A DNA stretch of 64,000 bases, from the NCBI GenBank assembly GCA_002269645.1, contig NIVC01000031.1, forward strand, positions 1,054,001 to 1,118,000. The letters run 5' to 3'. The notes under the pieces were generated by a model. That model was not told the origin of the DNA. It saw nothing but the letters and a program-made list of their open reading frames with translations, and did no database searches. Source of the stretch: Macrostomum lignano (lineage: Eukaryota). Position numbers and translations under genes: made by a program. Shown here piece by piece: positions 1 through 64,000 of the stretch (positions are counted from its first letter, which is position 1; each line of letters begins with the position of its first letter).

Positions 1-329
1 GCATTATAAAACATCGTAAAATCTCTTTGTTTCTGCACGAGCCCTTATCACGCTTACAAACAATACTTTATAATGTATAATGCTAGTAATGTATCCTGAT
101 ACATTACTAGCAGATTTTCGAAGCGTCATGTGCTTTTTAGGTCTTTTAAGTTAATAATATAACTATAGCACTTTGATTAAAGTACAATTTGTGTAAAATA
201 TTGTAAAGTTCTATAACAGAATTAATTATTCATTTTTGTTAGACATACTGAAATTCTGAGCCTTTTGTTATAACCAATTATGAGGTCTATACTCTATCCT
301 CTTCCTTTCAACTCTACCAACCTGCCGCT

Positions 330-898
330 TAATCTCTACCCTCTCCCTTTCTCACGCCCCTCTACCCTCTCCCCTTCTCACACCCCTCTACCCTCGCCCC
401 TTCTCACACCCCTCTACCCTCTCCCCTTCTCACACCCTCTACCCTCTCCCCTTCTCACACCCCTCTACCCTCTCCCCTTCTCACACCCCTCTACCCTCGC
501 CCCTTCTCACACCCCTCTACCCTCTCCCCTTCTCACACCCCTCTACCCTCTCCCCTTCTCACACCCCTCTACCCTCTCCCCTTCTCACACCCCTCTACCC
601 TCTCCCCTTCTCACACCCCTCTACCCTCTCCCCTTCTCACACCCCTCTACCCTCGCCCCTTCTCACACCCCTCTACCCTCTCCCCTTCTCACACCCTCTA
701 CCCTCTCCCCTTCTCACACCCCTCTACCCTCTCCCCTTCTCACACCCCTCTACCCTCGCCCCTTCTCACACCCCTCTACCCTCTCCCCTTCTCACACCCC
801 TCTACCCTCTCCCCTTCTCACACCCCTCTACCCTCTCCCCTTCTCACACCCCTCTACCCTCTCCCCTTCTCACACCCCTCTACCCTCTCCCCTTTTCA
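330..898. repeat. 26-bp C/T-rich tandem repeat (TACCCTCTCCCCTTCTCACACCCCTC), about 21 copies, just downstream of the Robo stop codon
   Basis: Unit directly visible; accounts for the spurious low-complexity ORF 280..990. Confidence 0.95.
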
Positions 899-995
899 CA
901 TCTATCTACCCGGCAATCGAAATGAACTCCCAATGTTTTGTCTCGTCAGCTGCTAATACCCATCCCGCATCAAATATGCATAAAGAGTAGACAGC

Positions 996-3900
996 TCACC
1001 CTGGATGATGATGATGACTAATAACTCCGCCGCGACCCTGCTGCACTGTCGTTGCCGTATTAGGCAATCCTTGTGGACCGAAATTAGGCGAACAAGACGA
1101 CGAATTGGAGGCCGTGGTGACGTAGGCGCCAACACCAACAGTAGTGACAGGAGTTAGTCGGACAACCAGCTTATTGTCAAGCCGCTGCTGCTGTTGAGTG
1201 GAAGCCGGAGCACAATTAGCATAGCAACTAGGCGCTGCAGACTCAGACGACTGGCTGCCAGATTTGCAAGCCGGCTGCTGCTGTTGATAATCGGCTGTGT
1301 AATACGGACACCGGCTGCTGCCGCCGCTGCCGCCTCCGCCGCTAACCAGATCAGACAGCGGCGGCGGTGGCGGCGTGAAATCGCAGATATTCATAGCTGG
1401 CGGCTTGTAACTAGGGAAGTTAATATTGCCAACAGCGCCGCCTGAAGAGGTCATCACGTGGCGCTGATGCTGGTGCTGGTGATGATCTTGCACAGCGGCT
1501 GTACTGTCAGAGATGTCGCTACAATCTGAGCAGCTCATTGAGCAAGCTGGCTCGTCGGCGTTGGAATATAACGAACCCTGCTGGTAGCGTCGGTCCTGTT
1601 GGATAGCGCTCTGAATCAGACTGGCCGATGCGTACGGAGTGGCTACAGGCGCCACCGAGGGCAGCGTAGCTGGCGGCGGCATCGGAGCCGCTGGCAGCAT
1701 CTGGTCAACAACAGGACCGCCGTGTCCCAGCATCAGCAACGGAGTCTGCTGCTGCATATGATGAATATGCATAGGGCTGTTGGCGAATAGTTGTTGCTGT
1801 TGCTGCTGCTGCTGCTTCTTGTTAGCGGCGCTTTGATGCTGCTGCTGCTGCTGCTGATCAAGAAGGTCTGGCGGAGGCGGCGGTGACTGCTGGTGCAGTT
1901 CGCCAGACAACTGGTGCCCGCTGCCGTGGCCAACACCGCCAGTGAATCGCGAGCCATTCGAACTGTCATCCTGACCGCCAGACGACTTGCTTAGCAATGG
2001 AAAAGCGTTGCCGCTAGCGTCGACAGAACCGCAGCCGCCGCTGCCGCCGCCACCGACCCCCTTGTTATAAGGCTTATAATACGGCTTCTTTCTATGCAGG
2101 CATCGGGTCCGGAAGGCGAAGATGACTACAGCGCAGACCGCTAGCCAAAGCAATATTCCAATAACCATTATTGAGATAAACCACGGCTCTTTCAATAGGG
2201 TCTTCTTTTCCTGCGCCGCGCTCAAACTATAAATAGCCGATGGTATGCGCAGAGGCGGTGATCTAGTTCCTTCGCCTTGACAATTAACAGCGGCCAGGTG
2301 TAAAGTGTAATCTGCGGCAGGATCTAAGCCGGTAATCACGTGACTATTAGCGCTACCGTTGTTAATACTAATCGTGCGCCAAACTAGACGAGATTCCAGT
2401 CCAGATGTTGAGTTACCAGACGACTGCTGCGACTGCCTGACTGAAGCCGGTTCACGCAAATGAATAACAAAGCCGGTAAGAATTCCATTGCTATCAGTCA
2501 CTGGCGGCGGAGTCCAAGACAACGATAGGCTAGTGTTGCTAAGCCAGCTAGCTCTGATATTCGAAGGCGGCTTAGTTGGGAAGTATTCCCAGGTGAGCAC
2601 GGTGTGCGGCTCCGATCGCGAGCCCCTAGTTTCGCCGTACATAGCCTGCTTATTAAAATTCTCAACAGTCACCTCGTAGCAGCTGAACGACATCAAATCC
2701 GACAAAGTCGCGGAAACCGTGTTAGCGCTTGCAGCTTTTTTATTATAACGCCAACTAATTGTTTTAGTCTGTTGTCGAGCGTAACTCGGACTGTGCTCAC
2801 CGCCGCCGCCTGAGCTGGCCTCAGCTGCAGAAGAGGACGAAGCATCAACATCACTAGCTCTAGTATCTGGCCTATCCAATCGCGATCGCAAATGATAGTT
2901 TAATCGCTGCTCATTCTTCAACGAGCAATGGCTATTCTTGTACTGTTGAAAGACTTTATTATCGTCGATACATCGGTGCAGCGGTACCACTCTATAGTTG
3001 ATGTGAAATCCGTGCGTCAATTCTAAAGTGTTCTGCCTAGCCTGAACTTTCCATAGCACGCGTACAACATCTTTTTTCATTACTTGCAGCCGAAAATCTT
3101 TGTAGCCCATATTTTGCAGGTGTTGCGGTATTTCCGAATAGCCAAATTTATCTGTTGGCGTCTCGGCCTCCGTGTGCACAGGCGGAGACAAAGTCGACGG
3201 CTTAGAAACGCCCCTAGAGGTGACGGTGCGCACCAGGAACTGATAAGACGTCTGGCTGCGCAGACCGTCTACTTTCAGCGTCTCGGATTCGAACAGATGC
3301 GGATACAACTGCCATCCAGTGCCGAGATCGTGCGACAGATATTCAACTTGATAACGAACCAGTTCGCTACCGGGCACAGCCGGCGAACTTCTAGGCGTCA
3401 CCTTTAACAATACCCAATCTGCTCCTTTATCAGTGACAGCAATGGACCGAGGCGGCCGCGGCAGGTCGCTAACGTCTGGCCTGCGACGATTCATACCGTC
3501 CGGCGATGCCTGATAATTAACCACGTCGATAATAGCCGGAGTTGGCCAAGTGGTCACCTTGCCGCCAACTTTAATAGCGCAGGTGTAATTACCCCGATCG
3601 GACGGTTGCAATTCGTAGATTTTCAACGAGCCGTCATAGTTAACATGGAATCGATTTGTCTTCCTAATTGGCACGCTATCCTTGTACCAGATGGTTTGCG
3701 GATTAAATCTGGCGTGAGCGCGCTGGTATTCAAGATCAAGTTCGCAATTCAATTGGAGATCTTGGCCACGCGTCACTGACTGACTCTGCGGCCCGACAGA
3801 GATGATTGGTGCGAGAGCGGCTCTGGCTGTCACGGTTAACGTGGCAGAGGATTGCACACTGCCAGCGTAGCTATTAGCATGGCACTCGTACTTGCCCTGG

Positions 3901-4841
3901 TGAATAGGCCTAACTGGATCGATCACTAAAGATCCGTCCGTTGTAACGTTGACTCCGCGAAGTTTCTCGTCATCGTTTGGCGCATTATTGGGGAAGATGT
4001 ACATACCTTTATCCTGCGACCAGAATATATTCGGCTTTGGATTACCGACTACTCGACAACGAAATACTACTCGGTGGCCTTCTACGGCAACTTGGTCGAC
4101 CGGTGTTTCGCGAAATTCCGGCTTAAAACGAACGGTTAAAGTGGCTAAGGCTTCGTTAGTTCCGGCACTGTTCGACGCTTCGCAGATGTACTTGCCAGCG
4201 TCTGTTGGGGCCAGATTAAACACGGTTAACGAACCGTTGCTATGGGAAAACGAGCGCGACTTTACTATTTGTCCATTGTCTTTGCGCCAGTTGAGCGTAG
4301 GCGCCGGATCGCCAACAGCGGCGCAGTTAAACGTAGCATTCTCGCCTTGCATTCTGTCTAAATCGGATGGGGCTACGCGGAATACCGGCTTAGACTTGAC
4401 GCTGATGATGGCGGACGCTGAGAGCTGGTCGCCGGCGATATTTTTAGCTCGACAAGCGTACTCGCCGGCGTCGGATGGACCGGCTCGCATTATGCGCAAA
4501 TGGCCATTGTCCATAACAACTATGCGACCGTCCTCGGGTACTATTGATTGGCCGTTTTTACGCCAGGACACTTCCGGCCTAGGCTGGCCATCTGGTGGGT
4601 CGCATTCAATCTCTATGGTAGAACCCGTTGGTACCGATTTACTCTGCGGCTCCGAGCGGAACTTGTCGTTTAGGTAAGCAATCCTAGCCCAGACTGGGTC
4701 GCTAACAGTCGAACCATGCTCGTTGCTGGCGTTGCAATAGTAGCGACCCTCGAATTTGGCTTCGAATGATAGGAAGGTCAGCTTACCGGAGCTGTCTAGG
4801 TGGATCATGCTGTGAACTGGGTCGTCTGACATTGAGTGTAC
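996..4841 (-). CDS. robo: Roundabout (Robo) receptor, coding exon 2: second half of Ig1, Ig2-5, 3 FN3, TM, cytoplasmic tail
   Basis: 1278-aa ORF with Ig motifs (GRYYCNASN, ECDPPDGQPRPEVSWRKNG, GKYICEASN, FRCRVVGNPKPNIFW, GNYTC), three FN3 repeats, TM PWFISIMVIGILLWLAVCAVVIFAF, CC1-like TPYASASLIQS and PPPP motifs. Phase-0 acceptor ctgacag|GTACAC at 4842/4841. Confidence 0.93.
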   Translation of the reverse strand, partial: VHSMSDDPVHSMIHLDSSGKLTFLSFEAKFEGRYYCNASNEHGSTVSDPVWARIAYLNDKFRSEPQSKSVPTGSTIEIECDPPDGQPRPEVSWRKNGQSIVPEDGRIVVMDNGHLRIMRAGPSDAGEYACRAKNIAGDQLSASAIISVKSKPVFRVAPSDLDRMQGENATFNCAAVGDPAPTLNWRKDNGQIVKSRSFSHSNGSLTVFNLAPTDAGKYICEASNSAGTNEALATLTVRFKPEFRETPVDQVAVEGHRVVFRCRVVGNPKPNIFWSQDKGMYIFPNNAPNDDEKLRGVNVTTDGSLVIDPVRPIHQGKYECHANSYAGSVQSSATLTVTARAALAPIISVGPQSQSVTRGQDLQLNCELDLEYQRAHARFNPQTIWYKDSVPIRKTNRFHVNYDGSLKIYELQPSDRGNYTCAIKVGGKVTTWPTPAIIDVVNYQASPDGMNRRRPDVSDLPRPPRSIAVTDKGADWVLLKVTPRSSPAVPGSELVRYQVEYLSHDLGTGWQLYPHLFESETLKVDGLRSQTSYQFLVRTVTSRGVSKPSTLSPPVHTEAETPTDKFGYSEIPQHLQNMGYKDFRLQVMKKDVVRVLWKVQARQNTLELTHGFHINYRVVPLHRCIDDNKVFQQYKNSHCSLKNEQRLNYHLRSRLDRPDTRASDVDASSSSAAEASSGGGGEHSPSYARQQTKTISWRYNKKAASANTVSATLSDLMSFSCYEVTVENFNKQAMYGETRGSRSEPHTVLTWEYFPTKPPSNIRASWLSNTSLSLSWTPPPVTDSNGILTGFVIHLREPASVRQSQQSSGNSTSGLESRLVWRTISINNGSANSHVITGLDPAADYTLHLAAVNCQGEGTRSPPLRIPSAIYSLSAAQEKKTLLKEPWFISIMVIGILLWLAVCAVVIFAFRTRCLHRKKPYYKPYNKGVGGGGSGGCGSVDASGNAFPLLSKSSGGQDDSSNGSRFTGGVGHGSGHQLSGELHQQSPPPPPDLLDQQQQQQHQSAANKKQQQQQQQQLFANSPMHIHHMQQQTPLLMLGHGGPVVDQMLPAAPMPPPATLPSVAPVATPYASASLIQSAIQQDRRYQQGSLYSNADEPACSMSCSDCSDISDSTAAVQDHHQHQHQRHVMTSSGGAVGNINFPSYKPPAMNICDFTPPPPPLSDLVSGGGGSGGSSRCPYYTADYQQQQPACKSGSQSSESAAPSCYANCAPASTQQQQRLDNKLVVRLTPVTTVGVGAYVTTASNSSSCSPNFGPQGLPNTATTVQQGRGGVISHHHHPG

Positions 4842-4940
4842 CTGTCAGTTTAGGGGTAGGTTTAATATAGTTCATTGATGTGGTTAAATCATTGTTTGAA
4901 CGATGTATCAAACTTGCATAAGATATTTAGTGCTTTTACG

Positions 4941-5322
4941 AGATATGCGAAGCTTCCAGATGATATGTGAAGCTTCCAGATGATATGTGAAGCTTCCAGA
5001 TGATATGTGAAGCTTCCAGATGATATGCGAAGCTTCTAAGATGATATGTGAAGCTCTCAGATGATATGTCAAGCTTCCAGATGATATGTGCAGCTCCAGA
5101 TGATATGTGAAGCTTCTAGATGATATGTGAAGCTTCTAGATGATAGGTGAGGCTTCCAGATGATATGTGAAGCTTCTAGATGATAGGTGAAGCTTTCAGA
5201 TGATATGCGAAGCTTCCAGATGATATGTGAAGCTTTCAGATGATATGTGAAGCTTCCAGATGATATGTGAAGCTTCTAGATGATATGTGAAGCTTCTAGA
5301 TGATATTTTAAGCTTCCAGATG
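4941..5322. repeat. 20-bp minisatellite (GATGATATGTGAAGCTTCCA), about 19 copies, inside the Robo intron
   Basis: Directly visible tandem array between the two Robo coding exons. Confidence 0.95.
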
Positions 5323-5428
5323 GTAAATCTATTTGAAGCTTTCAAATGGCATATTGAACCTACAGATATGTTAATGGGAAGCGACTACATGACATGAATG
5401 CAGTTCTCAAAGCAAGGCAATATCATAC

Positions 5429-5632
5429 ACCAACCTGACGACCACTCGTAGCATTGTACCACGTAATACGCGGTTTCGGATCTCCAACAGCCGTACAAGT
5501 CAAGGACAGAGAAGTGCCGCGCAATGCCGACATGGCGGTGGGCGGATTTGTGATGACCGGGTCGTTACCAGATGCGGCCAATACGGAAGCGATCACCATA
5601 TGGGACAGGGCGATTAGCGCAATAAATGACAT
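5429..5632 (-). CDS. robo: Robo coding exon 1: signal peptide plus first half of Ig1
   Basis: MSFIALIALSHMVIASVLAA hydrophobic leader, then PVITNPP..LTCTAVGDPKPRITWY (Ig B-strand Cys and C-strand Trp). Phase-0 donor at 5434 (GTTGGT) or 5428 (GTATGA) matches the phase-0 acceptor at 4842; an in-frame TAA lies upstream of the ATG. Confidence 0.88.
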
Positions 5633-8600
5633 TATATTGCTTTTCTCTTTTTATCCTTTGTCGACTCGACTCGCAATCAATGTATTATCGTCAGATAGTT
5701 TTGAAGACGCTAGATCAGACAAAATCGATGCTGTTGAACATGTCAGATTCTTTGGATTTTGCAACCAACCGACCAGAGAATCTGAAGAGAAATTAATAAT
5801 AACAGGTTAGCGCTTTTTTCTGCGTTTTTTTTTGTCTCTCGGCAGGAGCGCAGATGGAGCCGAGAGAGAGAGAGAGAGAGGAACAGAGAAAGATTAGGTT
5901 ATTAAATGGGACAGACAGAGCAGCGGCAAAATGGGGCGGGCGAACTGTCGGGCTGACTCTGGGGAAAACGGGGACGAGGCCTTAGAGGGTTGGCTGTAAG
6001 GCACGCGAGGACAGAGGAGAGAGGAGAACGGAGAAGAGGGGAAAGGAGAGAGCAAGGGGAGGAGGCGTGGGGAGGGGATTAATCACATCCCGTGAGACGC
6101 TGAACTGAACGAAATCCAACGTAAGCTTTTGACGCTGACTGACTGAGCGAGGAGAGAGCGGGCTGCTTGAGGAGAAGGAACGGTGAAGAAAACGTTCAGG
6201 GAGGGAGGTTGGCGGTGAAAGTGGGCCTTCGTAGGGACAGGAGGCGTCCAGATGGACAGAGGGGGAGAGCCGAGGACCTTCTTTAGGCCAACCTATTTTG
6301 ATACGAGGCTGGGGCTACTCCTAAGGTAACCCTGCAATCCAATGGGAGCCAATTGGTTGGAAGCACGCATGCACACAACACACTCCAGATTTCTGAATCA
6401 GGCAACTAAGTGTAACGCACTGATTTCTCAAAAAAGTACTAAACTAATGTCGCATTCTTAGGCCTCCCGGTTGGTTCCATCTGGTTTTTCAAACGTCTTG
6501 GAGTTTTCTTTAAACTGCTCCGTTTGATCCATTGGCTGAGAGTTCGAATGGATATCTGAGCATCAAATGCACCGCAAAAAGCCAGAAAAATCGCGTATCT
6601 TATTTTGTTTTCCTAATTCTAAACCACGCATATTAAATATATATAGTGAAACTAAGCAGAAAAGAAAATGAAATAAATGTATCTAATACAATTATATATA
6701 TTATAGACTGTAAGATAGGACTTGATTTGACGACACTCTTGGGCTTGGGGTTGAAGAATATATTTTTAAGAGAAGACCCGCCAACAGAGCCAGACAGAAC
6801 GGGGAAGGCGGGAAAGGGGGAAGGGAGAGAGAGAGAGAGGGCGGAGAGAGACGTGACGCCTAACGATGAGTCATCGCCCTAAACGCAGCGCCGGGACAAG
6901 CGGCATTCTCCTTCTATCCGTTTTTAATCTCTCTCTCTCTCTCCTCTTACCAACCCGCTTGGCCTAGCAAGGAACAGACAAGAGGTCGCTTTCTATCTAT
7001 CCATCCATCTATATATACTAACTGAAGCAGGACCTCACTCGCTAGTGAAGGGAGAAGACGCGAGGAGGAAAAAATGAGCTAAGACACGTATACATACTCG
7101 TATATCAGGAACCATAATAATATAATAATGCTCTAGGCAGTAGTGTAAGTAGTAGGTCCTAGTTCGAAAAATTCAATTATCGCCTATGCACCACTTTTAG
7201 ACCCAGTCACTTTTTTCCTGCCTGCCCCGAAGCAGGAATCGACTGTCTAATACGTAACCCCTCGAAATGGCGCCAGCTTCGAGCTGCTTACTATGCATAA
7301 CACAACTTAACTTGATACACTTTACTCAAGCCAACCATCTTCCCTTGAGAGTTCTCAGCCTTGAGACCTCGGAAGAAACGGTGAGGGAAGATGAAAGGAG
7401 AATTCGTCTCAGACTTACGGCAGCTTTAATCCAGGGACCCCCCGCTTTCGGCCGCTCCAGTGAGAGCTCAAATAAATTAATCTCCTTAGGGAAATATAAC
7501 TCGACGTCTAGCACCAACGTTTTTTTTATAGGATGCGGTAAAGAAAAGCGGAAAAGTGAAAGTTTAACTAGAACTAACTAGCTAGCTAGCTAGTATTTCA
7601 GCCAATCTTCTATATCCCAGTAAGAGGCGATTTTATTTAATTAATTTTGGCAAGGAAAGCACATACACACACAGACGGACACAGCCAATCCAGTTTCCTG
7701 TTCCTTCGCCTATAATGATTGCCTCAATACGAATAAAAACTATTAGCATTCTATCATGTTTTGTTTAAAATACAATTAAAACAACGCGCGATGAATAAAT
7801 ATAGCTCCTGGATCATAAGGCTATAAGGCTACATACCCCACTAGCCTAAATGTCTTTTAGTTATTAGTCCTTACAGCAGTCGACCCGCCCGTATCTAAGC
7901 AAGGACGCAAGCAGTCACAACCGTTTCCCAGACCCCTCACTGAACCTGAGGTGCGCAAATTTTCGACGAAAGCTTCAAAGAACCCGGGGCCGTGGTGGCA
8001 TGGAGCTACTTTAATTTGAAATTGTATTCAAAATCTATAATAGACTTGAAAAAAAGAAATATCCAAGCAACTAAATTAAGTAGAATTAACCAATCCGCCT
8101 TACCTACCGCATATTCTATACTACAATATAGGCACGCATAACTATAGATAACAAAATCCGTGTGTGTATAGATAGATATAAATCGGCACGTAAAAAGAGA
8201 ATACAGAAAACGGTCATATTTACACTTTGGGGAAGAGAAAAAAAACTATAATCAAAGGTGCCGCGTTTTAGAAAAATATTCATTCTCTTTTCTACCCATG
8301 GTACTGTAGCTTTTATTGCCCCCCCCCCCGGCTTCGCTTCTGAACTTGACCGACTCACAACAGAAATGTCTGTGAGACACTGTTAACTCAAGTGTTCTTA
8401 AGAGGCCGCTTCTCTCTTGTCTTTAACACAGCTGCGCATGCAGAGCTGTGCGTGAATGCGACGGGGAGTCTTCCTTAGTATTTTGTCAATTCCCCCCCTC
8501 TCCTCACCTTGTATTATTAGTGTCTATTCATAAATGCATATTCAAGGCGATTTGGGAGCCGAGCAGTATAACTATTCACATAACTCCTAATTTGTCAGAC

Positions 8601-10004
8601 TCTAGGTTTTACCTTCACAGAAATGGTTGTTTGTCACAAAGCCTTCGGTGGCACTTGAATTTCTAATCGTCAAACATGTACACTATCTGTGGGACGTAAT
8701 AAAACTTTAAACAAAACGAATTTAAAATGCCCTAGCGAGTTCCAATAAGTTAGTGAATTACTAAAGACAGTAAAATTCAGCATATGCATATTAATCGTTT
8801 ACATTATGCACACTATAAAGTTTTATATCGCTATTCGGCTCCCAAATTAACAATGCAATTTTCTCTCTCTCTCTCTGTCTAATCTTGAATAAAGTAGAAG
8901 CGCCGGAAGGGTTAAAAGGTGTGAGAAAGATGGGGGGCATGGAACAGAAAAAATGGAATCTCTCCCCCAGTGTATTTACATAATAAGACGCCTTCAAGTA
9001 AATTGCTTATGCCTAATGTCTAATTTATTATGCCTATCTATGTAGCTGAGCTTGCAGATAAATAAAAGACAAACTCTGATCTAAACTCAACAAAGTACAG
9101 ATTTACAACTGAAAAGAAGCAGGTGAGAAATCTTTTCTGGTCTTCTTTTATTTAATTTCATTTATTTATTCTGTTGAGTGCTCTACAGTGTGGTGGCCAA
9201 CACGGGTACTGAGAGTGTGCGTTTTTCTTCTTCAAAAAGAAATCCAAAAAAGACCTGCCTAAATAAACGCGAACAGCTGTACTTAAATGCCTTTTTTCAT
9301 TTCGCACTGCTGTGTCAATCTTAGTGAATTGACGCAAATATGCTGCAGAACTTGATGGTAGGTTGTCGAATTTCTAGATTGGACTAAAACATTTGAGCCG
9401 GTGAGCTTTTTCTAAAGCAAGAAAAAAGGCACCTGAAGATGTGAAATATTTGAAATAGAAAAAGAAAACACACGCAGAAAGCAGACAGAACTCGGAGTGT
9501 TTAAAGTCAAATAGATGTGGTGCACTCTTTGTTGACAAGAGAAAGTGGGATGGTTTTGCCTCAGAAGGTAAGATTAAGTGACAGGGAATGTGAAAGGGTG
9601 AGGGCGAGAGGGCGATAGAGGAAGATAAATAAATTGCCCACCGATATGTATGGAAAAGCGGAAGAAACGAGATTTCATGTGGTAAAATTTAGGTTTCTTT
9701 AAAAAAGCTTTAAATGATGAAAGAAGTGGAAAGTTCTGAAAAACACTTAGTGGAAAATGCAAAAATTGAAAAACAAGGCAAGAAAAAGCCGCAGAACAAA
9801 ACTGCAGGCTCCAACAAACGCAAGCACTAAACTCTTTTGATCCCCTCCTGACTACGCTGGAAAAAAAACTCAAAAATGAAGGAACAAAAGGTCTTGCAGG
9901 CAAAGCGAAAATAGGAAAAAGCCGTTCTTTTGTCTTAATTGTACAGTACAGGACACTTTACTTTCAGTGCTGTATTGTAGTTCAAATAAGAGGCAAGTAA
10001 CTTC

Positions 10005-10695
10005 CACAAACCAGACACATCACAAACTAGACACACCACAAACTAGACACATCACAAACCAGACACATCACAAACTAGACACATCACAAACTAGACACAC
10101 CACAAACTAGACACATCACAAACTAGACACACCACAAACTAGACACATCACAAACCAGACACATCACAAACTAGACACATCACAAACTAGACACACCACA
10201 AACTAGACACATCACAAACTAGACACACCACAAACCAAACACATCACAAACTAGACACACAACAAACTAGACACACCACAAACTAGACACATCACAAACT
10301 AGACACACCACAAACTAGACACATCACAAACTAGACACATCACAAACCAGACACATCACAAACTAGACACATCACAAACTAGACACACCACAAACTAGAC
10401 ACATCACAAACCAGACACATCACAAACTAGACACACAACAAACTAGACACATCACAAACCAGACACACAACAAACTAGACACACCGCAAACTAGACACAT
10501 CACAAACTAGACACACCACAAACCAGACACATCACAAACCAGACACATCACAAACCAGACACATCACAAACCAGACACATCACAAACCGGACACATCATA
10601 AACTAGACACATCACAAACCAGACACACCACAAACCAGACACATCACAAACTAGACACATCACAAACTAGACACATAACAAGCTAGACACATCAC
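10005..10695. repeat. 16-bp minisatellite (CACAAACTAGACACAT), about 43 copies
   Basis: Directly visible. Confidence 0.95.
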
Positions 10696-11367
10696 ACATC
10701 ACGGACGTCTAGTCATAATCTAGTGACCTAAAGTTCTTATCGACAAAGCTTCGTGCAGAGCAGAGCTTAGAAGAAATAGAACTCAGAATTTGTCCCCTTT
10801 GTTTGACAACAATCCGCAGAGTTTAAACTGCAACGCATTCAGAGCTAAGGGATGACAGGTGAGGAACGATTGCGTAATCCTTTTTTCCGGAATTATAATT
10901 TATGGTCAGCCAAGTGTAAGGTTTGCCCTGCGCCGTCGCTGACAGCTGACTGGGTCAACAATAACCAAGGGAGAATGCGAACAAAGACTTGCATGGTTTT
11001 AGGTAGGGTGGGAAGATTTCCTCAAATAATATCTACGCTTGAATAAGCCCGGGTGTTCAAATTGCAAATAATATTAATCATACTATTCATATAGGTTTTA
11101 CCTCTGGCCGAATGATTGCGAATAATGCATCAAATTAGCTGGCTTGGCTAGAGGGGGTTGGGGGCGAGATCAGGTGTCCACCGCCGACCGAAGGAACCAA
11201 GGGAAGGGTAAGGGTGGCCAGTCTGATTGAGAATTGGAGAAGTCTTAGTTGGGAAGCTTAACATGTACCCAGGTTTCACGAGCTGGTCATGCCATAGGGC
11301 CAGTTATCTTGGTCAGTTCTATTCAATATAATAACCTTAACATTATCCTTAGATAAGAAAATTTAGT

Positions 11368-11880
11368 GTGCATCTGTCTGTATGTCTCAGAATCTGTCCG
11401 TCTTGTGCCTTGGTGTCTGTATTATTGTCCGTCTCATTATCTGTCTTAGTGTGTCTGTGTCTGTCTTAGTGTTTTTGTTAGTGTCTGTCACATTGTCTGC
11501 CTTAGTCTCTGTCTTAGTGTCTGTCGCAGTGTCTGTCTTAGTGTCTGTTTTAGTGTCCGTCTTATTGTCCGTCTCATTATGTGTCTTAGTGTGTCTTTGT
11601 GTCTGTCTTAGTGTTTTTGTTAGTGTCTGTCACATTGTCTGCCTTAGTCTCTGTCTTAGTGTCTGTCGCAGTGTCTGTCTCAGTGTCTGTCGCAGTGTCT
11701 GTCTCAGTGTCTGTCTTAGTGCTGGTGTCAGTGTCTGTTCGCAGTGTCTGTCGCAGTGTCTGTCGCAGTGTCTGTCTCAGTGTCTGTCGCAGTGTCTGTC
11801 TCAGTGTCTTATTGTCTGTCTTAGCAACTGTCCCAGTGTCCCAGTGTCAGTCTGTATTATCATATGCCTGTCTTAGTCTG
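11368..11880. repeat. Degenerate GTGTCTGTCTTAGT/GTGTCTGTCGCA low-complexity repeat
   Basis: Directly visible; explains the V/S/C-rich ORFs 11382..11876 and 11599..11955. Confidence 0.85.
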
Positions 11881-12827
11881 TACATGTATCTGGCAGTGCA
11901 GCAAACAAAGCTTGTCTGTCTATTTACTTTTAGCAGATCAGTTAAGCCAGTCTGAAACTGTCACCCGGCACACAGAGGATTTAAATAAGTGTTTATAATA
12001 ATATCCCACCCCGAGCATTTTAAGTCCCGACTAATCCAGCATCCCAGTTCCCACCCCAGTTCGAAGATCTTGTCAAATACTCGAATGGGTAGACAGGATA
12101 GGCAGGCCTATACCACTTGTGTAAAGCTGCCGCCTCCAAGCCAGATCCCAGGCTTCAATCCTCTACATTTTCATTTCCTCTACAAAACCACACACACACG
12201 CAGTGAACGAAAAACAGCCTGAAGGCATTGAGAGAAGCAGCAGAAATTTCTCTTTGTCTAAACCTTGTGAGCTAATTTGATTATGTTCAAATCCCAAAGG
12301 CTAAATAAAGTGGTAAAAAATGTCAAAGTTCATTAACGTGATTTTAAAAAATTCTATCTTCCATTGCGATACAAAAGCTCCATCACTAATGCTAAATAGA
12401 CAAAGACAACTGCTCAGGTAAAACAGTAGTCAATAATAAAAAAGCACACTGTCAAAGCGGTATTTCATGAACACACAGAAAATGCAAGCAAATTTCAAGC
12501 TCTAGCTGGTAAAAAAATAAATATGAAAGCTACAGGCATTGAGCAACAAAGCTGGAGATTAAAAAAAACCCGGAAAAAAACAAGAAGGCAGTGAGACTCA
12601 GTCAGACGCAGGCGTCAGTTAGATGAGGAAATTATGGCAAACAAAGACCTATTATTGTGACTGTTTTTCCGAGGAAAAATAATGATTTACAACCAAACCA
12701 GTGACTTGGCTGGCTGGCAAAATTTTAGGAAAATGAGTGCAAAAGGAACTATTTTGTAAGGTGCCCGCCCGACTGAAGAGGAAGTATAGAAATAAATTAT
12801 AAGGTTACACTGAAGATTGAACTAGAG

Positions 12828-13390
12828 CAGACTTAGTAGATAAGAGAGGTAGACAGTGGATTGACTTAGTAGACAGGAGAGGTAGACACTAGATGTACTT
12901 AGTAGACAGGAGAGGTATACAGTAGATCACTGACTTAATAGACAGGAGGTAGACAGTAGATTATTGACATAGTAGACAGTAGATTACTGACTTAGTAGAC
13001 AGGACAGGCAGACAGTAGATTACTGACTTAGTAGACAGGACAGGCAGACAGTAGATTACTGACTTAGTAGACAAGAGAGGTAGACAGTAGATTAGGGGGG
13101 GGGGATCGGGAAAAATTAACTTAAGGGCTAAATATAGAAGCTTTCGAAAAAACAGTTGGCCAGAGCAATAGAGAGAAAAGGGGAGAAAAGAGACGAGAGA
13201 GAAGGGAAGAAATAAGAGGAGATAGGCAAGATGAGAGAGGAGAGGAGAGAGGAAGGGAGAGAGGCTGGAGTGGAGAGGAGGAAAGAGAGAAGGGGGAGGG
13301 GAGATGAGGGAATGTCAGGAGATTAGAGAGAAGACCCTAACCGTGAGCGGGCCGGAGGACCCCTGCAGTAGATTGACTTAGTAGACAAAA
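12828..13390. repeat. About 36-bp minisatellite (GACTTAGTAGACAGGAGAGGTAGACAGTAGATTACT) interrupted by a MITE at 13093-13365
   Basis: About 7 copies before the insertion; the unit resumes after 13365. Confidence 0.85.
13093..13365 (-). mobile_element. hAT (Buster/Charlie-like) MITE, family 1, both ends present, internal GA/CT tract
   Basis: Ends TAGGGG...GACCCCTG; perfect 8-bp TSD CAGTAGAT at 13085-13092 and 13366-13373, fitting the nnnTAnnn Buster target; internal CCGGCCCGCT motif shared with other copies. Confidence 0.8.
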
Positions 13391-14309
13391 ATAGACAGAT
13401 ATCAATAGAACCCCAGTGTCTAAGAGAAAGCACATTAAAAAGCGAGCTGCTTTTTAAAAAAGTGAGATTGATTTAAAAAATTTAAATGCTTTGTTTGTTG
13501 CATGCATGAATGGTTATATATTTCACTAAAAGCCTAACAGACAGAGACAATCAGACGCCCATTTCCCCAGTGATTAGGGAGACAAACAAAGAGAATTTAA
13601 AAAAGTAAGCATCGGAACAACAATTAAATCTCTGACAATTCGCAAAATTACTGGTATCAGACAAAGCCCTGTTGGTTTGGATATCGTTGAGTCATTCGTT
13701 CAGCCGAGGTCAACACCAGAAATCTGTGCAGCAATGGCACAGTGCAATCACAGCTCTCTACTCAATGCCTTGCTCGATTAACCCAGTCAGTTGCAATCCA
13801 AACTATTAGCAGTCACTAGCAGCACTATATAGACGACAGGAAACGCGATGTGCCAGGCTTTATGATGAGGGGTGACGCTGAGGACACAGTGGATGAGAAC
13901 TCACACAGGGCTTACTTAATTACTGAGAGTCAAGATAGATAAAGGGTGTTTTTTTAAAGTCGCAGGCGTACTATATACTATAGAGGAGTTTTTATGATGA
14001 TGAATTAATAATACAGTATGCATATATATTTGCTACTATAGATTTATATGCATACTCACACTATAAGACGGGGCAGAGAGAAGAGGAGTGGAAATGAACT
14101 GTCAATAAATCAATAATCCATCAGTTGATGAAGCTTCACAGAGAGAAAATGCGCTTCCGACATCTCTTTCCTCTCATCTCGCCTAACTTTAGTCATCTTT
14201 CTCGCCTTTTAGCTTGAGCACAATATAGGCAAAATAGCATTGGGTGGACTAAGTTAGAGTAGGCTAGAGATAACTCAACATTACACAAAGCATACTTGTA
14301 CATCTACAC

Positions 14310-15310
14310 CAGGGGACGCCAAACTCCGGCCCTCAGGCCACATGCGGCCTGAGAAGCCTCCCTATCTGGCCCCCAGGTTCCTTTGAAGGTTTACAATAGC
14401 AATCCGACCCGCTTAAGGTTTGTGTCTTTTTAGCTATCTTCTCTAATCTCCTTTCTTCTCGATTCTTCTTTTCTCTTCTCTCCTCTCCCTTCTCTCCTAT
14501 CATATCCTCTTCCTTCTGTTCTCTCCTCTCCCTTCTCTCCTATCCTATCCTCTTTCTTCTCTTCTCTTCTCTCCCTTCTCTCATATCCTATCCTCTTCCT
14601 TCTCTTCTCTCCTCTCCCTTCTCTTCTCTCCTCTCCCTTCTCTCCTATCCTATCCTCTTCCTTCTCTTCTCTTCTCTCCCTTCTCTCCTATCCTATCCTC
14701 TTCCTTCTCTTCTCTCCTCTCCCTTCTCTCCTATCCTCTTCCTTCTCTTCTCTCCTCTCCCTTCTCTCCTATCCTATCCTCTTCCTTCTCTTCTCTCCTC
14801 CCCCTTCTCTCCTATCCTATCCTCTTCCTTCTCTTCTCTCCTATCCCTTCTCTCCTATCCTATCCTCTTCCTTCTCTTCTCTTCTCTCCCTTCTCTCATA
14901 TCCTATCCTCTTGTTTCCGTTCTCTCCTCTCCCTTCTCTCCTATCCTATCCTCTTCCTTCTCTTCTCTCCTCTCCCTTCTCTCCTATCCTATCCTCTTCC
15001 TTCTCTTCTCTCCTCTCCCTTCTCTCCTATCCTATCCTCTTCCTTCTCTTCTCTCCTCTCCCTTCTCTCCTATCCTATCCTCTTCCTTCTCTTCTCTCCT
15101 CTCCCTTCTCTCCTATCCTATCCTCTTCCTTCTCTTCTCTTCTCTCCCTTCTCTCCTATCCTATCCTCTTCCTTCTCTTCTCTTCTCTCCCTTCTCTCAT
15201 ATCCTATCCTCTTGTTTCCGTTCTCTCCTCTCCCTTCTCTCCTCTCCTCTCTCTTCTCTCTTGTCCTCTCCTCTCATCTCATCTCATCTCATTCCATCTC
15301 TCCTCTCATC
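14310..15310 (+). mobile_element. hAT MITE family 1 copy whose CT tract has expanded into a 43-bp-unit satellite; right end not found
   Basis: Starts CAGGGGACGCCAAACT, preceded by ATCTACAC (nnnTAnnn); hairpin CTCAGGCC-acatgc-GGCCTGAG; core CAATAGCAATCCGACCCGCTTAAGGTTTGTGTCT; then about 870 bp of TCCTATCCTATCCTCTTCCTTCTCTTCTCTCCTCTCCCTTCTC-type units. Confidence 0.75.
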
Positions 15311-16383
15311 TTAATCTTTACACACACGCAAGAAACACGCAGAAATTTATTAATACAATATTAAATTATTTCGTACATTGGATATTGACAACCTGACTAG
15401 CAGGTCAGCACCCTGTAGAAAAATCAGTACCTACATACCATGCACAAAATTAGACACAGAACAAAGAGCAAACAAAGCTTAATCACTTCCTAGATAAAAC
15501 ATGATTATAGTCTTCGTTAGAAGCCCCCCCCAAAAAAAAGAAACGTTTGACACCCCATTGCCCCACGCGCGCGAACGTGACCCTCCCAGAAAAATCAGAT
15601 TTTAAATAAATAATTAATTAACACGAATCCTGAAAAGGGGGGATGTGAATGACAAGACTTCATTTGGCTCCAATCAGTCACTAAAAATTCCAACCCAGAG
15701 ACCCAAGCGAATAAGTCAAAACTGAAAAATTGATGGATAATCTCAATTGCAACAAGATCTAAAGAAACTCAAGCTCATTTTTCATGCTCTTTGTCCAACT
15801 AGCAGAGAATCTATTAAGAAACAAAGACTCCTTCCTTCCTTCCTAACCCATCTTCCCATTAACATGGGGGATATTTCAAGCCTAAAAACCCCCGAGGGGA
15901 GTCTCTTTCTCCCACCTCTTAAGTCGATTACTCAAACTCGAACTCAAAAAGCGAGCCGCCATTCGGAGAGAACCCTGGAACAGCTGGTCGGGTCACGATG
16001 AAACCCCTGCATCACGTGACAAAGAGCGATGCCAGTCTCTCGTTTAGTCATAATTTTTAGTTGTTCCAATGCTAATAAATTATGTCGCATGCTTCTATAC
16101 CGTACACTGTAACAAAATGGCCTTGGAAAGGAAGAAAAAGTTTCAATGGGAATTAGGTATTGATACATGGAATAGAAAACACCCGACTATACTTATCTAA
16201 AGCAATCTCAGCCAACATCTCTATAGAATTATTGCGTCGGGTAACTAGATCTAAAAAACTTCAAATAAGTATATTACTACACTGTAAGGTACTGATGCGA
16301 TTTTGCGGTATTAGTGTGACCTGATGTGTTTTAGTGTGTATCTAAGAATCCCGAAACGTCACAAGACTTTAAATTAGCTAGAG

Positions 16384-16692
16384 CAGGTGACAGCAACCTC
16401 TGGCCAGCAAAGCCTCTATCTGGCACTCGGGTTCTTTGAAATTTCACAATAGCTATCCGGCCCGCTTAAGGCTTGTGTCTCTTCTCAGCTCTCTTCTGTC
16501 TTCTCTCTTCTCTCACCTACCCTCCTCTCTCCCTCTGCTCTCTCCTCTCTCTCTCTCACCTTTCCCACTCTCCCCTCTCCTCTCTTCTCTCTCCTCTACC
16601 CTCCCCTCTTTCACTCTCTCTTTTATCTCTCATCCCTTCTCTGATTTCCTCTTCAATCTGGCCCTTGCGGTAAAAAGTTAGCCGACCTTCTG
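16384..16692 (+). mobile_element. hAT MITE family 1 copy (degenerate TIRs)
   Basis: CAGGTGACAGCAACC start, core CAATAGCTATCCGGCCCGCTTAAGGCTTGTGTCTCTTCTCAGCT, CT tract, end ATCTGGCCCTTGCGGTAAAAAGTTAGCCGACCTTCTG. No intact TSD. Confidence 0.7.
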
Positions 16693-17559
16693 AACTTTGC
16701 AAATGCCCTATACAGAGTTACAGGAAACCACAAAATTTCAAATTTAGGGATTTTACTATATTTCAAAAATTTAGGGATTCTACTAATAAGCAGAATCGTG
16801 ACAAGAAATCTCTTCAACATCAACGAGCCCAAAATCTAGCCCAATTATCGATCTGATTTGACCAACCAAGCAAAGAGTTATATCTATAAGGCATAGGTAA
16901 GGTGGCATCTGCCGCAGTAATCAGAAGGAAGAAGGAGGAAACACAGAGGCCCGAATGGTGCTTCGAGGACGAGAGGGTAGAGATGAAGAGGAAAGCACGA
17001 GGCGAAAGGAATAACACAGCCTGGACAGGAGAAGAAGTCGCAGACAGATGGCGGGTGCTGCTGGGAATCTCTGGTCCCCAAGCGATCCCACATCCTGCTG
17101 CTGCAGGCCTCCAGAAATTATGGCAATATAGATGAAACTTGGTTATAACCACGGAGAATTCCCGGTTTTTTCTCCCAATTTTTTACAGCCAAGCCCTTGG
17201 CCGGTCCGATACCCCACCAGCAGACAGCTTCCTGCCTGACTAATAGTAAAAACAGAAAAAAAGAATCACCATCCAGGGATTTACTGGGAATTTTTCCCCA
17301 AGAGACACATTATACTGCACGTGCGCACACACACTTAAATATATACATTTGCAACATTCCTCTAAATCAGTACACTGGTACACCCTGTATATTGTAAAAC
17401 TGTAATATAAAGTTCTATTACAGAAATAAAACATTTGACGAGCAACGCAAACGCAAAGAAAAAATAGAAAGTTGTTAATTTAAAGAGTAGAACATATAAT
17501 AAAAAATATAGGACGATATGCAGTTAATTATATTTCTATACATAGATAAATACATACAT

Positions 17560-18120
<561 letters not shown>

Positions 18121-18124
<4 letters not shown>

Positions 18125-18397
18125 GCTCTTGACAACTGCAAGCAGAGGCAACGAACCAGTCTTGCATATAGAATAATAGCGCCCAAGCAACCAGTCTGAC
18201 ACACACACATTATATATACATTCAAGCGTTAGCCTAGTCTAAGCAACTAGGCGGTGTGAAGAAAGATGGACCATCTACGCGTCGCGCAAACAAGCCAAGC
18301 ATGAATCCAGTCAGTTTAAACCCTTGCGCAGGCCCAAGTAACCAAAAACCGTCTTAGCCAGCCTCACCAGCCTCCTTGAAACCCGGCGACACTACTG

Positions 18398-18481
<84 letters not shown>

Positions 18482-18815
18482 CAGAGACAGACAGAAAGAC
18501 ACATAGACAAACGGACGGACAGACAGCTCTTGACAACTGCAAGCAGAGGCAACGAACCAGTCTTGCATATAAAATAATAGCGCCCAAGCAACCAGTCTGA
18601 CACACACACATTATATATGCATTCAAGCGTTAGCCTAGTCTAAGCAACTAGGCGGTGTGAAGAAAGATGGACCATCTACGCGTCGCGCAAACAAGCCAAG
18701 CATGAATCCAGTCAGTTTAAACCCTTGCGCAGGCCCAAGTAACCAAAAACCGTCTTAGCCAGCCTCACCAGCCTCCTTGAAACCCGGCGACACTACTGCA
18801 GACAGACAGACAGAC
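18121..18815. repeat. Near-identical tandem duplication, period about 401 bp (unique block plus GACA tract)
   Basis: The block starting GACAGCTCTTGACAACTGC occurs at 18121 and 18522; substitutions seen (GAATAATAGC/AAATAATAGC, TATACATTC/TATGCATTC). Confidence 0.92.
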
Positions 18816-19172
18816 GGACAGAGATAGAGGGTCATCATGAAGCACCTGAACTGCGCAACCAAATTTTTATCACCTTGTTAAAACAAGCCTATGTAGGGAG
18901 GGATACCCCAGCTACCCTTCACTGCATGGCCATGATGACTAGGTCAAGCAGGCCCTGCCTACCACCCAATCTCTGCCTTAGGTCTTAGGGCCCAGCGTGA
19001 AAACTTTGACGGTAATTAGTAGGACGAAAAAAATGATAAAGACAGGCGATCCAAATGATTAAAGAGGATAGTTGATTGGAATGAAAAATTAAAACACCAA
19101 TCAATGCCAACTTTTTAGAGAAATTATAATCTATGTCAAAATGTAGTAAGATTGTCAAATCTAGCGTGTGAA

Positions 19173-20381
19173 GGCAGAGGACAGATTCAGGCAGACACTG
19201 AGACACAACAGCTAGGCAGAGGACAGATTCAGGCAGACACTGAGACACAACAGCTAGGCAGAGGACAGATTCAGACAGATACTGAGACACAACAGCTAGG
19301 CAGAGGACAGATTCAGGCAGACACTGAGACACAACAGCTAGGCAGAGGACAGATTCAGACAGACACTGAGACACAACAGCTAGGCAGAGGACAGATTCAG
19401 ACAGACACTGAGACACAACAGCTAGGGCAGAGGACAGATTCAGACAGACACTGAGACACAACAGCTAGGCAGAGGACAGATTCAGACAGACACTGAGACA
19501 CAACAGCTAGGCAGAGGACAGATTCAGGCAGACACTGAGACACAACAGCTAGGCAGAGGACAGATTCAGACAGACACTGAGACACAACAGCTAGGCAGAG
19601 GACAGATTCAGACAGACACTGAGACACAACAGCTAGGGCAGAGGACAGATTCAGACAGACACTGAGACACAACAGCTAGGCAGAGGACAGATTCAGGCAG
19701 ACACTGAGACACAACAGCTAGGGCAGAGGACAGATTCAGGCAGACACTGAGACACAACAGCTAGGGCAGAGGACAGATTCAGACAGACACTGAGACACAA
19801 CAGCTAGGGCAGAGGACAGATTCAGACAGACACTGAGACACAACAGGTAGGCAGAGGACAGATTCAGACAGACACTGAGACACAACAGCTAGGGCAGAGG
19901 ACAGATTCAGACAGACACTGAGACACAACAGCTAGGGCAGAGGACAGATTCAGGCAGACACTGAGACACAACAGCTAGGGCAGAGGACAGATTCAGACAG
20001 ACACTGAGACACAACAGCTAGGGCAGAGGACAGATTCAGGCAGACACTGAGACACAACAGCTAGGGCAGAGGACAGATTCAGACAGACACTGAGACACAA
20101 CAGCTAGGGCAGAGGACAGATTCAGACAGACACTGAGACACAACAGGTAGGCAGAGGACAGATTCAGACAGACACTGAGACACAACAGCTAGGGCAGAGG
20201 ACAGATTCAGACAGACACTGAGACACAACAGCTAGGGCAGAGGACAGATTCAGGCAGACACTGAGACACAACAGCTAGGGCAGAGGACAGATTCAGACAG
20301 ACACTGAGACACAACAGCTAGGGCAGAGGACAGATTCAGACAGACACTGAGACACAACAGCTAGGCAGAGGACAGATTCAG
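19173..20381. repeat. 36/37-bp minisatellite (GGCAGAGGACAGATTCAGACAGACACTGAGACACAACAGCTA[G]), about 33 copies
   Basis: Directly visible. Confidence 0.97.
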
Positions 20382-20970
20382 CCAGGGACAAGGCTAGGCT
20401 AGAAGTGGCAGATACAAGAAAAAGCAGACAGCTGCCACCCATCATGTAGGTGTTGCACAGACGCCGTCAGCAGGCAGTCATATGGTTACAATAAAGGGGC
20501 AGGCCTAGCAGAAGCAGACAGGCACAAAAACTGGTTTGATTACGCAATCAAAGATGCTGAGCCGCAGAAAGGAACAGATACAGCAGATATCGCTTGGGTC
20601 GAAATTGGATTGTAGGAAAGAATGATGAAGCGGAGAGAGAGACTGGGCGGTCCCTTTTTAAATTGTTGCCGAGTGTCGAACGCTTGCTGATTGCTGCAAA
20701 ATTCTTCTATCTAGAAAACGAAATCTAAAAATAAAGAATCGGAAAGCAGATACCGATACAGACTCCGTTGAACGCTGAGTAAAGAAACTAACTGCAAGTA
20801 AGCCATTCTTATATGGCCTATTGATTACGTCATCCCGTTGAAGATAATGTTGATACTGCATGTAGCACAATCAAAAATAATTATGAAGAGAATGAATGAT
20901 ATTATTTCAGCCAAGATTTGCCAATCAGTGGACCAAGTCTTTCCTTCATGGCATTTCTTATACTTTCATT

Positions 20971-21346
20971 CGAGGGTCGGCCTTCCTTTTTTTATTCCAA
21001 GGGCCAGATGAGAGGACAGGGAATAGAGAAGAGAAGAAGGGGGAGAGTAGAAAAGAGGGGAGATTAGATAGGAGAGAAAAGAGGACGAGAGAAGAGGGGA
21101 GAGAAGAGAAGAGAAGAGAGGAGAGATTAGAGAGGAGAAATGAGAGTCAGAAAGTAAAGAGGAGAGAAGAAGGGTGATAGAGAAGAGAGGAGACTAGAGA
21201 GAAGAGAAGAGAATAGACAGGAGAGAATAGGGAGGAGAGAGGAGAGAAGACAGCTGAGAAGAGACACAAACCCTGAGCGGGGTGGATTGCTATTGTAAAG
21301 TTTCAAAGAAGCCGAGGGCTGCATAGAGAGAGGCTACGCGGGCCGG
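20971..21346 (-). mobile_element. hAT MITE family 1 copy, reverse orientation
   Basis: Reverse complement reads CCGGCCCGCG...CAATAGCAATCCACCCCGCTCAGGGTTTGTGTCTCTTCTCAGCT, CT tract, ATCTGGCCCTTGGAATAAAAAA...GCCGACCCTCG. Confidence 0.72.
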
Positions 21347-22213
21347 TTAAATTGATTATCTTGAACCCAGTCGAACAAAAGCGCGCTATTGTGAATTACT
21401 GTGCACAAGCTCGCACACGGCTAGTTTGTATATGCTGGTGTCAGGGGGTTGCGTGGCGGCTCAAGTGTAGAAATTGAACACTGTCAATTCATTTGACAGC
21501 TCTCAGGGTGTTGCAAGTCATGTGCCAGTCAAGCCAGTCAGGGTGTGACTAAGCCAACAACTAAAAGGAAGTATTGTATTATCATTTACCCGGCCAGCCA
21601 TAAAAAGAAATCACTAACTAGAAGAATTCTTATCACACTTTAAAGCAGACTTCCTGCTTTTAATTACTGACAGTTATTTATGCTTGTATGCTGCGATATA
21701 GGAAAGCAAAAAATTTTTAAACTCTGCTAGACTAAAAGATGGCTAGCAGCACACGGGCAAGCAGTAGAAGAAGCAATAAAATTGATACTATTAAAAAATA
21801 CCACTGCAGATTTCACTGCACCTCTCAGATCGAGCCCTCCCAGCCATTCCTGTGCCAGGAAACCTGATGGCCAAAAACTGGAGCTGCAAGTCTCTATAAG
21901 CAGACGGTACAGCAGTTTTAATGGTTCTACAGCAGGGGAGAGACTTGCCTGTGATTCCTGTTTCAAACCTCCCACCATTGCTGGCCTTTTTCTGTACTGT
22001 ACCGAACTGACTAAGCAAGTAACGCGACCTTTATGTAGCAAACTTTAATCAAGCTTTCGAATGCCTAAAAATGTTGCGAGACTTCTGCTTTTAGGGAGAA
22101 AATCTCTTTTAGTTTTTGGTTTTACATACTTTATTCTGTTGATGTATTCAAAATAGTGACTGAGAAAATTATCGTCTGAGTGACACAGTGACCGAGTGTT
22201 AATCACTGAGGAA

Positions 22214-22617
22214 CTGATTGACTGACTGACTGACTGACTGATTGACTGACTGACTGACTGACTGACTGACTTACTGATTGACTGATTGACTGACTGACTG
22301 ACTGACTGACTTACTGATTGACTGACTGACTGACTTACTGATTGACTGACTGACTGACTGACTGACTGATTGACTGACTGACTGACTGACTGACTGACTG
22401 ACTGACTGACTGACTGACTGACTGACTGACTGACTGACTGACTGACTGACTGACTGACTGACTGACTGACTGACTGACTGACTGACTGACTGACTGACTG
22501 ACTGACTGACTGACTGACTGACTGACTGACTGACTGGCTGACTTGAGTGAGTGAGTGGGTGACTGACTGACTGACTGGCTGACTGACTGGCTGACTTGAG
22601 TGAGTGGGTGACTGACA
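22214..22617. repeat. (GACT)n microsatellite
   Basis: Directly visible. Confidence 0.97.
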
Positions 22618-24295
22618 AATTCAATCAGTGTACACACACAACAGCAGCACACTACCCCAAAAAGCCACTGAACTGAGAGTTCGAGGGTTAACTTCGCTTT
22701 CGGAGCGATGCCACACACCACGCACAACTGAGCGACAAAATGCGTAGTTACAGTCAGAGAGGCGAAATCGAAAAAATACCGTCAGCAGCTATATGTAGAA
22801 ATCGAAAAGACGAAAGGAAAGCTTTATATGGAAACTTTTGCTTTTACTTGAACTTGAGAGTGTTTCACTGTAGGTTACGCCTGTGTGCCCCGCAGTTTTA
22901 AGCCATTACATGCAAGGGCTAACTAAGTATTGCGTAGGTAGGTAGGTACGTAGGCACACATACATGTAGATGCAATGGTAGCTGGTTTAACGGCCTCTTT
23001 TAAAATTACAAAATTCTAACTGATGAAAGAAACTTCTTTTCACACCTTTCAGCATCTGCGACGTACAATGCAAAGGTAGCCTAAAAGCATCCAATATGTC
23101 ACCCGTTTCGACAGCTGATGCGAGGAAATATTGAAACCGAACCAGGGACTTCTAAAAAATGGCACCGTGTTGGATTGGAAGCTCGCGTCTGAACATTGCG
23201 AAATCTTCTTGGAAGTTGCATCAAGATTAAATGCAAATTGATTCTTTTTTGGAATTTCACTTATGCTCAATGAAGTGACTTTACTGATTACTTTCCAGTG
23301 TGTGCCTGCGTACGTATCCGCGCGCTTGTGTGCCTGCTCAGAGGAGTCGGCAGAATGGGCAGTAATATGCCTCTTGCCGGTTATGCGACAATGTCGCTTA
23401 AAGTGTGCCAGGGTGCACACATGCCCCTGCCTCTAATAAAAAAACAAGTTAATTTCCCAATTTCTAGCTTCCAGTCCACCGTGGCCCATTTTCTAATCTG
23501 ACTGTCAAGTCGAAAAGGTAAAAAACCGTCCATCCAACCAGTGACATTCTCGCCGTCAGCTTATATGCGTGCGTACAGGGAGGTTGTTCAGTCAATTTTC
23601 AAGGAAGGAACCGCTTCTTGGAAGCAAGTTTACTGCGGTCATGGGATTTCAAACCACAGCCCTAGCAGTGTTTGGCATTGGACCGCAGCAGGGCCTGCCT
23701 CTAGTAGATGGAGAAAACCTTACTAGTAAACACACGCCTGTACGACGAAGTTCGTTGAACGGATCAATGGAACCTACTTTTTTCTACTTCGCGTCGTTTT
23801 TAACGTCTTTTTCTCTCTCTCTTCACTTCGATGTATAGGATGCATAGCCTATAGCCACAGAGGGCTATAAGTTTCGGTTTTTCTTACTAGGCCAGAAAGT
23901 AAAATGACAATTGACTTTCTCTTTCCCACCAAGTAGGCTCATCTCAGTCTAAGCCTATTCATATCCAGACCCCCGTGAGAGAGAGAGAAAAACGTAAGGC
24001 AAACACTGCATATAAAATGACAGAACACAGAAGCAGCCAAGTCAGCCGCAGTAGACATTATAAATGGTTGTCAAACTTCACTATCTACTACTGAAAATGA
24101 TTAATTTTATATAAAGACAGACTTGACAGTGGCGCCATTCTGTTATGAGAGAAACTGACCCTGTCTAAACTAAGAACCTTTGTCGGCACATCTTCAAATA
24201 AAATTTATTGAGCTAAATAATCGTGGGAATTAAAAGAAAGATGATGGGTTTAAAGAAAACGAATTGGAAGGTTAAATATTAGGCATTATAAAGCT

Positions 24296-24915
24296 CTGAC
24301 GCACCGCCACTGGGGGGGGGGGGGACATGTCCCCCCCCTTCAGTAACAGCTGGTTGATTCTGTTGACAAAGCTTTGTCCCCCCCCCCCCACACTAAATTT
24401 GTGACCCGTTGTGGAAATCAATAGTTTTGCTTCAGGGCGCCAAAATGAGTGCCTGTCTGCGGCGCCAAAATGAGTGCCCGCCTGCGGCGCCAAAATTAGT
24501 GCCTTTTTGCGGCGCCAAAATGAGTGCCTGCCTGCGGCGCCAAATTGAGTGCCTGTCTGCGGCGCCAAAATGAGTGCCTGTCTGCGGCGCCAAAATGAGT
24601 GCCTGCCTGCGGCGCAAAAATGAGTGCCTGTTTGCGGCGCCAAAAATGAGTGCCCGCCTGCGGCGCCAAAATGAGTGCCTGTTTGCGGCGCCAAAATGAG
24701 TGCCTGTTTGCGGTGCCAAAAATGAGTGCCCGCCTGCGGCGCCAAAATGAGTGCCTGTTTGCGGCGCCAAAATGAGTGCCTGTTTGCGGTGCCAAAATGA
24801 GTGCTAACAACACCGAATCCGAGAATAATGTACATGTCAGAATTTAGTGTCATGTACATGCAGAATTTTCTTGGCTTGGTCCCCCCCCACCATAAAATGC
24901 ATGACGACGCGTCTC
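24296..24915. mobile_element. hAT-like MITE family 2 (620 bp) carrying a 25-bp minisatellite
   Basis: Direct repeat ATAAAGCT at 24288-24295 and 24916-24923 (8-bp TSD); imperfect 14-bp TIRs CTGACGCACCGCCA / reverse complement GAGACGCGTCGTCA; subterminal palindrome GGGGGGGACATGTCCCCCCC. Confidence 0.7.
24436..24804. repeat. 25-bp minisatellite (GCGGCGCCAAAATGAGTGCCTGTCT), about 15 copies, inside MITE family 2
   Basis: Directly visible. Confidence 0.95.
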
Positions 24916-27069
24916 ATAAAGCTCAATCTCATATTTCAAAAGTGGTCTTCATACCCTTTTCTGTTAGCCATGCCAAAGAGAAAGAAAGTGTTCGAATTAG
25001 ATTCTTACAGAGTCCAGAGAGAGAGAGAGAGAGAAAGAGTGAAAAGAATAGAATCCCCGTGTCAGTTCTTCTTGCTCTTATCGATAATCTGCAAGATTTC
25101 CTACTAGATTAAAGCTACAGAGATTATAGCTTAGAGAGAAATAAGGGGTGAAAAATTAATATTGCAGACAGACGGCACCGTTGATACCCAGAAGGTTCAG
25201 AAGGTTATATAAAGCCTATAAGAGAGAATGGGAAGCAAGGCTGCTGGCCTTGATGATGAGGCAAGCAAAAATACGGATAGCCAGCTGGTTCTGGCAATCA
25301 GCTTGTGGGAAGCTGAAAAGAGAGGGGAAGGAGAGACTGGGACGGAGAGAGAGGGGGAGGGGAGGGCTTAAGAGAAGTAGCAGCACGCACGGCTTCTGGA
25401 AGGGGCGTCTAAGGAGGGGCTTCGGGGGGGGGGGTGGTGGTGAGAACAAAGCGATATCAGAGCGAATGATCAGTTCTACAGAAGCAGAAGCAGCCCTTCC
25501 AATTTCCCGAATATATTATATACATAATTCCTGAAGCAGAAATAGGCTTCAGAAAGCCAAAAAAATTCACTAGAAATTCGAATCAAGGCTGAAAGCAAAA
25601 AACCTCGACGAGTCGACAAGGTCAAAAGCTAAACAAGGCATAGTTCTACTATTTCTCAAAACTCCTTTGAAACTTCACAATAGCAATCTATTAAGACAAT
25701 AGAAATGTAGTGTTAATAAACACAAACAGTAAACTTACCTGGTCGATTCAATATTTAACTTCTTTCCCACAGATTCAATTTGAAAAGAGAACTTCTTCCA
25801 GCCAAATATAGTTGCGCACCAAAGATTAAAAATTGATTTGCGTGACAAGTTGGCAACAATGCTGCAAGTTTGTCGAGGAGAATTTAATTCAGTTCCATAA
25901 ATTAGTCAATACAGAAGCAAATGAAACAGAGTTCTTTTTATAAAGCAAAATAATATATGCAACTTTATGAACGAGTCTTCCTAAAGTTGCATTTTGCTAC
26001 AGCCAAGGGCAAAACTATGCCTATTTCCAGCAAGCCTCATATAATAGAGCTCTCCAAACGTTATTGAACATTTACGTAAAACCCGATCCGAAAGGAGGAT
26101 GGGTGGCTGTCCCCAACCCAACATAACCCTCTCTTGACTCTGCTCTCTATCCGTGCAGTCCTGGGCTCGACGGCTGATTGGTTGGCGGGATTGCGTTCAA
26201 AAGCAATGGCCAGACCATCTTACATACTCTCTGACTCTCTCTCTCTCTCTGTCTCTCCCGTTCTGCTTTTTCACTTCCATTTCAAACTCCTCACAAGGAA
26301 CACCAAATCGAGTGGGCCTGCCCTTGCCTGCTTCATAAACCCCAGCCAGAACTTGCCTTAAAGCAATTGCCATTTGCATTTTTGTTGTAAGTTTCCTGTC
26401 GGCTTGAGTGAGGCTTGCCCCAGACCCCACCCCACCCCCCGCAGGCTTTTCAACACTTCTTTTAGCAACAATTATAATACAACACCACTCACGCACACAC
26501 ACAATGCAAAACATAACACTTCCCGGGAACCATGCAATAATTATTCATGGAGTAAAGCTGAAGAAGCAAGTAAATGCGTTTTTTTTCTCAAATTTCCCTA
26601 AAGAAGCAATAAAAGTACAAAACGACAGTCTAATGAACGCAACAAAATGGCACAAGAAGCAAATTTCCATTTCCAAGCAATACTTTTCAATTCATCGTTT
26701 ATCAATAATTCGCTTATCACACAAGGCCATCTTCAGTGACCTACCAACCAGTGTTGACATTATTTAAATATAAAAATCAAAGTCAGTTTTATAAACAAGC
26801 AAATTCTTAGCCTTCCTGCTTATTCAAAAAACCCGACCAACAACAAAGATAAACCCTAACCCTAACCCGCTGACACAACTGATCATGTGTTTATGTCAAC
26901 CTTACTATAGGTTCAACACAGTAAACCATAAACAATTGCAAGCAAGTCAAACAAGTCTTGCTTCGCTTTGAAAGAAAAATTTGCCTAAACTTTTAGCGTC
27001 ATTATTATTTTAATAAGAAGTCTAAAGTTGCCATCGGAAAAACTCCAATGAAATTAACATCAGAATCCA

Positions 27070-27715
27070 AATGAGTCTACCAGAATCCTAATGAATCTAC
27101 CTGAATTCTAATGATTCTACCTGAATCATAACGAGTCTACCTGAATCTTAATGAGTCTACCTGAATCCTAATGAGTCCACCTGAATCCTAATGATTCTAC
27201 CATATTTCTTCTGAGTTGACATGAATTCTAATGAACTTACATGAATCCTAGTGAATCTACCTGAATCCTAATGAGTCTACCTTTAACCTAATGAGTCTAC
27301 CCGAATCCTATTGAGTCTACCTAAATCCTAATGAGTCTACCTGAATTCTAATGAGCCTACCTGAATCCTAATGAGTTGACATAAAGCATAATGAGCTGAC
27401 ATGAGCCCTAATAAGTTGACATGAACCCTAATGAGCTGACATGAATCCCAATCAGTTGACATAAACCCTAATGAATTGACATTAACCCTAATGAGCTGAC
27501 ATGAATCCTAATGAGTTGACATAAACCTTAATGAGCTGACATGAATCCTAATGAGTTGACATAAACTTAATGAGCTGACATGAATCCTAATGAGTTGACA
27601 TAAACCCTAATGAGCTGACATAAATCCTAATGAGTTGACATAAGCCCTAATGAGCTGACATGAATCATAATGAGGCTTCTCGAATTCTATTACGACTACC
27701 TGAATCCAAATTTGT
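27070..27715. repeat. 20-bp minisatellite (ATGAGTCTACCTGAATCCTA) changing to an alternating 40-bp dimer
   Basis: Monomer in the first half; from about 27360 alternating ATGAGCTGACATGAATCCTA / ATGAGTTGACATAAACCCTA. Confidence 0.93.
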
Positions 27716-28896
27716 AGTTTGAAGAAAACAGCTGGGCTAAAAATTTGAACGCAAAAGAAGTGAAAAAATATGAGGTCAGAAATAGAAGTACAGAGTTCAG
27801 ATTATAAGACACTTAAAACAGCTTTCCTTTCGTCGTTATGTAAACAGCGTTCATTATAAGTACTCTGAATCAAGAAGAGGCCAAGTGGCCTAAATAAACA
27901 AAAACCCACTTAACAGAAAGTGCCCACTTTATATATACGAATCTTGGAATTTCTTTAAAAAAGTAGAAACGAACTTCAAAAATTGCAACGGGACAGTTCT
28001 AATAAACTACCGATATGTTTCCAGTATATAAAAATGACTAGCTAATGCCCAATGATACAAAAGCCACATACATAAGCACTCTGAAAATGATCTTAGTCTA
28101 GGCATGAAGACACAAGTAGCCATTTTTCATAATGAATAATTCAGGTTATTAGCAGGTCGATAATTGACCTGACAGAAAGAGATTCGGGGGTGGGGTGGTT
28201 AGCAAGCGAGTAGAAAAATATGGGGTTGGAACCTACCATACCAGATGCCAAATACACGAGTGGGTGTTTAGGGGATAAAAGGTTTAAGTTCCGCCTTTAA
28301 GGATAGAAAGAATGGAATAACTCTGTCTTCAACCAGTCCAGAATCGGCCCCATAATCTTTCAGGAGACTGTCGGAACTCCCAGCACCAGGTGGATAGGAC
28401 TGCACCCTATCAGTTTAGCATGGCAACCAAGCCAAGACAGGCCAAACTAGAGGAAATGAAATATATGGGAGCCAGCCCCTAGAAAAAGACACGAAAAGGA
28501 AATCCCGCTAGACTAGAAAATCCATCCCCCACTATATGCCTCTACAAAAACCCGATGAAAGCTAAAGAGAGAAGACCATAGCCAATTTCTCTTTGTGCCC
28601 CCCAGTGCACCCGAATCCAATATAATGCCTCTAAGCTAATTATCACGAGATGAATGAATCACAGCTGGTCCTGTTAAGGCTTGGTTGGCAGTCAGACGCC
28701 CCAGTCAACAAGGCGGGCGCACGCGCTGGCAGGAGGCAGAAAAAGCCCAAATTAAAATATGAAGCATGACCAGGCTAAGTTACTGGAAAATAAAGACTTA
28801 ATTTGACTTCTATTTCCAGCTCTGGTATATAAAGTCTTTGTTCAACAAAGTATCTAGAAAACTAAGATGCACATGTTTCTGTATGGCAGACATGCT

Positions 28897-29130
28897 GGTA
28901 AACTTTTTTTACCTCAAGGTCCTAGAAAAAAAAGAAGAGAGATTAGATTAGATAAGAGATGAAAGGAGAGGAGATGGGTGAGATGAGATGAGAAGAGAGA
29001 AGAGATTGAGATGAGGAAAAGAGAGAAGAGATGAGAAAGATAAGAGAGAAGATATGAGAGAAGATGAGGAGAGGAAAGAAGAGATGGGAAAGATGATCGT
29101 GAGGAGAGAAGAGAGCTGAAAAGAGACACA
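28897..29130 (-). mobile_element. hAT MITE family 1 partial copy
   Basis: GGTAAACTTTTTTTACCTCAAGGTCCTAGA matches the reverse complement of the family end; GA tract; GAGCTGAAAAGAGACACA matches the core. Confidence 0.6.
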
Positions 29131-31654
29131 ATATATAAATTAAATTTAGACTAAATTTAATAAATAACTTTTACAAGCCTATACCAATAGATAGCAAGTT
29201 AAGCAACATTGGCATGAGCAACAATCAATCAATATGAACAAATGGACCTGCAGAAAAAAATCAAGACAGTTGGAAAAAACCTCCATGAAGTAGCCAGTGG
29301 AAAGAGCAAGAAACCTAGTATTTCTATACAAGGGGTTGGACAACATCAAATTTTTAAATCAAATTTCAAATTTGAAATTAGCTCTGTCAAGATGATATTA
29401 TAGGTTAGATGTGATCCTGATCCTAATCCTAAAGTCTTTAGATTCTGAGGAAAATTGATTTCCATGGGATCAGCATTTTAACATTAAAAAATGGAAATTG
29501 GGAACAGATCTTTTGATTTGAAATTTCTAGAATGCAAATTGATTACTTGAATGCATTTTATTGGCTTGTTGGCTTTCTCCTATTGTGGGTTTTCTCTCAG
29601 TCCAGGTGTTATCAGGATGTTCTGCCTTCTAAGGCAATTTCCTAGATTCGAAATCTAGAGTTCCTGTTCTTTGAGAATGGAGTGAATTCTCCCAATTTTC
29701 AGGCTATTTCTAAGTTGCTATCTACTACTCGAAATAAGTAACACAAGAGCAATTACTTTTGAGGCTGATTATAAGTTTCTTTTTGAATACAGAAAAATCT
29801 AGAGAAATAGCTTGTGTAATGGTGAAAGTGAGTTTGAAAACAATAGAGGAACACATTCGAATGGATTTATTTGGTTTGCCTTGCAGCTGGCCACTGTTTA
29901 TTGTAAATTTTCCCTACTATTTATAACAAAACAATGATATATAGAATATACAAAATAGTTCTAATATTTATGTAATTGTGCTATTTGAATATTTTACCTT
30001 TCTAATAAGTGTAAGAATAATGCTTGAATAATATTGTACCTTTCTTAGAAATTAAATCTATGTGAGACACTAAATATTAGTTTGTTTGAATGCACCAAAT
30101 ATTTGTTATAATACAGTAAATCATTTCTTTTAATACACAAAATAAATTGGGGAAAAATTTTTGTTAATTGTATTGGGAAATTTTGGGATACATATGGGAG
30201 CAATTTTGCAGCCAAATAAAATCAACTGGCTATGTGTCTGTGAGCACTCATTGCAATCAAAGCTAATAGCAGTTCAATCTACAAATCCTTAGAGACCTTG
30301 AAGTTAAGAGCAACTTATTCATTTGGAAAGCTGAGAAACAGTTCTAAGAAACTTGCTAAGAGAAGGAGTTGGGGACTAATTTGCAGAGATATACTAGAGA
30401 GTTGCGTTGTGACCCTGAAGTCTCAGTAACACCGATTGGACTAACTCATGGACCAATACTAAACCACTTAAGCCATACATTAGATGCTATCAGAATAAAA
30501 TATTAGATGCTACCTAGAAACATAATAGAGATAAGTGGATAACTGGTTCTAAGAAACATAGAAGAAAGAGAATTAAACTCTATCACAACTTTGATATCAG
30601 CAGGTGGGATTTTCATAGAGAGAAGTTTCCTCTGCAACAAATTGGTGGCATAATTTAGAGGAAAGAACTAAGCCCTACAACATTTATATAGTATAACAAA
30701 ATACATTAAATATAAGTAATGAACAATAGTACACTAAAAGACCTGATCCTAATTCCTAAATCCCCAATCCTGAACAAAACCCATGAAAAAATTATTCCCA
30801 ATCCTAATTCCACAAAATGACTTCAATCCCATCTGACCTCTAGATGATATCAATTCTATTAAGATTCAAATTAACATACACTTAATGTAAAAAGTTTGTA
30901 AACATTTTTAGAAATCTTATTAGAGTGAAAATATTCTTAAATTGTAGGTGTCTTTTGTTAAAATATTGTAAGAAACTGTTATAGCTAAATAAAAATGCAT
31001 TTTTAAAATCATAAATCTGCAATTGAGATCAAGAGATCTAGTCTGACCATTACTTTATTATTAATATTTTTATAACACTTAACTTTAAAATAAACTCACT
31101 AAAAATTTATATTGAATAGCTCACTGAATATTTTATTGAAATTGATATATTTTTTATATTTTGGCAAAATTTTAATTCTTTTTGCTGATATATATAGAGG
31201 TTAAACATTTGTTTTAGCAAGCATTGACTAATTTATCCTAGGTCTAAAACTATGTCTATCTCTGTCTGTCTGTCTTTCTTTCTGTCTGTGTCTGTTTGTC
31301 TGTCTGTCTGTGGATACCAAAATGAAAACCAAGATGTTAGGTGACATAAAAAAGTTAGAACTAGAAGTAAAGAAAATTCCTTTTTAAACTATATAATATT
31401 AAAAATATTGGATTTTAGACATTTAGTATAAGGCCTATACCTAGGGACATACATGCCCAACACCCGTCCAACCCATCTGAACCAGACGGGTGAAATGGCC
31501 GCCAGCCAAGGTAAGTCGCAAAATCAAAAATTGGAAAACGAAAAATTGGGGAAAGAAAAAAAGGAGAGGAAGAGAAAAGGAAAAGAAAGGAGGAAGAAAA
31601 AAAGAGGGGAAAGAGGAGAGAGAAAGAGAAAGAGAAGAAAAGAGAATAGAGGAA

Positions 31655-31907
31655 CTAATCAGGAGGAACTAAGTCACAATCAGGAAGAACTAAGTTGCAA
31701 TCGGGAGGAACTAAGTCACAATCAGGAAGAACTAAGTTGCAATCGGGAGGAACTAAGTTGCAATCGGGAGGAACTAAGTCGCAATCAGGAGGAACTAAGT
31801 CGCAATTGGGAGGAACTAAGTTGCAATCAGGAAGAACTAAGTCGCAATTGGGAGGAACTAAGTCGCAATCAGGAGGAACTAAGTCACAATCGAGAGAAAC
31901 TAAGTTG
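31655..31907. repeat. 21-bp minisatellite (AATCAGGAGGAACTAAGTCGC), about 12 copies
   Basis: Directly visible. Confidence 0.93.
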
Positions 31908-32019
31908 TCTTGAATCCCATATTCTAAATCGTCTTAAAATCCTCTGTAAAGCCTTTCAAATACCATATTTTGTTTTCCCTGTTTGCAAAAACTGACTTCC
32001 ATTGTCCAGACTCAGACTC

Positions 32020-32760
32020 TCATGTCTCTTCTCTGCATTCTCGCGTTACTCTTTTCTTCTTCCTCCACTCTACCTCTTTATTTATCTCTTCTCCCTCGTG
32101 TTTCGTCTGTATCCTTTCCTGTCTCCTCTCTTCTCTCTTATTTCTCCCCTCTTCTCTCCTCTCTCATATCTCATCTCTACTTACTTATCTATCGTCTCTC
32201 CTATACCCTCTCTCTTCTCTTTTCTCTCTCCTCTCTGCTCTTGTTTATCATATCTCCTATGCCCTCTCCTTTCTTATCTCCCATCTTTCTTGCTTCCTTT
32301 CTACTATCTTGATTCTATCTTCTCCCCTTTGTCTTTTCTCTTCTATAATCTCTAATCTTTTCTCTCTCTTATTTTCTTAATCATATCTTTTCTCATTGCA
32401 TCTTTCATCTGTCCTCTCTGCACTCTTACCTTTACCTTCTTTCTTTCTCCTCACTACTTTCTTCTTTTAACTCTCTCATCTCTGATCTTTCATCTCTCTC
32501 CTCTCTTTTATTTCAGCTGTATGCTCTTATCCCTCCTTTCTTCTCTCATCTCTCCTGTCTCCTCTCTGCTATCTCATAACTCCCCTCTCATCTCCTCTCT
32601 CCTCTTCTCTTGTTTCTCCCTCTTCATTCCTACTTTACTCCTCTTTTCTCTCCCATCTGTCATCTCTAATCTGTCCTCTCTCATATCTACTCTCTTTTCT
32701 ATCATCTCTCCTCTATTTGTTCACTCTTCTCTATACTTTCTCTTCTCTGACTCATTTAAT
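32020..32760. repeat. Degenerate CT-rich low-complexity tract
   Basis: Polypyrimidine tract; explains the L/S-rich ORFs. Confidence 0.85.
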
Positions 32761-34871
32761 GTGCCAAATCCATTAAAATCCTCTCCATAAAAATGAACTC
32801 TATCAAAATCTCTTCATGAGACTGAACTTCATCAAAATCCTTTTTGATAAACTACAAATATATATTTTTCTCGGAGAACTCTTGGAGGATTCTTTGGCCA
32901 TCAGTCTCAAACTCCGAATCTGAGTCCAAATGAATGGCTGTGTTGTGGTTGGATCCCCGCTTCAGTACTAGCATCAGTTGATAATCAAGATTCTATAGCA
33001 ATAGATTCAGCATGAGCAATGCGCCGTCGTACAAATTCTGTCTTAAGACTTCTAGTTTCTTCTTTATTTCAAAAACAGCTTCTTTTTCAGCTGACATTAC
33101 TTGAGAAGAGTAATGTCGTTGCATCTGCACTATGAATTTCAATTTTTTGCATTCTGCATAGATAGATCTCTATTAGAAGCAACAACCTCTGGATTTTGCA
33201 CTGCCATTAACAGTCCCTCTCTGTGTGAGCTTGCTGAACATTGGGATGGTGGTGCTTCTAGTTCCCTTGAATGTGCTGCAGCTGCACCATCACCTGATCC
33301 CCCAGGCTGCACTTAAGATTGCTAGTAAATTTTCTTTTAATATCCAATGCACACCACAACAATCATTAACTTCTCCAGGAGTTACATGACCAAGTTTCCA
33401 TTGTGTAAAGAGCAATGGCTTTCGCTCTTCAGCTGCAGAAAGGGGACACTAGTTGATGGAATAGTCTTCATGGCCATTTTCATCCTATTCATATGCAAGA
33501 TTCAATATATAGTCAGGTGCAGGCCTATCTTTAAGTGAAGTATATAATGACTCAAAGAATGTACACCTATATATATGAGTGCATGAGTGTATATATACAA
33601 GTTAGTTTGCCAGACATACAGTACAGTATGTAGGGAGTATAGCTTACAGGGTATAGGCTACAGTGCAGTTTAGTACTGCATAAGTGAATAAGTGAATGAT
33701 AAATCAATCGGGAAAGAGAGTGAAGGTAGGAAAAGAGAAGAGAAATGAGGTACTTCCATTTTTCAATAAGCATAAGCATGCAATGCATGCTACCCCCCCC
33801 CCAGTCTTTTAGTGTGGTAGTGCATAGGTAAGTCACAAATCTGGACAAAACTAAGTTGCACCAGACAGGTGAAATTTTGAGGTTGGGCATGTATGCCTAG
33901 GGAGACTAAGAGCCTAGAAGGGATACTAAATTATGATAGGGCCTATTAATACTATATTAATAGTAATGGTCAATATTAAACTAGGATAGCCTAAACTAAA
34001 AGTAAAGTTTTAAGGCTAAAGCTGATGTTATATTAATCATATAAGTCCCATCATATAAGTCCTACATTTAAGTTGTCAGCTATCTAAGACTAAGAGGAGA
34101 TATACATTAAACCTAGCTAGGCCTAGGCCCTAAGCCAAAATATAAAGGCAGATAGATGTACATTTATCTCGACAAATTATTTACAAATTATTACGCCCAA
34201 CTCTTGGAACATAGAAATAAATTTAGTATGGATTATTAACATTCCTCATCGACATCCATGACCATGACCATGAATGGCATGATTGCATGCCCAGGCGATG
34301 GGGCCGGGCCAATGTCCATGATCATGGTTATATGGCTAGAGGCTAATAAAAAAAACTTTAAAATTTAAGACACTTAAAACCATTCTAGACCACTGGTGCG
34401 TCGAGAAAATATGTTCGCTATGTTGCTACAACAATCCTGAGAATTTCTTTGACTTTGATGATGATTGAGTACATTTTAACGGTCGTTCGTAGAAATAAAA
34501 AACACAGATTAATTTAGTTAATTGAATATGTGCAGCAGTTTTAAAGTCAAAAGGCAGATATTTACCCTAAAGGACGTAATAAAAAATTGAAAAAAATATA
34601 TGTCAAAGCAAAAAGTATAAACTTTTTTTCCTTTCATCTCAAGCAAATATGCTTTAAATGCAACTTTGCTTTACTTTTTAATGTTGCAAACCGGACATGT
34701 CCTAAAGTTAAGTCCGAATATACCACATATCGCAAGGACTACTCACGTAGACTACTTGAGTGTCCTTAATTCCGTTTATTCAATTTTTGTCCATATAATT
34801 TTATTCGAAGTTCATTAAAGATAAATGTATGAAGCAGCCATGAACTATTCCTAATGCCGTTACAATTGTAC

Positions 34872-36590
34872 GCCACAACAACAACAAACAACAAAGTATG
34901 CAGACCCGCATGCAAGGTCACAGTTAGAGCAAGGTGCGTCAGATGGCGCGCCGCAGAGCCTTAGAGCGGACGAAAGTGTCGGGCGCCCCGGCGTTGCGTA
35001 GGAGGCAGTCCACGTATCCACGTTGGGCCTGACCCTGCCTGAACGGGCCCCTGCAAGGTGAGCAGCAGAACGTCCTTAACAGGTTGGGGGCAGTAGCCCT
35101 CGGCTCGGAACACGTGGCCCGCCAGTTGAAGTCGCCGCCGGCGCAGGATGGTGGACGGGCGCTGCAGCTCGGCCCGATCGTACAGGGCCTCGGTCCCGAC
35201 GCTCTCGTCAGCTCGAAAGGCCGCACGGAGCAGCCTTGAGTGTGCCGAGTCCAGCTGCCACTCTAGCGTAGCCGTTAGCGTCGACGTCTCGGCGTAGTAG
35301 AGCAGGACGGTTTCGACCACCGCCTGTCACAGCCGAGCCCTCTGGCGGTCGGGCAGCGCTTCGGACTGGAGGATGGCTCGGATCGAACGGAAGGCCGCCC
35401 AGGCAAGTCCTCTGCGCCGCCAGAGGTCTTCCTCCACGTGAGGCACCAGACTATCGAGGTAGGTGAACCGCTGGCTGCGTGCGAGCCTGGTCGTCTGCCC
35501 GTCTGCGCCGCGGAACGTCAGGTCCGCTGTGATGTCGGCCGGCACAGTCCGCACCTCGGCCTTCAGCGTGTTGACAACCAGACCGACGCTCGATGCCACC
35601 TCAACCAGCCTGTCGATCTGGCGCTGGGCGCCTTCAACGGACGAGGACAGGAGGGCGAGGTCGTCGGCGTAGCCAAACACGCTCAGGCGCTTTTCGCCGT
35701 GGCGGCGACCGATACGTCTGCGCAGCAAGAAGCCGTCGTCAGCCGAATTAAGGGAGTGCGGTCCGAAGCACCCAGTCCAGCAGCAGCACGAAGAGGAAGG
35801 GCGACAGCGTGTCGCCCTGCAGAACTCCTGACAAAGTGTCGAACAGGTCAGACAGGCCGTCCGCCGTCACCACAGCTAGCAGCTCGAGTGTCGCAATACA
35901 TCGCCATGATAGCGTCGATTAGCTGCTGGGGTACACGGTAGGCTCGAAGGACAAAGAGAAGCGCGGTTCTCAACACGAGTCAAACGCCTTTCGAAAGTCA
36001 ACGAAGACAATGATCAGCGTAGACTGGTGGATGCGCGCCTCCTCGATGACACGACCGAGTGCAGGATCTGGGTCACTGTACCGCGTTGGGGCCAGAATCC
36101 GTTCTGCTCGTACCACAGGTATAGGTCCGGCACCGACTGCAGGCGATCGAGCAGCAGCCGGTTGAAAAGCTTCGCGGTGCAGGACATCAGCGAGATGTTA
36201 CGGTGGTCTTCTTTCCGCGTTGTCCCTGCCTTCTTTGGGATCGGCACGATTTGCGAGACGGTCCACTCGGTGGGCGCAGGGGCGCCGGCGAGCATGCGGT
36301 TCATGACACCTGTGGACTGGGAGGCCACACAGCGGAGCCGCAGCGCTTCGACCGGAACTTCGTCGGGGCCGAGCGCCTTTTCGCCTGATGTTTTCTGAGC
36401 GAACAGCACAACGTCCTCCGTGGTGACCGGGCTGGTGCAAAAGTCCTCCTCAGCTAGGAGCGGCGTGTCCAGAGGAAGCGCAAAACTGGCAGGCAGCGGC
36501 GACGCGGGCGCGCTCACGACGCCAGTGAAGAAGTCGCGCAATTCATTCCTGCGCTCCTCCGGGGTGTCGCCGGCCAGGTTCAGCGCCGGC
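34872..36590 (-). mobile_element. 5'-truncated, frameshifted RTE-type non-LTR retrotransposon (RT domain and 3' end with TTG tail)
   Basis: RT motifs across shifted frames: KALGPDEVP, WTVSQIVPIPKK, HRNISLMSCTAKLFNRLL, FVDFRKAFDS, GVLQGDTLSPFLF, GYADDLAL, FTYLDS; (TTG)n-like tail at about 34872-34895. Confidence 0.92.
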
Positions 36591-37147
36591 TGTTATTTAA
36601 AAATTACAAAAAATGTTTGGAAAACAGTTTGATCATGCATTTAATGGATGAAAAACTGGGCGCCCATAGACTTAAAGGAGCCCCCAAATTTTTTCACCAT
36701 GATTTTGCTCGTTTCGCGTCCCGAGTGTTTTAGTTGTCCCTGATCGGACAGTTATTTTTATCGGATTTATTTCTTTTTCGCTGATGGCTCAGATGAGGAG
36801 CTAAATTAGCAGGCACTGGTCACAGTGGACCAATGGCAAGGCAGTTCTCAGTCGATCAATCTATCAAATCAGTTAGTGAAACTGCCAATATTGCAAAATC
36901 GGTGCTAGAGATATGTACGTAATTTTATACACTCTAGATTTGCCAAGCGGCTCGAGAAGTAAATCATGCGATCTCTTGTTACAAGTCTGTTTTGACAACT
37001 TGTTCTTTAACTTTTTCGGCCGATGCCTTCTAAGCAGCTTTTGCTTTTCTATTTTATTTTATTCCATTTAAAGTGGTGTGCCTTTTTGTGCTCGATACAT
37101 ATACAGGTAAATAAAATAGTCTATGAATACACTCAGTTAAATGAAAG

Positions 37148-37273
37148 TTATTTATTTCTGTAGTCTGAAGCAAAAGCAGAGGACTCGTTTCTTGACCGAG
37201 GCGAAGCCTAGGCCTGAATGCGAGTCCGAAGCTTATGCTTCAGACCATAGACTAAAATAAACAGAAATAATAA
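37148..37273. repeat. Imperfect fold-back palindrome, about 125 bp, with a GCGAAGC apex
   Basis: Left arm ATTTCTG..TAGTCTGAAGCAAAAGCAGAGGACTCG pairs with right arm CGAGTCCGAAGCTTATGCTTCAGAC..CAGAAAT; apex CCGAGGC-GAA-GCCTAGG at 37195-37211. Confidence 0.8.
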
Positions 37274-38478
37274 TTTATACCCCGTTTGGCTATATTAACA
37301 TAGTAAATTTTAACCATAGAGAAGTGTTGATTCGATGCCGTTCACAAAACGACTGTGTTGGGTATTTAAGAGTGAGTAGTTGTCTCTATCCATTATACTA
37401 AAAATGTCTCTACTAAACCTTTTCTGTGACATTTTCGAGTTATCTGCTTTAAATCACTTAGTCTTGCTGAATTCGAAGCTGTCTTTAGTGACTTGCCATT
37501 GGCACCCGCAACCGACTATCCGAGTTTGAGCAAGCGCGATCTCAACTACGTTCTCAAGTGTTTTATCTTAGAGATCCGAAATTAATGTGGTGATCGCTAT
37601 GGCGCTTCTACGTTGAAGGATTATTTTCAGCATGCTGCAATACTACTTGTTCAACCATGGAAAGCCATGGAGCCTCTGGAAGGACGGGGAATTCAATGAG
37701 AGCCGACGTCCTAAGAGAAACTCTGATCTGAAGGTGTGATTGGTAGTGATGTTCACGACAACTGGTGAGTTCTGTGATTTGGGGGGGGGGTCAATGTGGA
37801 GTTGTGCGGGTTGATTGTCTACTTTGATTGAGTTGATCTGTTAGGACCCATTGACTCACTTTTATAATCTGTTGCTTGTACATACATGTATTTCTTTGAG
37901 TCCTTTCTTGTGGCTCATTCGTTTGTCTTATTTAGTTGAATCGTTTATTTGGCCGGGACAGATAAACGTCTTTTACATTGGAACATACATGTAGACTTAT
38001 TTTCGGCGCGGCCAAAAGGGGTATAAATGGGGAATATTTGATGTATCCATCAGTTAACATTTATTTGCACTCAGTTCCAGTGCAAATAAATGAAATAAAC
38101 AATTAAACCATAGACTGCTGCACCAGTGCAACTGGGGGATACATCTTATATACTAAATTTGAGTTTGTTTGTTTGTTTGTTTGCTTGTAACAGAAAATCT
38201 TGCGAACGGAATGACCGATTTTCTCCGTTTTTGCACCATTAGATGGCAAATTGTCCGGAATCGGTACACGTATTTTTAATTTTTAATAAACAGGTTTTTG
38301 CCCATCTCGCTAATGTATTTTTTCGGCAGTGAGAGCTTGCAAACGGTTTTGGCCATAGATTATAATGCTAATAGCTGTGGGCTGCTTGGTTTTTATGTAG
38401 CCCACTGCTTCCTTTCCTTCTTTCTTTTCTTTGGTTTTTGAACCCTCTAATAGTGCTTTATCTATTTAGCCCCACTGT

Positions 38479-39516
38479 ATGATGGTGCGCCGTGGCGCAA
38501 GCCATTTGAAGAGAAGCCGTGACGCAAAGAAAAGACGACTGGCCGAGTCTGCTGGAGAGCGCGATGCCCGTCTGGAAGAGCAGCGGCGGCGAGACGCCGA
38601 GCGCCGCGCTGTTGAAGACGAGGCTGAGCGGTTTGCCCGTCTGGAGGAACAGCGGCAGAGACAGGCTTTGTTTCGCGCTGCTGAAGACGAGGCTGAGCGG
38701 ATTGCCCGTCTGGAGGAACAGCGGCAGAGACAGGCTTTGTTTCGCGCTGCTGAAGACGAGGCTGAGCGGATTGCCCGTCTGGAGGAACAGCGGCAGAGAC
38801 AGGCTTTGTTTCGCGCTGCTGAAGACGAGGCTGAGCGGATTGCCCGTCTGGAGGAACAGCGGCAGAGACAGGCTTTGTTTCGCGCTGCTGAGGACGAGGC
38901 TGAGCGGATTACCCGTCTGGAAGAGCAGCGGCAGAGACAGGCTGATTGTCGGCGCGGTGAATCTGTCACCAGGTTACTTTGTGTCGAATCTATTGTGCCC
39001 TTTAGTCAGTTGCAGGTCAATACCACCATTGGCGATGGCAACTGCTTTTTTCATGCCGTGTGCGACCAGCTACGTGGCACACCGCATGAAACCGATGCCG
39101 CTACCCTTCGGCACGAGTTGGCCTGTCGTGCAGTTGAACTTTTGCCACAGTTGGTCGCGAATGGCATCATCGCGCCTGATTGCGCCGATGAGATTGCGAA
39201 TTCCTCCTTTCATGAAGGGGTTTATATTTCAGACGAAGTGGCAGCTCTGTTTAGTAGCTGCTTTGACATGGACCTGGTGATTTACCAGTCCAATGGTAAT
39301 GTGCTGCAATATTTCAAGTGTGACAAGCAGCCTCCCAATGCCACTGTGCGTGTGCTCTTGAGTCACGAGCACTACGAGTCGCTCAGACTTCGACCGTCTC
39401 TGCAAGCTTCTTCAGGTGCAGAGTGTCCCAGGCCAATGGCAAGCGGCTCAAAGGCAGTGCCAGTTGACATCCACAGCTCATGTGCCGACATTGGAGCATC
39501 GGGTGATCATCGGTGA
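38479..39516 (+). CDS. STPR-repeat (23-aa) plus OTU-like cysteine protease
   Basis: About 5.5 near-identical 69-bp repeats encoding EDEAERIARLEEQRQRQALFRAA (23 aa, STPR-like E-x3-ER-x2-RL); OTU motifs IGDGNCFFHAV and HEHYESL with catalytic Cys and His. The stop TGA lies inside a GTGAGT donor at 39513. Confidence 0.82.
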   Translation: MMVRRGASHLKRSRDAKKRRLAESAGERDARLEEQRRRDAERRAVEDEAERFARLEEQRQRQALFRAAEDEAERIARLEEQRQRQALFRAAEDEAERIARLEEQRQRQALFRAAEDEAERIARLEEQRQRQALFRAAEDEAERITRLEEQRQRQADCRRGESVTRLLCVESIVPFSQLQVNTTIGDGNCFFHAVCDQLRGTPHETDAATLRHELACRAVELLPQLVANGIIAPDCADEIANSSFHEGVYISDEVAALFSSCFDMDLVIYQSNGNVLQYFKCDKQPPNATVRVLLSHEHYESLRLRPSLQASSGAECPRPMASGSKAVPVDIHSSCADIGASGDHR

Positions 39517-39810
39517 GTCTTCTTCATTTGTCTTTTTGATTTGAACTGCTGTCCTCACAATATGTCTTATTCCACTGTACTCACAGGCGTGCCGAGCCAT
39601 TGCTGCCATAGGCCCCGGCTCACCAGTGTGGACCAATGAACAATGAATCAAAGTCAAAACTAAATCTTTCTTCATCTACAGCAGCCACCGCGTGTCAACA
39701 ATAAAGATAATCTTTCTTCATCTACAGCAGCCACCGCGTGTCAACAATAAAGATAAGTGCATTACTATTTGTCAATTAAATCAATTATAAACTGTGCTAA
39801 TCAAATTATA

Positions 39811-40910
39811 ATGGAAGGTTCCTGCACAGTGCCCAATCAGCAGAGGCTGAACATCGCTGCGCTGGTGTCCGGCATGATGAAGGGCGCAATAATCGGATTG
39901 GTGTCAATGCTAACGGACATCAGAAATTATTCAAACGCAAAGGGAACTGGCCAAGTGTTCTCTTTTAATCTTGCAGACGAAGACAGCGAGATTCGGGTAA
40001 GCGTGTTCGGAACAAATTTGAGAACACACCATTACTTGTGCAAAAACGCTACGGCCGTGCGCGTATCTGGTGGTTGGTTGAAAGCCTCAAATTCTATGTA
40101 CAACTCAACCGACAACGAGCTCGAAATGACTCTGTCAGTGGATAAAGATGGAGTCCTTGTTGCTAGCAACGAAATTGTCCAGCAGCGCAAAGCCCAGTAC
40201 ATAAAAATTGGCGTTCTCTCAACCTTTACACTGAGAAAGTAAGTTAAAGTCATACTCGTACCATTCATTCTAAGCAACATTCGTTTTGGATGTGATTAAC
40301 AATTAATGGCAAAATTCTTCAATGGTCATGTAGGAAGGTTGACATTCGAGGCGTCATTTCCAGTACTATGGCGCAAAGGGAAATCCAAACAAAACGAGGA
40401 ACTACCACTAACTTGGCCAAGGTGACACTGGTCGATGACTCGGCATCGTCTGTCTCCTGCACATTCTGGGCCGACAGTGCAAGTCTGGTGAATCACTGGA
40501 CTGTGGGCGACACCCTAGAGGTTCAAGGAGCCCAAGTGCAAGAATATGGCAATGATATTTCGCTAAATTGTACCAGGGCCAATGTTCGCCAATATCCTGC
40601 CAATGACTCTGACTTGACGGAGTGGTTTGAAAGGGCTCAGTCGAGTCAGCAAATCTTTGAGCCAGTCCAAAAGACCCAATCGACTGCGAGACCGCCTGAT
40701 AACCAGGAAGTTCGGAGGGACACATTTGTGTTCCAGTGCTCTCCTGAAATGTTCGCATCATTCCGCAATGTACAAATAATGCAAGTACGCTGCGGAGACG
40801 ACGAAATTATTTTTTCGCGAGACAAACGCGGAGGCGACGTGTCACTGGGCCAAATGGAGTCTACTCCAATCGCTGGACCGTCGCATTCTACTATCAATGA
40901 GGACGATTAA
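39811..40910 (+). CDS. RPA70-like protein with two OB folds (2 exons, intron 40239-40333)
   Basis: OB-A: IRNYSNAKGTGQVFSFNLADEDSEIRVSVF; OB-B: VDIRGVI..KVTLVDDSASSVSCTFWADSA. Phase-2 intron AA|GTAAGT...ATGTAG|G joins ORFs 39757..40242 and 40368..40910 in frame. Start codon uncertain. Confidence 0.82.
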
Positions 40911-42637
40911 AAAGAATTGTCATTGATAAAGCAACACAGTCAATCTCTGGTGTTGGGTGTTGCAGCTGCTAAGTTTAATAACAATAAAGTGCACACTGTC
41001 AATCTCCGGGGTTGGGTGTTGCAGAAGCAGCAATGTTATTCTGATAATAATTCTGATTGATTGTTGATACTAAAAAAAATAATACAATAAACGCTGTATG
41101 CATCTGATTCAGTAAAAAATAAGAGAATAATACAAAAAAAATAACTATTGTTTTCAAATAAATAATATAATCAATTCATTGCTCTGAACCTGAGCATCTC
41201 CCCGGAGGGGGGCTAAAATTGCTATAATTGTCTATAGCCAACATTCTCCTTCTTACTTTTCGATCCTCTATTCTGTAATGGAGATAGCTTGAGTTCTTTC
41301 TTTCTGTGGTGTATTGTAGTGTAATAAAATATTAATGACTAAATGAATGAGACCTATGAATAAGAATGAATATAAAAATTGATTTATGAATATTCATATT
41401 GAATTATTGAGATATTGAATTGTAGATACGGTGAATAAGAGAGATTATTATGAATATTAGTTAATCAATTGCGATAAATAACTGTACTAAATACTCTCCC
41501 CGAAGGGGGGTCAACTATTGCCAGTATAAACCTAAATCTGCTCGGGCAAAATTAGTCAGCCCGCAGCAACATCTCTAAAGTTCGAGTTAGTCTATCATCA
41601 GCGCTACGAGAGGCTGGTTGGCGCGTTGAAGGCCAAAAGTAATTTAGTTTATTTAGCAATGTAAAAGTACATGTAGCTACCCCATAGTGTCGCCACTGCA
41701 AGAATCCCCTGCACAAGTCCCATCTGTACCTGCATGGCCAATACGATCGAGTCCCAGCGGTGTCCCTTATCATCGGCTATGACTTCGAGATTGATAGCAA
41801 AAAGACACTCGTTGGCTGGTAAGTGCAAAGCCCCTTCTAGTCGGAAGCCCGATTTCGAAAGCTCCGGTTTGGTGAGCCGGTGCACTGGCTGGTGGCGGCG
41901 GGTTAGTTAATCTGCGGATTAGCTCTACCTTAAAAATTCTCCCTGCTTGTCTCGCCGTCCCTCTCTTTACCCATTGGACCTAGACTGCTCGCCCACAGAT
42001 CAAGCATCACCATACATGTAGATATATTGACTGATATAACTGTACTGTACAATGTATATAGTCCATATATAGGTACAGTTTCATGTGAACTTACATTTAC
42101 TTGTTGTTTCTAGGCAAGAATAATTCGGGGGTACGTATATGCAGTACGCAATATGAGTTAGCTCGTGTACATGTAAATTACATGTATCTGGGGTGACGCT
42201 GGGTAACTAATGGTGATCGCATGAAGTGCCACCATGCGGCTACATGTGAAAGTGTACCCATGTATCTTTCAATTTGTGTCTGCAAGTTCAATCAACTTAT
42301 ACAAATCATGAAGTCGCATTTGGGGTAAAAAATACAGACCAAATTTTTATCTGTGTCGACAGTGTTTCTATCAGCACAAGTTCTCTGCAGTGGTCTTAGA
42401 ATGCTGTGTACGTCATGCTTTAATTGAGCAGTACGTATTTTTGTTACTTTACCCCTGTACATGCACACGAGTAGTCTACAGTTATGGCCGCATTTCCGTG
42501 GCATGATAGTTTAGCTCTCTGTAATGTAAAAAAGAACGATATAGTGTATCGCTCGTCAAAAATCAGAGGCAGTAACACATCCAGCATACTCTGCAACAGT
42601 CTAGATTTTATTTGAGGAAATCGGTAGTAACGGCTCA

Positions 42638-44167
42638 ATGGTAAAACGCAAACGCACGTTTTGTAATGTGCCAACTAATACAAATAGATCGCGGGGCGAG
42701 ACGTATTCGAGGCAAAGCAGAAATATTTGGCTGTTACGGCAAGCTTCCGCTAAAAATCGCTGCACATTTATCATGCCGACGATAGTCCGACTTATTGACC
42801 TGTTTGGATCTCGAGACGACCTTCAGCTCGCCTGCTGTCAAATGGCTCGATCCGCAGCTGAAAACGGAGACGCTTTCACGGCTAGACAGTTTGTCAATGT
42901 TTTGTCAGTCAATCAGAAACTGAACGCTGAAGATATGGACGAGTTTCTACTAGAGCTGATAGTTATTTCGCAACGGAACTGTCGCTGGGAATCGATGGCC
43001 CAGTTCTTAGTAGCTATCGACAATAGAAGTACGAGAAATCATCGTTGCGCAGTCGCGGTTAGAACGCTAGCCATAAATTGCCAATGGGCCGTGGCCATTC
43101 GCGTAATAACGATCATTCAAAATGAAGACCTGAAGCTGCAGTGCGTCTCTGAATTGGCTCAACGGGCAGCCAAGTGGGGCGAGAAAAGAACGGCCTTGAG
43201 AGTTGTTAAACTCGTTTCAGATTTGAAAATTCGGGATTCCGTGTGCATTATTGCAGCAATGTCTGCTAGCGAGAAAGATCGCTGGAGCTTAGTCACTAAT
43301 CTAGTCCACCTCATGTCCGATCCGAACGCCAGAGATGAATTTTGTCGCAAAGCGGCCGCATCAGCGGCGTCACACTGTCGTGACAAGATGGCTGCGTACG
43401 TTAACTTATTGACTGACAAGGAGAAATCAAGTGACATTCGCCTCGAGGACATTGAATGGCCGGCGAAGTTCCAGAGCCAGTGGACTACAGTTATTGGCCT
43501 CGTTAAATCCATAGTTGATGAGAACGTGAGGCTCGATTGCTGTAATAAGATTTGTTCCTATGTTGCTAGTCAAGGCTATGCCGAAGTTGTGTCCAGCATT
43601 CTGAGCATCATCTCGGATCCTAATCATAAGGACCAATGCTGCAGTAACTCTATTAAAGCCGCAGCATCTCAAGGCCATCGGAATGTTGTGCACCAATTAT
43701 TACCAACAATTTCTGATCAACGTCTACAGGAAGAACTACGCGTTTCCATTTTGACCAGATCCGCTTCCGAGTTTAGTAAACCAGAATTTATTAGGCAGCA
43801 ACTCGAAAGTATTTCTGACACAAATCTGAAAGATGAGTGCTGCTCTGGAATCATGAAATCTGCCGCTTCTGTAGGAGACTGGAAGACGAGTAAGTACACA
43901 GCGGGTCTGATAGCAGATCAATCGGTTCGAAGCCATGCCTGCAGCAGCGCTGCAAAGTCTGCCTCTCGACTGGGCGCGTCAGGTGAATTTGATTATTTTC
44001 TAGCGGAAATAAAAGACAAAGGCATTGTTATATTCACCTGCATTGAATCCGCCAAAGCAGCAGCCCATAACTGCAACTGGGAGATGGCTAACCTAGCCAG
44101 GACAACAATCAGCGAACTTCCACTGAAGGATCAATGCAGCGCCGACTTGGCAATTATTGCAGCTACT
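42638..44167 (+). CDS. cGLR fusion, segment 1: about 13 atypical 33-aa alpha-helical (ANK/TPR-like) repeats
   Basis: Periodic unit such as SDPNHKDQCCSNSIKAAASQGHRNVVHQLLPTI; likely start MPTIVRL or an upstream exon. Confidence 0.75.
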
Positions 44168-44178
44168 GTAGATACACT

Positions 44179-45059
44179 CGGCCCAACTGGGAGCAAGCTC
44201 AGGCTGCTGCTAGGAGCATCAGTGAACCAAGCACCAGGGACGCCTGCTGGATTCGCTTGGTCGAGACGGCTACCCGGCAGCGCTCGTGGGATATGGTGAT
44301 CAGCATGGTGCAAGAAGTTTCAGACCAAACGGCTAAAGAGAAGCTCTGCACAGAGGCAGCTAAAGTCGCTGCAGCAAGAAGCCAAATTGAAGTGGTCAAA
44401 CGTTTGCTTCTAGTTATTAGTTGCGAAGCTAGCAAAAACCTTTGCTGCATTGAGGTCGTAAAGGTTGCAATCTCGCATGGCCATTGGAATTTTGTTTTAG
44501 GCATTCTACAATTCGCTGGTCGAAACAAAATAAAGCAGATTTTCAGTCCCGAAAATTGCGAATTCATTTTTGAAGACAGGATGCTGCACGATTTAGTGCA
44601 CAGCGCAATAAGCTGCTCAAATGAGAATAAAATTCCTGCACTTGAGCAGATTCTGCCTCACTTAGCTCACGCGCAACATCTCAGGCTTATGGCCAAGTGC
44701 ATCTCGGATGGCTACGTTCCAATAGTATTTAACCTGCTGCAACACTTGAAACAAATTGACGAACCGATCGATTCGAGCAGCACGTCGCTAATGCTAGCCG
44801 CAGATTCTGGACAGTGCGAATTAGCAGAGCATCTACTCGCTCAAGGCGCATCGGTAAGTGTTCAGGACGAGTTCGGTAGGACTGCGTTGTCTCGAGCCTG
44901 CATTGCTGGTCATATTCGAGTTGCCATGGCGTTGATCGATAGCAGATCAGACATCGAACATCGTGACCGGAACGGACAGAGCTGTGCTCAGTTGGCTGAA
45001 CAATTCCAACATTTTGATGTGCTTAAAAAACTTCAACATCATTTTGGTTCGATTGCGTT
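44179..45059 (+). CDS. cGLR fusion, segment 2: 3 further 33-aa repeats plus about 3 canonical ankyrin repeats
   Basis: TSLMLAADSGQCELAEHLLAQGA, DEFGRTALSRACIAGHIRVAMALI, DRNGQSCAQLA; ends at donor TT|GTAAGT. Confidence 0.85.
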
Positions 45060-45306
45060 GTAAGTTAAACCTTGATTAAATCAACAATAATTATAGGCAA
45101 TTTAAAGTGCTGCAATGTTTCGGATAAATTTTCCTCATTTCTTCCATAGAATTACAGACGAAAGGAAGCAGTACAGACAAGAAACTGAGTTACAAGTTAC
45201 TCAACCAAAGTAAGTGTGTATTCTATTCAGTTTTAAATAGAATTTTGCGGTATTACAGGGTTAACTTGATTTGAAACTCAATTTTCATTTTTGCTCTATT
45301 CTTAAG

Positions 45307-45821
45307 ATTCGCGAAACTTCTAGCTGACGAACAACAAGTTGATGAGAGACTGAGCGAAGATCTGCATCGTCTGCTCAACAATGCTGGCTTCAAGCTCACC
45401 AGGGTACATTTTCAACATGAGGTTGCTGATTCGCTGGAAGAATTAGTTCAGGCATTCACGCAGGAATCACGATACATGACTGGAAGCTACTCTGAAGGCT
45501 GGGGCTTCAGTTTAAAACATTTGAATGGAAAAATAGCGTCAGACTCTGACATCGACTGGACCGTAATTGCTGGTGACGAATTATTCCATCTTGAAGGCGG
45601 CTGTAAATGCGCAGGCGTCGCTAGACTAACATTGGTGGATGGTCATACACAAGTATCAACTATCGTTGGTAAGTTCGAACTCAATTCAGAATTGTCTTTG
45701 AAAGTTCAAGATTTCGATTGTATCGACATAAAACGAAAGAAAGTTAAGTCACTTTCGAACTACCCAGAAAACTTGATTAAAATGACACTGTACTCGAGAA
45801 CTGTGAGTGAAAATGAAGCAA
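45307..45821 (+). CDS. cGLR fusion exon: Mab-21/cGAS-type NTase core
   Basis: Spine-helix-like LSEDLHRLLNNAGF then MTGSYSEGWG...SDSDIDWT (GS plus DxD); preceded by a 60-bp linker exon 45150-45209. Confidence 0.8.
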
Positions 45822-46793
45822 GTACGTCGTACGTGCTTTATCCAAAGTTTATCAAACTAAATAAGTGAAAGCGTAAAAATACAGTTTTTATGTGCAAACA
45901 TTTCACAAAAATTTACTTTGTATAACGACTAAATTAAACTTCAGCGAAACTTTGCTTGCTTACCCGCATAGACAACTGAACTACTAGGCCACTATATATC
46001 GGGTGATTTCAATGCAAGTTTTTTTGACCGAATTTATCCGTTCTCTGGTTGTAGATTTACATTTTTCAAGGTTCTGAAGAGTATACGTTCCTTATCGGCC
46101 TCCAGCTCTACGAAAACTTTCTAAGAGAAAAGTCTAGCTTATTTCTACTCGTAATTCAGTTGTTTATGTCGAAGAAACTTCTTAAACAGCATTGAAGGAA
46201 ACCGCTAACTTGTAGCTCGTAGCTACTAGCTTAATTTGCAACCAGCAGAAGTCGATCGGTACATTAAATTTTAACCTGGTGCGTGAAAACCGAAAATTTA
46301 AAACAAAAAACTGAGAAAATTCTGTCCTTCGGTTGTTGACAATTAAAAACCGACAGACTGACAGTTTGTACTCGCATATTTCGTACCTTTCGAAGTCAAA
46401 GAAGAACTAAAGAGATATTCGGGATTGACTGCTGCTAATAACTTCTTGGTCGGGCCATGGAGCAAATAAAACACATGAAATTACAGTTAGAGATCAAGAG
46501 CATAGATAAAATAAACAGCTGGCGGCAAAATAATATACAAATAACGAGTTATACCCTCCCACTTTGGAGATAGCTATAGAAAATAATTAGTGAAGGATCT
46601 CAAACCGACAACTAAAAGTATTGTTGTTTAATTTAAATTAGCACACTATACCATGGCTGTTTTCTTATTTTATCGTGCCTTCTGTAAGCTTCTGTTAATT
46701 TTTTATTTTATCTGAAAACAAAGTCAGGCATCAAAATACACCCACCCGTACGCTGAAAATCGTATAAAATTAAATGCAAACTGCTAACTTCAG

Positions 46794-48219
46794 GTGGCAA
46801 TCCGGCTCTGAGAATTGACGGATGCGGCGTTCGACCAGCCCAGGACACATGCCAAGCGTTTCCATGCTGTAGCAGCCTTTGAGAAGAGAAAATTCGTCAG
46901 TTAATCGCTCCTCAGCCAGTCAATGTGCATCTAGTCAGAGCTTATAGACCCAATAAATCAAACGAATTGAGGATTAGCTTCAGCCTGCACGAGAAGCAAA
47001 TTATGAGGAGCTTGAACTCAATTCAAGGCCAATTGTTCATTCTCCTCAAATTCATATTTAAGCATCAGCTACCAAAAGAATTCAATACGCGAGGGCTGAA
47101 AACCTATCACGCAAAAACCTTGCTTTTCTTTATGATGGAGAAGTATATAGCTCTGATACTACTGCTTGGCAAAGCTTCAACATTGTTACCTTGCTCAAGG
47201 AGTCTCTGGATCTCATGCTTCAGTTTCTTGATTGGAGCCATTCTCGGGACGTTTGCATGCCGCACTTCTTTATGGAAAACGTTTCACTTTACTTTAAGAA
47301 TGCTGGCACAACTTGTGGAGACTTTAATTCTACTAAATCAAAAGTTAGACGTTTCTTGTCGAAGCTGCGAAATGACGTAAACCTTGTTGTCGATTCCATC
47401 CGAAATCATGTCGATACGCTCACTTCAAATTGCTTCTTCTTTCACCCGTTCACTCTGCTGCCACTGACCGGTCAGCCAAACTCAGTTTCCAACGTAGATC
47501 CAACCAGCACGACAAAGCTCTTAAAAGCCTATCGAACAGTTCAAAGGTGCATCCATGATCTTCAATCAGAAACTTGTCAAATCGACCTTCTACTTTCTAG
47601 GCTAAATTCACTACCAGAGGTATTTCAATGTACGCGGATGTGCCTGACAATAATAGCCCTGTTAAGACAGTCAAATCGAGCTGAAGCAGCCAGGTTAGCG
47701 CAACAACTTGTCAGTCATAGGGTGCAAAGAGCGTGGAGTTCAAGTGGAAGCCTTACAGCAAGCCTGCTTGACGATCGTGGTCCCGATTGGGCCTGGAGAT
47801 TCTGCATTCCCAGCCTAAAAGAGGCTCAGTTTCACTTCTTACCGGCCATCACTGGTTCTCTCATCTCAGCAAGGCTTTCAGTTGCTGGGGCCTCACATTT
47901 GTACTTTAATTTCCGTTGCATTGGCTGGAGCCTGCAAGCTGAGCTGCTTCAGAAAAACGATTATAACGTTCAAGATTGGTACGATGAGATGCAAGAGGAC
48001 GCCGATCTAGAAGAGCTCCTAGTCCTGGCTCATTACAGTGACTGTCCGGAGCATCTCCAGTTCAGTTTGGAGCAAGCTACTATTAAGGAGAACGGCAGCC
48101 TTTCGATGACTATTCGGGATCGAAAAAAACTCGGGGTTATTGCGAAAAAGCTTGAGATGCTTCAAGCTGAGAAGTCAAACGTCAGCAGTGAGTTGGAAAT
48201 TCAATGCGACAGTCTGTAG
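46794..48219 (+). CDS. cGLR fusion last exon: third acidic residue, Mab-21 C-lobe and C-terminal helical domain (contains a stop and a frameshift)
   Basis: Branch point ctaac plus cag| acceptor; PAQDTCQAF, LRISFSLHEKQIM, GLKTYHAKTLLFF, CMPHFF, WAWRFC, HLYFNFRC. Confidence 0.8.
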
Positions 48220-50395
48220 TTTAATGCCAGGCACGCTCGTACGGCTTGAGATTTATCAAGCTTAAAAAATACGAACTTTTGTTTGTACTCGTACATACGC
48301 TGAAGATTTTCTGTTAAGAGTTCTATTTCGATATCGTTTAAATATACATCTGATGAAGATGTATAGATGCATTTAGTACTTAAAGTACTAAAGAAAGAAG
48401 ATTAGCTGCAGTAAAGTACTTGAGGTAGTTCTACAGCAGTTAGAAGTCTAGAAACTTTTTAGAATCAACAAAAATTTTTCTGAATTTGGACTGTCAGCCT
48501 TTTAGCTCCAATTGCTTTTAGGACTTAAAAAATCTGAACATCTAAACCAAAACACATTCAGGACACACTAAAACGCATAAAGACACACTACAAAGACACA
48601 TCAAGAAACACTGATACATCACGGGGACTCTAAGACGCGTCAAGACGCACCAAAACAAACAAAGACACAACAAAACATTTAAAAGGCAATCTAAGATCCA
48701 CAAAGACGTACCAAAACATACACGGCTACTATGATGAGATCATGGAGAATTCACTTGCAGTGTGCTTCGTACTTTTGCTTGGCTAATTGTTTACAGTAAT
48801 TCGAATTCATGAATGATTATACTAATTTTTCCATAATCTTGAAGCTCATCGCTTTAATTGACTGTGCAATATGTTTAATTTGATTCTGCTATTAAATTGA
48901 TATTACTGAAGTGGTTCTTATTTATTTACGAATATACGAACATGTAATATAATACGAACATGTACTATAAACTACATGTATAGTACATGTCATTTTACTG
49001 CTTTCTATTTGCGTGATTTAAACAAACTGTTACAAGTAACTAGACAATTTTTACGCGAATGCATACTTTTGGGACGAATTAAACCTGTCGCAGCGTAGCA
49101 GACCTTGGCACTCAAAAACGAACATAGCAGAATATATATGCATATAGCTGTCCAAGAAAGTGATTATATTTAGCTTGCTGAGTAGGCCAAGTTTCTTAGA
49201 GTAGCTAGGAGAAAACAAGTTATTAAAAATATATCAAAGCAATAGATAGTAGTAGCGAATTATGATTGGTTGATAGTTACGTGGGCGCTGGGCAAGATTA
49301 TCGATTGGCTAGAAATTTATCACATGCTGATATATAAAACCCAATTGCAAGAATGTACACACAAGTTACACAAAATAGGATACATTTACGTATTAGTCTA
49401 CTGACAGTAAAAACAATGACATTTCACAACTAATTCAATCCCGTCACACTTTAGTGACAGCTACTAGATTAGATGTATCGGAAGATATGTCACTCAAATA
49501 AATTTGAGAAAAATCAAAGCGTCTTCTCCTTTTCAATAGTTTGTCTGCGCAGCGTCATTAAAATTCAATATAGAAACGTAACTTTTCCTTTAATTCCTGT
49601 AATGACTCAGACTAGCTATTTAGTTTGGCGAGAGAAACGATGCGCTTTTAAAATGAGCCGACTGCTCAATTCAATATATTTATAGGGACGAGAGTATTGC
49701 GTAATAAGAATATTGCTACGAATTCATCGACCAAGCCAGCCGTACATTATTATTTCCGCGCAGAGCGTACACTACAATTACTTAGGGGTTAGTGGCCTCA
49801 GGAGCACATCGAGCATTAAAGTCCGGTTGACTCCTGGTTGGGGTTTCAAGTTTTTCCTCCTGTCTTCAGTTTTTAAATAAATTTCTTGTTAAATTTGAGT
49901 CGGAGGCAAGCCTTGAGTATGTAAAACAGCTGGTATGAAGATGCTAATATCGGGTTAACGCTTCCATGAATATATATTCGAGACAACTAAGCTATTTAAA
50001 TGATTATGATAAACAAAAAATCAAACATTAATCACACCAAAAGAAATTACTACCAATGGAACCATTCAGCTCTTAATGTGATTAATTCTTCTATATATAG
50101 ATACATATCGTAAAAATTGTAAAACGTAAATTCGCTACTGACTGGGTTACACTACAATGGTGACACTTTTATTAACGTTTCATTACAATCAGTACAGAAG
50201 GGATGCAGCGATAAGATAAACATCGCTTCAATAGATGAATATACAAAAATAGACAAAGGGGTGGAAAAGTGCAATCGAGTATATACGTCCGACTACTTTT
50301 GAATCACCTGAAAAATATATGGTTTAGGGCTGTTTAGAAATTAAGTGACTTTGGACTTTTAAAAATGAAGTCGATCTTTAGTCTTCTAAAATCGA

Positions 50396-51111
50396 TTATA
50401 GAATAGAGCAGTCGCCCTCTCTCTCTCTTTCATGTACGTGGACTTCGATTTCCCTTCGTTGCTGATATTGCATTTCCAACCTTTGATTTCTAAGCTCCTG
50501 TTCCAATGTTTCTCGCATTCTCATGCGTAGTACCTCCATTGCCATACCGAACTCACGAGCGTGCATTTCCAGCATCATCTTAATCATGAACAGATGCTGA
50601 ATTTGTTGGATCTGCGACTGCTGTGCCACTTGCAGTTGCTGGGTCTGGCGTAGAGCGTCAGAAATCATCACCATCTGGTTTTGCGCGTCTGACTCAGTTT
50701 CCTGATCCGTTTTTTTGAAGCGCTTTTTGTTGTGCTGTGCAACTTCATCGATTAGTTCTAACAAGTCATTGATCTGCTGCTGTCTTAACTCGGAGTTGGC
50801 ATCGCTCTTGTCATTACTCAGCACGGTGACCCTATCGCCCACTTTCGACAGCAGATCTCTGAACTTGGGAATCGCAGGGCATAGTTTATTTTTCAGATAT
50901 TCTTGAAAGCCTCTCTTGTTGCCATTAAGCTTTTCACAATGCGTGAAGACAATGATCGCTCTTTCAAAAGCTTTTGGGCCAAACATTTGACTGCATCATT
51001 GGCAGCATTTAGTTCTTCCTCAGTCGCCCTGACATCGTATCTTAGGACAATCAGAAAGGCATCCACTCCTTTTGGACAATCGTCAAGCGCACTTGTCAGG
51101 TTTTCAGGCAC
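50396..51111 (-). pseudogene. AIG1/GIMAP-family GTPase, C-terminal two-thirds, ending in CaaX (CSIL); one frameshift; G1-G3 exon not found
   Basis: CPKGVDAFLIVLRYDVRATEEE..MFGPKAFERAIIVFTHCEKL..LLSKVGDRVTVLSN..QINDLLELID matches the AIG1 switch-II-to-helix region; a 1-nt deletion in an A-run at 50986-50988 joins the two ORFs. Confidence 0.8.
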
Positions 51112-51984
51112 TTTATTTACGAACGTATGAAGTTTAATCGAAGCATGTCGTATATGGAACTACTCACCGCGTGTGCTACAGTCGTAGCAGCTGTGCCAAA
51201 CAAAAAGGAGACTTGGTTTGCAAATAATTGTAAGCTTGGACACTTGCAGGTAGATTATAACCGAGCCTGCTTGTACGAGTATAAAGCTTTAGAGCCCACC
51301 CTGACAATTTATAAGAAATATGCGTAAAATCGAGGTAATTCCCAGGTAAATCCAAGGTAATTCAGTGGCTACTCCGCGGTAACTCCACTGTAACTACGCA
51401 GTCACTCCTCCGGGCTGCCATATGCTGCTGTTTCAATAAAAGGAAAAAGTCATAATGACTTATCTTAATGACTTAATGACGAAAGGAACTTAATCTTATT
51501 TAAAATTTGATCTTTATCCTATTTATTTAGTTAGCGCATTTCACGTCGTATTACTAATAGCTGCATTCGAAAACTCTGCCAGTGTCATGATCGATAAAAT
51601 TTGAATACAGAAAATGTCGCATTAAAATTCTGCGCCTTTTAGATTTACACATACATAGGCAAAATTATTTAAATTTCTGCACTGTTTCTGCATTAATTCT
51701 GGCTTCTAGTACATGTAGAGCTAGCAAATTCACAATTCTTTTACAGCTTGTATTTTACACAACCCTTTTAGGCTTCTTGATACATATTTGGCTTAAACTA
51801 CATGAAGACTGGCTCGTGACCGACCGTGCCCCCCTCCTCAACTTAATGATATCCCTTCCGGCAAATCATGACATCGCCTCCCGTTAAGCAACATCAACTT
51901 GGAAGAGGCTGGCCATCTGAGGGAGGCCAGAGTGTTAAATTTGATTTTTATGCTCTGAGGACCGACAGGCTTCCGATCGACCAA

Positions 51985-52820
51985 GGGCTTAATTAAGAAG
52001 GCGACCATTGAAGAGAGAGATAACAGCGTTTCTATGAAGATTTGGGATCGAAAGAAGACTCGAGATTAATGTGACATCGCTCGAGACTCTCAGGCTGAGA
52101 AGTCAAACGGCAGTGAGTTGGAAATTCAATGTGACAGTCCGTAAATTGATGCCACGATCGTACGGTTTTGAAATTATTTGTCAAGTTGAACAAAAATTGG
52201 GAAATTTTGTTTGTAGAAGCAATTTTGATTCGCAATGAATAGAATCAAATGAATATAGTAATGAAGAAGATAAGTTTATTTTGAAAGTAAAGAGTAGCTG
52301 CATTTGATGTACGAAGTTGTTAGTAAAATTCGAAAAGTTCTCAGACGTCTTGCAAACTTATTTATTTGGGATCAGTAATGATTGTTGATTCGGACTGGCA
52401 AGTATTTTTTGTGCAATAATTTTTTTAAGAGCTACAGGCATCCTAGATTTCGGAAGGGAGACTGAAGAAAACTTTTCTTAAGCACTCTAGCTACTTTTGA
52501 AAGACTTTTGTAGCTACTGTTAAAAAATGAACCGAAGCAAGACGCACTAATACACCGGACTACACAAAGACACAAAATGATGCTAAGATAAATATAAAGG
52601 TACACTAAGATACTCTGTACATGAAGACATACTAAGACATCACTACACACGCCTCAATACATCGAAACACGCAGACACAAAAAGATACTCACAGACATAC
52701 AGCAGTATGTCTGTAGTACAGCAGTAAAGCAATACAGCAGTACAGTACAGCTGCTACAGTACAGCATCTTTATAAACCTTTTTATTTACAGTAATTCGAA
52801 TTCTAGAATGCTTTACATTT
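51985..52820 (+). repeat. Diverged duplicate of the cGLR 3' coding end and downstream flank (48070-48830)
   Basis: GCTGAGAAGTCAAAC..GCAGTGAGTTGGAAATTCAATG and TTTACAGTAATTCGAATTC shared; translates KATIEERDNSVSMKIWDRKK versus QATIKENGSLSMTIRDRKK. Confidence 0.8.
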
Positions 52821-52905
52821 ATCTTCCTATGTAACTGGGTAATATCTTACAGCTCGCCGATGCAATTAACAGTGCAAGATGTTTTGGTCTGGATGGAGGC
52901 GCCAC

Positions 52906-52908
<3 letters not shown>

Positions 52909-52990
<82 letters not shown>
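52909..52990. repeat. (CT)n microsatellite
   Basis: Directly visible. Confidence 0.97.
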
Positions 52991-52995
<5 letters not shown>

Positions 52996-54295
52996 TTCCT
53001 GCAATTTTTCATTTTAGTTTAATTTCCTTTTCATAAAATTTGAGCCTGAGGCAGTGTACTACGCTCGTAGAGTCATCAAAACAGGATGAAGATGCAAATT
53101 TAAAGGTTCTGCATTTCTTGTGACCAAATTAGTTATTCTAGTGTCTGTGACTTTTGCGGGCATTTTCTTTTTGCTATTCGAAAATGATTTGGTTTTAGTG
53201 TCTTCACCTGTATTGCATATTATATTCGCTTGAACTAAATACTCAGCAAGTACCAAAATTACGTATACGAATATTACGCTTCTGCTGACGTTTGCAAAAA
53301 GATAAAAAAAATTTTCTAAATGGTACAAAAAATATTTGCGTTGTCGGTGGGAAGAATCAGCATTATATTCTATAGTGTGTTAAAATTCCTAATATTGCAT
53401 TAATACAACCCGAATGTTGTTGAAATTCAATTCAACACAGACTACTAAAAGTGGCATTGGTGTAGAGTAGCAAGCAAAACGATCAATATCTACCGGCCTA
53501 AAATTTGGTTTCTATGCCAACAAATAACGGAATAACGGAAAACGGAATAAAGCCTCTCGTACAAAAAGTACGAGTAAATACGCACGAAAAATCTGGGTGT
53601 AAAAGAAGCAAACGATTTAATTGCTGTCTAGGTAAAGTTTTGTTTTGTGAATCCTAGACCCCGAAGATTTGCAATACTCGTAGTAGCTCACATAGCTTTT
53701 TTTGATAACATATCATTTTCTTGATAACAGCTCGGCATAGAAATACAGCAAGCCGAAGGGTATGAATAGAAGAAAAAGCCAAACATTACTGTTCTTGAGC
53801 TCCCTACCCACACTGTGCTTCAAAATCTTACGATTCATACAGTTGTAAGTTGTATGCTCTTTTCGAGCACAAAAACACGGGTATAGAGAGAGTTTCGGAA
53901 TCTAACTCTAAAGTCTTATTTCTTATCTCTGCACCACCGCAATCTGTATTATTTTCTGTCCGTATCTCAAAGGTCTAAAACCTTTGGACTGTTACGAGCT
54001 CGTAAATTGATTGCAGCGATAACGTTGGACTTGTCTAAGAAACAATGTGCGAGAAAAATTAATATTTTGCGTTTAACGAAACGAGGACCAGCTAATAAAA
54101 ATATGATTTAGCAAATTAATAAACATTAGCAAATGAAAAATTAATCACAAAAAAATTTGAAAGTTTTTGGCAAAGTTAGTAATTATTGGGACGGATGTGC
54201 AGTGTGGTAGCGCCTACAGATTGTTGATATTTTAAGGCGATTGTTTTAATTTTGAAGTTTAAACGGTCTCCATAACACATGTAGTGTATATGTTA

Positions 54296-56786
54296 TCACT
54301 GGCAGTCTAGAAACATGTGCTCCAGAAGTTCGTCGGTATCAGCTCGACTCTTAGGATTCCTCACAACGCAGCGACGATAGAAATCCCTCAGACTGTCGGA
54401 GACACCATTTGGAAGATCTGGCATAGGATTTTTCTGGATTCGGAATCCGACTTGCTGCCAACCCAGCTCTGAATTGGGCGGCTCCATCGTTAGCATTTCG
54501 TAAATTGTGCAGCCAAACGCCCATACGTCCGATTTGGGTGAGTACACAGTTTTGCCTTCCTCGTTGAACAGCTCTGGAGCCATGAAGTTGACGGTGCCGC
54601 TGAGACTTTTGGTGCTACCAATGCTGTGGAAGATTTCTTTGGCGAGGCCGAAATCGATCAGTTTAATGATGCCTTTGTGGCTCAGCATGATATTGCTGCA
54701 CTTAATGTCCCTATGCAGCGTCACAGGATCGCGGCTGTGCAGGTAGTTGAGAGCGACGCAAATCTGTGAATTTAATAGTTTTTTAAAAAGTAAAGCAAGA
54801 ATTAACATTTAGCTACATGTAGCTTGCAGGAAGAGGCTACCGTTGCCTACAGCCAGATAATGATGCATCCATCTGGAGGCACAGCAGCCGTTATACTGCA
54901 CACACTGTTAAAAAGGCAAGGTCTCCATTTTTGCTCAATCTCTTGGTAAACATTCTGTACCCTTCAAATTGAAAGCAAACTAATCGCAGAATCGAATCCC
55001 TAACGCGATTACTGTTCGCTACTCTCCGACAATGCTAATTCACATTTTTAGTATGAAACCTACCTGCATAGAAAAATCCCTGACGGCGCATTCATCAAAC
55101 GGTTTCCGCTGACGTCGTATCAGATCAGTGAGACTATGGCCGGCGATGAGCTCTGTAAAGATGCACAACTTGTGGTTCCTGGTGCGCTGAAACTTGAGAA
55201 ACTTCAAAATGTTTGGATGCCGAATGCTTCTCAGAACAGCAATCTCCGCGTTCTCCTGTTCAACCGCTTGGTCTAGAAGCTTCAGGTTACCCACAATTTC
55301 CAGCTGAATAATCTTGACGGCCACAGTTTGCCGCTTGTCGGTGAAGACTTTGAACACCTGGCCGAATCCGCCTTCGCCAATTTGTTGCTTATTGCCTTCG
55401 TCGTCGTAGAGGAAGTCCCAATTCGTGAAATCTGGGTCCAATGGAAGCTTGCGTCTGAATAAAAATGTGAAACGGAATGATTTAGGCCTGTTCAAAACTT
55501 ATTTAAAGCAAATTTTCTCCTGAAATTGTAACGCAGCTGTAATATGCGTTATTGGTTGTATTTTCAGTACACACCAAATACGAGTACAAACCTAACTAAG
55601 GAGCTCCGATTGGACGCAGGACTCCGGTCTTCTTTGGCTTCATATTGCTGCTCCTCCTGTTTTTGCTCCTGCTGCTCCTCCTGTTTCTGCTCCTGCTGCT
55701 CCTCCTGTTTTTGCTCCTGCTCCTGCTGCTCCTCCTGTTTCTGCTCCTGCTCCTGCTGCTCTTCCTGTTTTTGCTTTTGCTGCTGCTCCTCCTGTTTTTG
55801 CTCCTGCTCCTGCTGCTCCTCCTGTTTTTGCTCCTCTTCCTGCTGCTCCTCCTGTTTTTGCTCCTGCTGCTGCTCCTGTTTCTGCTCCTGCTGCTCCTCC
55901 TGTTTTTGCTCCTGCTCCTGCTGCTCCTCCTGTTTTTCTAGCTGCTGTTCTTCTTGCTGCTGCTGCTCCGTTCGCTGCTGCATTTGCAAGCAGGCCATCT
56001 CTTGTATCGGTTCGGACTGCTTCTCCGACTGTTTTTCCTTTATTTCAACGATTAACTGCAGTATCTGCTCCCCGTGCAGAGTGTTTTCTTGCGCATAGTC
56101 GGCCAAAGTCTTTCCGCTAACATCGACGAGATTGAATGCTGAGCAATCCAATGAATTGAAGATGAAGCGGAGCGAGTCCACATCTTGATATTGAGCAGCC
56201 AAGTGGGCAGGGGTCGTGCCATTTGAGTCTTTAGTCAATAAGCAGGACGAATCAAGAAGTGAGACCAACATTTTGAGGGAAGAACTTTGCCGTACATTCA
56301 TAGCAGCAAAGTGAACAGCATTCTGGTTGCTGCTATTAGTCTGACTAAAGCAGTCGCATCCTAGGATTGTCTGGAAGAGCTGCAACGAATCCTCATCTTG
56401 CTTCAAAGCGGCGAGATGTATTGGAGTATTGCCGAATTGGTCGCGAACAGATAAACAATCGACACCGCATTGCTCAACAAGCCACTTAAGAACAGAATTT
56501 GTCACTTCATTTAAGGCGGCATTGTGAAAAGCGTTGCGACCGTTGTTGCCCGTCTGATAGAAGCAGTCACTTCCAACGAGTTGGTGGGCAAACCTCATCC
56601 ACGACTCGTCTTGGTATAGAGCGGCTAGATGCACCGGAGTGTTGTTTAATTTGTTCAAGCAGGTGAGGCAGTCGGGTCCAAGCCGGTAGAAGTCGATGCG
56701 AGTCTTTGGCTCGAATGGCAGCTGCCGCGAGCGATTTTTGCATCGAAATTTGGTAGGCCATGCTCGAAATGTGTCAAGAAAGCTGC
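54296..56786 (-). CDS. Ankyrin repeat / Q-E coiled coil / Ser-Thr kinase (STE/MAP3K-like); exons ~56786-55592, 55454-55064, 54763-54296; 5' end unresolved
   Basis: ANK motifs NTPVHLAA, RNAFHNAA, NTPIHLAA, NAVHFAA, TTPAHLAA; EQEQKQEEQQ repeat; kinase GEGGFG, VAVK, HRDIKCSN, DFG, APE intact. Phase-2 intron 55591-55455 and phase-0 intron 55063-54764 keep the frame. Confidence 0.88.
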
Positions 56787-57004
56787 TGCTAGCTATCAGG
56801 CGGGTGAGAAAAGTAGAATAAAAGTGGGTCGTCTCGGGCTTTTATATGCCTATTTAAGTCTCTCACTATACTAGTATCTCATACGTGAAGTAAGAGCGTG
56901 CATACCTGTCTACCCTAAATAGAACCGTTTTCAGAAACAGAGGCTGGACAGAAATGCATTACAAAATTACAGTGTACAGTGCTGCTTAAAGCCAGTGCAA
57001 CAGT

Positions 57005-57132
57005 TGCTGCTGCTGCGTTACAGGTACCGCTTCGGCGAGGGCAGGCGCGCAAATGCCTTGCCTGCTCACTGCTTTCTAACGCCAACCGACCAGGAATCTG
57101 CCTTGTGAATCATGTTGCTGTTGTTGTTGCTG
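57005..57132 (+). mobile_element. Short 3' fragment of an RTE element related to 34872-36590
   Basis: Encodes LQVPLRRGQARK, matching the element C-terminus; TGTTGCTGTTGTTG tail. Confidence 0.55.
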
Positions 57133-58194
57133 AGTTCGATCAGTGATAAGATCTTGCAGTTTCTATAAATTAACTTGTGAGTAGAAAACTAAAAATTACA
57201 CACCACTAGCAAGATTCTACTGTAAGTAGTAATGCTTGTACGTCCAAAGCAAGCGGGGCTTTTAAAACTAAATAACGAGACTTTTCTTGCGTTGATAAAA
57301 GTAAAATATTGCACCACACAGCGCATGAAATTTTCCGGCCGGGCTATTTACCGATTTTCAAACCAGGTCTGATCTGATTGCTTTTAAATTGATCTACTGG
57401 TGTGGCATTTATAAAATCAGCATAAAAAGGGGGACCAAAGAGAAATGAAAATGCTTGAATTAAAATTAGCTCACTCGTGGATCCATATACCTTTTTGGCC
57501 TACGAGGTACAATAGAGTGTGCATATCCACGACTATACCAAACTCTCTGTTTCGTGAAAATCCAGTATAATGAATCTTCATCATGATTAGCTGGTGAGAT
57601 TCTTTCTCCACGTTAAGACTGCTTGGAAATTATCGACAGCTATTATTATTTATTAATATTATTATTTGTCATTTATTCTAACAATTGACATAGGACTTAA
57701 AATTTTATTCAAGTATTGGAATCATAAAAACTAATTATTGACTGCCAAAAAATCGACTGATGGTCTTAGTGCAAGCCATAACCTTAACATAAACCCTAAC
57801 CTAAATTTTCGGAAGTCAAATTTTATTGGCAATCACATTTTAGGCTACTACTAATATATATGTTCTATAGCAAACAAAGAATATAAAGTACCCTAGCATA
57901 ATGAGCTACAACTTTATGTACGGTATTTTGTCCCATCTTTGCCACAGCAGCATTTAGTAATGAAAAATTTACAAATCATGGGTCATATTAAAATGAAAAT
58001 TGTCCATCAAATTTTACAAAATAAAGTTACAATCGGATATGTAAAAGAACATAAACACATACACGAATAGTCTCGTTCAGTCCTTGACAAAATTAGCAAT
58101 TAGCTAATTTCAATTTCCTAACACACCTATGAGTAAAAGTGTCAAAACCTTGGTATTGCAGTGTCAAAAGTGCCAAAGCATTTGTGCTTTGTCA

Positions 58195-59665
58195 AAAACG
58201 GGTGCAGTAGATCCTCTCTAGTCTTTCACTGGCCTTTTTAATCTTTTCAAAGTCCTGAGTGTCCATGGCGACGCGTTTTTAATCTCCGATCTCTGTCATC
58301 TGTCGCTACACAGAACTCTACGTGGTCGCGGCAGTCGCTTTAGTGGGCAAGAGTGAGCAGCTCCTCCAAGTCTGGGTCTTCTTTCAACTCATCCAACCAC
58401 GGGTCAAAATTGATCGGTGAGCAATCGTGCAGCAGTTCCGCTTGAAGACTCCAGCTCAGGCAGCGGAAGTTCACGTACAGATGGGAGGAGCGAGGCTGCA
58501 ATAACCTCGCTGTCAACAGAGTCTGAGTAAACTCAGGTAGGTAAGGGAAGAGAGGCGGACAGTCACAAGGAAGGCAGAATCTCCACGCCCAGTCTGATTC
58601 AGTGGGTAGACTTGTCCATTGAATCCATTTAGTTTCATTTGGCATCAAGCCTAGTGTAATATCCTGCATCTGAAGCTGTTTTAACAAGTTCACAGCCTGC
58701 TCAAATTCTCCAAATTTGAGATGCGCAATTGCGGTCAAGCATAGGGTGGCGCACTGGCACCACTGCAGCGAGTGCAAAAGATTCAGCTGCCTCCAGCAAC
58801 GAGACTTTGCATCTAGAAGAGTGTCTCTGTTGTTTGACTCTGACTGCAATTCACTAATACAATTGTTGACCAACCTGTATACATCAGCGTACTTTAAATA
58901 GTGCTCCTCCTCATCAGTTGCTTCTCTGATCTGAGCGACATCAAATAAAGTCCTCAGTGGAAGCAGAGTGAATGGCTAAAAGTAAAATTTCTCTGACTGC
59001 AGCGGTCTCACGAGTTTTCTTAGCTGCTCGACCACTTCACTGACATCTCTTCAAAGCTCGCTAAGTCGGTCTCGAACCCTCGTTTTTGTGTTGTCAAAGT
59101 CACGGCCGATTCCAGCATTCTTAAAGTAGAATGGAACGTCAGAAGTTAAAAAGTGCGGCATGCACTCATCAGGTAAGCTGCTTGAGTCCATTATGACACC
59201 ATCATGTCTAGTGCCTCTTTTAGTAGAACGATCAAATTTTGGAACTTCCAAGCTAAGGTACTAACTAGTTCTGTGCTTCTCAAGCATAAAGAACATCAGA
59301 GTCTTTGCATGATAAGCCTTTAGTCCATGTGTGTCCAGAAGGAGCGGTAAGTACCTCTTAAAAATAAACTTAATGACAGCAAACAGCTGACCCTGAACTG
59401 CACTCAGTTGCCTCATAATTTGCTTTTCATGAAATTCTGATGGCTAACGCTGCCGCTGACGATGCAGGCACCCTACCGGCGAGGACAGGCGCGCACTCGG
59501 CATTTCGTCGACTGTCTGCTGGCTGACGCTGGCGCCCCGGACTCTGCCGGGGGAGCAGCCTATGTTCGCACCCTGGCCTTGAGACGCGCCCTGTGACACT
59601 AGAGACTATCCAGTGTACTTTGTTGCTGTGTTGTTGTTTTCATGGAAGCTGAAGCTGTATTCTAG
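58195..59665 (-). pseudogene. Second Mab-21/cGLR pseudogene (C-lobe and C-terminal domain only)
   Basis: FHEKQIMRQLSAVQGQLF, GLKAYHAKTLMFF, ECMPHF, PFTLLPL, WAWRFC, HLYVNFRC, DPDLEELL are collinear with 46925-48219; several stops and frameshifts; NTase core not found upstream. Confidence 0.88.
59434..59640 (+). mobile_element. 5'-truncated RTE insertion inside the second cGLR pseudogene
   Basis: LTMQAPYRRGQARTRHFVDCLL matches the RTE C-terminus; TTG tail; flanking TTTTCATGAA (59424-59433) / TTTTCATGGA (59637-59646) read as a TSD. Confidence 0.8.
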
Positions 59666-60365
59666 CACAAAGCCATTAGCATAAGATATAAGTATATTAG
59701 TTTTTAGCCTTGTCCCAGTTCCGTCAGCAAATTATATATTTAACATTTCAAAGTAAAAATTCAAATCGAAAGTTGGATGATATTAGATTTTTATACAGAA
59801 TCTCGGACCATATCAAGTTAAGTTTTGAAGTCCATTAAGCTTTTCTTGCTACTAAAAGAGTAATCGCAAAGAAGTCTATTTTGGGCTTCTTTGTTTCGTA
59901 GTGGCTATTTGGATGTAAAAATGGTTTTGTTAAAACAAAATTTGTCAACTTCCCTAAAGCCGCTGGTTTTTAATTTTATTAACTTTAAAAATCAGAAACT
60001 TGTACGAGTTAGTTTTGAATTAGCTGACCAGAATGTCTATTTCTTACAATCTGAATTATATTGTTTGATAAATACAGAATAGCCACTATTGCGCTGTTTA
60101 TGGTACGTTCCTCGTAAAACACATGTAAGACTCATTAACTTCTCCAGCCGAATGCATATAGTTACCGGTAGAAGTATGTTCTAATAAATACTTGCTGAAA
60201 AAAGAGACAGAGATAAAGACTAGAGACAGTCAACAACTGGGATCATCGTTAGCTTTACTCGTATAAACGTGATAAACAGAAAAGGTCGATTAGAATATAT
60301 GCTGGTTGAGTGTGTTTTATAGTAATTTTTGTTTTGCAAGCGAATTCTAAACCTTCAATTTCCAA

Positions 60366-62840
60366 CTAGCAAGTATCCACAAACGGAGTCAGAAGCTGTA
60401 GCACAACTTGACCATGTTCTGTGGGCGAAGCCTCAGCGAACTCGCAGCGGCTACCACCGCAGTAGGAGCCGCCGCCGCCTCCGGCCTCGATATTGTTCAC
60501 CCCGGCCCCGCCTCCGCTGAAACCACCACCGCCGCCGGCTGCTCCGTACTTGCTAGGCTTGTCGAAGCCACCGCTACCGCCGCCGCCGCCGAAGCCGCCG
60601 TCACCGATGTTGCCGTCTCCAGAGACACCACCAGTCCAGCCTTTGGCCAGACTGCCGCCACTATCACCGTCGCTGGAGCTTCTCCTTGGATTGTGTGCCG
60701 TACCAAGCCAGCCGGCGCCACAGCCGCCATGGAACTGGTCGTTTGGTGTAGCGCTTGGATTGTTGTATCCGGGACTCCCAAGGTTGCCACCGAATCCCGT
60801 GGTTAGTATAGTCGAAGAGTTGCTGATGCCACCGTACGAGTTGCTGCCGTAGACTTTGTGTAGAGCGTTCAAGCCTAGAGTTTTGAGATGACAAATTTTT
60901 TTATTTGAGACGAGTGATTTTAGCACCTTTTGCAATATTTTTACTAGCAAAATTTCAAATACTGTTTATAGTCCTCTTGAAGTTTCGACGTTTTTTGACC
61001 GTCAAAATCAGTGAAAAAGAATGACATAAAATTGAGAAAACGTTTTTGTGACGTTTTCTGTGGCTTCACTTGATCTTACGCACAACATTGTTGCAAGCTG
61101 TAAAGACCTATAGTTCATTACAGAGTGCCGTAGCGTCTTTTTAGAGTTCACAGGCGGTCTGTATTCAAAGATGGTTTATGCTTGCACTAGGCTTTTATTG
61201 TAACACTTAAGTGACGATAAAATATGCTGTCAGCAATGTGTGCTACAGTCGATTTTGCTATTATTTCATCACTGGTTGCTAAAACTAACGACGATCTAGC
61301 ATCTAGCTCGTAGTATCTGATGGCTGTCTGTAGAGGCAGAATCATAAAAGCTACACCAAGCTCGTCACATTTTTTTCAAGTGAAAAACCTCGAGCTTTTT
61401 TAAAACACTGTTTTAATTTAAAGCAGGATTTCTCAGCTCTCATTCAATCTCCGTAGCTAAACAGTATGGAAAAAAGCGAAGACCCCAGTAAAGTAAAGAC
61501 CCAAAGAAACTTTCCATCAAACATAGACGAGGCACCGCCGCCACCGCCGGCCGCCATCAGCAATCCGCTGTCGTTTGCTCGGTACACAAAGCTGCCGCCG
61601 CCGCCTCCGCCGCTAGCAGAGTCGCTTGTCGCGGTGGTGCCCGCCTGTCCAACAACGACACTCAAAGCTGTGCCAGCACCAATAACGAAGCTTCCAGCGA
61701 TGGCGGAACCGTTACCCCCGATCTTGCCGCAACAATCTGACCCTCCGCCTCTGGCGCCAGAAATTTCAATTCGATAGCAACCGGCCAGTTCAAATTGGAC
61801 GCGCTGCACAAAGCCTCGGCGGCCAACGCTGGAATCTAAATAAAAAATAAGAATATTTAATTTCTAAAAAAACTGTTAGCTTAATCAACGAAATTCAACA
61901 CTCAGTAAAGCTCTGGATCATCAAACTGCAATAGATGTCTTGGGGCTTCTAGTTCAAAAAGTTTTTGATTTCAGTCGGTTTTGTCGGTAGCCTTACTCCG
62001 GCGTAGTCATTCCGGCACTGAATTTGATGCTTGCATTATTCGAGAGTAACTAATCGAGTAAAATCTTCTCTGTCAACATGCTCAGTGCGTAGAACTCAGG
62101 GACGTAGGCTTGAAAATGAATTTTAATTGAATTATAATTTTGAATGATCCCTTGGCGTCACTCTGAAATTTCAATACTCAAACGTAAAAAAACTTTTCGA
62201 ACAAAATCCACTTAGCGTTACAATTTTCAGAAATGCTTGGAAGTAATGTTGTTTACCGGTAGAGCATTAATATATAATAGCACTATACTCTAGTCCTGTA
62301 TGGATTTTGCTTGCAATTTACTTATAATTATAGATTAGAAAATAAATGTAGAAAAATCAATAATATTTTAAGACTCCACTTACTGCTAAAAGTGACCGTA
62401 CTGTTGACAACTTTCGAAATGTTAAACTGTCTGTCTCGAATGATGGCGTCAAAATTTCCAACCTTCCATATTTTGGCTCCAATTTCGAAGCCTAACCGAC
62501 GTTGCTTGTGACTCTCGGCTGGGCCAGCGTTTTTTGACGCATCGTTGACAATCAAGAGTTGGCAAAAGCTGCTGGTCTCAAAGACAACGACAGCAGAGCA
62601 TGCTCGAATTCGACAGGCCATCAAGCATTCTGCCTTCGACGCTAGATTTATAACATTGACGACTTCACTGCTGACGGACGAGTCAATCAGCAGAGATTGC
62701 TTGGATGGGATGTACTTCAAGCTGGGACAGTCAGATGGCAGAACTGTGTGCGGGTTCACGACTGTGGCTGTGAGGTATGCGGCTGCTTCTGTGAGTGCAA
62801 CAGAGAAAATTAGAAATAAATTTTTTTCAATAGTACTCAT
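60366..62840 (-). CDS. Secreted PAN/apple-domain plus ALK/LTK-type glycine-rich domain protein (possibly damaged)
   Basis: Signal peptide and ECLMAC..CSAV..CQL (62840-62390); YRIEISGARGG, VVVGQAG, GGGGGSFVY, LMAAGGGGG (exon ~61835-61515); GGFGGGGG, GGGGGFSGG, GGGGGSY (60874-60366). Donor at 61514 reads GAAAGT; the intermediate exon near 62000-62110 could not be phased. Confidence 0.72.
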
Positions 62841-64000
62841 TCTCCTTTAGTTTCGAGCGATGAAGATCAAAATAAATCTGTTGCTGTTGCTGCTGTTGAA
62901 ATCCAAGCAATATATAAATGTAGCCAAGAGAAAGCATTCAGTTTGTCAATCATTCTGTAACCAGGAAGGCAGCAATATTAACATCTGCCGGATGTGCTTG
63001 CTCTTGCACTTTTGTTTGCATTTTGTTTGAACTCTTTGCAAAAGGAAATTGCTCGTACTGTTCATCAACCGTACATTACAGTAAAAAACTTTTTTGTTCA
63101 AATTTGTATCAACAGACTGCAGGGTGAGGGTGGCCCAGCCCTGCAACAAGTCCGCATCAAAGTTTCCAGGCGTTCAATTCTGTGGTAACACCTTTTTTGA
63201 ATAAGAGATTGAAGACTCACAATGCTTTATAATCGCTGGAGATTATCGTCAGGGAGGGGGGATTGCCCACCCTGACGATTGTCGAATAAACAGCAACGCA
63301 GGCACACGAAATTTAAAAAGAGCACGAACAGATTTTTTGCGCACCTTCTCAAACAAGAATCAAGTCGCCAGCCCTCTGGACCGTCGAGGTATTCGACGAT
63401 TGTGCCAGAAGGTCGGATTTTTCCCGAAAGCGTCAGTGAATTCAATAAACCTCTGTGTGCCAATCAGCACTGCGCCTCAGTGCAGCCTTGCCAAGACTCC
63501 AAATTTCATCAGCACGTCGACCACATGTGTATGAATCAGCTCTGACTTCGTTGGTCACTGGTCTTCACCCAGGCGAAGCTTGTGGACCTTCAACAGGTGG
63601 CACCAGGTGACTGTCGTAACCCTGTTGCGAATTCCTTCAGTTTCGTTGATTAAGCCAGTGGGCATGAACCTCAACTGCTGGACATCCTCAGCTGGTCTCT
63701 CAAGCATTTTGTCATCACCCTGTAACAGTTTACACTTTATTTCATTTAAAAAAATCACTGCACTTTGACCACTCTTCTATCTTAGCAACACTGTTTCACG
63801 ATTTCTTGCTCGTTTCCTGTTTCGCAAATTTCCACAAAGCTGCGCTTTCAACTCGGTTACATTGGGACTTCCCGCTGTGTGCACTGCACGCAAAAGCAGA
63901 GGAGATAATTGGCAGATAGGTAGGGATACAGGGATGGATGCGTAGTCTATCTGCCTTTCTCTCTCTCTGCTTCAAGCTCCAGGTTACAAAGGAATTTCCG

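What the first reader, a model, noticed from the sequence alone, without database searches (positions are those of the whole stretch)
42638..48219. Giant repeat-sensor cGAS-like receptor: ~16 helical repeats + ankyrins spliced in frame to a Mab-21 NTase
Seen: three canonical introns join, with matching phases, an N-terminal solenoid to an NTase core that has GS, DxD (DSDID) and a third Asp (QDT), followed by the Mab-21 C-lobe; the repaired product is about 1,400 aa. Known: Mab-21/cGLR enzymes, like cGAS and OAS, make nucleotide second messengers. Inference: the repeats act as a ligand-sensing or autoinhibitory module, giving an NLR-like sensor-to-cyclase architecture rather than a nucleic-acid-activated cGAS. 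This copy is damaged, so the point of interest is the family.
Basis: partly seen in the sequence, partly recalled or inferred. Interest (0 to 1): 0.85.

Follow-up and report, generated by a model that had tools for sequence, protein, structure and literature searches.

The report
Broken ankyrin-cGLR gene copy in flatworm
This is a damaged, unannotated copy of a large flatworm (Macrostomum lignano) gene family that joins ankyrin-type repeats to a cGAS-like nucleotide-signal enzyme; the family and its architecture were already catalogued in 2023, so the locus is real but not new.

Summary
On the + strand, four exons (42638-45059, 45150-45209, 45307-45668, 46794-48219) join in phase through three GT..AG introns. 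They encode about 1,425 aa: 16-17 degenerate 33-aa ankyrin-like repeats, canonical ankyrins, a Mab-21/cGAS-type nucleotidyltransferase (MTGS-X20-DIDW-X52-QDT) and a conserved C-terminal domain of about 260 aa with no known fold. The copy carries two frameshifts and one in-frame TGA at a conserved Cys.

The window is Macrostomum lignano contig NIVC01000031.1:1,054,001-1,118,000. The family is a large expansion seen almost only in this species: 91 clusters at 50% identity score E<=1e-30. An annotated paralogue has the same four-exon structure.

A paralogue model matches only MAB21L1, cGAS and MB21D2 structures. The family profile hits cGLR1 and cGAS sequences in the PDB. The catalytic residues are kept in 86 of 97 family domains.

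Li et al. 2023 already classed this family as cGLRs, listed its ankyrin fusions, and cloned five M. lignano cores, including my P0005. None is among their 15 active enzymes.

Verdict: an unannotated pseudogene of a known but functionally untested ANK-cGLR family. The "repeat sensor" idea remains plausible and untested.

The parts
42638..45059 (+). Exon 1. It holds a basic N-terminus (MVKRKR...), 16-17 degenerate 33-aa Cys-rich ankyrin-like repeats (aa ~60-624), a linker and 2-3 canonical ankyrin repeats. The ATG at 42638 is the first in the open frame. An upstream exon is not excluded.
   Evidence: ORFs; repeat HMM; Pfam Ank_2 E=1e-17; weak homology to the N-termini of P0026 and P0023.
44092..44296 (+). 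Lesion 1. This interval contains a shift from frame 1 to frame 0, equivalent to a 1-nt loss or a 2-nt gain. Repeat periodicity places it near 44177, inside one repeat unit.
   Evidence: The overlapping open frames end and start here. The repeat register continues across the shift.
45060..45149 (+). Intron 1 (90 nt, GTAAGT...TAG). The codon it splits has two bases in exon 1 and one in exon 2.
   Evidence: The paralogue P0005 has a small intron (about 84 nt) at the corresponding junction.
45150..45209 (+). Exon 2, a 60-nt micro-exon that forms the linker between the ankyrins and the NTase.
   Evidence: In-phase joining. P0005 has a 42-nt micro-exon at the same place.
45210..45306 (+). Intron 2 (97 nt, GTAAGT...AAG).
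   Evidence: P0005 has an intron of about 99 nt here.
45307..45668 (+). Exon 3, the NTase N-lobe. It contains MTGS (the activation-loop G-S) and DSDIDW (the two metal-binding Asp).
   Evidence: G-S and D-x-D are invariant in alignment A1. tblastn to P0007 gives 48% identity.
45669..46793 (+). Intron 3 (1,125 nt, GTAAGT...CAG). It lies at the same protein position as the 17.1-kb intron of P0005.
46794..48219 (+). Exon 4. It holds the third catalytic Asp (RPAQDT), the Mab-21 C-lobe (RISFS..EK, GLKTYHAKT, CMPHFF), a conserved C-terminal domain of about 260 aa (FHPFTLLPL ... DWAWRFC ... HLYFNFRC ... DLEELLVLAHYSD), and the stop codon TAG at 48217-48219.
   Evidence: For the C-terminal domain.
46880..46882 (+). 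Lesion 2. An in-frame TGA replaces a Cys codon that is conserved in the closest paralogues.
   Evidence: No SECIS or any other Rfam match was found in the window.
47147..47165 (+). Lesion 3. A second shift from frame 1 to frame 0, lying between ...FFMMEKY and SSDTTAWQ...
   Evidence: tblastn HSPs switch frame at 47119-47146.
58207..59494 (-). A second, truncated and decayed copy of the same family. Only the part from the ...EKxIM motif to the C-terminus remains, with several stops and frameshifts. It is about 60% identical to annotated paralogues.

Best explanation
The locus is an unannotated, recently disabled paralogue of the Macrostomum lignano ANK-cGLR family.

Shown for the family. Intact members are single polypeptides. 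They have a variable N-terminal ankyrin-type solenoid, a Mab-21/cGAS-fold nucleotidyltransferase with a complete G-S / D-x-D / D active site, and a family-specific acidic C-terminal domain.

Inferred mechanism for intact members. The NTase makes a nucleotide second messenger, either a cyclic di- or oligonucleotide or a linear 2'-5' or 3'-5' product. The fast-evolving solenoid controls it by binding a ligand, most probably a protein, or by holding the enzyme off until that ligand arrives.

This copy. As assembled it cannot make the full protein. Translation from the first ATG would stop at 44297, after 553 aa of repeats only.
For: Shown:
- The in-phase four-exon model carries three lesions.
- The window is M. 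lignano NIVC01000031.1.
- No database protein is more than 55% identical to any part of the locus, so it is not annotated.
- The copy keeps 70 of 77 family-invariant residues, which points to recent decay.
- The annotated paralogue P0005 has the same exon structure.
- The top 45 Foldseek matches of a paralogue model are all MAB21L1, cGAS or MB21D2, with probability 1.00 and target-normalised TM-score 0.32-0.52.
- The family profile hits cGLR1 (8gjy, E=3e-6) and cGAS (about 1e-4) among PDB sequences.
- The next relatives outside the family are true Pfam Mab-21 + Mab-21_C proteins.
- The catalytic residues are kept in 86 of 97 family domains.
- Li et al. 2023 curated this family as cGLRs and listed the ANK fusions.

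Inferred:
- A sensor or regulator role for the solenoid. It rests on the much lower identity in the repeats (22-23% against 44-55%) and on the variable repeat number.
Against: Both frameshifts are equivalent to a 1-nt loss, the typical error of a long-read assembly. I believe, from memory only, that this assembly is long-read based. I could not check reads, so the two frameshifts may not be real. Only the TGA is a substitution.

No transcript data were available.

No enzymatic activity is known for any family member. The five M. lignano cores cloned by Li et al. are not among their 15 active enzymes. Their individual results are visible only in a figure that I could not read.

The paralogue model has modest confidence (pLDDT 69.9), with the region around the active-site loops below 50.

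I could not test whether M. lignano has a STING or any other receptor for the presumed signal.
Confidence: 0.8

Rival explanations
1. The gene is intact and functional in the animal, and the lesions are assembly or polymorphism artefacts. The locus would then be a bona fide 1,425-aa ANK-cGLR that annotation missed.
For: Both frameshifts are equivalent to single-base losses. The copy keeps 70 of 77 invariant residues and the full catalytic motif. Splice sites and phases are intact.
Against: The TGA is a substitution, not an indel. The neighbouring Robo-like ORF of 1,278 aa in the same window is 100% identical to its annotated protein, with no frameshift. Neither protein set in the database (NCBI PAA..., UniProt A0A1I8...) has a product from this locus.
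Confidence: 0.13
2. The family is not enzymatic. The Mab-21 domain would act as a scaffold or adaptor, as in MAB21L1, MiD49/51, or the crustacean Mab21 proteins reported to activate IKK-epsilon. The ankyrins would simply recruit partners.
For: No flatworm enzyme is among the 15 actives of Li et al.. Some members have lost the third Asp, for example P0033. PMC12928593 describes a non-canonical Mab21 function (abstract only).
Against: G-S, D-x-D and the third Asp are retained in 86 of 97 diverse family domains. That is hard to explain without selection on catalysis. The screen used cores without the ANK module and tested only nucleic-acid ligands.
Confidence: 0.2
3. The ankyrin part and the NTase part are two separate genes, and the junctions are fortuitous.
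For: Exon 1 alone is a long ORF. Without the splice it ends in a stop at 45061.
Against: All three junctions are canonical and in phase. The annotated paralogue P0005 has the same exons and encodes ANK plus NTase in one product. Most database homologues with a complete N-terminus carry both parts.
Confidence: 0.03
4. The TGA at 46880 encodes selenocysteine, since TGA aligned to Cys is the classic selenoprotein signature.
For: The TGA aligns exactly with a Cys of the closest paralogues.
Against: No SECIS or other Rfam family was found anywhere in the 64-kb window at gathering score. Two frameshifts accompany the TGA. That Cys is not invariant across the family.
Confidence: 0.02

Closest known systems
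M. lignano cGLRs curated by Li et al. 2023 (PMC9980059): Table S3 nos. 89-93, e.g. PAA68676.1 / BOX15_Mlig016402g1 (my P0005) and PAA93208.1
   Same: Same species and same family. The NTase plus C-terminal part is 44-55% identical. The order ANK-like repeats, ANK, NTase, C-terminal domain is the same. The four-exon structure is the same.
   Different: This copy is broken and unannotated. It is a divergent lineage, at most 55% identical to any annotated member. It has the most units of the Cys-rich 33-aa repeat among the members sampled: 16-17 against 8 or fewer. That count is biased, because the repeat HMM was built from this copy.
cGAS / cGLR1-type cGAS-like receptors (PDB 6edc, 7uyz, 8gjy)
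   Same: The bilobal Mab-21 NTase fold, the G-S activation loop and an acidic catalytic triad.
   Different: Sequence identity is only 12-20%. The spacer between G-S and D-x-D is 20 residues, at the upper limit of the motif. The family adds an N-terminal solenoid and a C-terminal domain of about 260 aa. No activating ligand or product is known.
ANK-, TPR- and death-domain-fused cGLRs of corals and molluscs (Li et al. 2023, Fig. 1C, 4C, S2A)
   Same: A repeat module, presumably for protein interaction, is fused to a cGLR core. Both occur in strongly expanded gene families.
   Different: They belong to other phyla and other cGLR clades. Those fusions are also functionally untested.
MAB21L1 / MB21D2 (PDB 5eom, 7lt1)
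   Same: These are the best or near-best fold matches.
   Different: Li et al.'s Figure 1 legend says the Mab21L1/2/3 group lacks a predicted functional active site, although their text lists human Mab21L1/L2 among proteins with complete putative active sites. From my own knowledge, MAB21L1 has a developmental role. The flatworm family keeps the catalytic motif.
NLR / STAND-type solenoid sensors
   Same: A variable solenoid sits next to a signalling domain, in a lineage-specific expansion.
   Different: There is no NACHT or NB-ARC ATPase here. The output domain is an NTase. This is a functional analogy only, and it was not tested.

Membership tests
cGAS-like receptors (cGLR), criteria of Li et al. 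2023 | Active-site motif h[QT]GS [X8-20] [DE]h[DE]h [X50-90] h[DE]h. The final curation criterion was G[S/G] plus [E/D]h[E/D] X50-90 [E/D]. | tested here: met
   The window copy reads MTGS - 20 aa - DIDW - 52 aa - QDT. The two positions flanking the third Asp are Q and T, not hydrophobic, so the strict form fails there. The curation form is met. P0005 has the same QDT and is in Li et al.'s curated set.
cGAS-like receptors (cGLR) | Sequence homology across both the NTase core and the C-terminal helix bundle. | tested here: met
   The C-lobe is met directly: Pfam Mab-21_C E=4.4e-5 (24.0 bits against a 24.1 cut-off), and the family profile hits cGLR1 8gjy at E=3e-6 and cGAS at about 1e-4. The N-lobe is met only transitively. 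PF03281 does not hit the window copy. Family-profile hits at about 1e-13 are proteins with Pfam Mab-21 plus Mab-21_C.
cGAS-like receptors (cGLR) | Predicted structural homology to known cGLR or CD-NTase enzymes. | tested here: met
   The AlphaFold2 model of paralogue P0009 has pLDDT 69.9 and pTM 0.69. Its top 45 Foldseek PDB matches are all MAB21L1, cGAS or MB21D2, with E from 2e-4 and probability 1.00. The test was done on a paralogue 47% identical to the window copy, not on the window copy itself.
cGAS-like receptors (cGLR) | Ligand-activated synthesis of a nucleotide second messenger. | not testable with these tools
   This needs biochemistry. The five M. lignano cores in Li et al.'s screen are not among the 15 active enzymes described.
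Ankyrin-repeat proteins | Tandem helix-turn-helix repeats of about 33 aa that match the ANK profiles. | tested here: met
   The canonical repeats at aa ~715-800 score Ank_2 E=1e-17 and Ank E=4e-12. The 16-17 upstream units have the 33-aa period and an A-A-x-x-G-H/W-x-x-V-x-x-L core, but reach only sub-threshold ANK scores (Ank_2 E=0.0019, Ank_KRIT1 E=1.9e-5). I call them 'ankyrin-like'.
Functional protein-coding gene (as opposed to pseudogene) | An uninterrupted reading frame across the spliced exons. | tested here: not met
   The assembled sequence has two frameshifts and one nonsense codon. Whether the frameshifts are assembly errors was not testable.

The most novel reading that the evidence does not exclude
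The Macrostomum ANK-cGLRs would be a working, solenoid-gated class of pattern-recognition enzymes that sense non-nucleic-acid ligands (proteins) through rapidly diversifying Cys-rich ankyrin-like repeats. The conserved acidic C-terminal domain, which has no fold match, would be a new regulatory or effector module. All this would operate in a phylum otherwise reported to have largely lost cGLR signalling. The window copy would represent an extreme 16-repeat lineage of that system.
Probability: 0.25. Interest if true: 0.6.

Novelty: new member of a known kind. Interest (0 to 1): 0.27.

Why it matters
Practical value. The locus adds one unannotated, damaged member, plus a second fragment 10 kb away, to a gene family already curated as cGLRs. 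It is therefore mainly an annotation correction for the M. lignano genome.

Wider interest lies in the family, not this copy:
- At least 91 clusters at 50% identity occur in a single flatworm, whereas most flatworms are reported to lack immune cGLRs.
- The catalytic motif is kept in about 89% of family domains.
- The solenoid evolves fast.
- A C-terminal domain of about 260 aa has no recognisable fold.
- No activating ligand is known.

If the solenoid gates the enzyme, these proteins would be a tractable example of a cGLR that senses something other than dsDNA or dsRNA. M. lignano is a transgenic-capable model (from my own knowledge), so the idea could be tested there.

Tried and rejected
- A direct Pfam scan of the raw ORF pieces gave only a weak Mab-21_C hit (E=0.041).
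- A single-sequence search of the repaired NTase part against PDB sequences found nothing relevant. The profile search did.
- Selenocysteine reading of the TGA: no SECIS or any other Rfam hit in the window. Rejected.
- Recent DNA-level amplification of the repeats: Tandem Repeats Finder found nothing in 42000-48500. The repeats are old and diverged.
- Read-through of exon 3 past 45668 (open to 45865): the extension has no convincing match to the family, whereas the spliced exon 4 is about 60% identical over the junction region. Rejected in favour of the intron.
- C-terminal domain: no Pfam family and no significant Foldseek match (best E=0.64, only TPR-like helices). Its function is left open.
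- An exact-product look-up of the Robo-like ORF failed because the ORF is only part of the annotated protein. The homology search then identified it.
- Literature searches for Macrostomum with cGLR, or Platyhelminthes with STING, returned nothing usable.
- I could not determine whether M. lignano has STING.


Full report
**1. What is in the sequence**

Region 42638-48219 is eukaryotic and about 43% G+C. Three-frame translation of the + strand shows long open segments that change frame.

Joining 42638-45059, 45150-45209, 45307-45668 and 46794-48219 at canonical GT..AG sites keeps one reading frame across every junction. Three sites are GTAAGT donors. The acceptors are TAG, AAG and CAG.

The joined frame is interrupted three times:
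- A shift from frame 1 to frame 0 lies within 44092-44296. Repeat register places it near 44177.
- An in-frame TGA lies at 46880-46882.
- A second shift from frame 1 to frame 0 lies at about 47147-47165.

With one X placed at each lesion, the product is 1,425 aa.

**2. Domains**

An iterated repeat HMM finds 17 matches of about 33 aa, some of them partial, between aa 60 and 624. Their pattern is I-S-D-x-x-x-K-D-x-C-C-x4-K-x-A-A-x-x-G-H/W-x-x-V-x-x-L-L. This is the ankyrin period and the ankyrin second-helix signature, but Pfam ANK models score below threshold there. Two or three canonical ankyrin repeats follow (Ank_2 E=1e-17).

There is no DNA-level tandem repeat, so the array is old.

The NTase part reads MTGS, 20 residues, DIDW, 52 residues, QDT. 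It continues with the Mab-21 C-lobe motifs RISFS..EK, GLKTYHAKT and CMPHFF. Pfam Mab-21_C scores E=4.4e-5, at 24.0 bits against a 24.1 cut-off. PF03281 does not hit.

After the C-lobe come about 260 further residues that are conserved in the family: FHPFTLLPL, DWAWRFC, HLYVNFRC, DLEELLTLAHYSD.

**3. Where the window comes from**

The 1,278-aa ORF at 999-4832 (-) is 100% identical over its whole length to BOX15_Mlig007270g1, a Robo-like Ig/FN3 protein of Macrostomum lignano. That gene's locus overlaps window 1-15632 at 100% DNA identity.

This places the window at GCA_002269645.1, contig NIVC01000031.1, positions 1,054,001-1,118,000. The finding is at 1,096,638-1,102,219.

**4. The family**

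The repaired NTase plus C-terminal part finds 33 proteins, with E down to 1e-168 and 44-55% identity for most. All are from M. lignano except one unnamed JGI fragment. Almost all are annotated with ANK plus Mab-21_C.

A profile of eight diverse members (A1) was scored against 1.84 billion cluster representatives. It gives 985 hits at E<=1e-3, 199 at E<=1e-10 and 91 at E<=1e-30. Every strong hit that I looked up is from M. lignano.

The weaker hits, at about 1e-13, are proteins of about 700 aa from unnamed eukaryotic assemblies. They carry true Pfam Mab-21 plus Mab-21_C, and some also have TPR. This links the family to the Mab-21 superfamily by sequence.

No database protein is more than 55% identical to any part of the window's gene. 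The locus is therefore not annotated, and it represents a divergent lineage of the family.

The annotated paralogue P0005 has the same gene structure:
- a large first exon with repeats and ANK;
- a small intron of about 84 nt;
- a 42-nt micro-exon;
- a small intron of about 99 nt;
- a 121-aa exon with G-S and D-x-D;
- a large intron (17.1 kb) at the same protein position;
- a final exon.

The ANK and NTase parts therefore belong to one gene.

**5. Fold**

The AlphaFold2 model of P0009 with A1 has mean pLDDT 69.9 and pTM 0.69. It is weak around the active-site loops and good in the C-lobe.

A Foldseek search of the PDB gave as its top 45 matches only MAB21L1 (5eom/5eog), cGAS (6edc, 7uyz, 4k98 and others) and MB21D2 (7lt1). 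E-values start at 2e-4, probability is 1.00, and target-normalised TM-scores are 0.32-0.52.

The A1 profile also hits PDB sequences directly: cGLR1 8gjy at E=3e-6 and many cGAS chains at about 1e-4.

The C-terminal domain was modelled alone (pLDDT 73, pTM 0.77). It has no significant match (best E=0.64, TPR-like helices only) and no Pfam family. It is acidic (pI about 5.4-6.4 in most members), whereas the core is mostly basic (pI 8.3-9.1, but 6.6-7.7 in the three most divergent members).

**6. Is it likely to be an enzyme?**

G-S and D-x-D are invariant in A1. Of 97 family domains that cover all five catalytic positions, 86 keep G-S, D/E-x-D/E and the third D/E. This argues for selection on catalysis. 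A few members, such as P0033, have lost the third Asp.

The window copy keeps 70 of the 77 positions invariant in A1, and its seven changes are mostly conservative. The damage is therefore recent, or partly artefactual.

**7. What is already known**

Li et al. 2023 (PMC9980059) defined cGLRs by three criteria, which I tested in the membership table. The paper makes these points:
- 87% of cGLRs are stand-alone enzymes, but some carry TPR or ankyrin modules (Fig. 1C, S2A, Table S2).
- "Most platyhelminthes" have no cGLR other than Mab21-like proteins.
- Table S3 lists five M. lignano proteins cloned for the screen (nos. 89-93). No. 93 is PAA68676.1 / BOX15_Mlig016402g1, identical to my P0005. 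No. 92 is nearly identical to P0010.
- Table S2 lists Ank_2 domains for these accessions.
- The constructs start just before the NTase, so the ANK region was left out.
- The 15 active enzymes come from insects, anemones, molluscs, hydras and corals. I could not read the per-sample result in Figure S3.

I found no later paper on Macrostomum cGLRs in the searchable library.

The family and its ANK-cGLR architecture are thus catalogued, but functionally uncharacterised.

**8. Interpretation**

The best-supported reading is that this is a pseudogene copy of a known ANK-cGLR family. The TGA is a base substitution at a Cys codon conserved in the closest paralogues. There is no SECIS.

The two frameshifts are each equivalent to a 1-nt loss. 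They could be long-read assembly errors, which I could not check. The neighbouring 1,278-aa ORF shows no such error.

A second copy at 58207-59494 (-) is clearly dead: it is truncated and has several stops and frameshifts. Gene death in this family therefore happens in this very neighbourhood.

For intact members, I infer a nucleotide-signal synthase whose activity is controlled by the solenoid. The support is indirect:
- The repeats are 22-23% identical between paralogues, against 44-55% for the enzyme.
- Repeat number varies from none (P0009) to many.
- Isolated cores were not reported active with nucleic acids.

A non-catalytic scaffold role remains a live rival.

**9. Verdict**

It is not new, and it is untested as to mechanism. 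The finding is of low to moderate interest.

Noticed in passing
window 58207-59494 (-): A second member of the same ANK-cGLR family. It is truncated to the C-terminal half and carries several stops and frameshifts. It is about 60% identical to annotated paralogues, closer to them than the main copy is.
   Followed up: partly
window 46794-48219 (aa ~1160-1425 of the repaired product); P0009 aa ~345-600: A conserved, acidic C-terminal domain of about 260 aa follows the Mab-21 C-lobe (motifs FHPFTLLPL, DWAWRFC, HLYVNFRC, DLEELLTLAHYSD). It has no Pfam family and no significant Foldseek match. Its function is unknown.
   Followed up: yes
L002 10001-18307 (NIVC01000031.1:1,392,509-1,400,815, about 290 kb from the finding): P0041 (PAA93319.1, 2,111 aa) is predicted as ANK + Mab-21_C + ANK + a caspase (Peptidase_C14) domain in one product. 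P0035 is predicted as WSC + ANK + Mab-21_C + RING. If these are not fused gene models, they would be cGLR-effector fusions.
   Followed up: no
P0001 (M. lignano, 1,036 aa): It contains a second, partial NTase domain after the first (aa 816-1036). This is a tandem multi-cGLR arrangement like the one Li et al. describe for other species.
   Followed up: no
window 50399-51159 (-): An ORF with an AIG1/GIMAP-type GTPase domain (Pfam AIG1 E=3.5e-13) followed by a coiled-coil, Q-rich tail. This is another immunity-associated family next to the cGLR copies.
   Followed up: no
window 54299-56841 (-): A gene encoding canonical ankyrin repeats, a long Q/E-rich low-complexity stretch and a Ser/Thr protein-kinase domain (HRDIKCSN, DFGLAKE), spread over at least three exons.
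   Followed up: no
window 60369-62846 (-): Exons encoding a PAN-like domain and an ALK/LTK-type glycine-rich domain (Pfam ALK_LTK_GRD E=5e-11).
   Followed up: no
window 996-4832 (-) and ~4930-5400: Part of the Robo-like Ig/FN3 gene BOX15_Mlig007270g1 (100% identity). Just beside it is a minisatellite with a period of about 20 nt, seen as staggered self-hits in BLAST.
   Followed up: partly
window 48540-48720 (+): Just downstream of the stop codon lies a low-complexity A/C-rich stretch built of imperfect 'aaagacac / aaaacac' units. It is not explained.
   Followed up: no

What the first reader, a model, noticed from the sequence alone, without database searches (positions are those of the whole stretch)
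42638..59665. Compact innate-immune-like birth-and-death cluster: three cGLR remnants interleaved with a GIMAP and an ANK-kinase
Seen: within 17 kb lie a cGLR fusion, a GIMAP fragment, a duplicated cGLR 3' end, an ANK-kinase and a second cGLR, in different states of decay. Known: cGLRs and GIMAPs are immunity-associated families that expand in invertebrates. Inference: a rapidly turning-over defence locus in which synthase, nucleotide-sensing kinase and membrane GTPase may be functionally linked, loosely like a eukaryotic defence island.
Basis: inference. Interest (0 to 1): 0.75.

Follow-up and report, generated by a model that had tools for sequence, protein, structure and literature searches.

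The report
Decaying flatworm cGLR/kinase gene cluster copy
This stretch of the flatworm Macrostomum lignano genome holds five real gene pieces (two cGAS-like genes plus a scrap of a third, half of a GIMAP-type GTPase and an ankyrin-kinase), all broken here, and it looks like one redundant, decaying copy of a locus in a recently duplicated genome rather than a working immune "island".

Summary
The window is Macrostomum lignano DNA, 99.5-99.7% identical in its flanks to two contigs of GCA_002269645.1.

- **Copy 1** (42638-48219, +) is a helical-repeat/ANK/Mab-21 gene. It belongs to the M. lignano family that Li et al. 2023 classed as cGLRs, and it keeps the GS, DxD and D active-site residues. 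In the window it carries three lesions: a 5-nt insertion, a TGA and a TA insertion. The sister contig L002 has none of them.
- **Copy 2** (59443-58210, -) is a 5'-truncated pseudogene with at least 5 stops, identical in all three versions of the locus.
- **The third piece** (52001-52215) is about 200 nt of copy 1's 3' end and occurs only in this haplotype.
- **The AIG1 fragment** lacks the P-loop in every version.
- **The ANK-kinase** is STE-group and 95% identical to the annotated BOX15_Mlig007464g2. Here a 122-nt deletion shifts its frame.

In 11 other M. lignano cGLR or ANK-kinase loci (295 kb) the three families never co-occur. cGLRs only sit beside other cGLR copies.

Turnover is supported. 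A functionally linked defence island, a "nucleotide-sensing" kinase and a "membrane" GTPase are not. The finding is ordinary and of low interest.

The parts
42638..45059 (+). Copy 1 ANK-cGLR, exon 1: about 12 Cys-rich helical repeats of roughly 35 aa each, then ankyrin repeats. A 5-nt insertion (CTGTA, 44166-44170) shifts the frame.
   Evidence: ORFs 42638-44299 and 44134-45063 lie in different frames. Ank_2 E=1e-16. L002 lacks the 5 nt and reads through. The donor GTAAGT is at 45060.
45307..45668 (+). Copy 1, exon 2: the cGLR N-lobe with MTGS (the G-S loop) and DIDW (two catalytic Asp).
   Evidence: It aligns with MGSFAEAW/DADVDV of the Li et al. cGLR PAA86972.1.
46794..48219 (+). Copy 1, exon 3: the third catalytic Asp (RPAQD), the Mab-21 C-terminal helical domain and a family-specific tail of about 230 aa. 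It has an in-frame TGA at 46880-46882 and an extra TA within 47144-47149, which shifts the frame.
   Evidence: L001 and L002 have TGC (Cys) at the TGA position. L002 has TATA instead of TATATA, giving one 487-aa ORF. Family members hit Pfam Mab-21_C at E=2e-6 to 6e-6.
50399..51159 (-). AIG1/GIMAP-type GTPase fragment: the C-terminal 60% of the G domain plus a Q/E-rich coiled-coil tail. There is no P-loop. A 1-nt difference in a T-run (50981-50983) shifts the frame.
   Evidence: AIG1 E=9e-20, profile positions 72-196 of 212. No GxxxxGK[ST] in any frame of 48000-54500. L002 has T4 and one 258-aa open frame. Nearest relatives are only 25-37% identical.
52001..52215 (+). Relic copy of copy 1's last ~40 codons, stop codon and start of the 3' UTR.
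   Evidence: 76% nt identity to 48096-48287. It has no syntenic counterpart in L001 or L002.
54296..56761 (-). ANK-STE-type Ser/Thr kinase gene. Exons are 56761-55592, 55454-55064 and 54763-54296. The Q/E-rich linker repeat lies at 55646-55981. A 122-nt deletion at 56684/56685 shifts the frame after codon 26.
   Evidence: 95% identical to P0033, BOX15_Mlig007464g2. Deletion shown. Exon structure, and a 650-aa open frame downstream of the deletion, shown.
58210..59443 (-). Copy 2: a 5'-truncated cGLR pseudogene of the main M. lignano subfamily. Only the C-terminal Mab-21 domain and tail remain.
   Evidence: 60% aa identity to P0003 residues 529-902, with at least 5 in-frame stops and several frameshifts. 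No N-lobe match upstream. At most 1 mismatch to L001 and L002.

Best explanation
The window is one of at least three near-identical copies (homeologous or allelic) of a locus in the neopolyploid flatworm Macrostomum lignano. The locus holds members of two lineage-expanded families, the ANK-fused cGAS-like receptors and the ANK-STE kinases, together with an old AIG1 half-gene and old cGLR debris.

This particular copy is degenerating. The cGLR gene (copy 1) has picked up two frameshifting insertions and a nonsense codon. The kinase has lost 122 nt near its start. The two cGLR relics and the AIG1 fragment were already dead or incomplete.

- **Shown:** the identities of the elements, the lesions, the state of each lesion in the three versions, and the absence of the three-family association at 11 other loci.
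- **Inferred:** the cause. The most likely one is relaxed selection on redundant copies after the recent whole-genome duplication, acting on top of ordinary tandem duplication and partial deletion of cGLR genes. The intact L002-type copy 1 would, if expressed, act like other cGLRs: the ANK and helical repeats as a ligand- or partner-binding module controlling a nucleotidyltransferase core that makes a cyclic-nucleotide signal. That is inferred only from conserved catalytic residues.
For: - **Species and synteny:** megablast gives 99.5-99.7% identity over 7.3 kb and 98-99% over 4.7 kb to NIVC01002201.1 and NIVC01000505.1.
- **Lesions are copy-specific.** The TGA is in the window only. The TA insertion is in the window and L001. 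The 5-nt insertion is absent from L002. L002 shows uninterrupted ORFs of 310, 197 and 487 aa with the same splice sites. The kinase deletion is in the window only.
- **Copy 2's stops are shared by all versions**.
- **The assembly is not riddled with indels:** an intact 1278-aa ORF lies at 996-4832.
- **M. lignano is a recent hidden tetraploid** (PMC5704211, PMC10733133).
- **cGLR membership:** hhalign to the Li et al. M. lignano cGLR gives probability 100%, E=3e-44, with GS, DxD and D aligned.
- **Tandem and partial cGLR copies occur elsewhere:** L008 has three and L010 has two.
- **No cross-family neighbours** in 295 kb around 11 other family members.
- **Annotation:** only the kinase is a called gene in L001 and L002.
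Against: - The relationship between the window, L001 and L002 (alleles, homeologs or uncollapsed assembly duplicates) was not resolved.
- The AIG1 frameshift is a homopolymer length difference, which could be an assembly error.
- The region 51.5-56.5 kb is 5-30% diverged from L001 and L002 while the flanks are 99.5% or more identical. That points to recombination or gene conversion, not just simple decay.
- No expression data were available, so the L002-type gene being functional is unproven. It is not annotated, and no near-identical protein exists in the 5.8-billion-cluster database.
- Eleven loci is a small sample for judging co-localisation.
Confidence: 0.75

Rival explanations
1. One reading: this is a functional, rapidly evolving defence island in which a cGLR synthase, an ANK-kinase and a GIMAP GTPase work together, for example with the kinase or GTPase acting downstream of the cyclic-nucleotide signal.
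For: cGLRs and GIMAPs are immunity-associated, lineage-expanded families (PMC9980059). The adjacency is kept in all three versions of the locus. In L002 the cGLR and the kinase both appear intact. Given family sizes of roughly 30-50 clusters each, one chance adjacency within 10 kb is mildly unexpected.
Against: The association does not recur at 7 other cGLR loci or 4 other kinase loci. The kinase has no nucleotide-binding sensor domain. The AIG1 piece lacks G1-G3 in every version, so it cannot be a GTPase. All elements are disrupted in the window. The three versions are copies of a single locus, so they are not independent occurrences.
Confidence: 0.07
2. Some or all of the recent lesions (5-nt insertion, TGA, TA insertion, T-run change, 122-nt deletion) are assembly or consensus errors. 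On this view copy 1 and the kinase are intact genes in the real genome.
For: The AIG1 frameshift is a T3/T4 homopolymer difference. The TA insertion lies in a TATATA microsatellite. The reference contigs come from a long-read assembly.
Against: The TA insertion and the T-run state are shared by two separate sequences, the window and L001. A C-to-A substitution, a 5-nt non-repeat insertion and a clean 122-nt deletion are not typical long-read errors. Long ORFs elsewhere in the window are intact.
Confidence: 0.1
3. The gene fragments (the 5'-truncated AIG1, the 5'-truncated copy 2 and the 200-nt 3' relic) were brought in by transposon-mediated capture or retroposition, not generated by local duplication and deletion.
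For: The region upstream, 35-41 kb, holds reverse-transcriptase fragments and RPA-type OB-fold ORFs typical of mobile elements. Copy 2 belongs to a different subfamily from copy 1: 72% nt identity to the main subfamily versus 65-70% for copy 1. The two are therefore not local duplicates of each other.
Against: No repeat or TE sequence shared with the other loci flanks the fragments. The 3' relic derives from the neighbouring copy 1. Partial tandem cGLR copies with the same 5' truncation pattern sit directly next to full genes elsewhere, as in L010, which fits unequal crossing-over.
Confidence: 0.08

Closest known systems
Metazoan cGAS-like receptors (cGLRs) of Li et al. 2023, including the M. 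lignano proteins in their screen (e.g. PAA86972.1) and their ANK-fused class
   Same: Same Mab-21/cGAS-type core. The G-S loop, D-h-D and third Asp align. It has the Mab-21_C helical domain. ANK-cGLR fusions and large lineage-specific expansions are described there.
   Different: It is only 34% identical to the screened M. lignano cGLR. It has an extra N-terminal Cys-rich helical-repeat array and a family-specific C-terminal tail of about 230 aa. No product, ligand or activity is known. The window copy is a pseudogene.
GIMAP/IAN (AIG1-type) GTPases
   Same: Significant AIG1 match. The nearest relatives are vertebrate GIMAP8-like and plant or mollusc AIG1 proteins. It has a coiled-coil-like tail.
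   Different: It lacks the N-terminal third of the domain (P-loop, switch regions) in all versions. It has no start codon and no hydrophobic anchor. It is at most 37% identical to anything in 1.84 billion representatives.
STE-group kinases (MST3/MST4 STE20-like; MAP3K5/ASK1, plant MEKK1-type MAP3Ks)
   Same: Full kinase domain with VAVK, HRDIK, DFG and APE motifs. The best solved matches are MST4/STK24 (E about 1e-39) and MAP3K5 (E about 1e-36). The best non-flatworm database matches are plant MAP3Ks.
   Different: It has an N-terminal ankyrin array and a long Q/E repeat linker. The family is expanded in M. lignano, with more than 40 clusters. No link to nucleotide sensing was found.
Homeolog decay (fractionation) after whole-genome duplication
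   Same: Several near-identical copies of one locus carry different, recent inactivating lesions, in a documented neopolyploid.
   Different: It was not shown that the three versions are homeologs and not alleles or assembly duplicates. One internal block is much more diverged than its flanks.

Membership tests
cGLR (criteria of Li et al. 2023, PMC9980059) | Homology to the cGAS/Mab-21 fold | tested here: met
   Family members hit Pfam Mab-21_C at E=2e-6 to 6e-6, above the gathering score. The family profile hits cGLR1 8gjy (E=0.0036), cGAS (0.05) and MAB21L1 (0.14). hhalign to a Li et al. M. lignano cGLR gives probability 100%, E=3e-44 over 304 columns. Structural confirmation failed: the AF2 core had pLDDT below 50 and Foldseek found nothing.
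cGLR (criteria of Li et al. 2023, PMC9980059) | G[S/G] activation-loop motif | tested here: met
   MTGS in copy 1, invariant G46/S47 in alignment A2.
cGLR (criteria of Li et al. 2023, PMC9980059) | [E/D]h[E/D] followed after X50-90 by a third [E/D] (the catalytic triad) | tested here: met
   DIDW, then the invariant Asp of RPAQD about 53 residues later. This Asp aligns with the TDL of PAA86972.1. Its flanks (Q, T) are not hydrophobic, so the stricter search regex h[DE]h is not met. Li et al.'s own M. lignano sequences also fail that regex.
cGLR (criteria of Li et al. 2023, PMC9980059) | Ligand-activated synthesis of a cyclic nucleotide signal | not testable with these tools
   Needs recombinant protein and a nucleotide-incorporation assay.
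cGLR (criteria of Li et al. 2023, PMC9980059) | Intact coding sequence in this window | tested here: not met
   Copy 1 has a 5-nt insertion, a TGA and a TA insertion. Copy 2 has at least 5 stops and lacks the N-lobe. The third piece is only about 200 nt.
GIMAP / AIG1 GTPase | AIG1 domain match | tested here: met
   PF04548 E=9e-20, 71 bits against a cutoff of 27, but only profile positions 72-196 of 212 are covered.
GIMAP / AIG1 GTPase | G1 P-loop GxxxxGK[ST] and the G2/G3 switch motifs | tested here: not met
   No such motif in any of the six frames of 48000-54500. The upstream frames are the same in L001 and L002.
GIMAP / AIG1 GTPase | C-terminal membrane anchor (relevant to the claim of a 'membrane GTPase') | tested here: not met
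   The C-terminal 100 aa are Q/E/R-rich and end ...HVHEREREGDCSIL. No hydrophobic stretch is visible on direct reading. No transmembrane predictor was run.
STE-group protein kinase | Complete kinase domain with catalytic motifs | tested here: met
   Pkinase covers profile positions 4-263 of 263 across the two exons. VAVK, HRDIKCSN, DFG and MAPE are readable. The nearest solved structures are MST4/STK24 and MAP3K5.
   Only ANK and Pkinase families appear on P0033 and on the window ORFs.
Defence island / functionally linked cluster | Recurrent co-localisation of the component families at independent loci | tested here: not met
   None of 7 other ANK-cGLR loci and none of 4 other ANK-kinase loci (295 kb in total) holds a member of the other families. 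This is a small sample and not a genome-wide test.

The most novel reading that the evidence does not exclude
The adjacency of an ANK-cGLR and an ANK-STE kinase, both apparently intact in the L002 version, reflects a real signalling pair in a flatworm lineage where canonical cGLR-STING signalling is otherwise thought to be largely lost. On this reading the kinase acts downstream of, or together with, the cGLR through their ankyrin modules.
Probability: 0.04. Interest if true: 0.7.

Novelty: new member of a known kind. Interest (0 to 1): 0.2.

Why it matters
It matters little beyond annotation. The analysis documents an unannotated, divergent ANK-cGLR lineage in M. lignano that is intact on one contig and freshly pseudogenised on others. 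It also gives a concrete example of copy-specific gene loss in a neopolyploid genome. It removes a tempting but unsupported 'eukaryotic defence island' reading. The intact L002-type gene could be added to cGLR catalogues and tested for activity.

Tried and rejected
- **AlphaFold2 of family member P0009 with a 21-sequence alignment.** Mean pLDDT was 62, and the NTase core (residues 60-195) was below 50. Foldseek against the PDB gave no hit at E<=0.001. No structural test of the active site was possible.
- **Profile search of the full-length family against PDB sequences.** It was swamped by ankyrin hits. I repeated it with a trimmed core.
- **Word-indexed homology search with the AIG1 fragment.** No hits. 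The exhaustive search found only distant relatives.
- **Search for a degenerate P-loop upstream of the AIG1 fragment.** The stretch 'VSFLFGTAATTVAHAVSS' at 51254-51120 looked vaguely P-loop-like, but Pfam did not extend into it and no motif was found. Rejected.
- **Strict Li et al. search regex.** Too strict to be used as a membership test, because their own M. lignano entries fail it.
- **An early reading of the frame changes as short introns.** Rejected, because no sequence is missing relative to homologs and L002 differs by exactly the inserted bases.
- **Dispersed repeats flanking the fragments.** I looked for them by blastn against the other loci and found none.
- **Literature search for 'Macrostomum' plus 'cGLR'.** No paper.


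Full report
**Source of the window**

An ANK-kinase query built from the window found BOX15_Mlig007464g2 of Macrostomum lignano at 95% identity (P0033). The two contigs of assembly GCA_002269645.1 that carry that gene (L001 and L002) align to the window at 99.5-99.7% over 7.3 kb on one side and 98-99% over 4.7 kb on the other. The window is therefore M. lignano DNA. The database holds two further versions of the same locus. [quoted passage not shown]

**Checking the observation**

All five elements are real.

*Copy 1 (+ strand).* It has three exons, 42638-45059, 45307-45668 and 46794-48219, with canonical GT/AG sites and matching phases. It encodes Cys-rich helical repeats, ankyrin repeats (Ank_2 E=1e-16), a nucleotidyltransferase N-lobe (MTGSYSEGW...SDSDIDW), the Mab-21 C-terminal helical domain and a long tail. 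More than 30 M. lignano proteins with the same ANK+Mab-21 architecture match it at E down to 1.6e-144, but at only 39-48% identity over the long alignments. It is therefore a divergent, unannotated lineage.

*AIG1 fragment (- strand, 51159-50399).* It matches Pfam AIG1 (E=9e-20 with the frameshift bridged), but only over profile positions 72-196 of 212.

*Third piece (52001-52215).* It is a 76%-identical copy of copy 1's last ~40 codons and the start of its 3' UTR.

*ANK-kinase (- strand).* It has three exons, 56761-55592, 55454-55064 and 54763-54296.

*Copy 2 (- strand, 59443-58210).* It aligns to residues 529-937 of P0003 at 60% identity. It has no N-lobe upstream.

**Are these cGLRs?**

Sequence searches alone are weak. 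Family members hit Pfam Mab-21_C at E about 1e-6. The family profile hits cGLR1 8gjy at 0.0036, cGAS at 0.05 and MAB21L1 at 0.14, all in the C-terminal domain.

Li et al. 2023 (PMC9980059) define cGLRs by homology to cGAS plus a G[S/G] loop and an [E/D]h[E/D]-X50-90-[E/D] triad. [quoted passage not shown] They nevertheless list five M. lignano proteins in their biochemical screen and describe ANK-fused cGLRs.

A profile of the window's family aligns to their PAA86972.1 with probability 100%, E=3e-44 and 34% identity. GS, D-x-D and the third Asp (RPAQD against RPSTDLIPAF) fall in register. These residues are invariant in the family and present in copy 1. The label 'cGLR' is therefore justified by sequence criteria, but enzymatic activity is untested.

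A structural check failed. The AF2 model of P0009 was unreliable in the core (pLDDT below 50) and Foldseek found nothing.

**State of each element in the three versions of the locus**

| Element | Window | L001 | L002 |
|---|---|---|---|
| Copy 1, 5-nt insertion (44166-44170) | present | not covered | absent |
| Copy 1, codon at 46880-82 | TGA | TGC (Cys) | TGC (Cys) |
| Copy 1, extra TA in TATATA (47144-49) | present | present | absent |
| AIG1 T-run at 50981-83 | T3, frameshift | T3, frameshift | T4, one 258-aa open frame |
| AIG1 P-loop region | absent | absent | absent |
| Kinase 122-nt deletion after codon 26 | present | absent | absent |
| Copy 2 lesions | present | present | present |
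| 200-nt 3' relic | present | absent | absent |

- *Copy 1.* The three lesions are shown. In L002 the three exons read as uninterrupted frames of 310, 197 and 487 aa. Copy 1 is thus a very young pseudogene with an apparently intact sibling.
- *AIG1 fragment.* The frameshift is a T3-versus-T4 homopolymer difference. In every version the fragment lacks the P-loop and switch region, and no GxxxxGK[ST] exists in any frame of 48000-54500. Its nearest relatives among 1.84 billion representatives are only 25-37% identical: GIMAP8-like proteins of vertebrates, plant and snail AIG1 proteins, and distant M. lignano AIG1 proteins.
- *Kinase.* The deletion means the annotated start now gives a 64-aa peptide. 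The remaining 650 codons are open. L001 and L002 are intact and annotated.
- *Copy 2.* It has at least 5 in-frame stops plus frameshifts, and it is identical in all versions, so it is an old pseudogene.
- *The 200-nt relic* exists only in the window's haplotype.
- *Block divergence.* The block 51.5-56.5 kb is 5-30% diverged from L001 and L002, while the flanks are 99.5% or more identical. The versions are therefore mosaics.
- *Assembly quality.* The window is not generally error-ridden. An intact 1278-aa Ig/FN3 receptor ORF lies at 996-4832.

**Testing the 'linked defence island' idea**

I fetched +-10 kb around seven other ANK-cGLR genes (L003, L004, L007-L010, L013) and four other ANK-kinase genes (L005, L006, L011, L012). 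These include the closest kinase paralogs. The total is 295 kb.

tblastn with the window's cGLR, AIG1 and kinase domains found no cross-family neighbour and no AIG1 sequence at any of them. What does recur is cGLR beside cGLR. L008 holds three copies. L010 holds a full gene followed directly by a 5'-truncated copy shaped much like copy 2.

The annotated neighbours of those genes are unrelated housekeeping genes or retroelements. One 1.1-Mb contig holds two kinases and one cGLR, but they lie about 600 kb apart.

The kinase is an ordinary STE-group kinase. Its best solved relatives are MST4/STK24 and MAP3K5 at E about 1e-39 to 1e-36, and its best non-flatworm relatives are plant MAP3Ks. It has no sensor domain beyond the ankyrin repeats. 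'Nucleotide-sensing' and 'membrane GTPase' therefore have no support.

**Most likely explanation (confidence about 0.75)**

This is one redundant copy of a locus in a neopolyploid genome, caught in the act of decaying. The locus combines members of two expanded families with older debris produced by tandem duplication and partial deletion of cGLR genes. The mechanism of decay (relaxed selection after duplication) is inferred and not shown.

Rivals:
- a genuine functional module (about 0.07);
- assembly errors for some lesions (about 0.1, most plausible for the homopolymer change);
- transposon-mediated capture of the fragments (about 0.08). Reverse-transcriptase and RPA-type OB-fold ORFs lie just upstream at 35-41 kb, but no TE signatures flank the fragments.

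**Novelty and interest**

cGLR expansions and ANK-cGLR fusions, including in M. lignano, are published. GIMAP and kinase family expansions and post-duplication gene loss are ordinary. The only new items are an unannotated divergent ANK-cGLR lineage and its copy-specific lesions. Interest is low (0.2).

Noticed in passing
window 996-4832 (-): A single uninterrupted 1278-aa ORF encodes an Ig (I-set x4) / FN3 transmembrane receptor of Robo/DSCAM-like architecture, with a long Q-rich cytoplasmic tail (Pfam I-set E=1.5e-65, fn3 E=2e-22).
   Followed up: partly
window 10004-10696, 14437-15312, 17541-18526, 19172-20385, 22157-22616, 24436-24804, 27040-27711: About 20 kb of dense tandem and minisatellite arrays (units of tens of bases, 85-98% identity) lie between the receptor gene and the cluster. 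Several arrays are related to each other on opposite strands.
   Followed up: no
window 35327-36541 (-) and 38479-40910 (+): Reverse-transcriptase fragments (RVT_1, below Pfam's gathering score, E=9e-6 and 6e-4) are followed by a 345-aa ORF containing a 69-nt tandem repeat (38557-38943) and by two RPA-type OB-fold ORFs (REPA_OB_2 E=1.3e-6). This looks like mobile-element cargo directly upstream of copy 1.
   Followed up: partly
window 60366-61809 (-): Gly-rich ORFs match the ALK/LTK glycine-rich domain (PF12810 E=3.3e-11), just beyond copy 2. The stretch is identical in L001 and L002, apart from a single-base gap in L001.
   Followed up: no
window 51500-56500 compared with L001/L002 10000-15250: This internal block, which includes the kinase, is 5-30% diverged from both reference contigs while the flanks are 99.5% or more identical. 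In 47000-49000 the window is identical to L001 but not to L002. The versions of the locus are therefore recombinant mosaics.
   Followed up: partly
window 55646-55981 (kinase linker): A Q/E-rich coding repeat (EQQEQKQE...) differs in length by about 159 nt between the window and L001/L002.
   Followed up: no
P0004 (UniRef model of M. lignano), C-terminal 200 aa; L008 and L010: The P0004 model ends with a second, divergent cGLR N-lobe (GSYSEGWGNSL...SDIDV...RPAMD). It is either a multi-cGLR fusion or two tandem genes merged by annotation. L008 and L010 show tandem and partial cGLR copies.
   Followed up: partly
P0009 residues ~370-600 (equivalent to window 47500-48200): The family-specific C-terminal tail (DWAWRFC...HLYVNFRCLSWSLQAELL...DPDLEELLTLAHYSD) is the only part AlphaFold2 modelled confidently (pLDDT about 90). 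It had no significant PDB match and may be an undescribed domain.
   Followed up: partly
L002 versus window 44500-45000: L002's otherwise intact copy 1 has a 42-nt in-frame deletion (14 aa, ...IPALEQILPHLAHAQHLRLMAK... becomes ...IPAPVMAK...) just before the ankyrin repeats.
   Followed up: no
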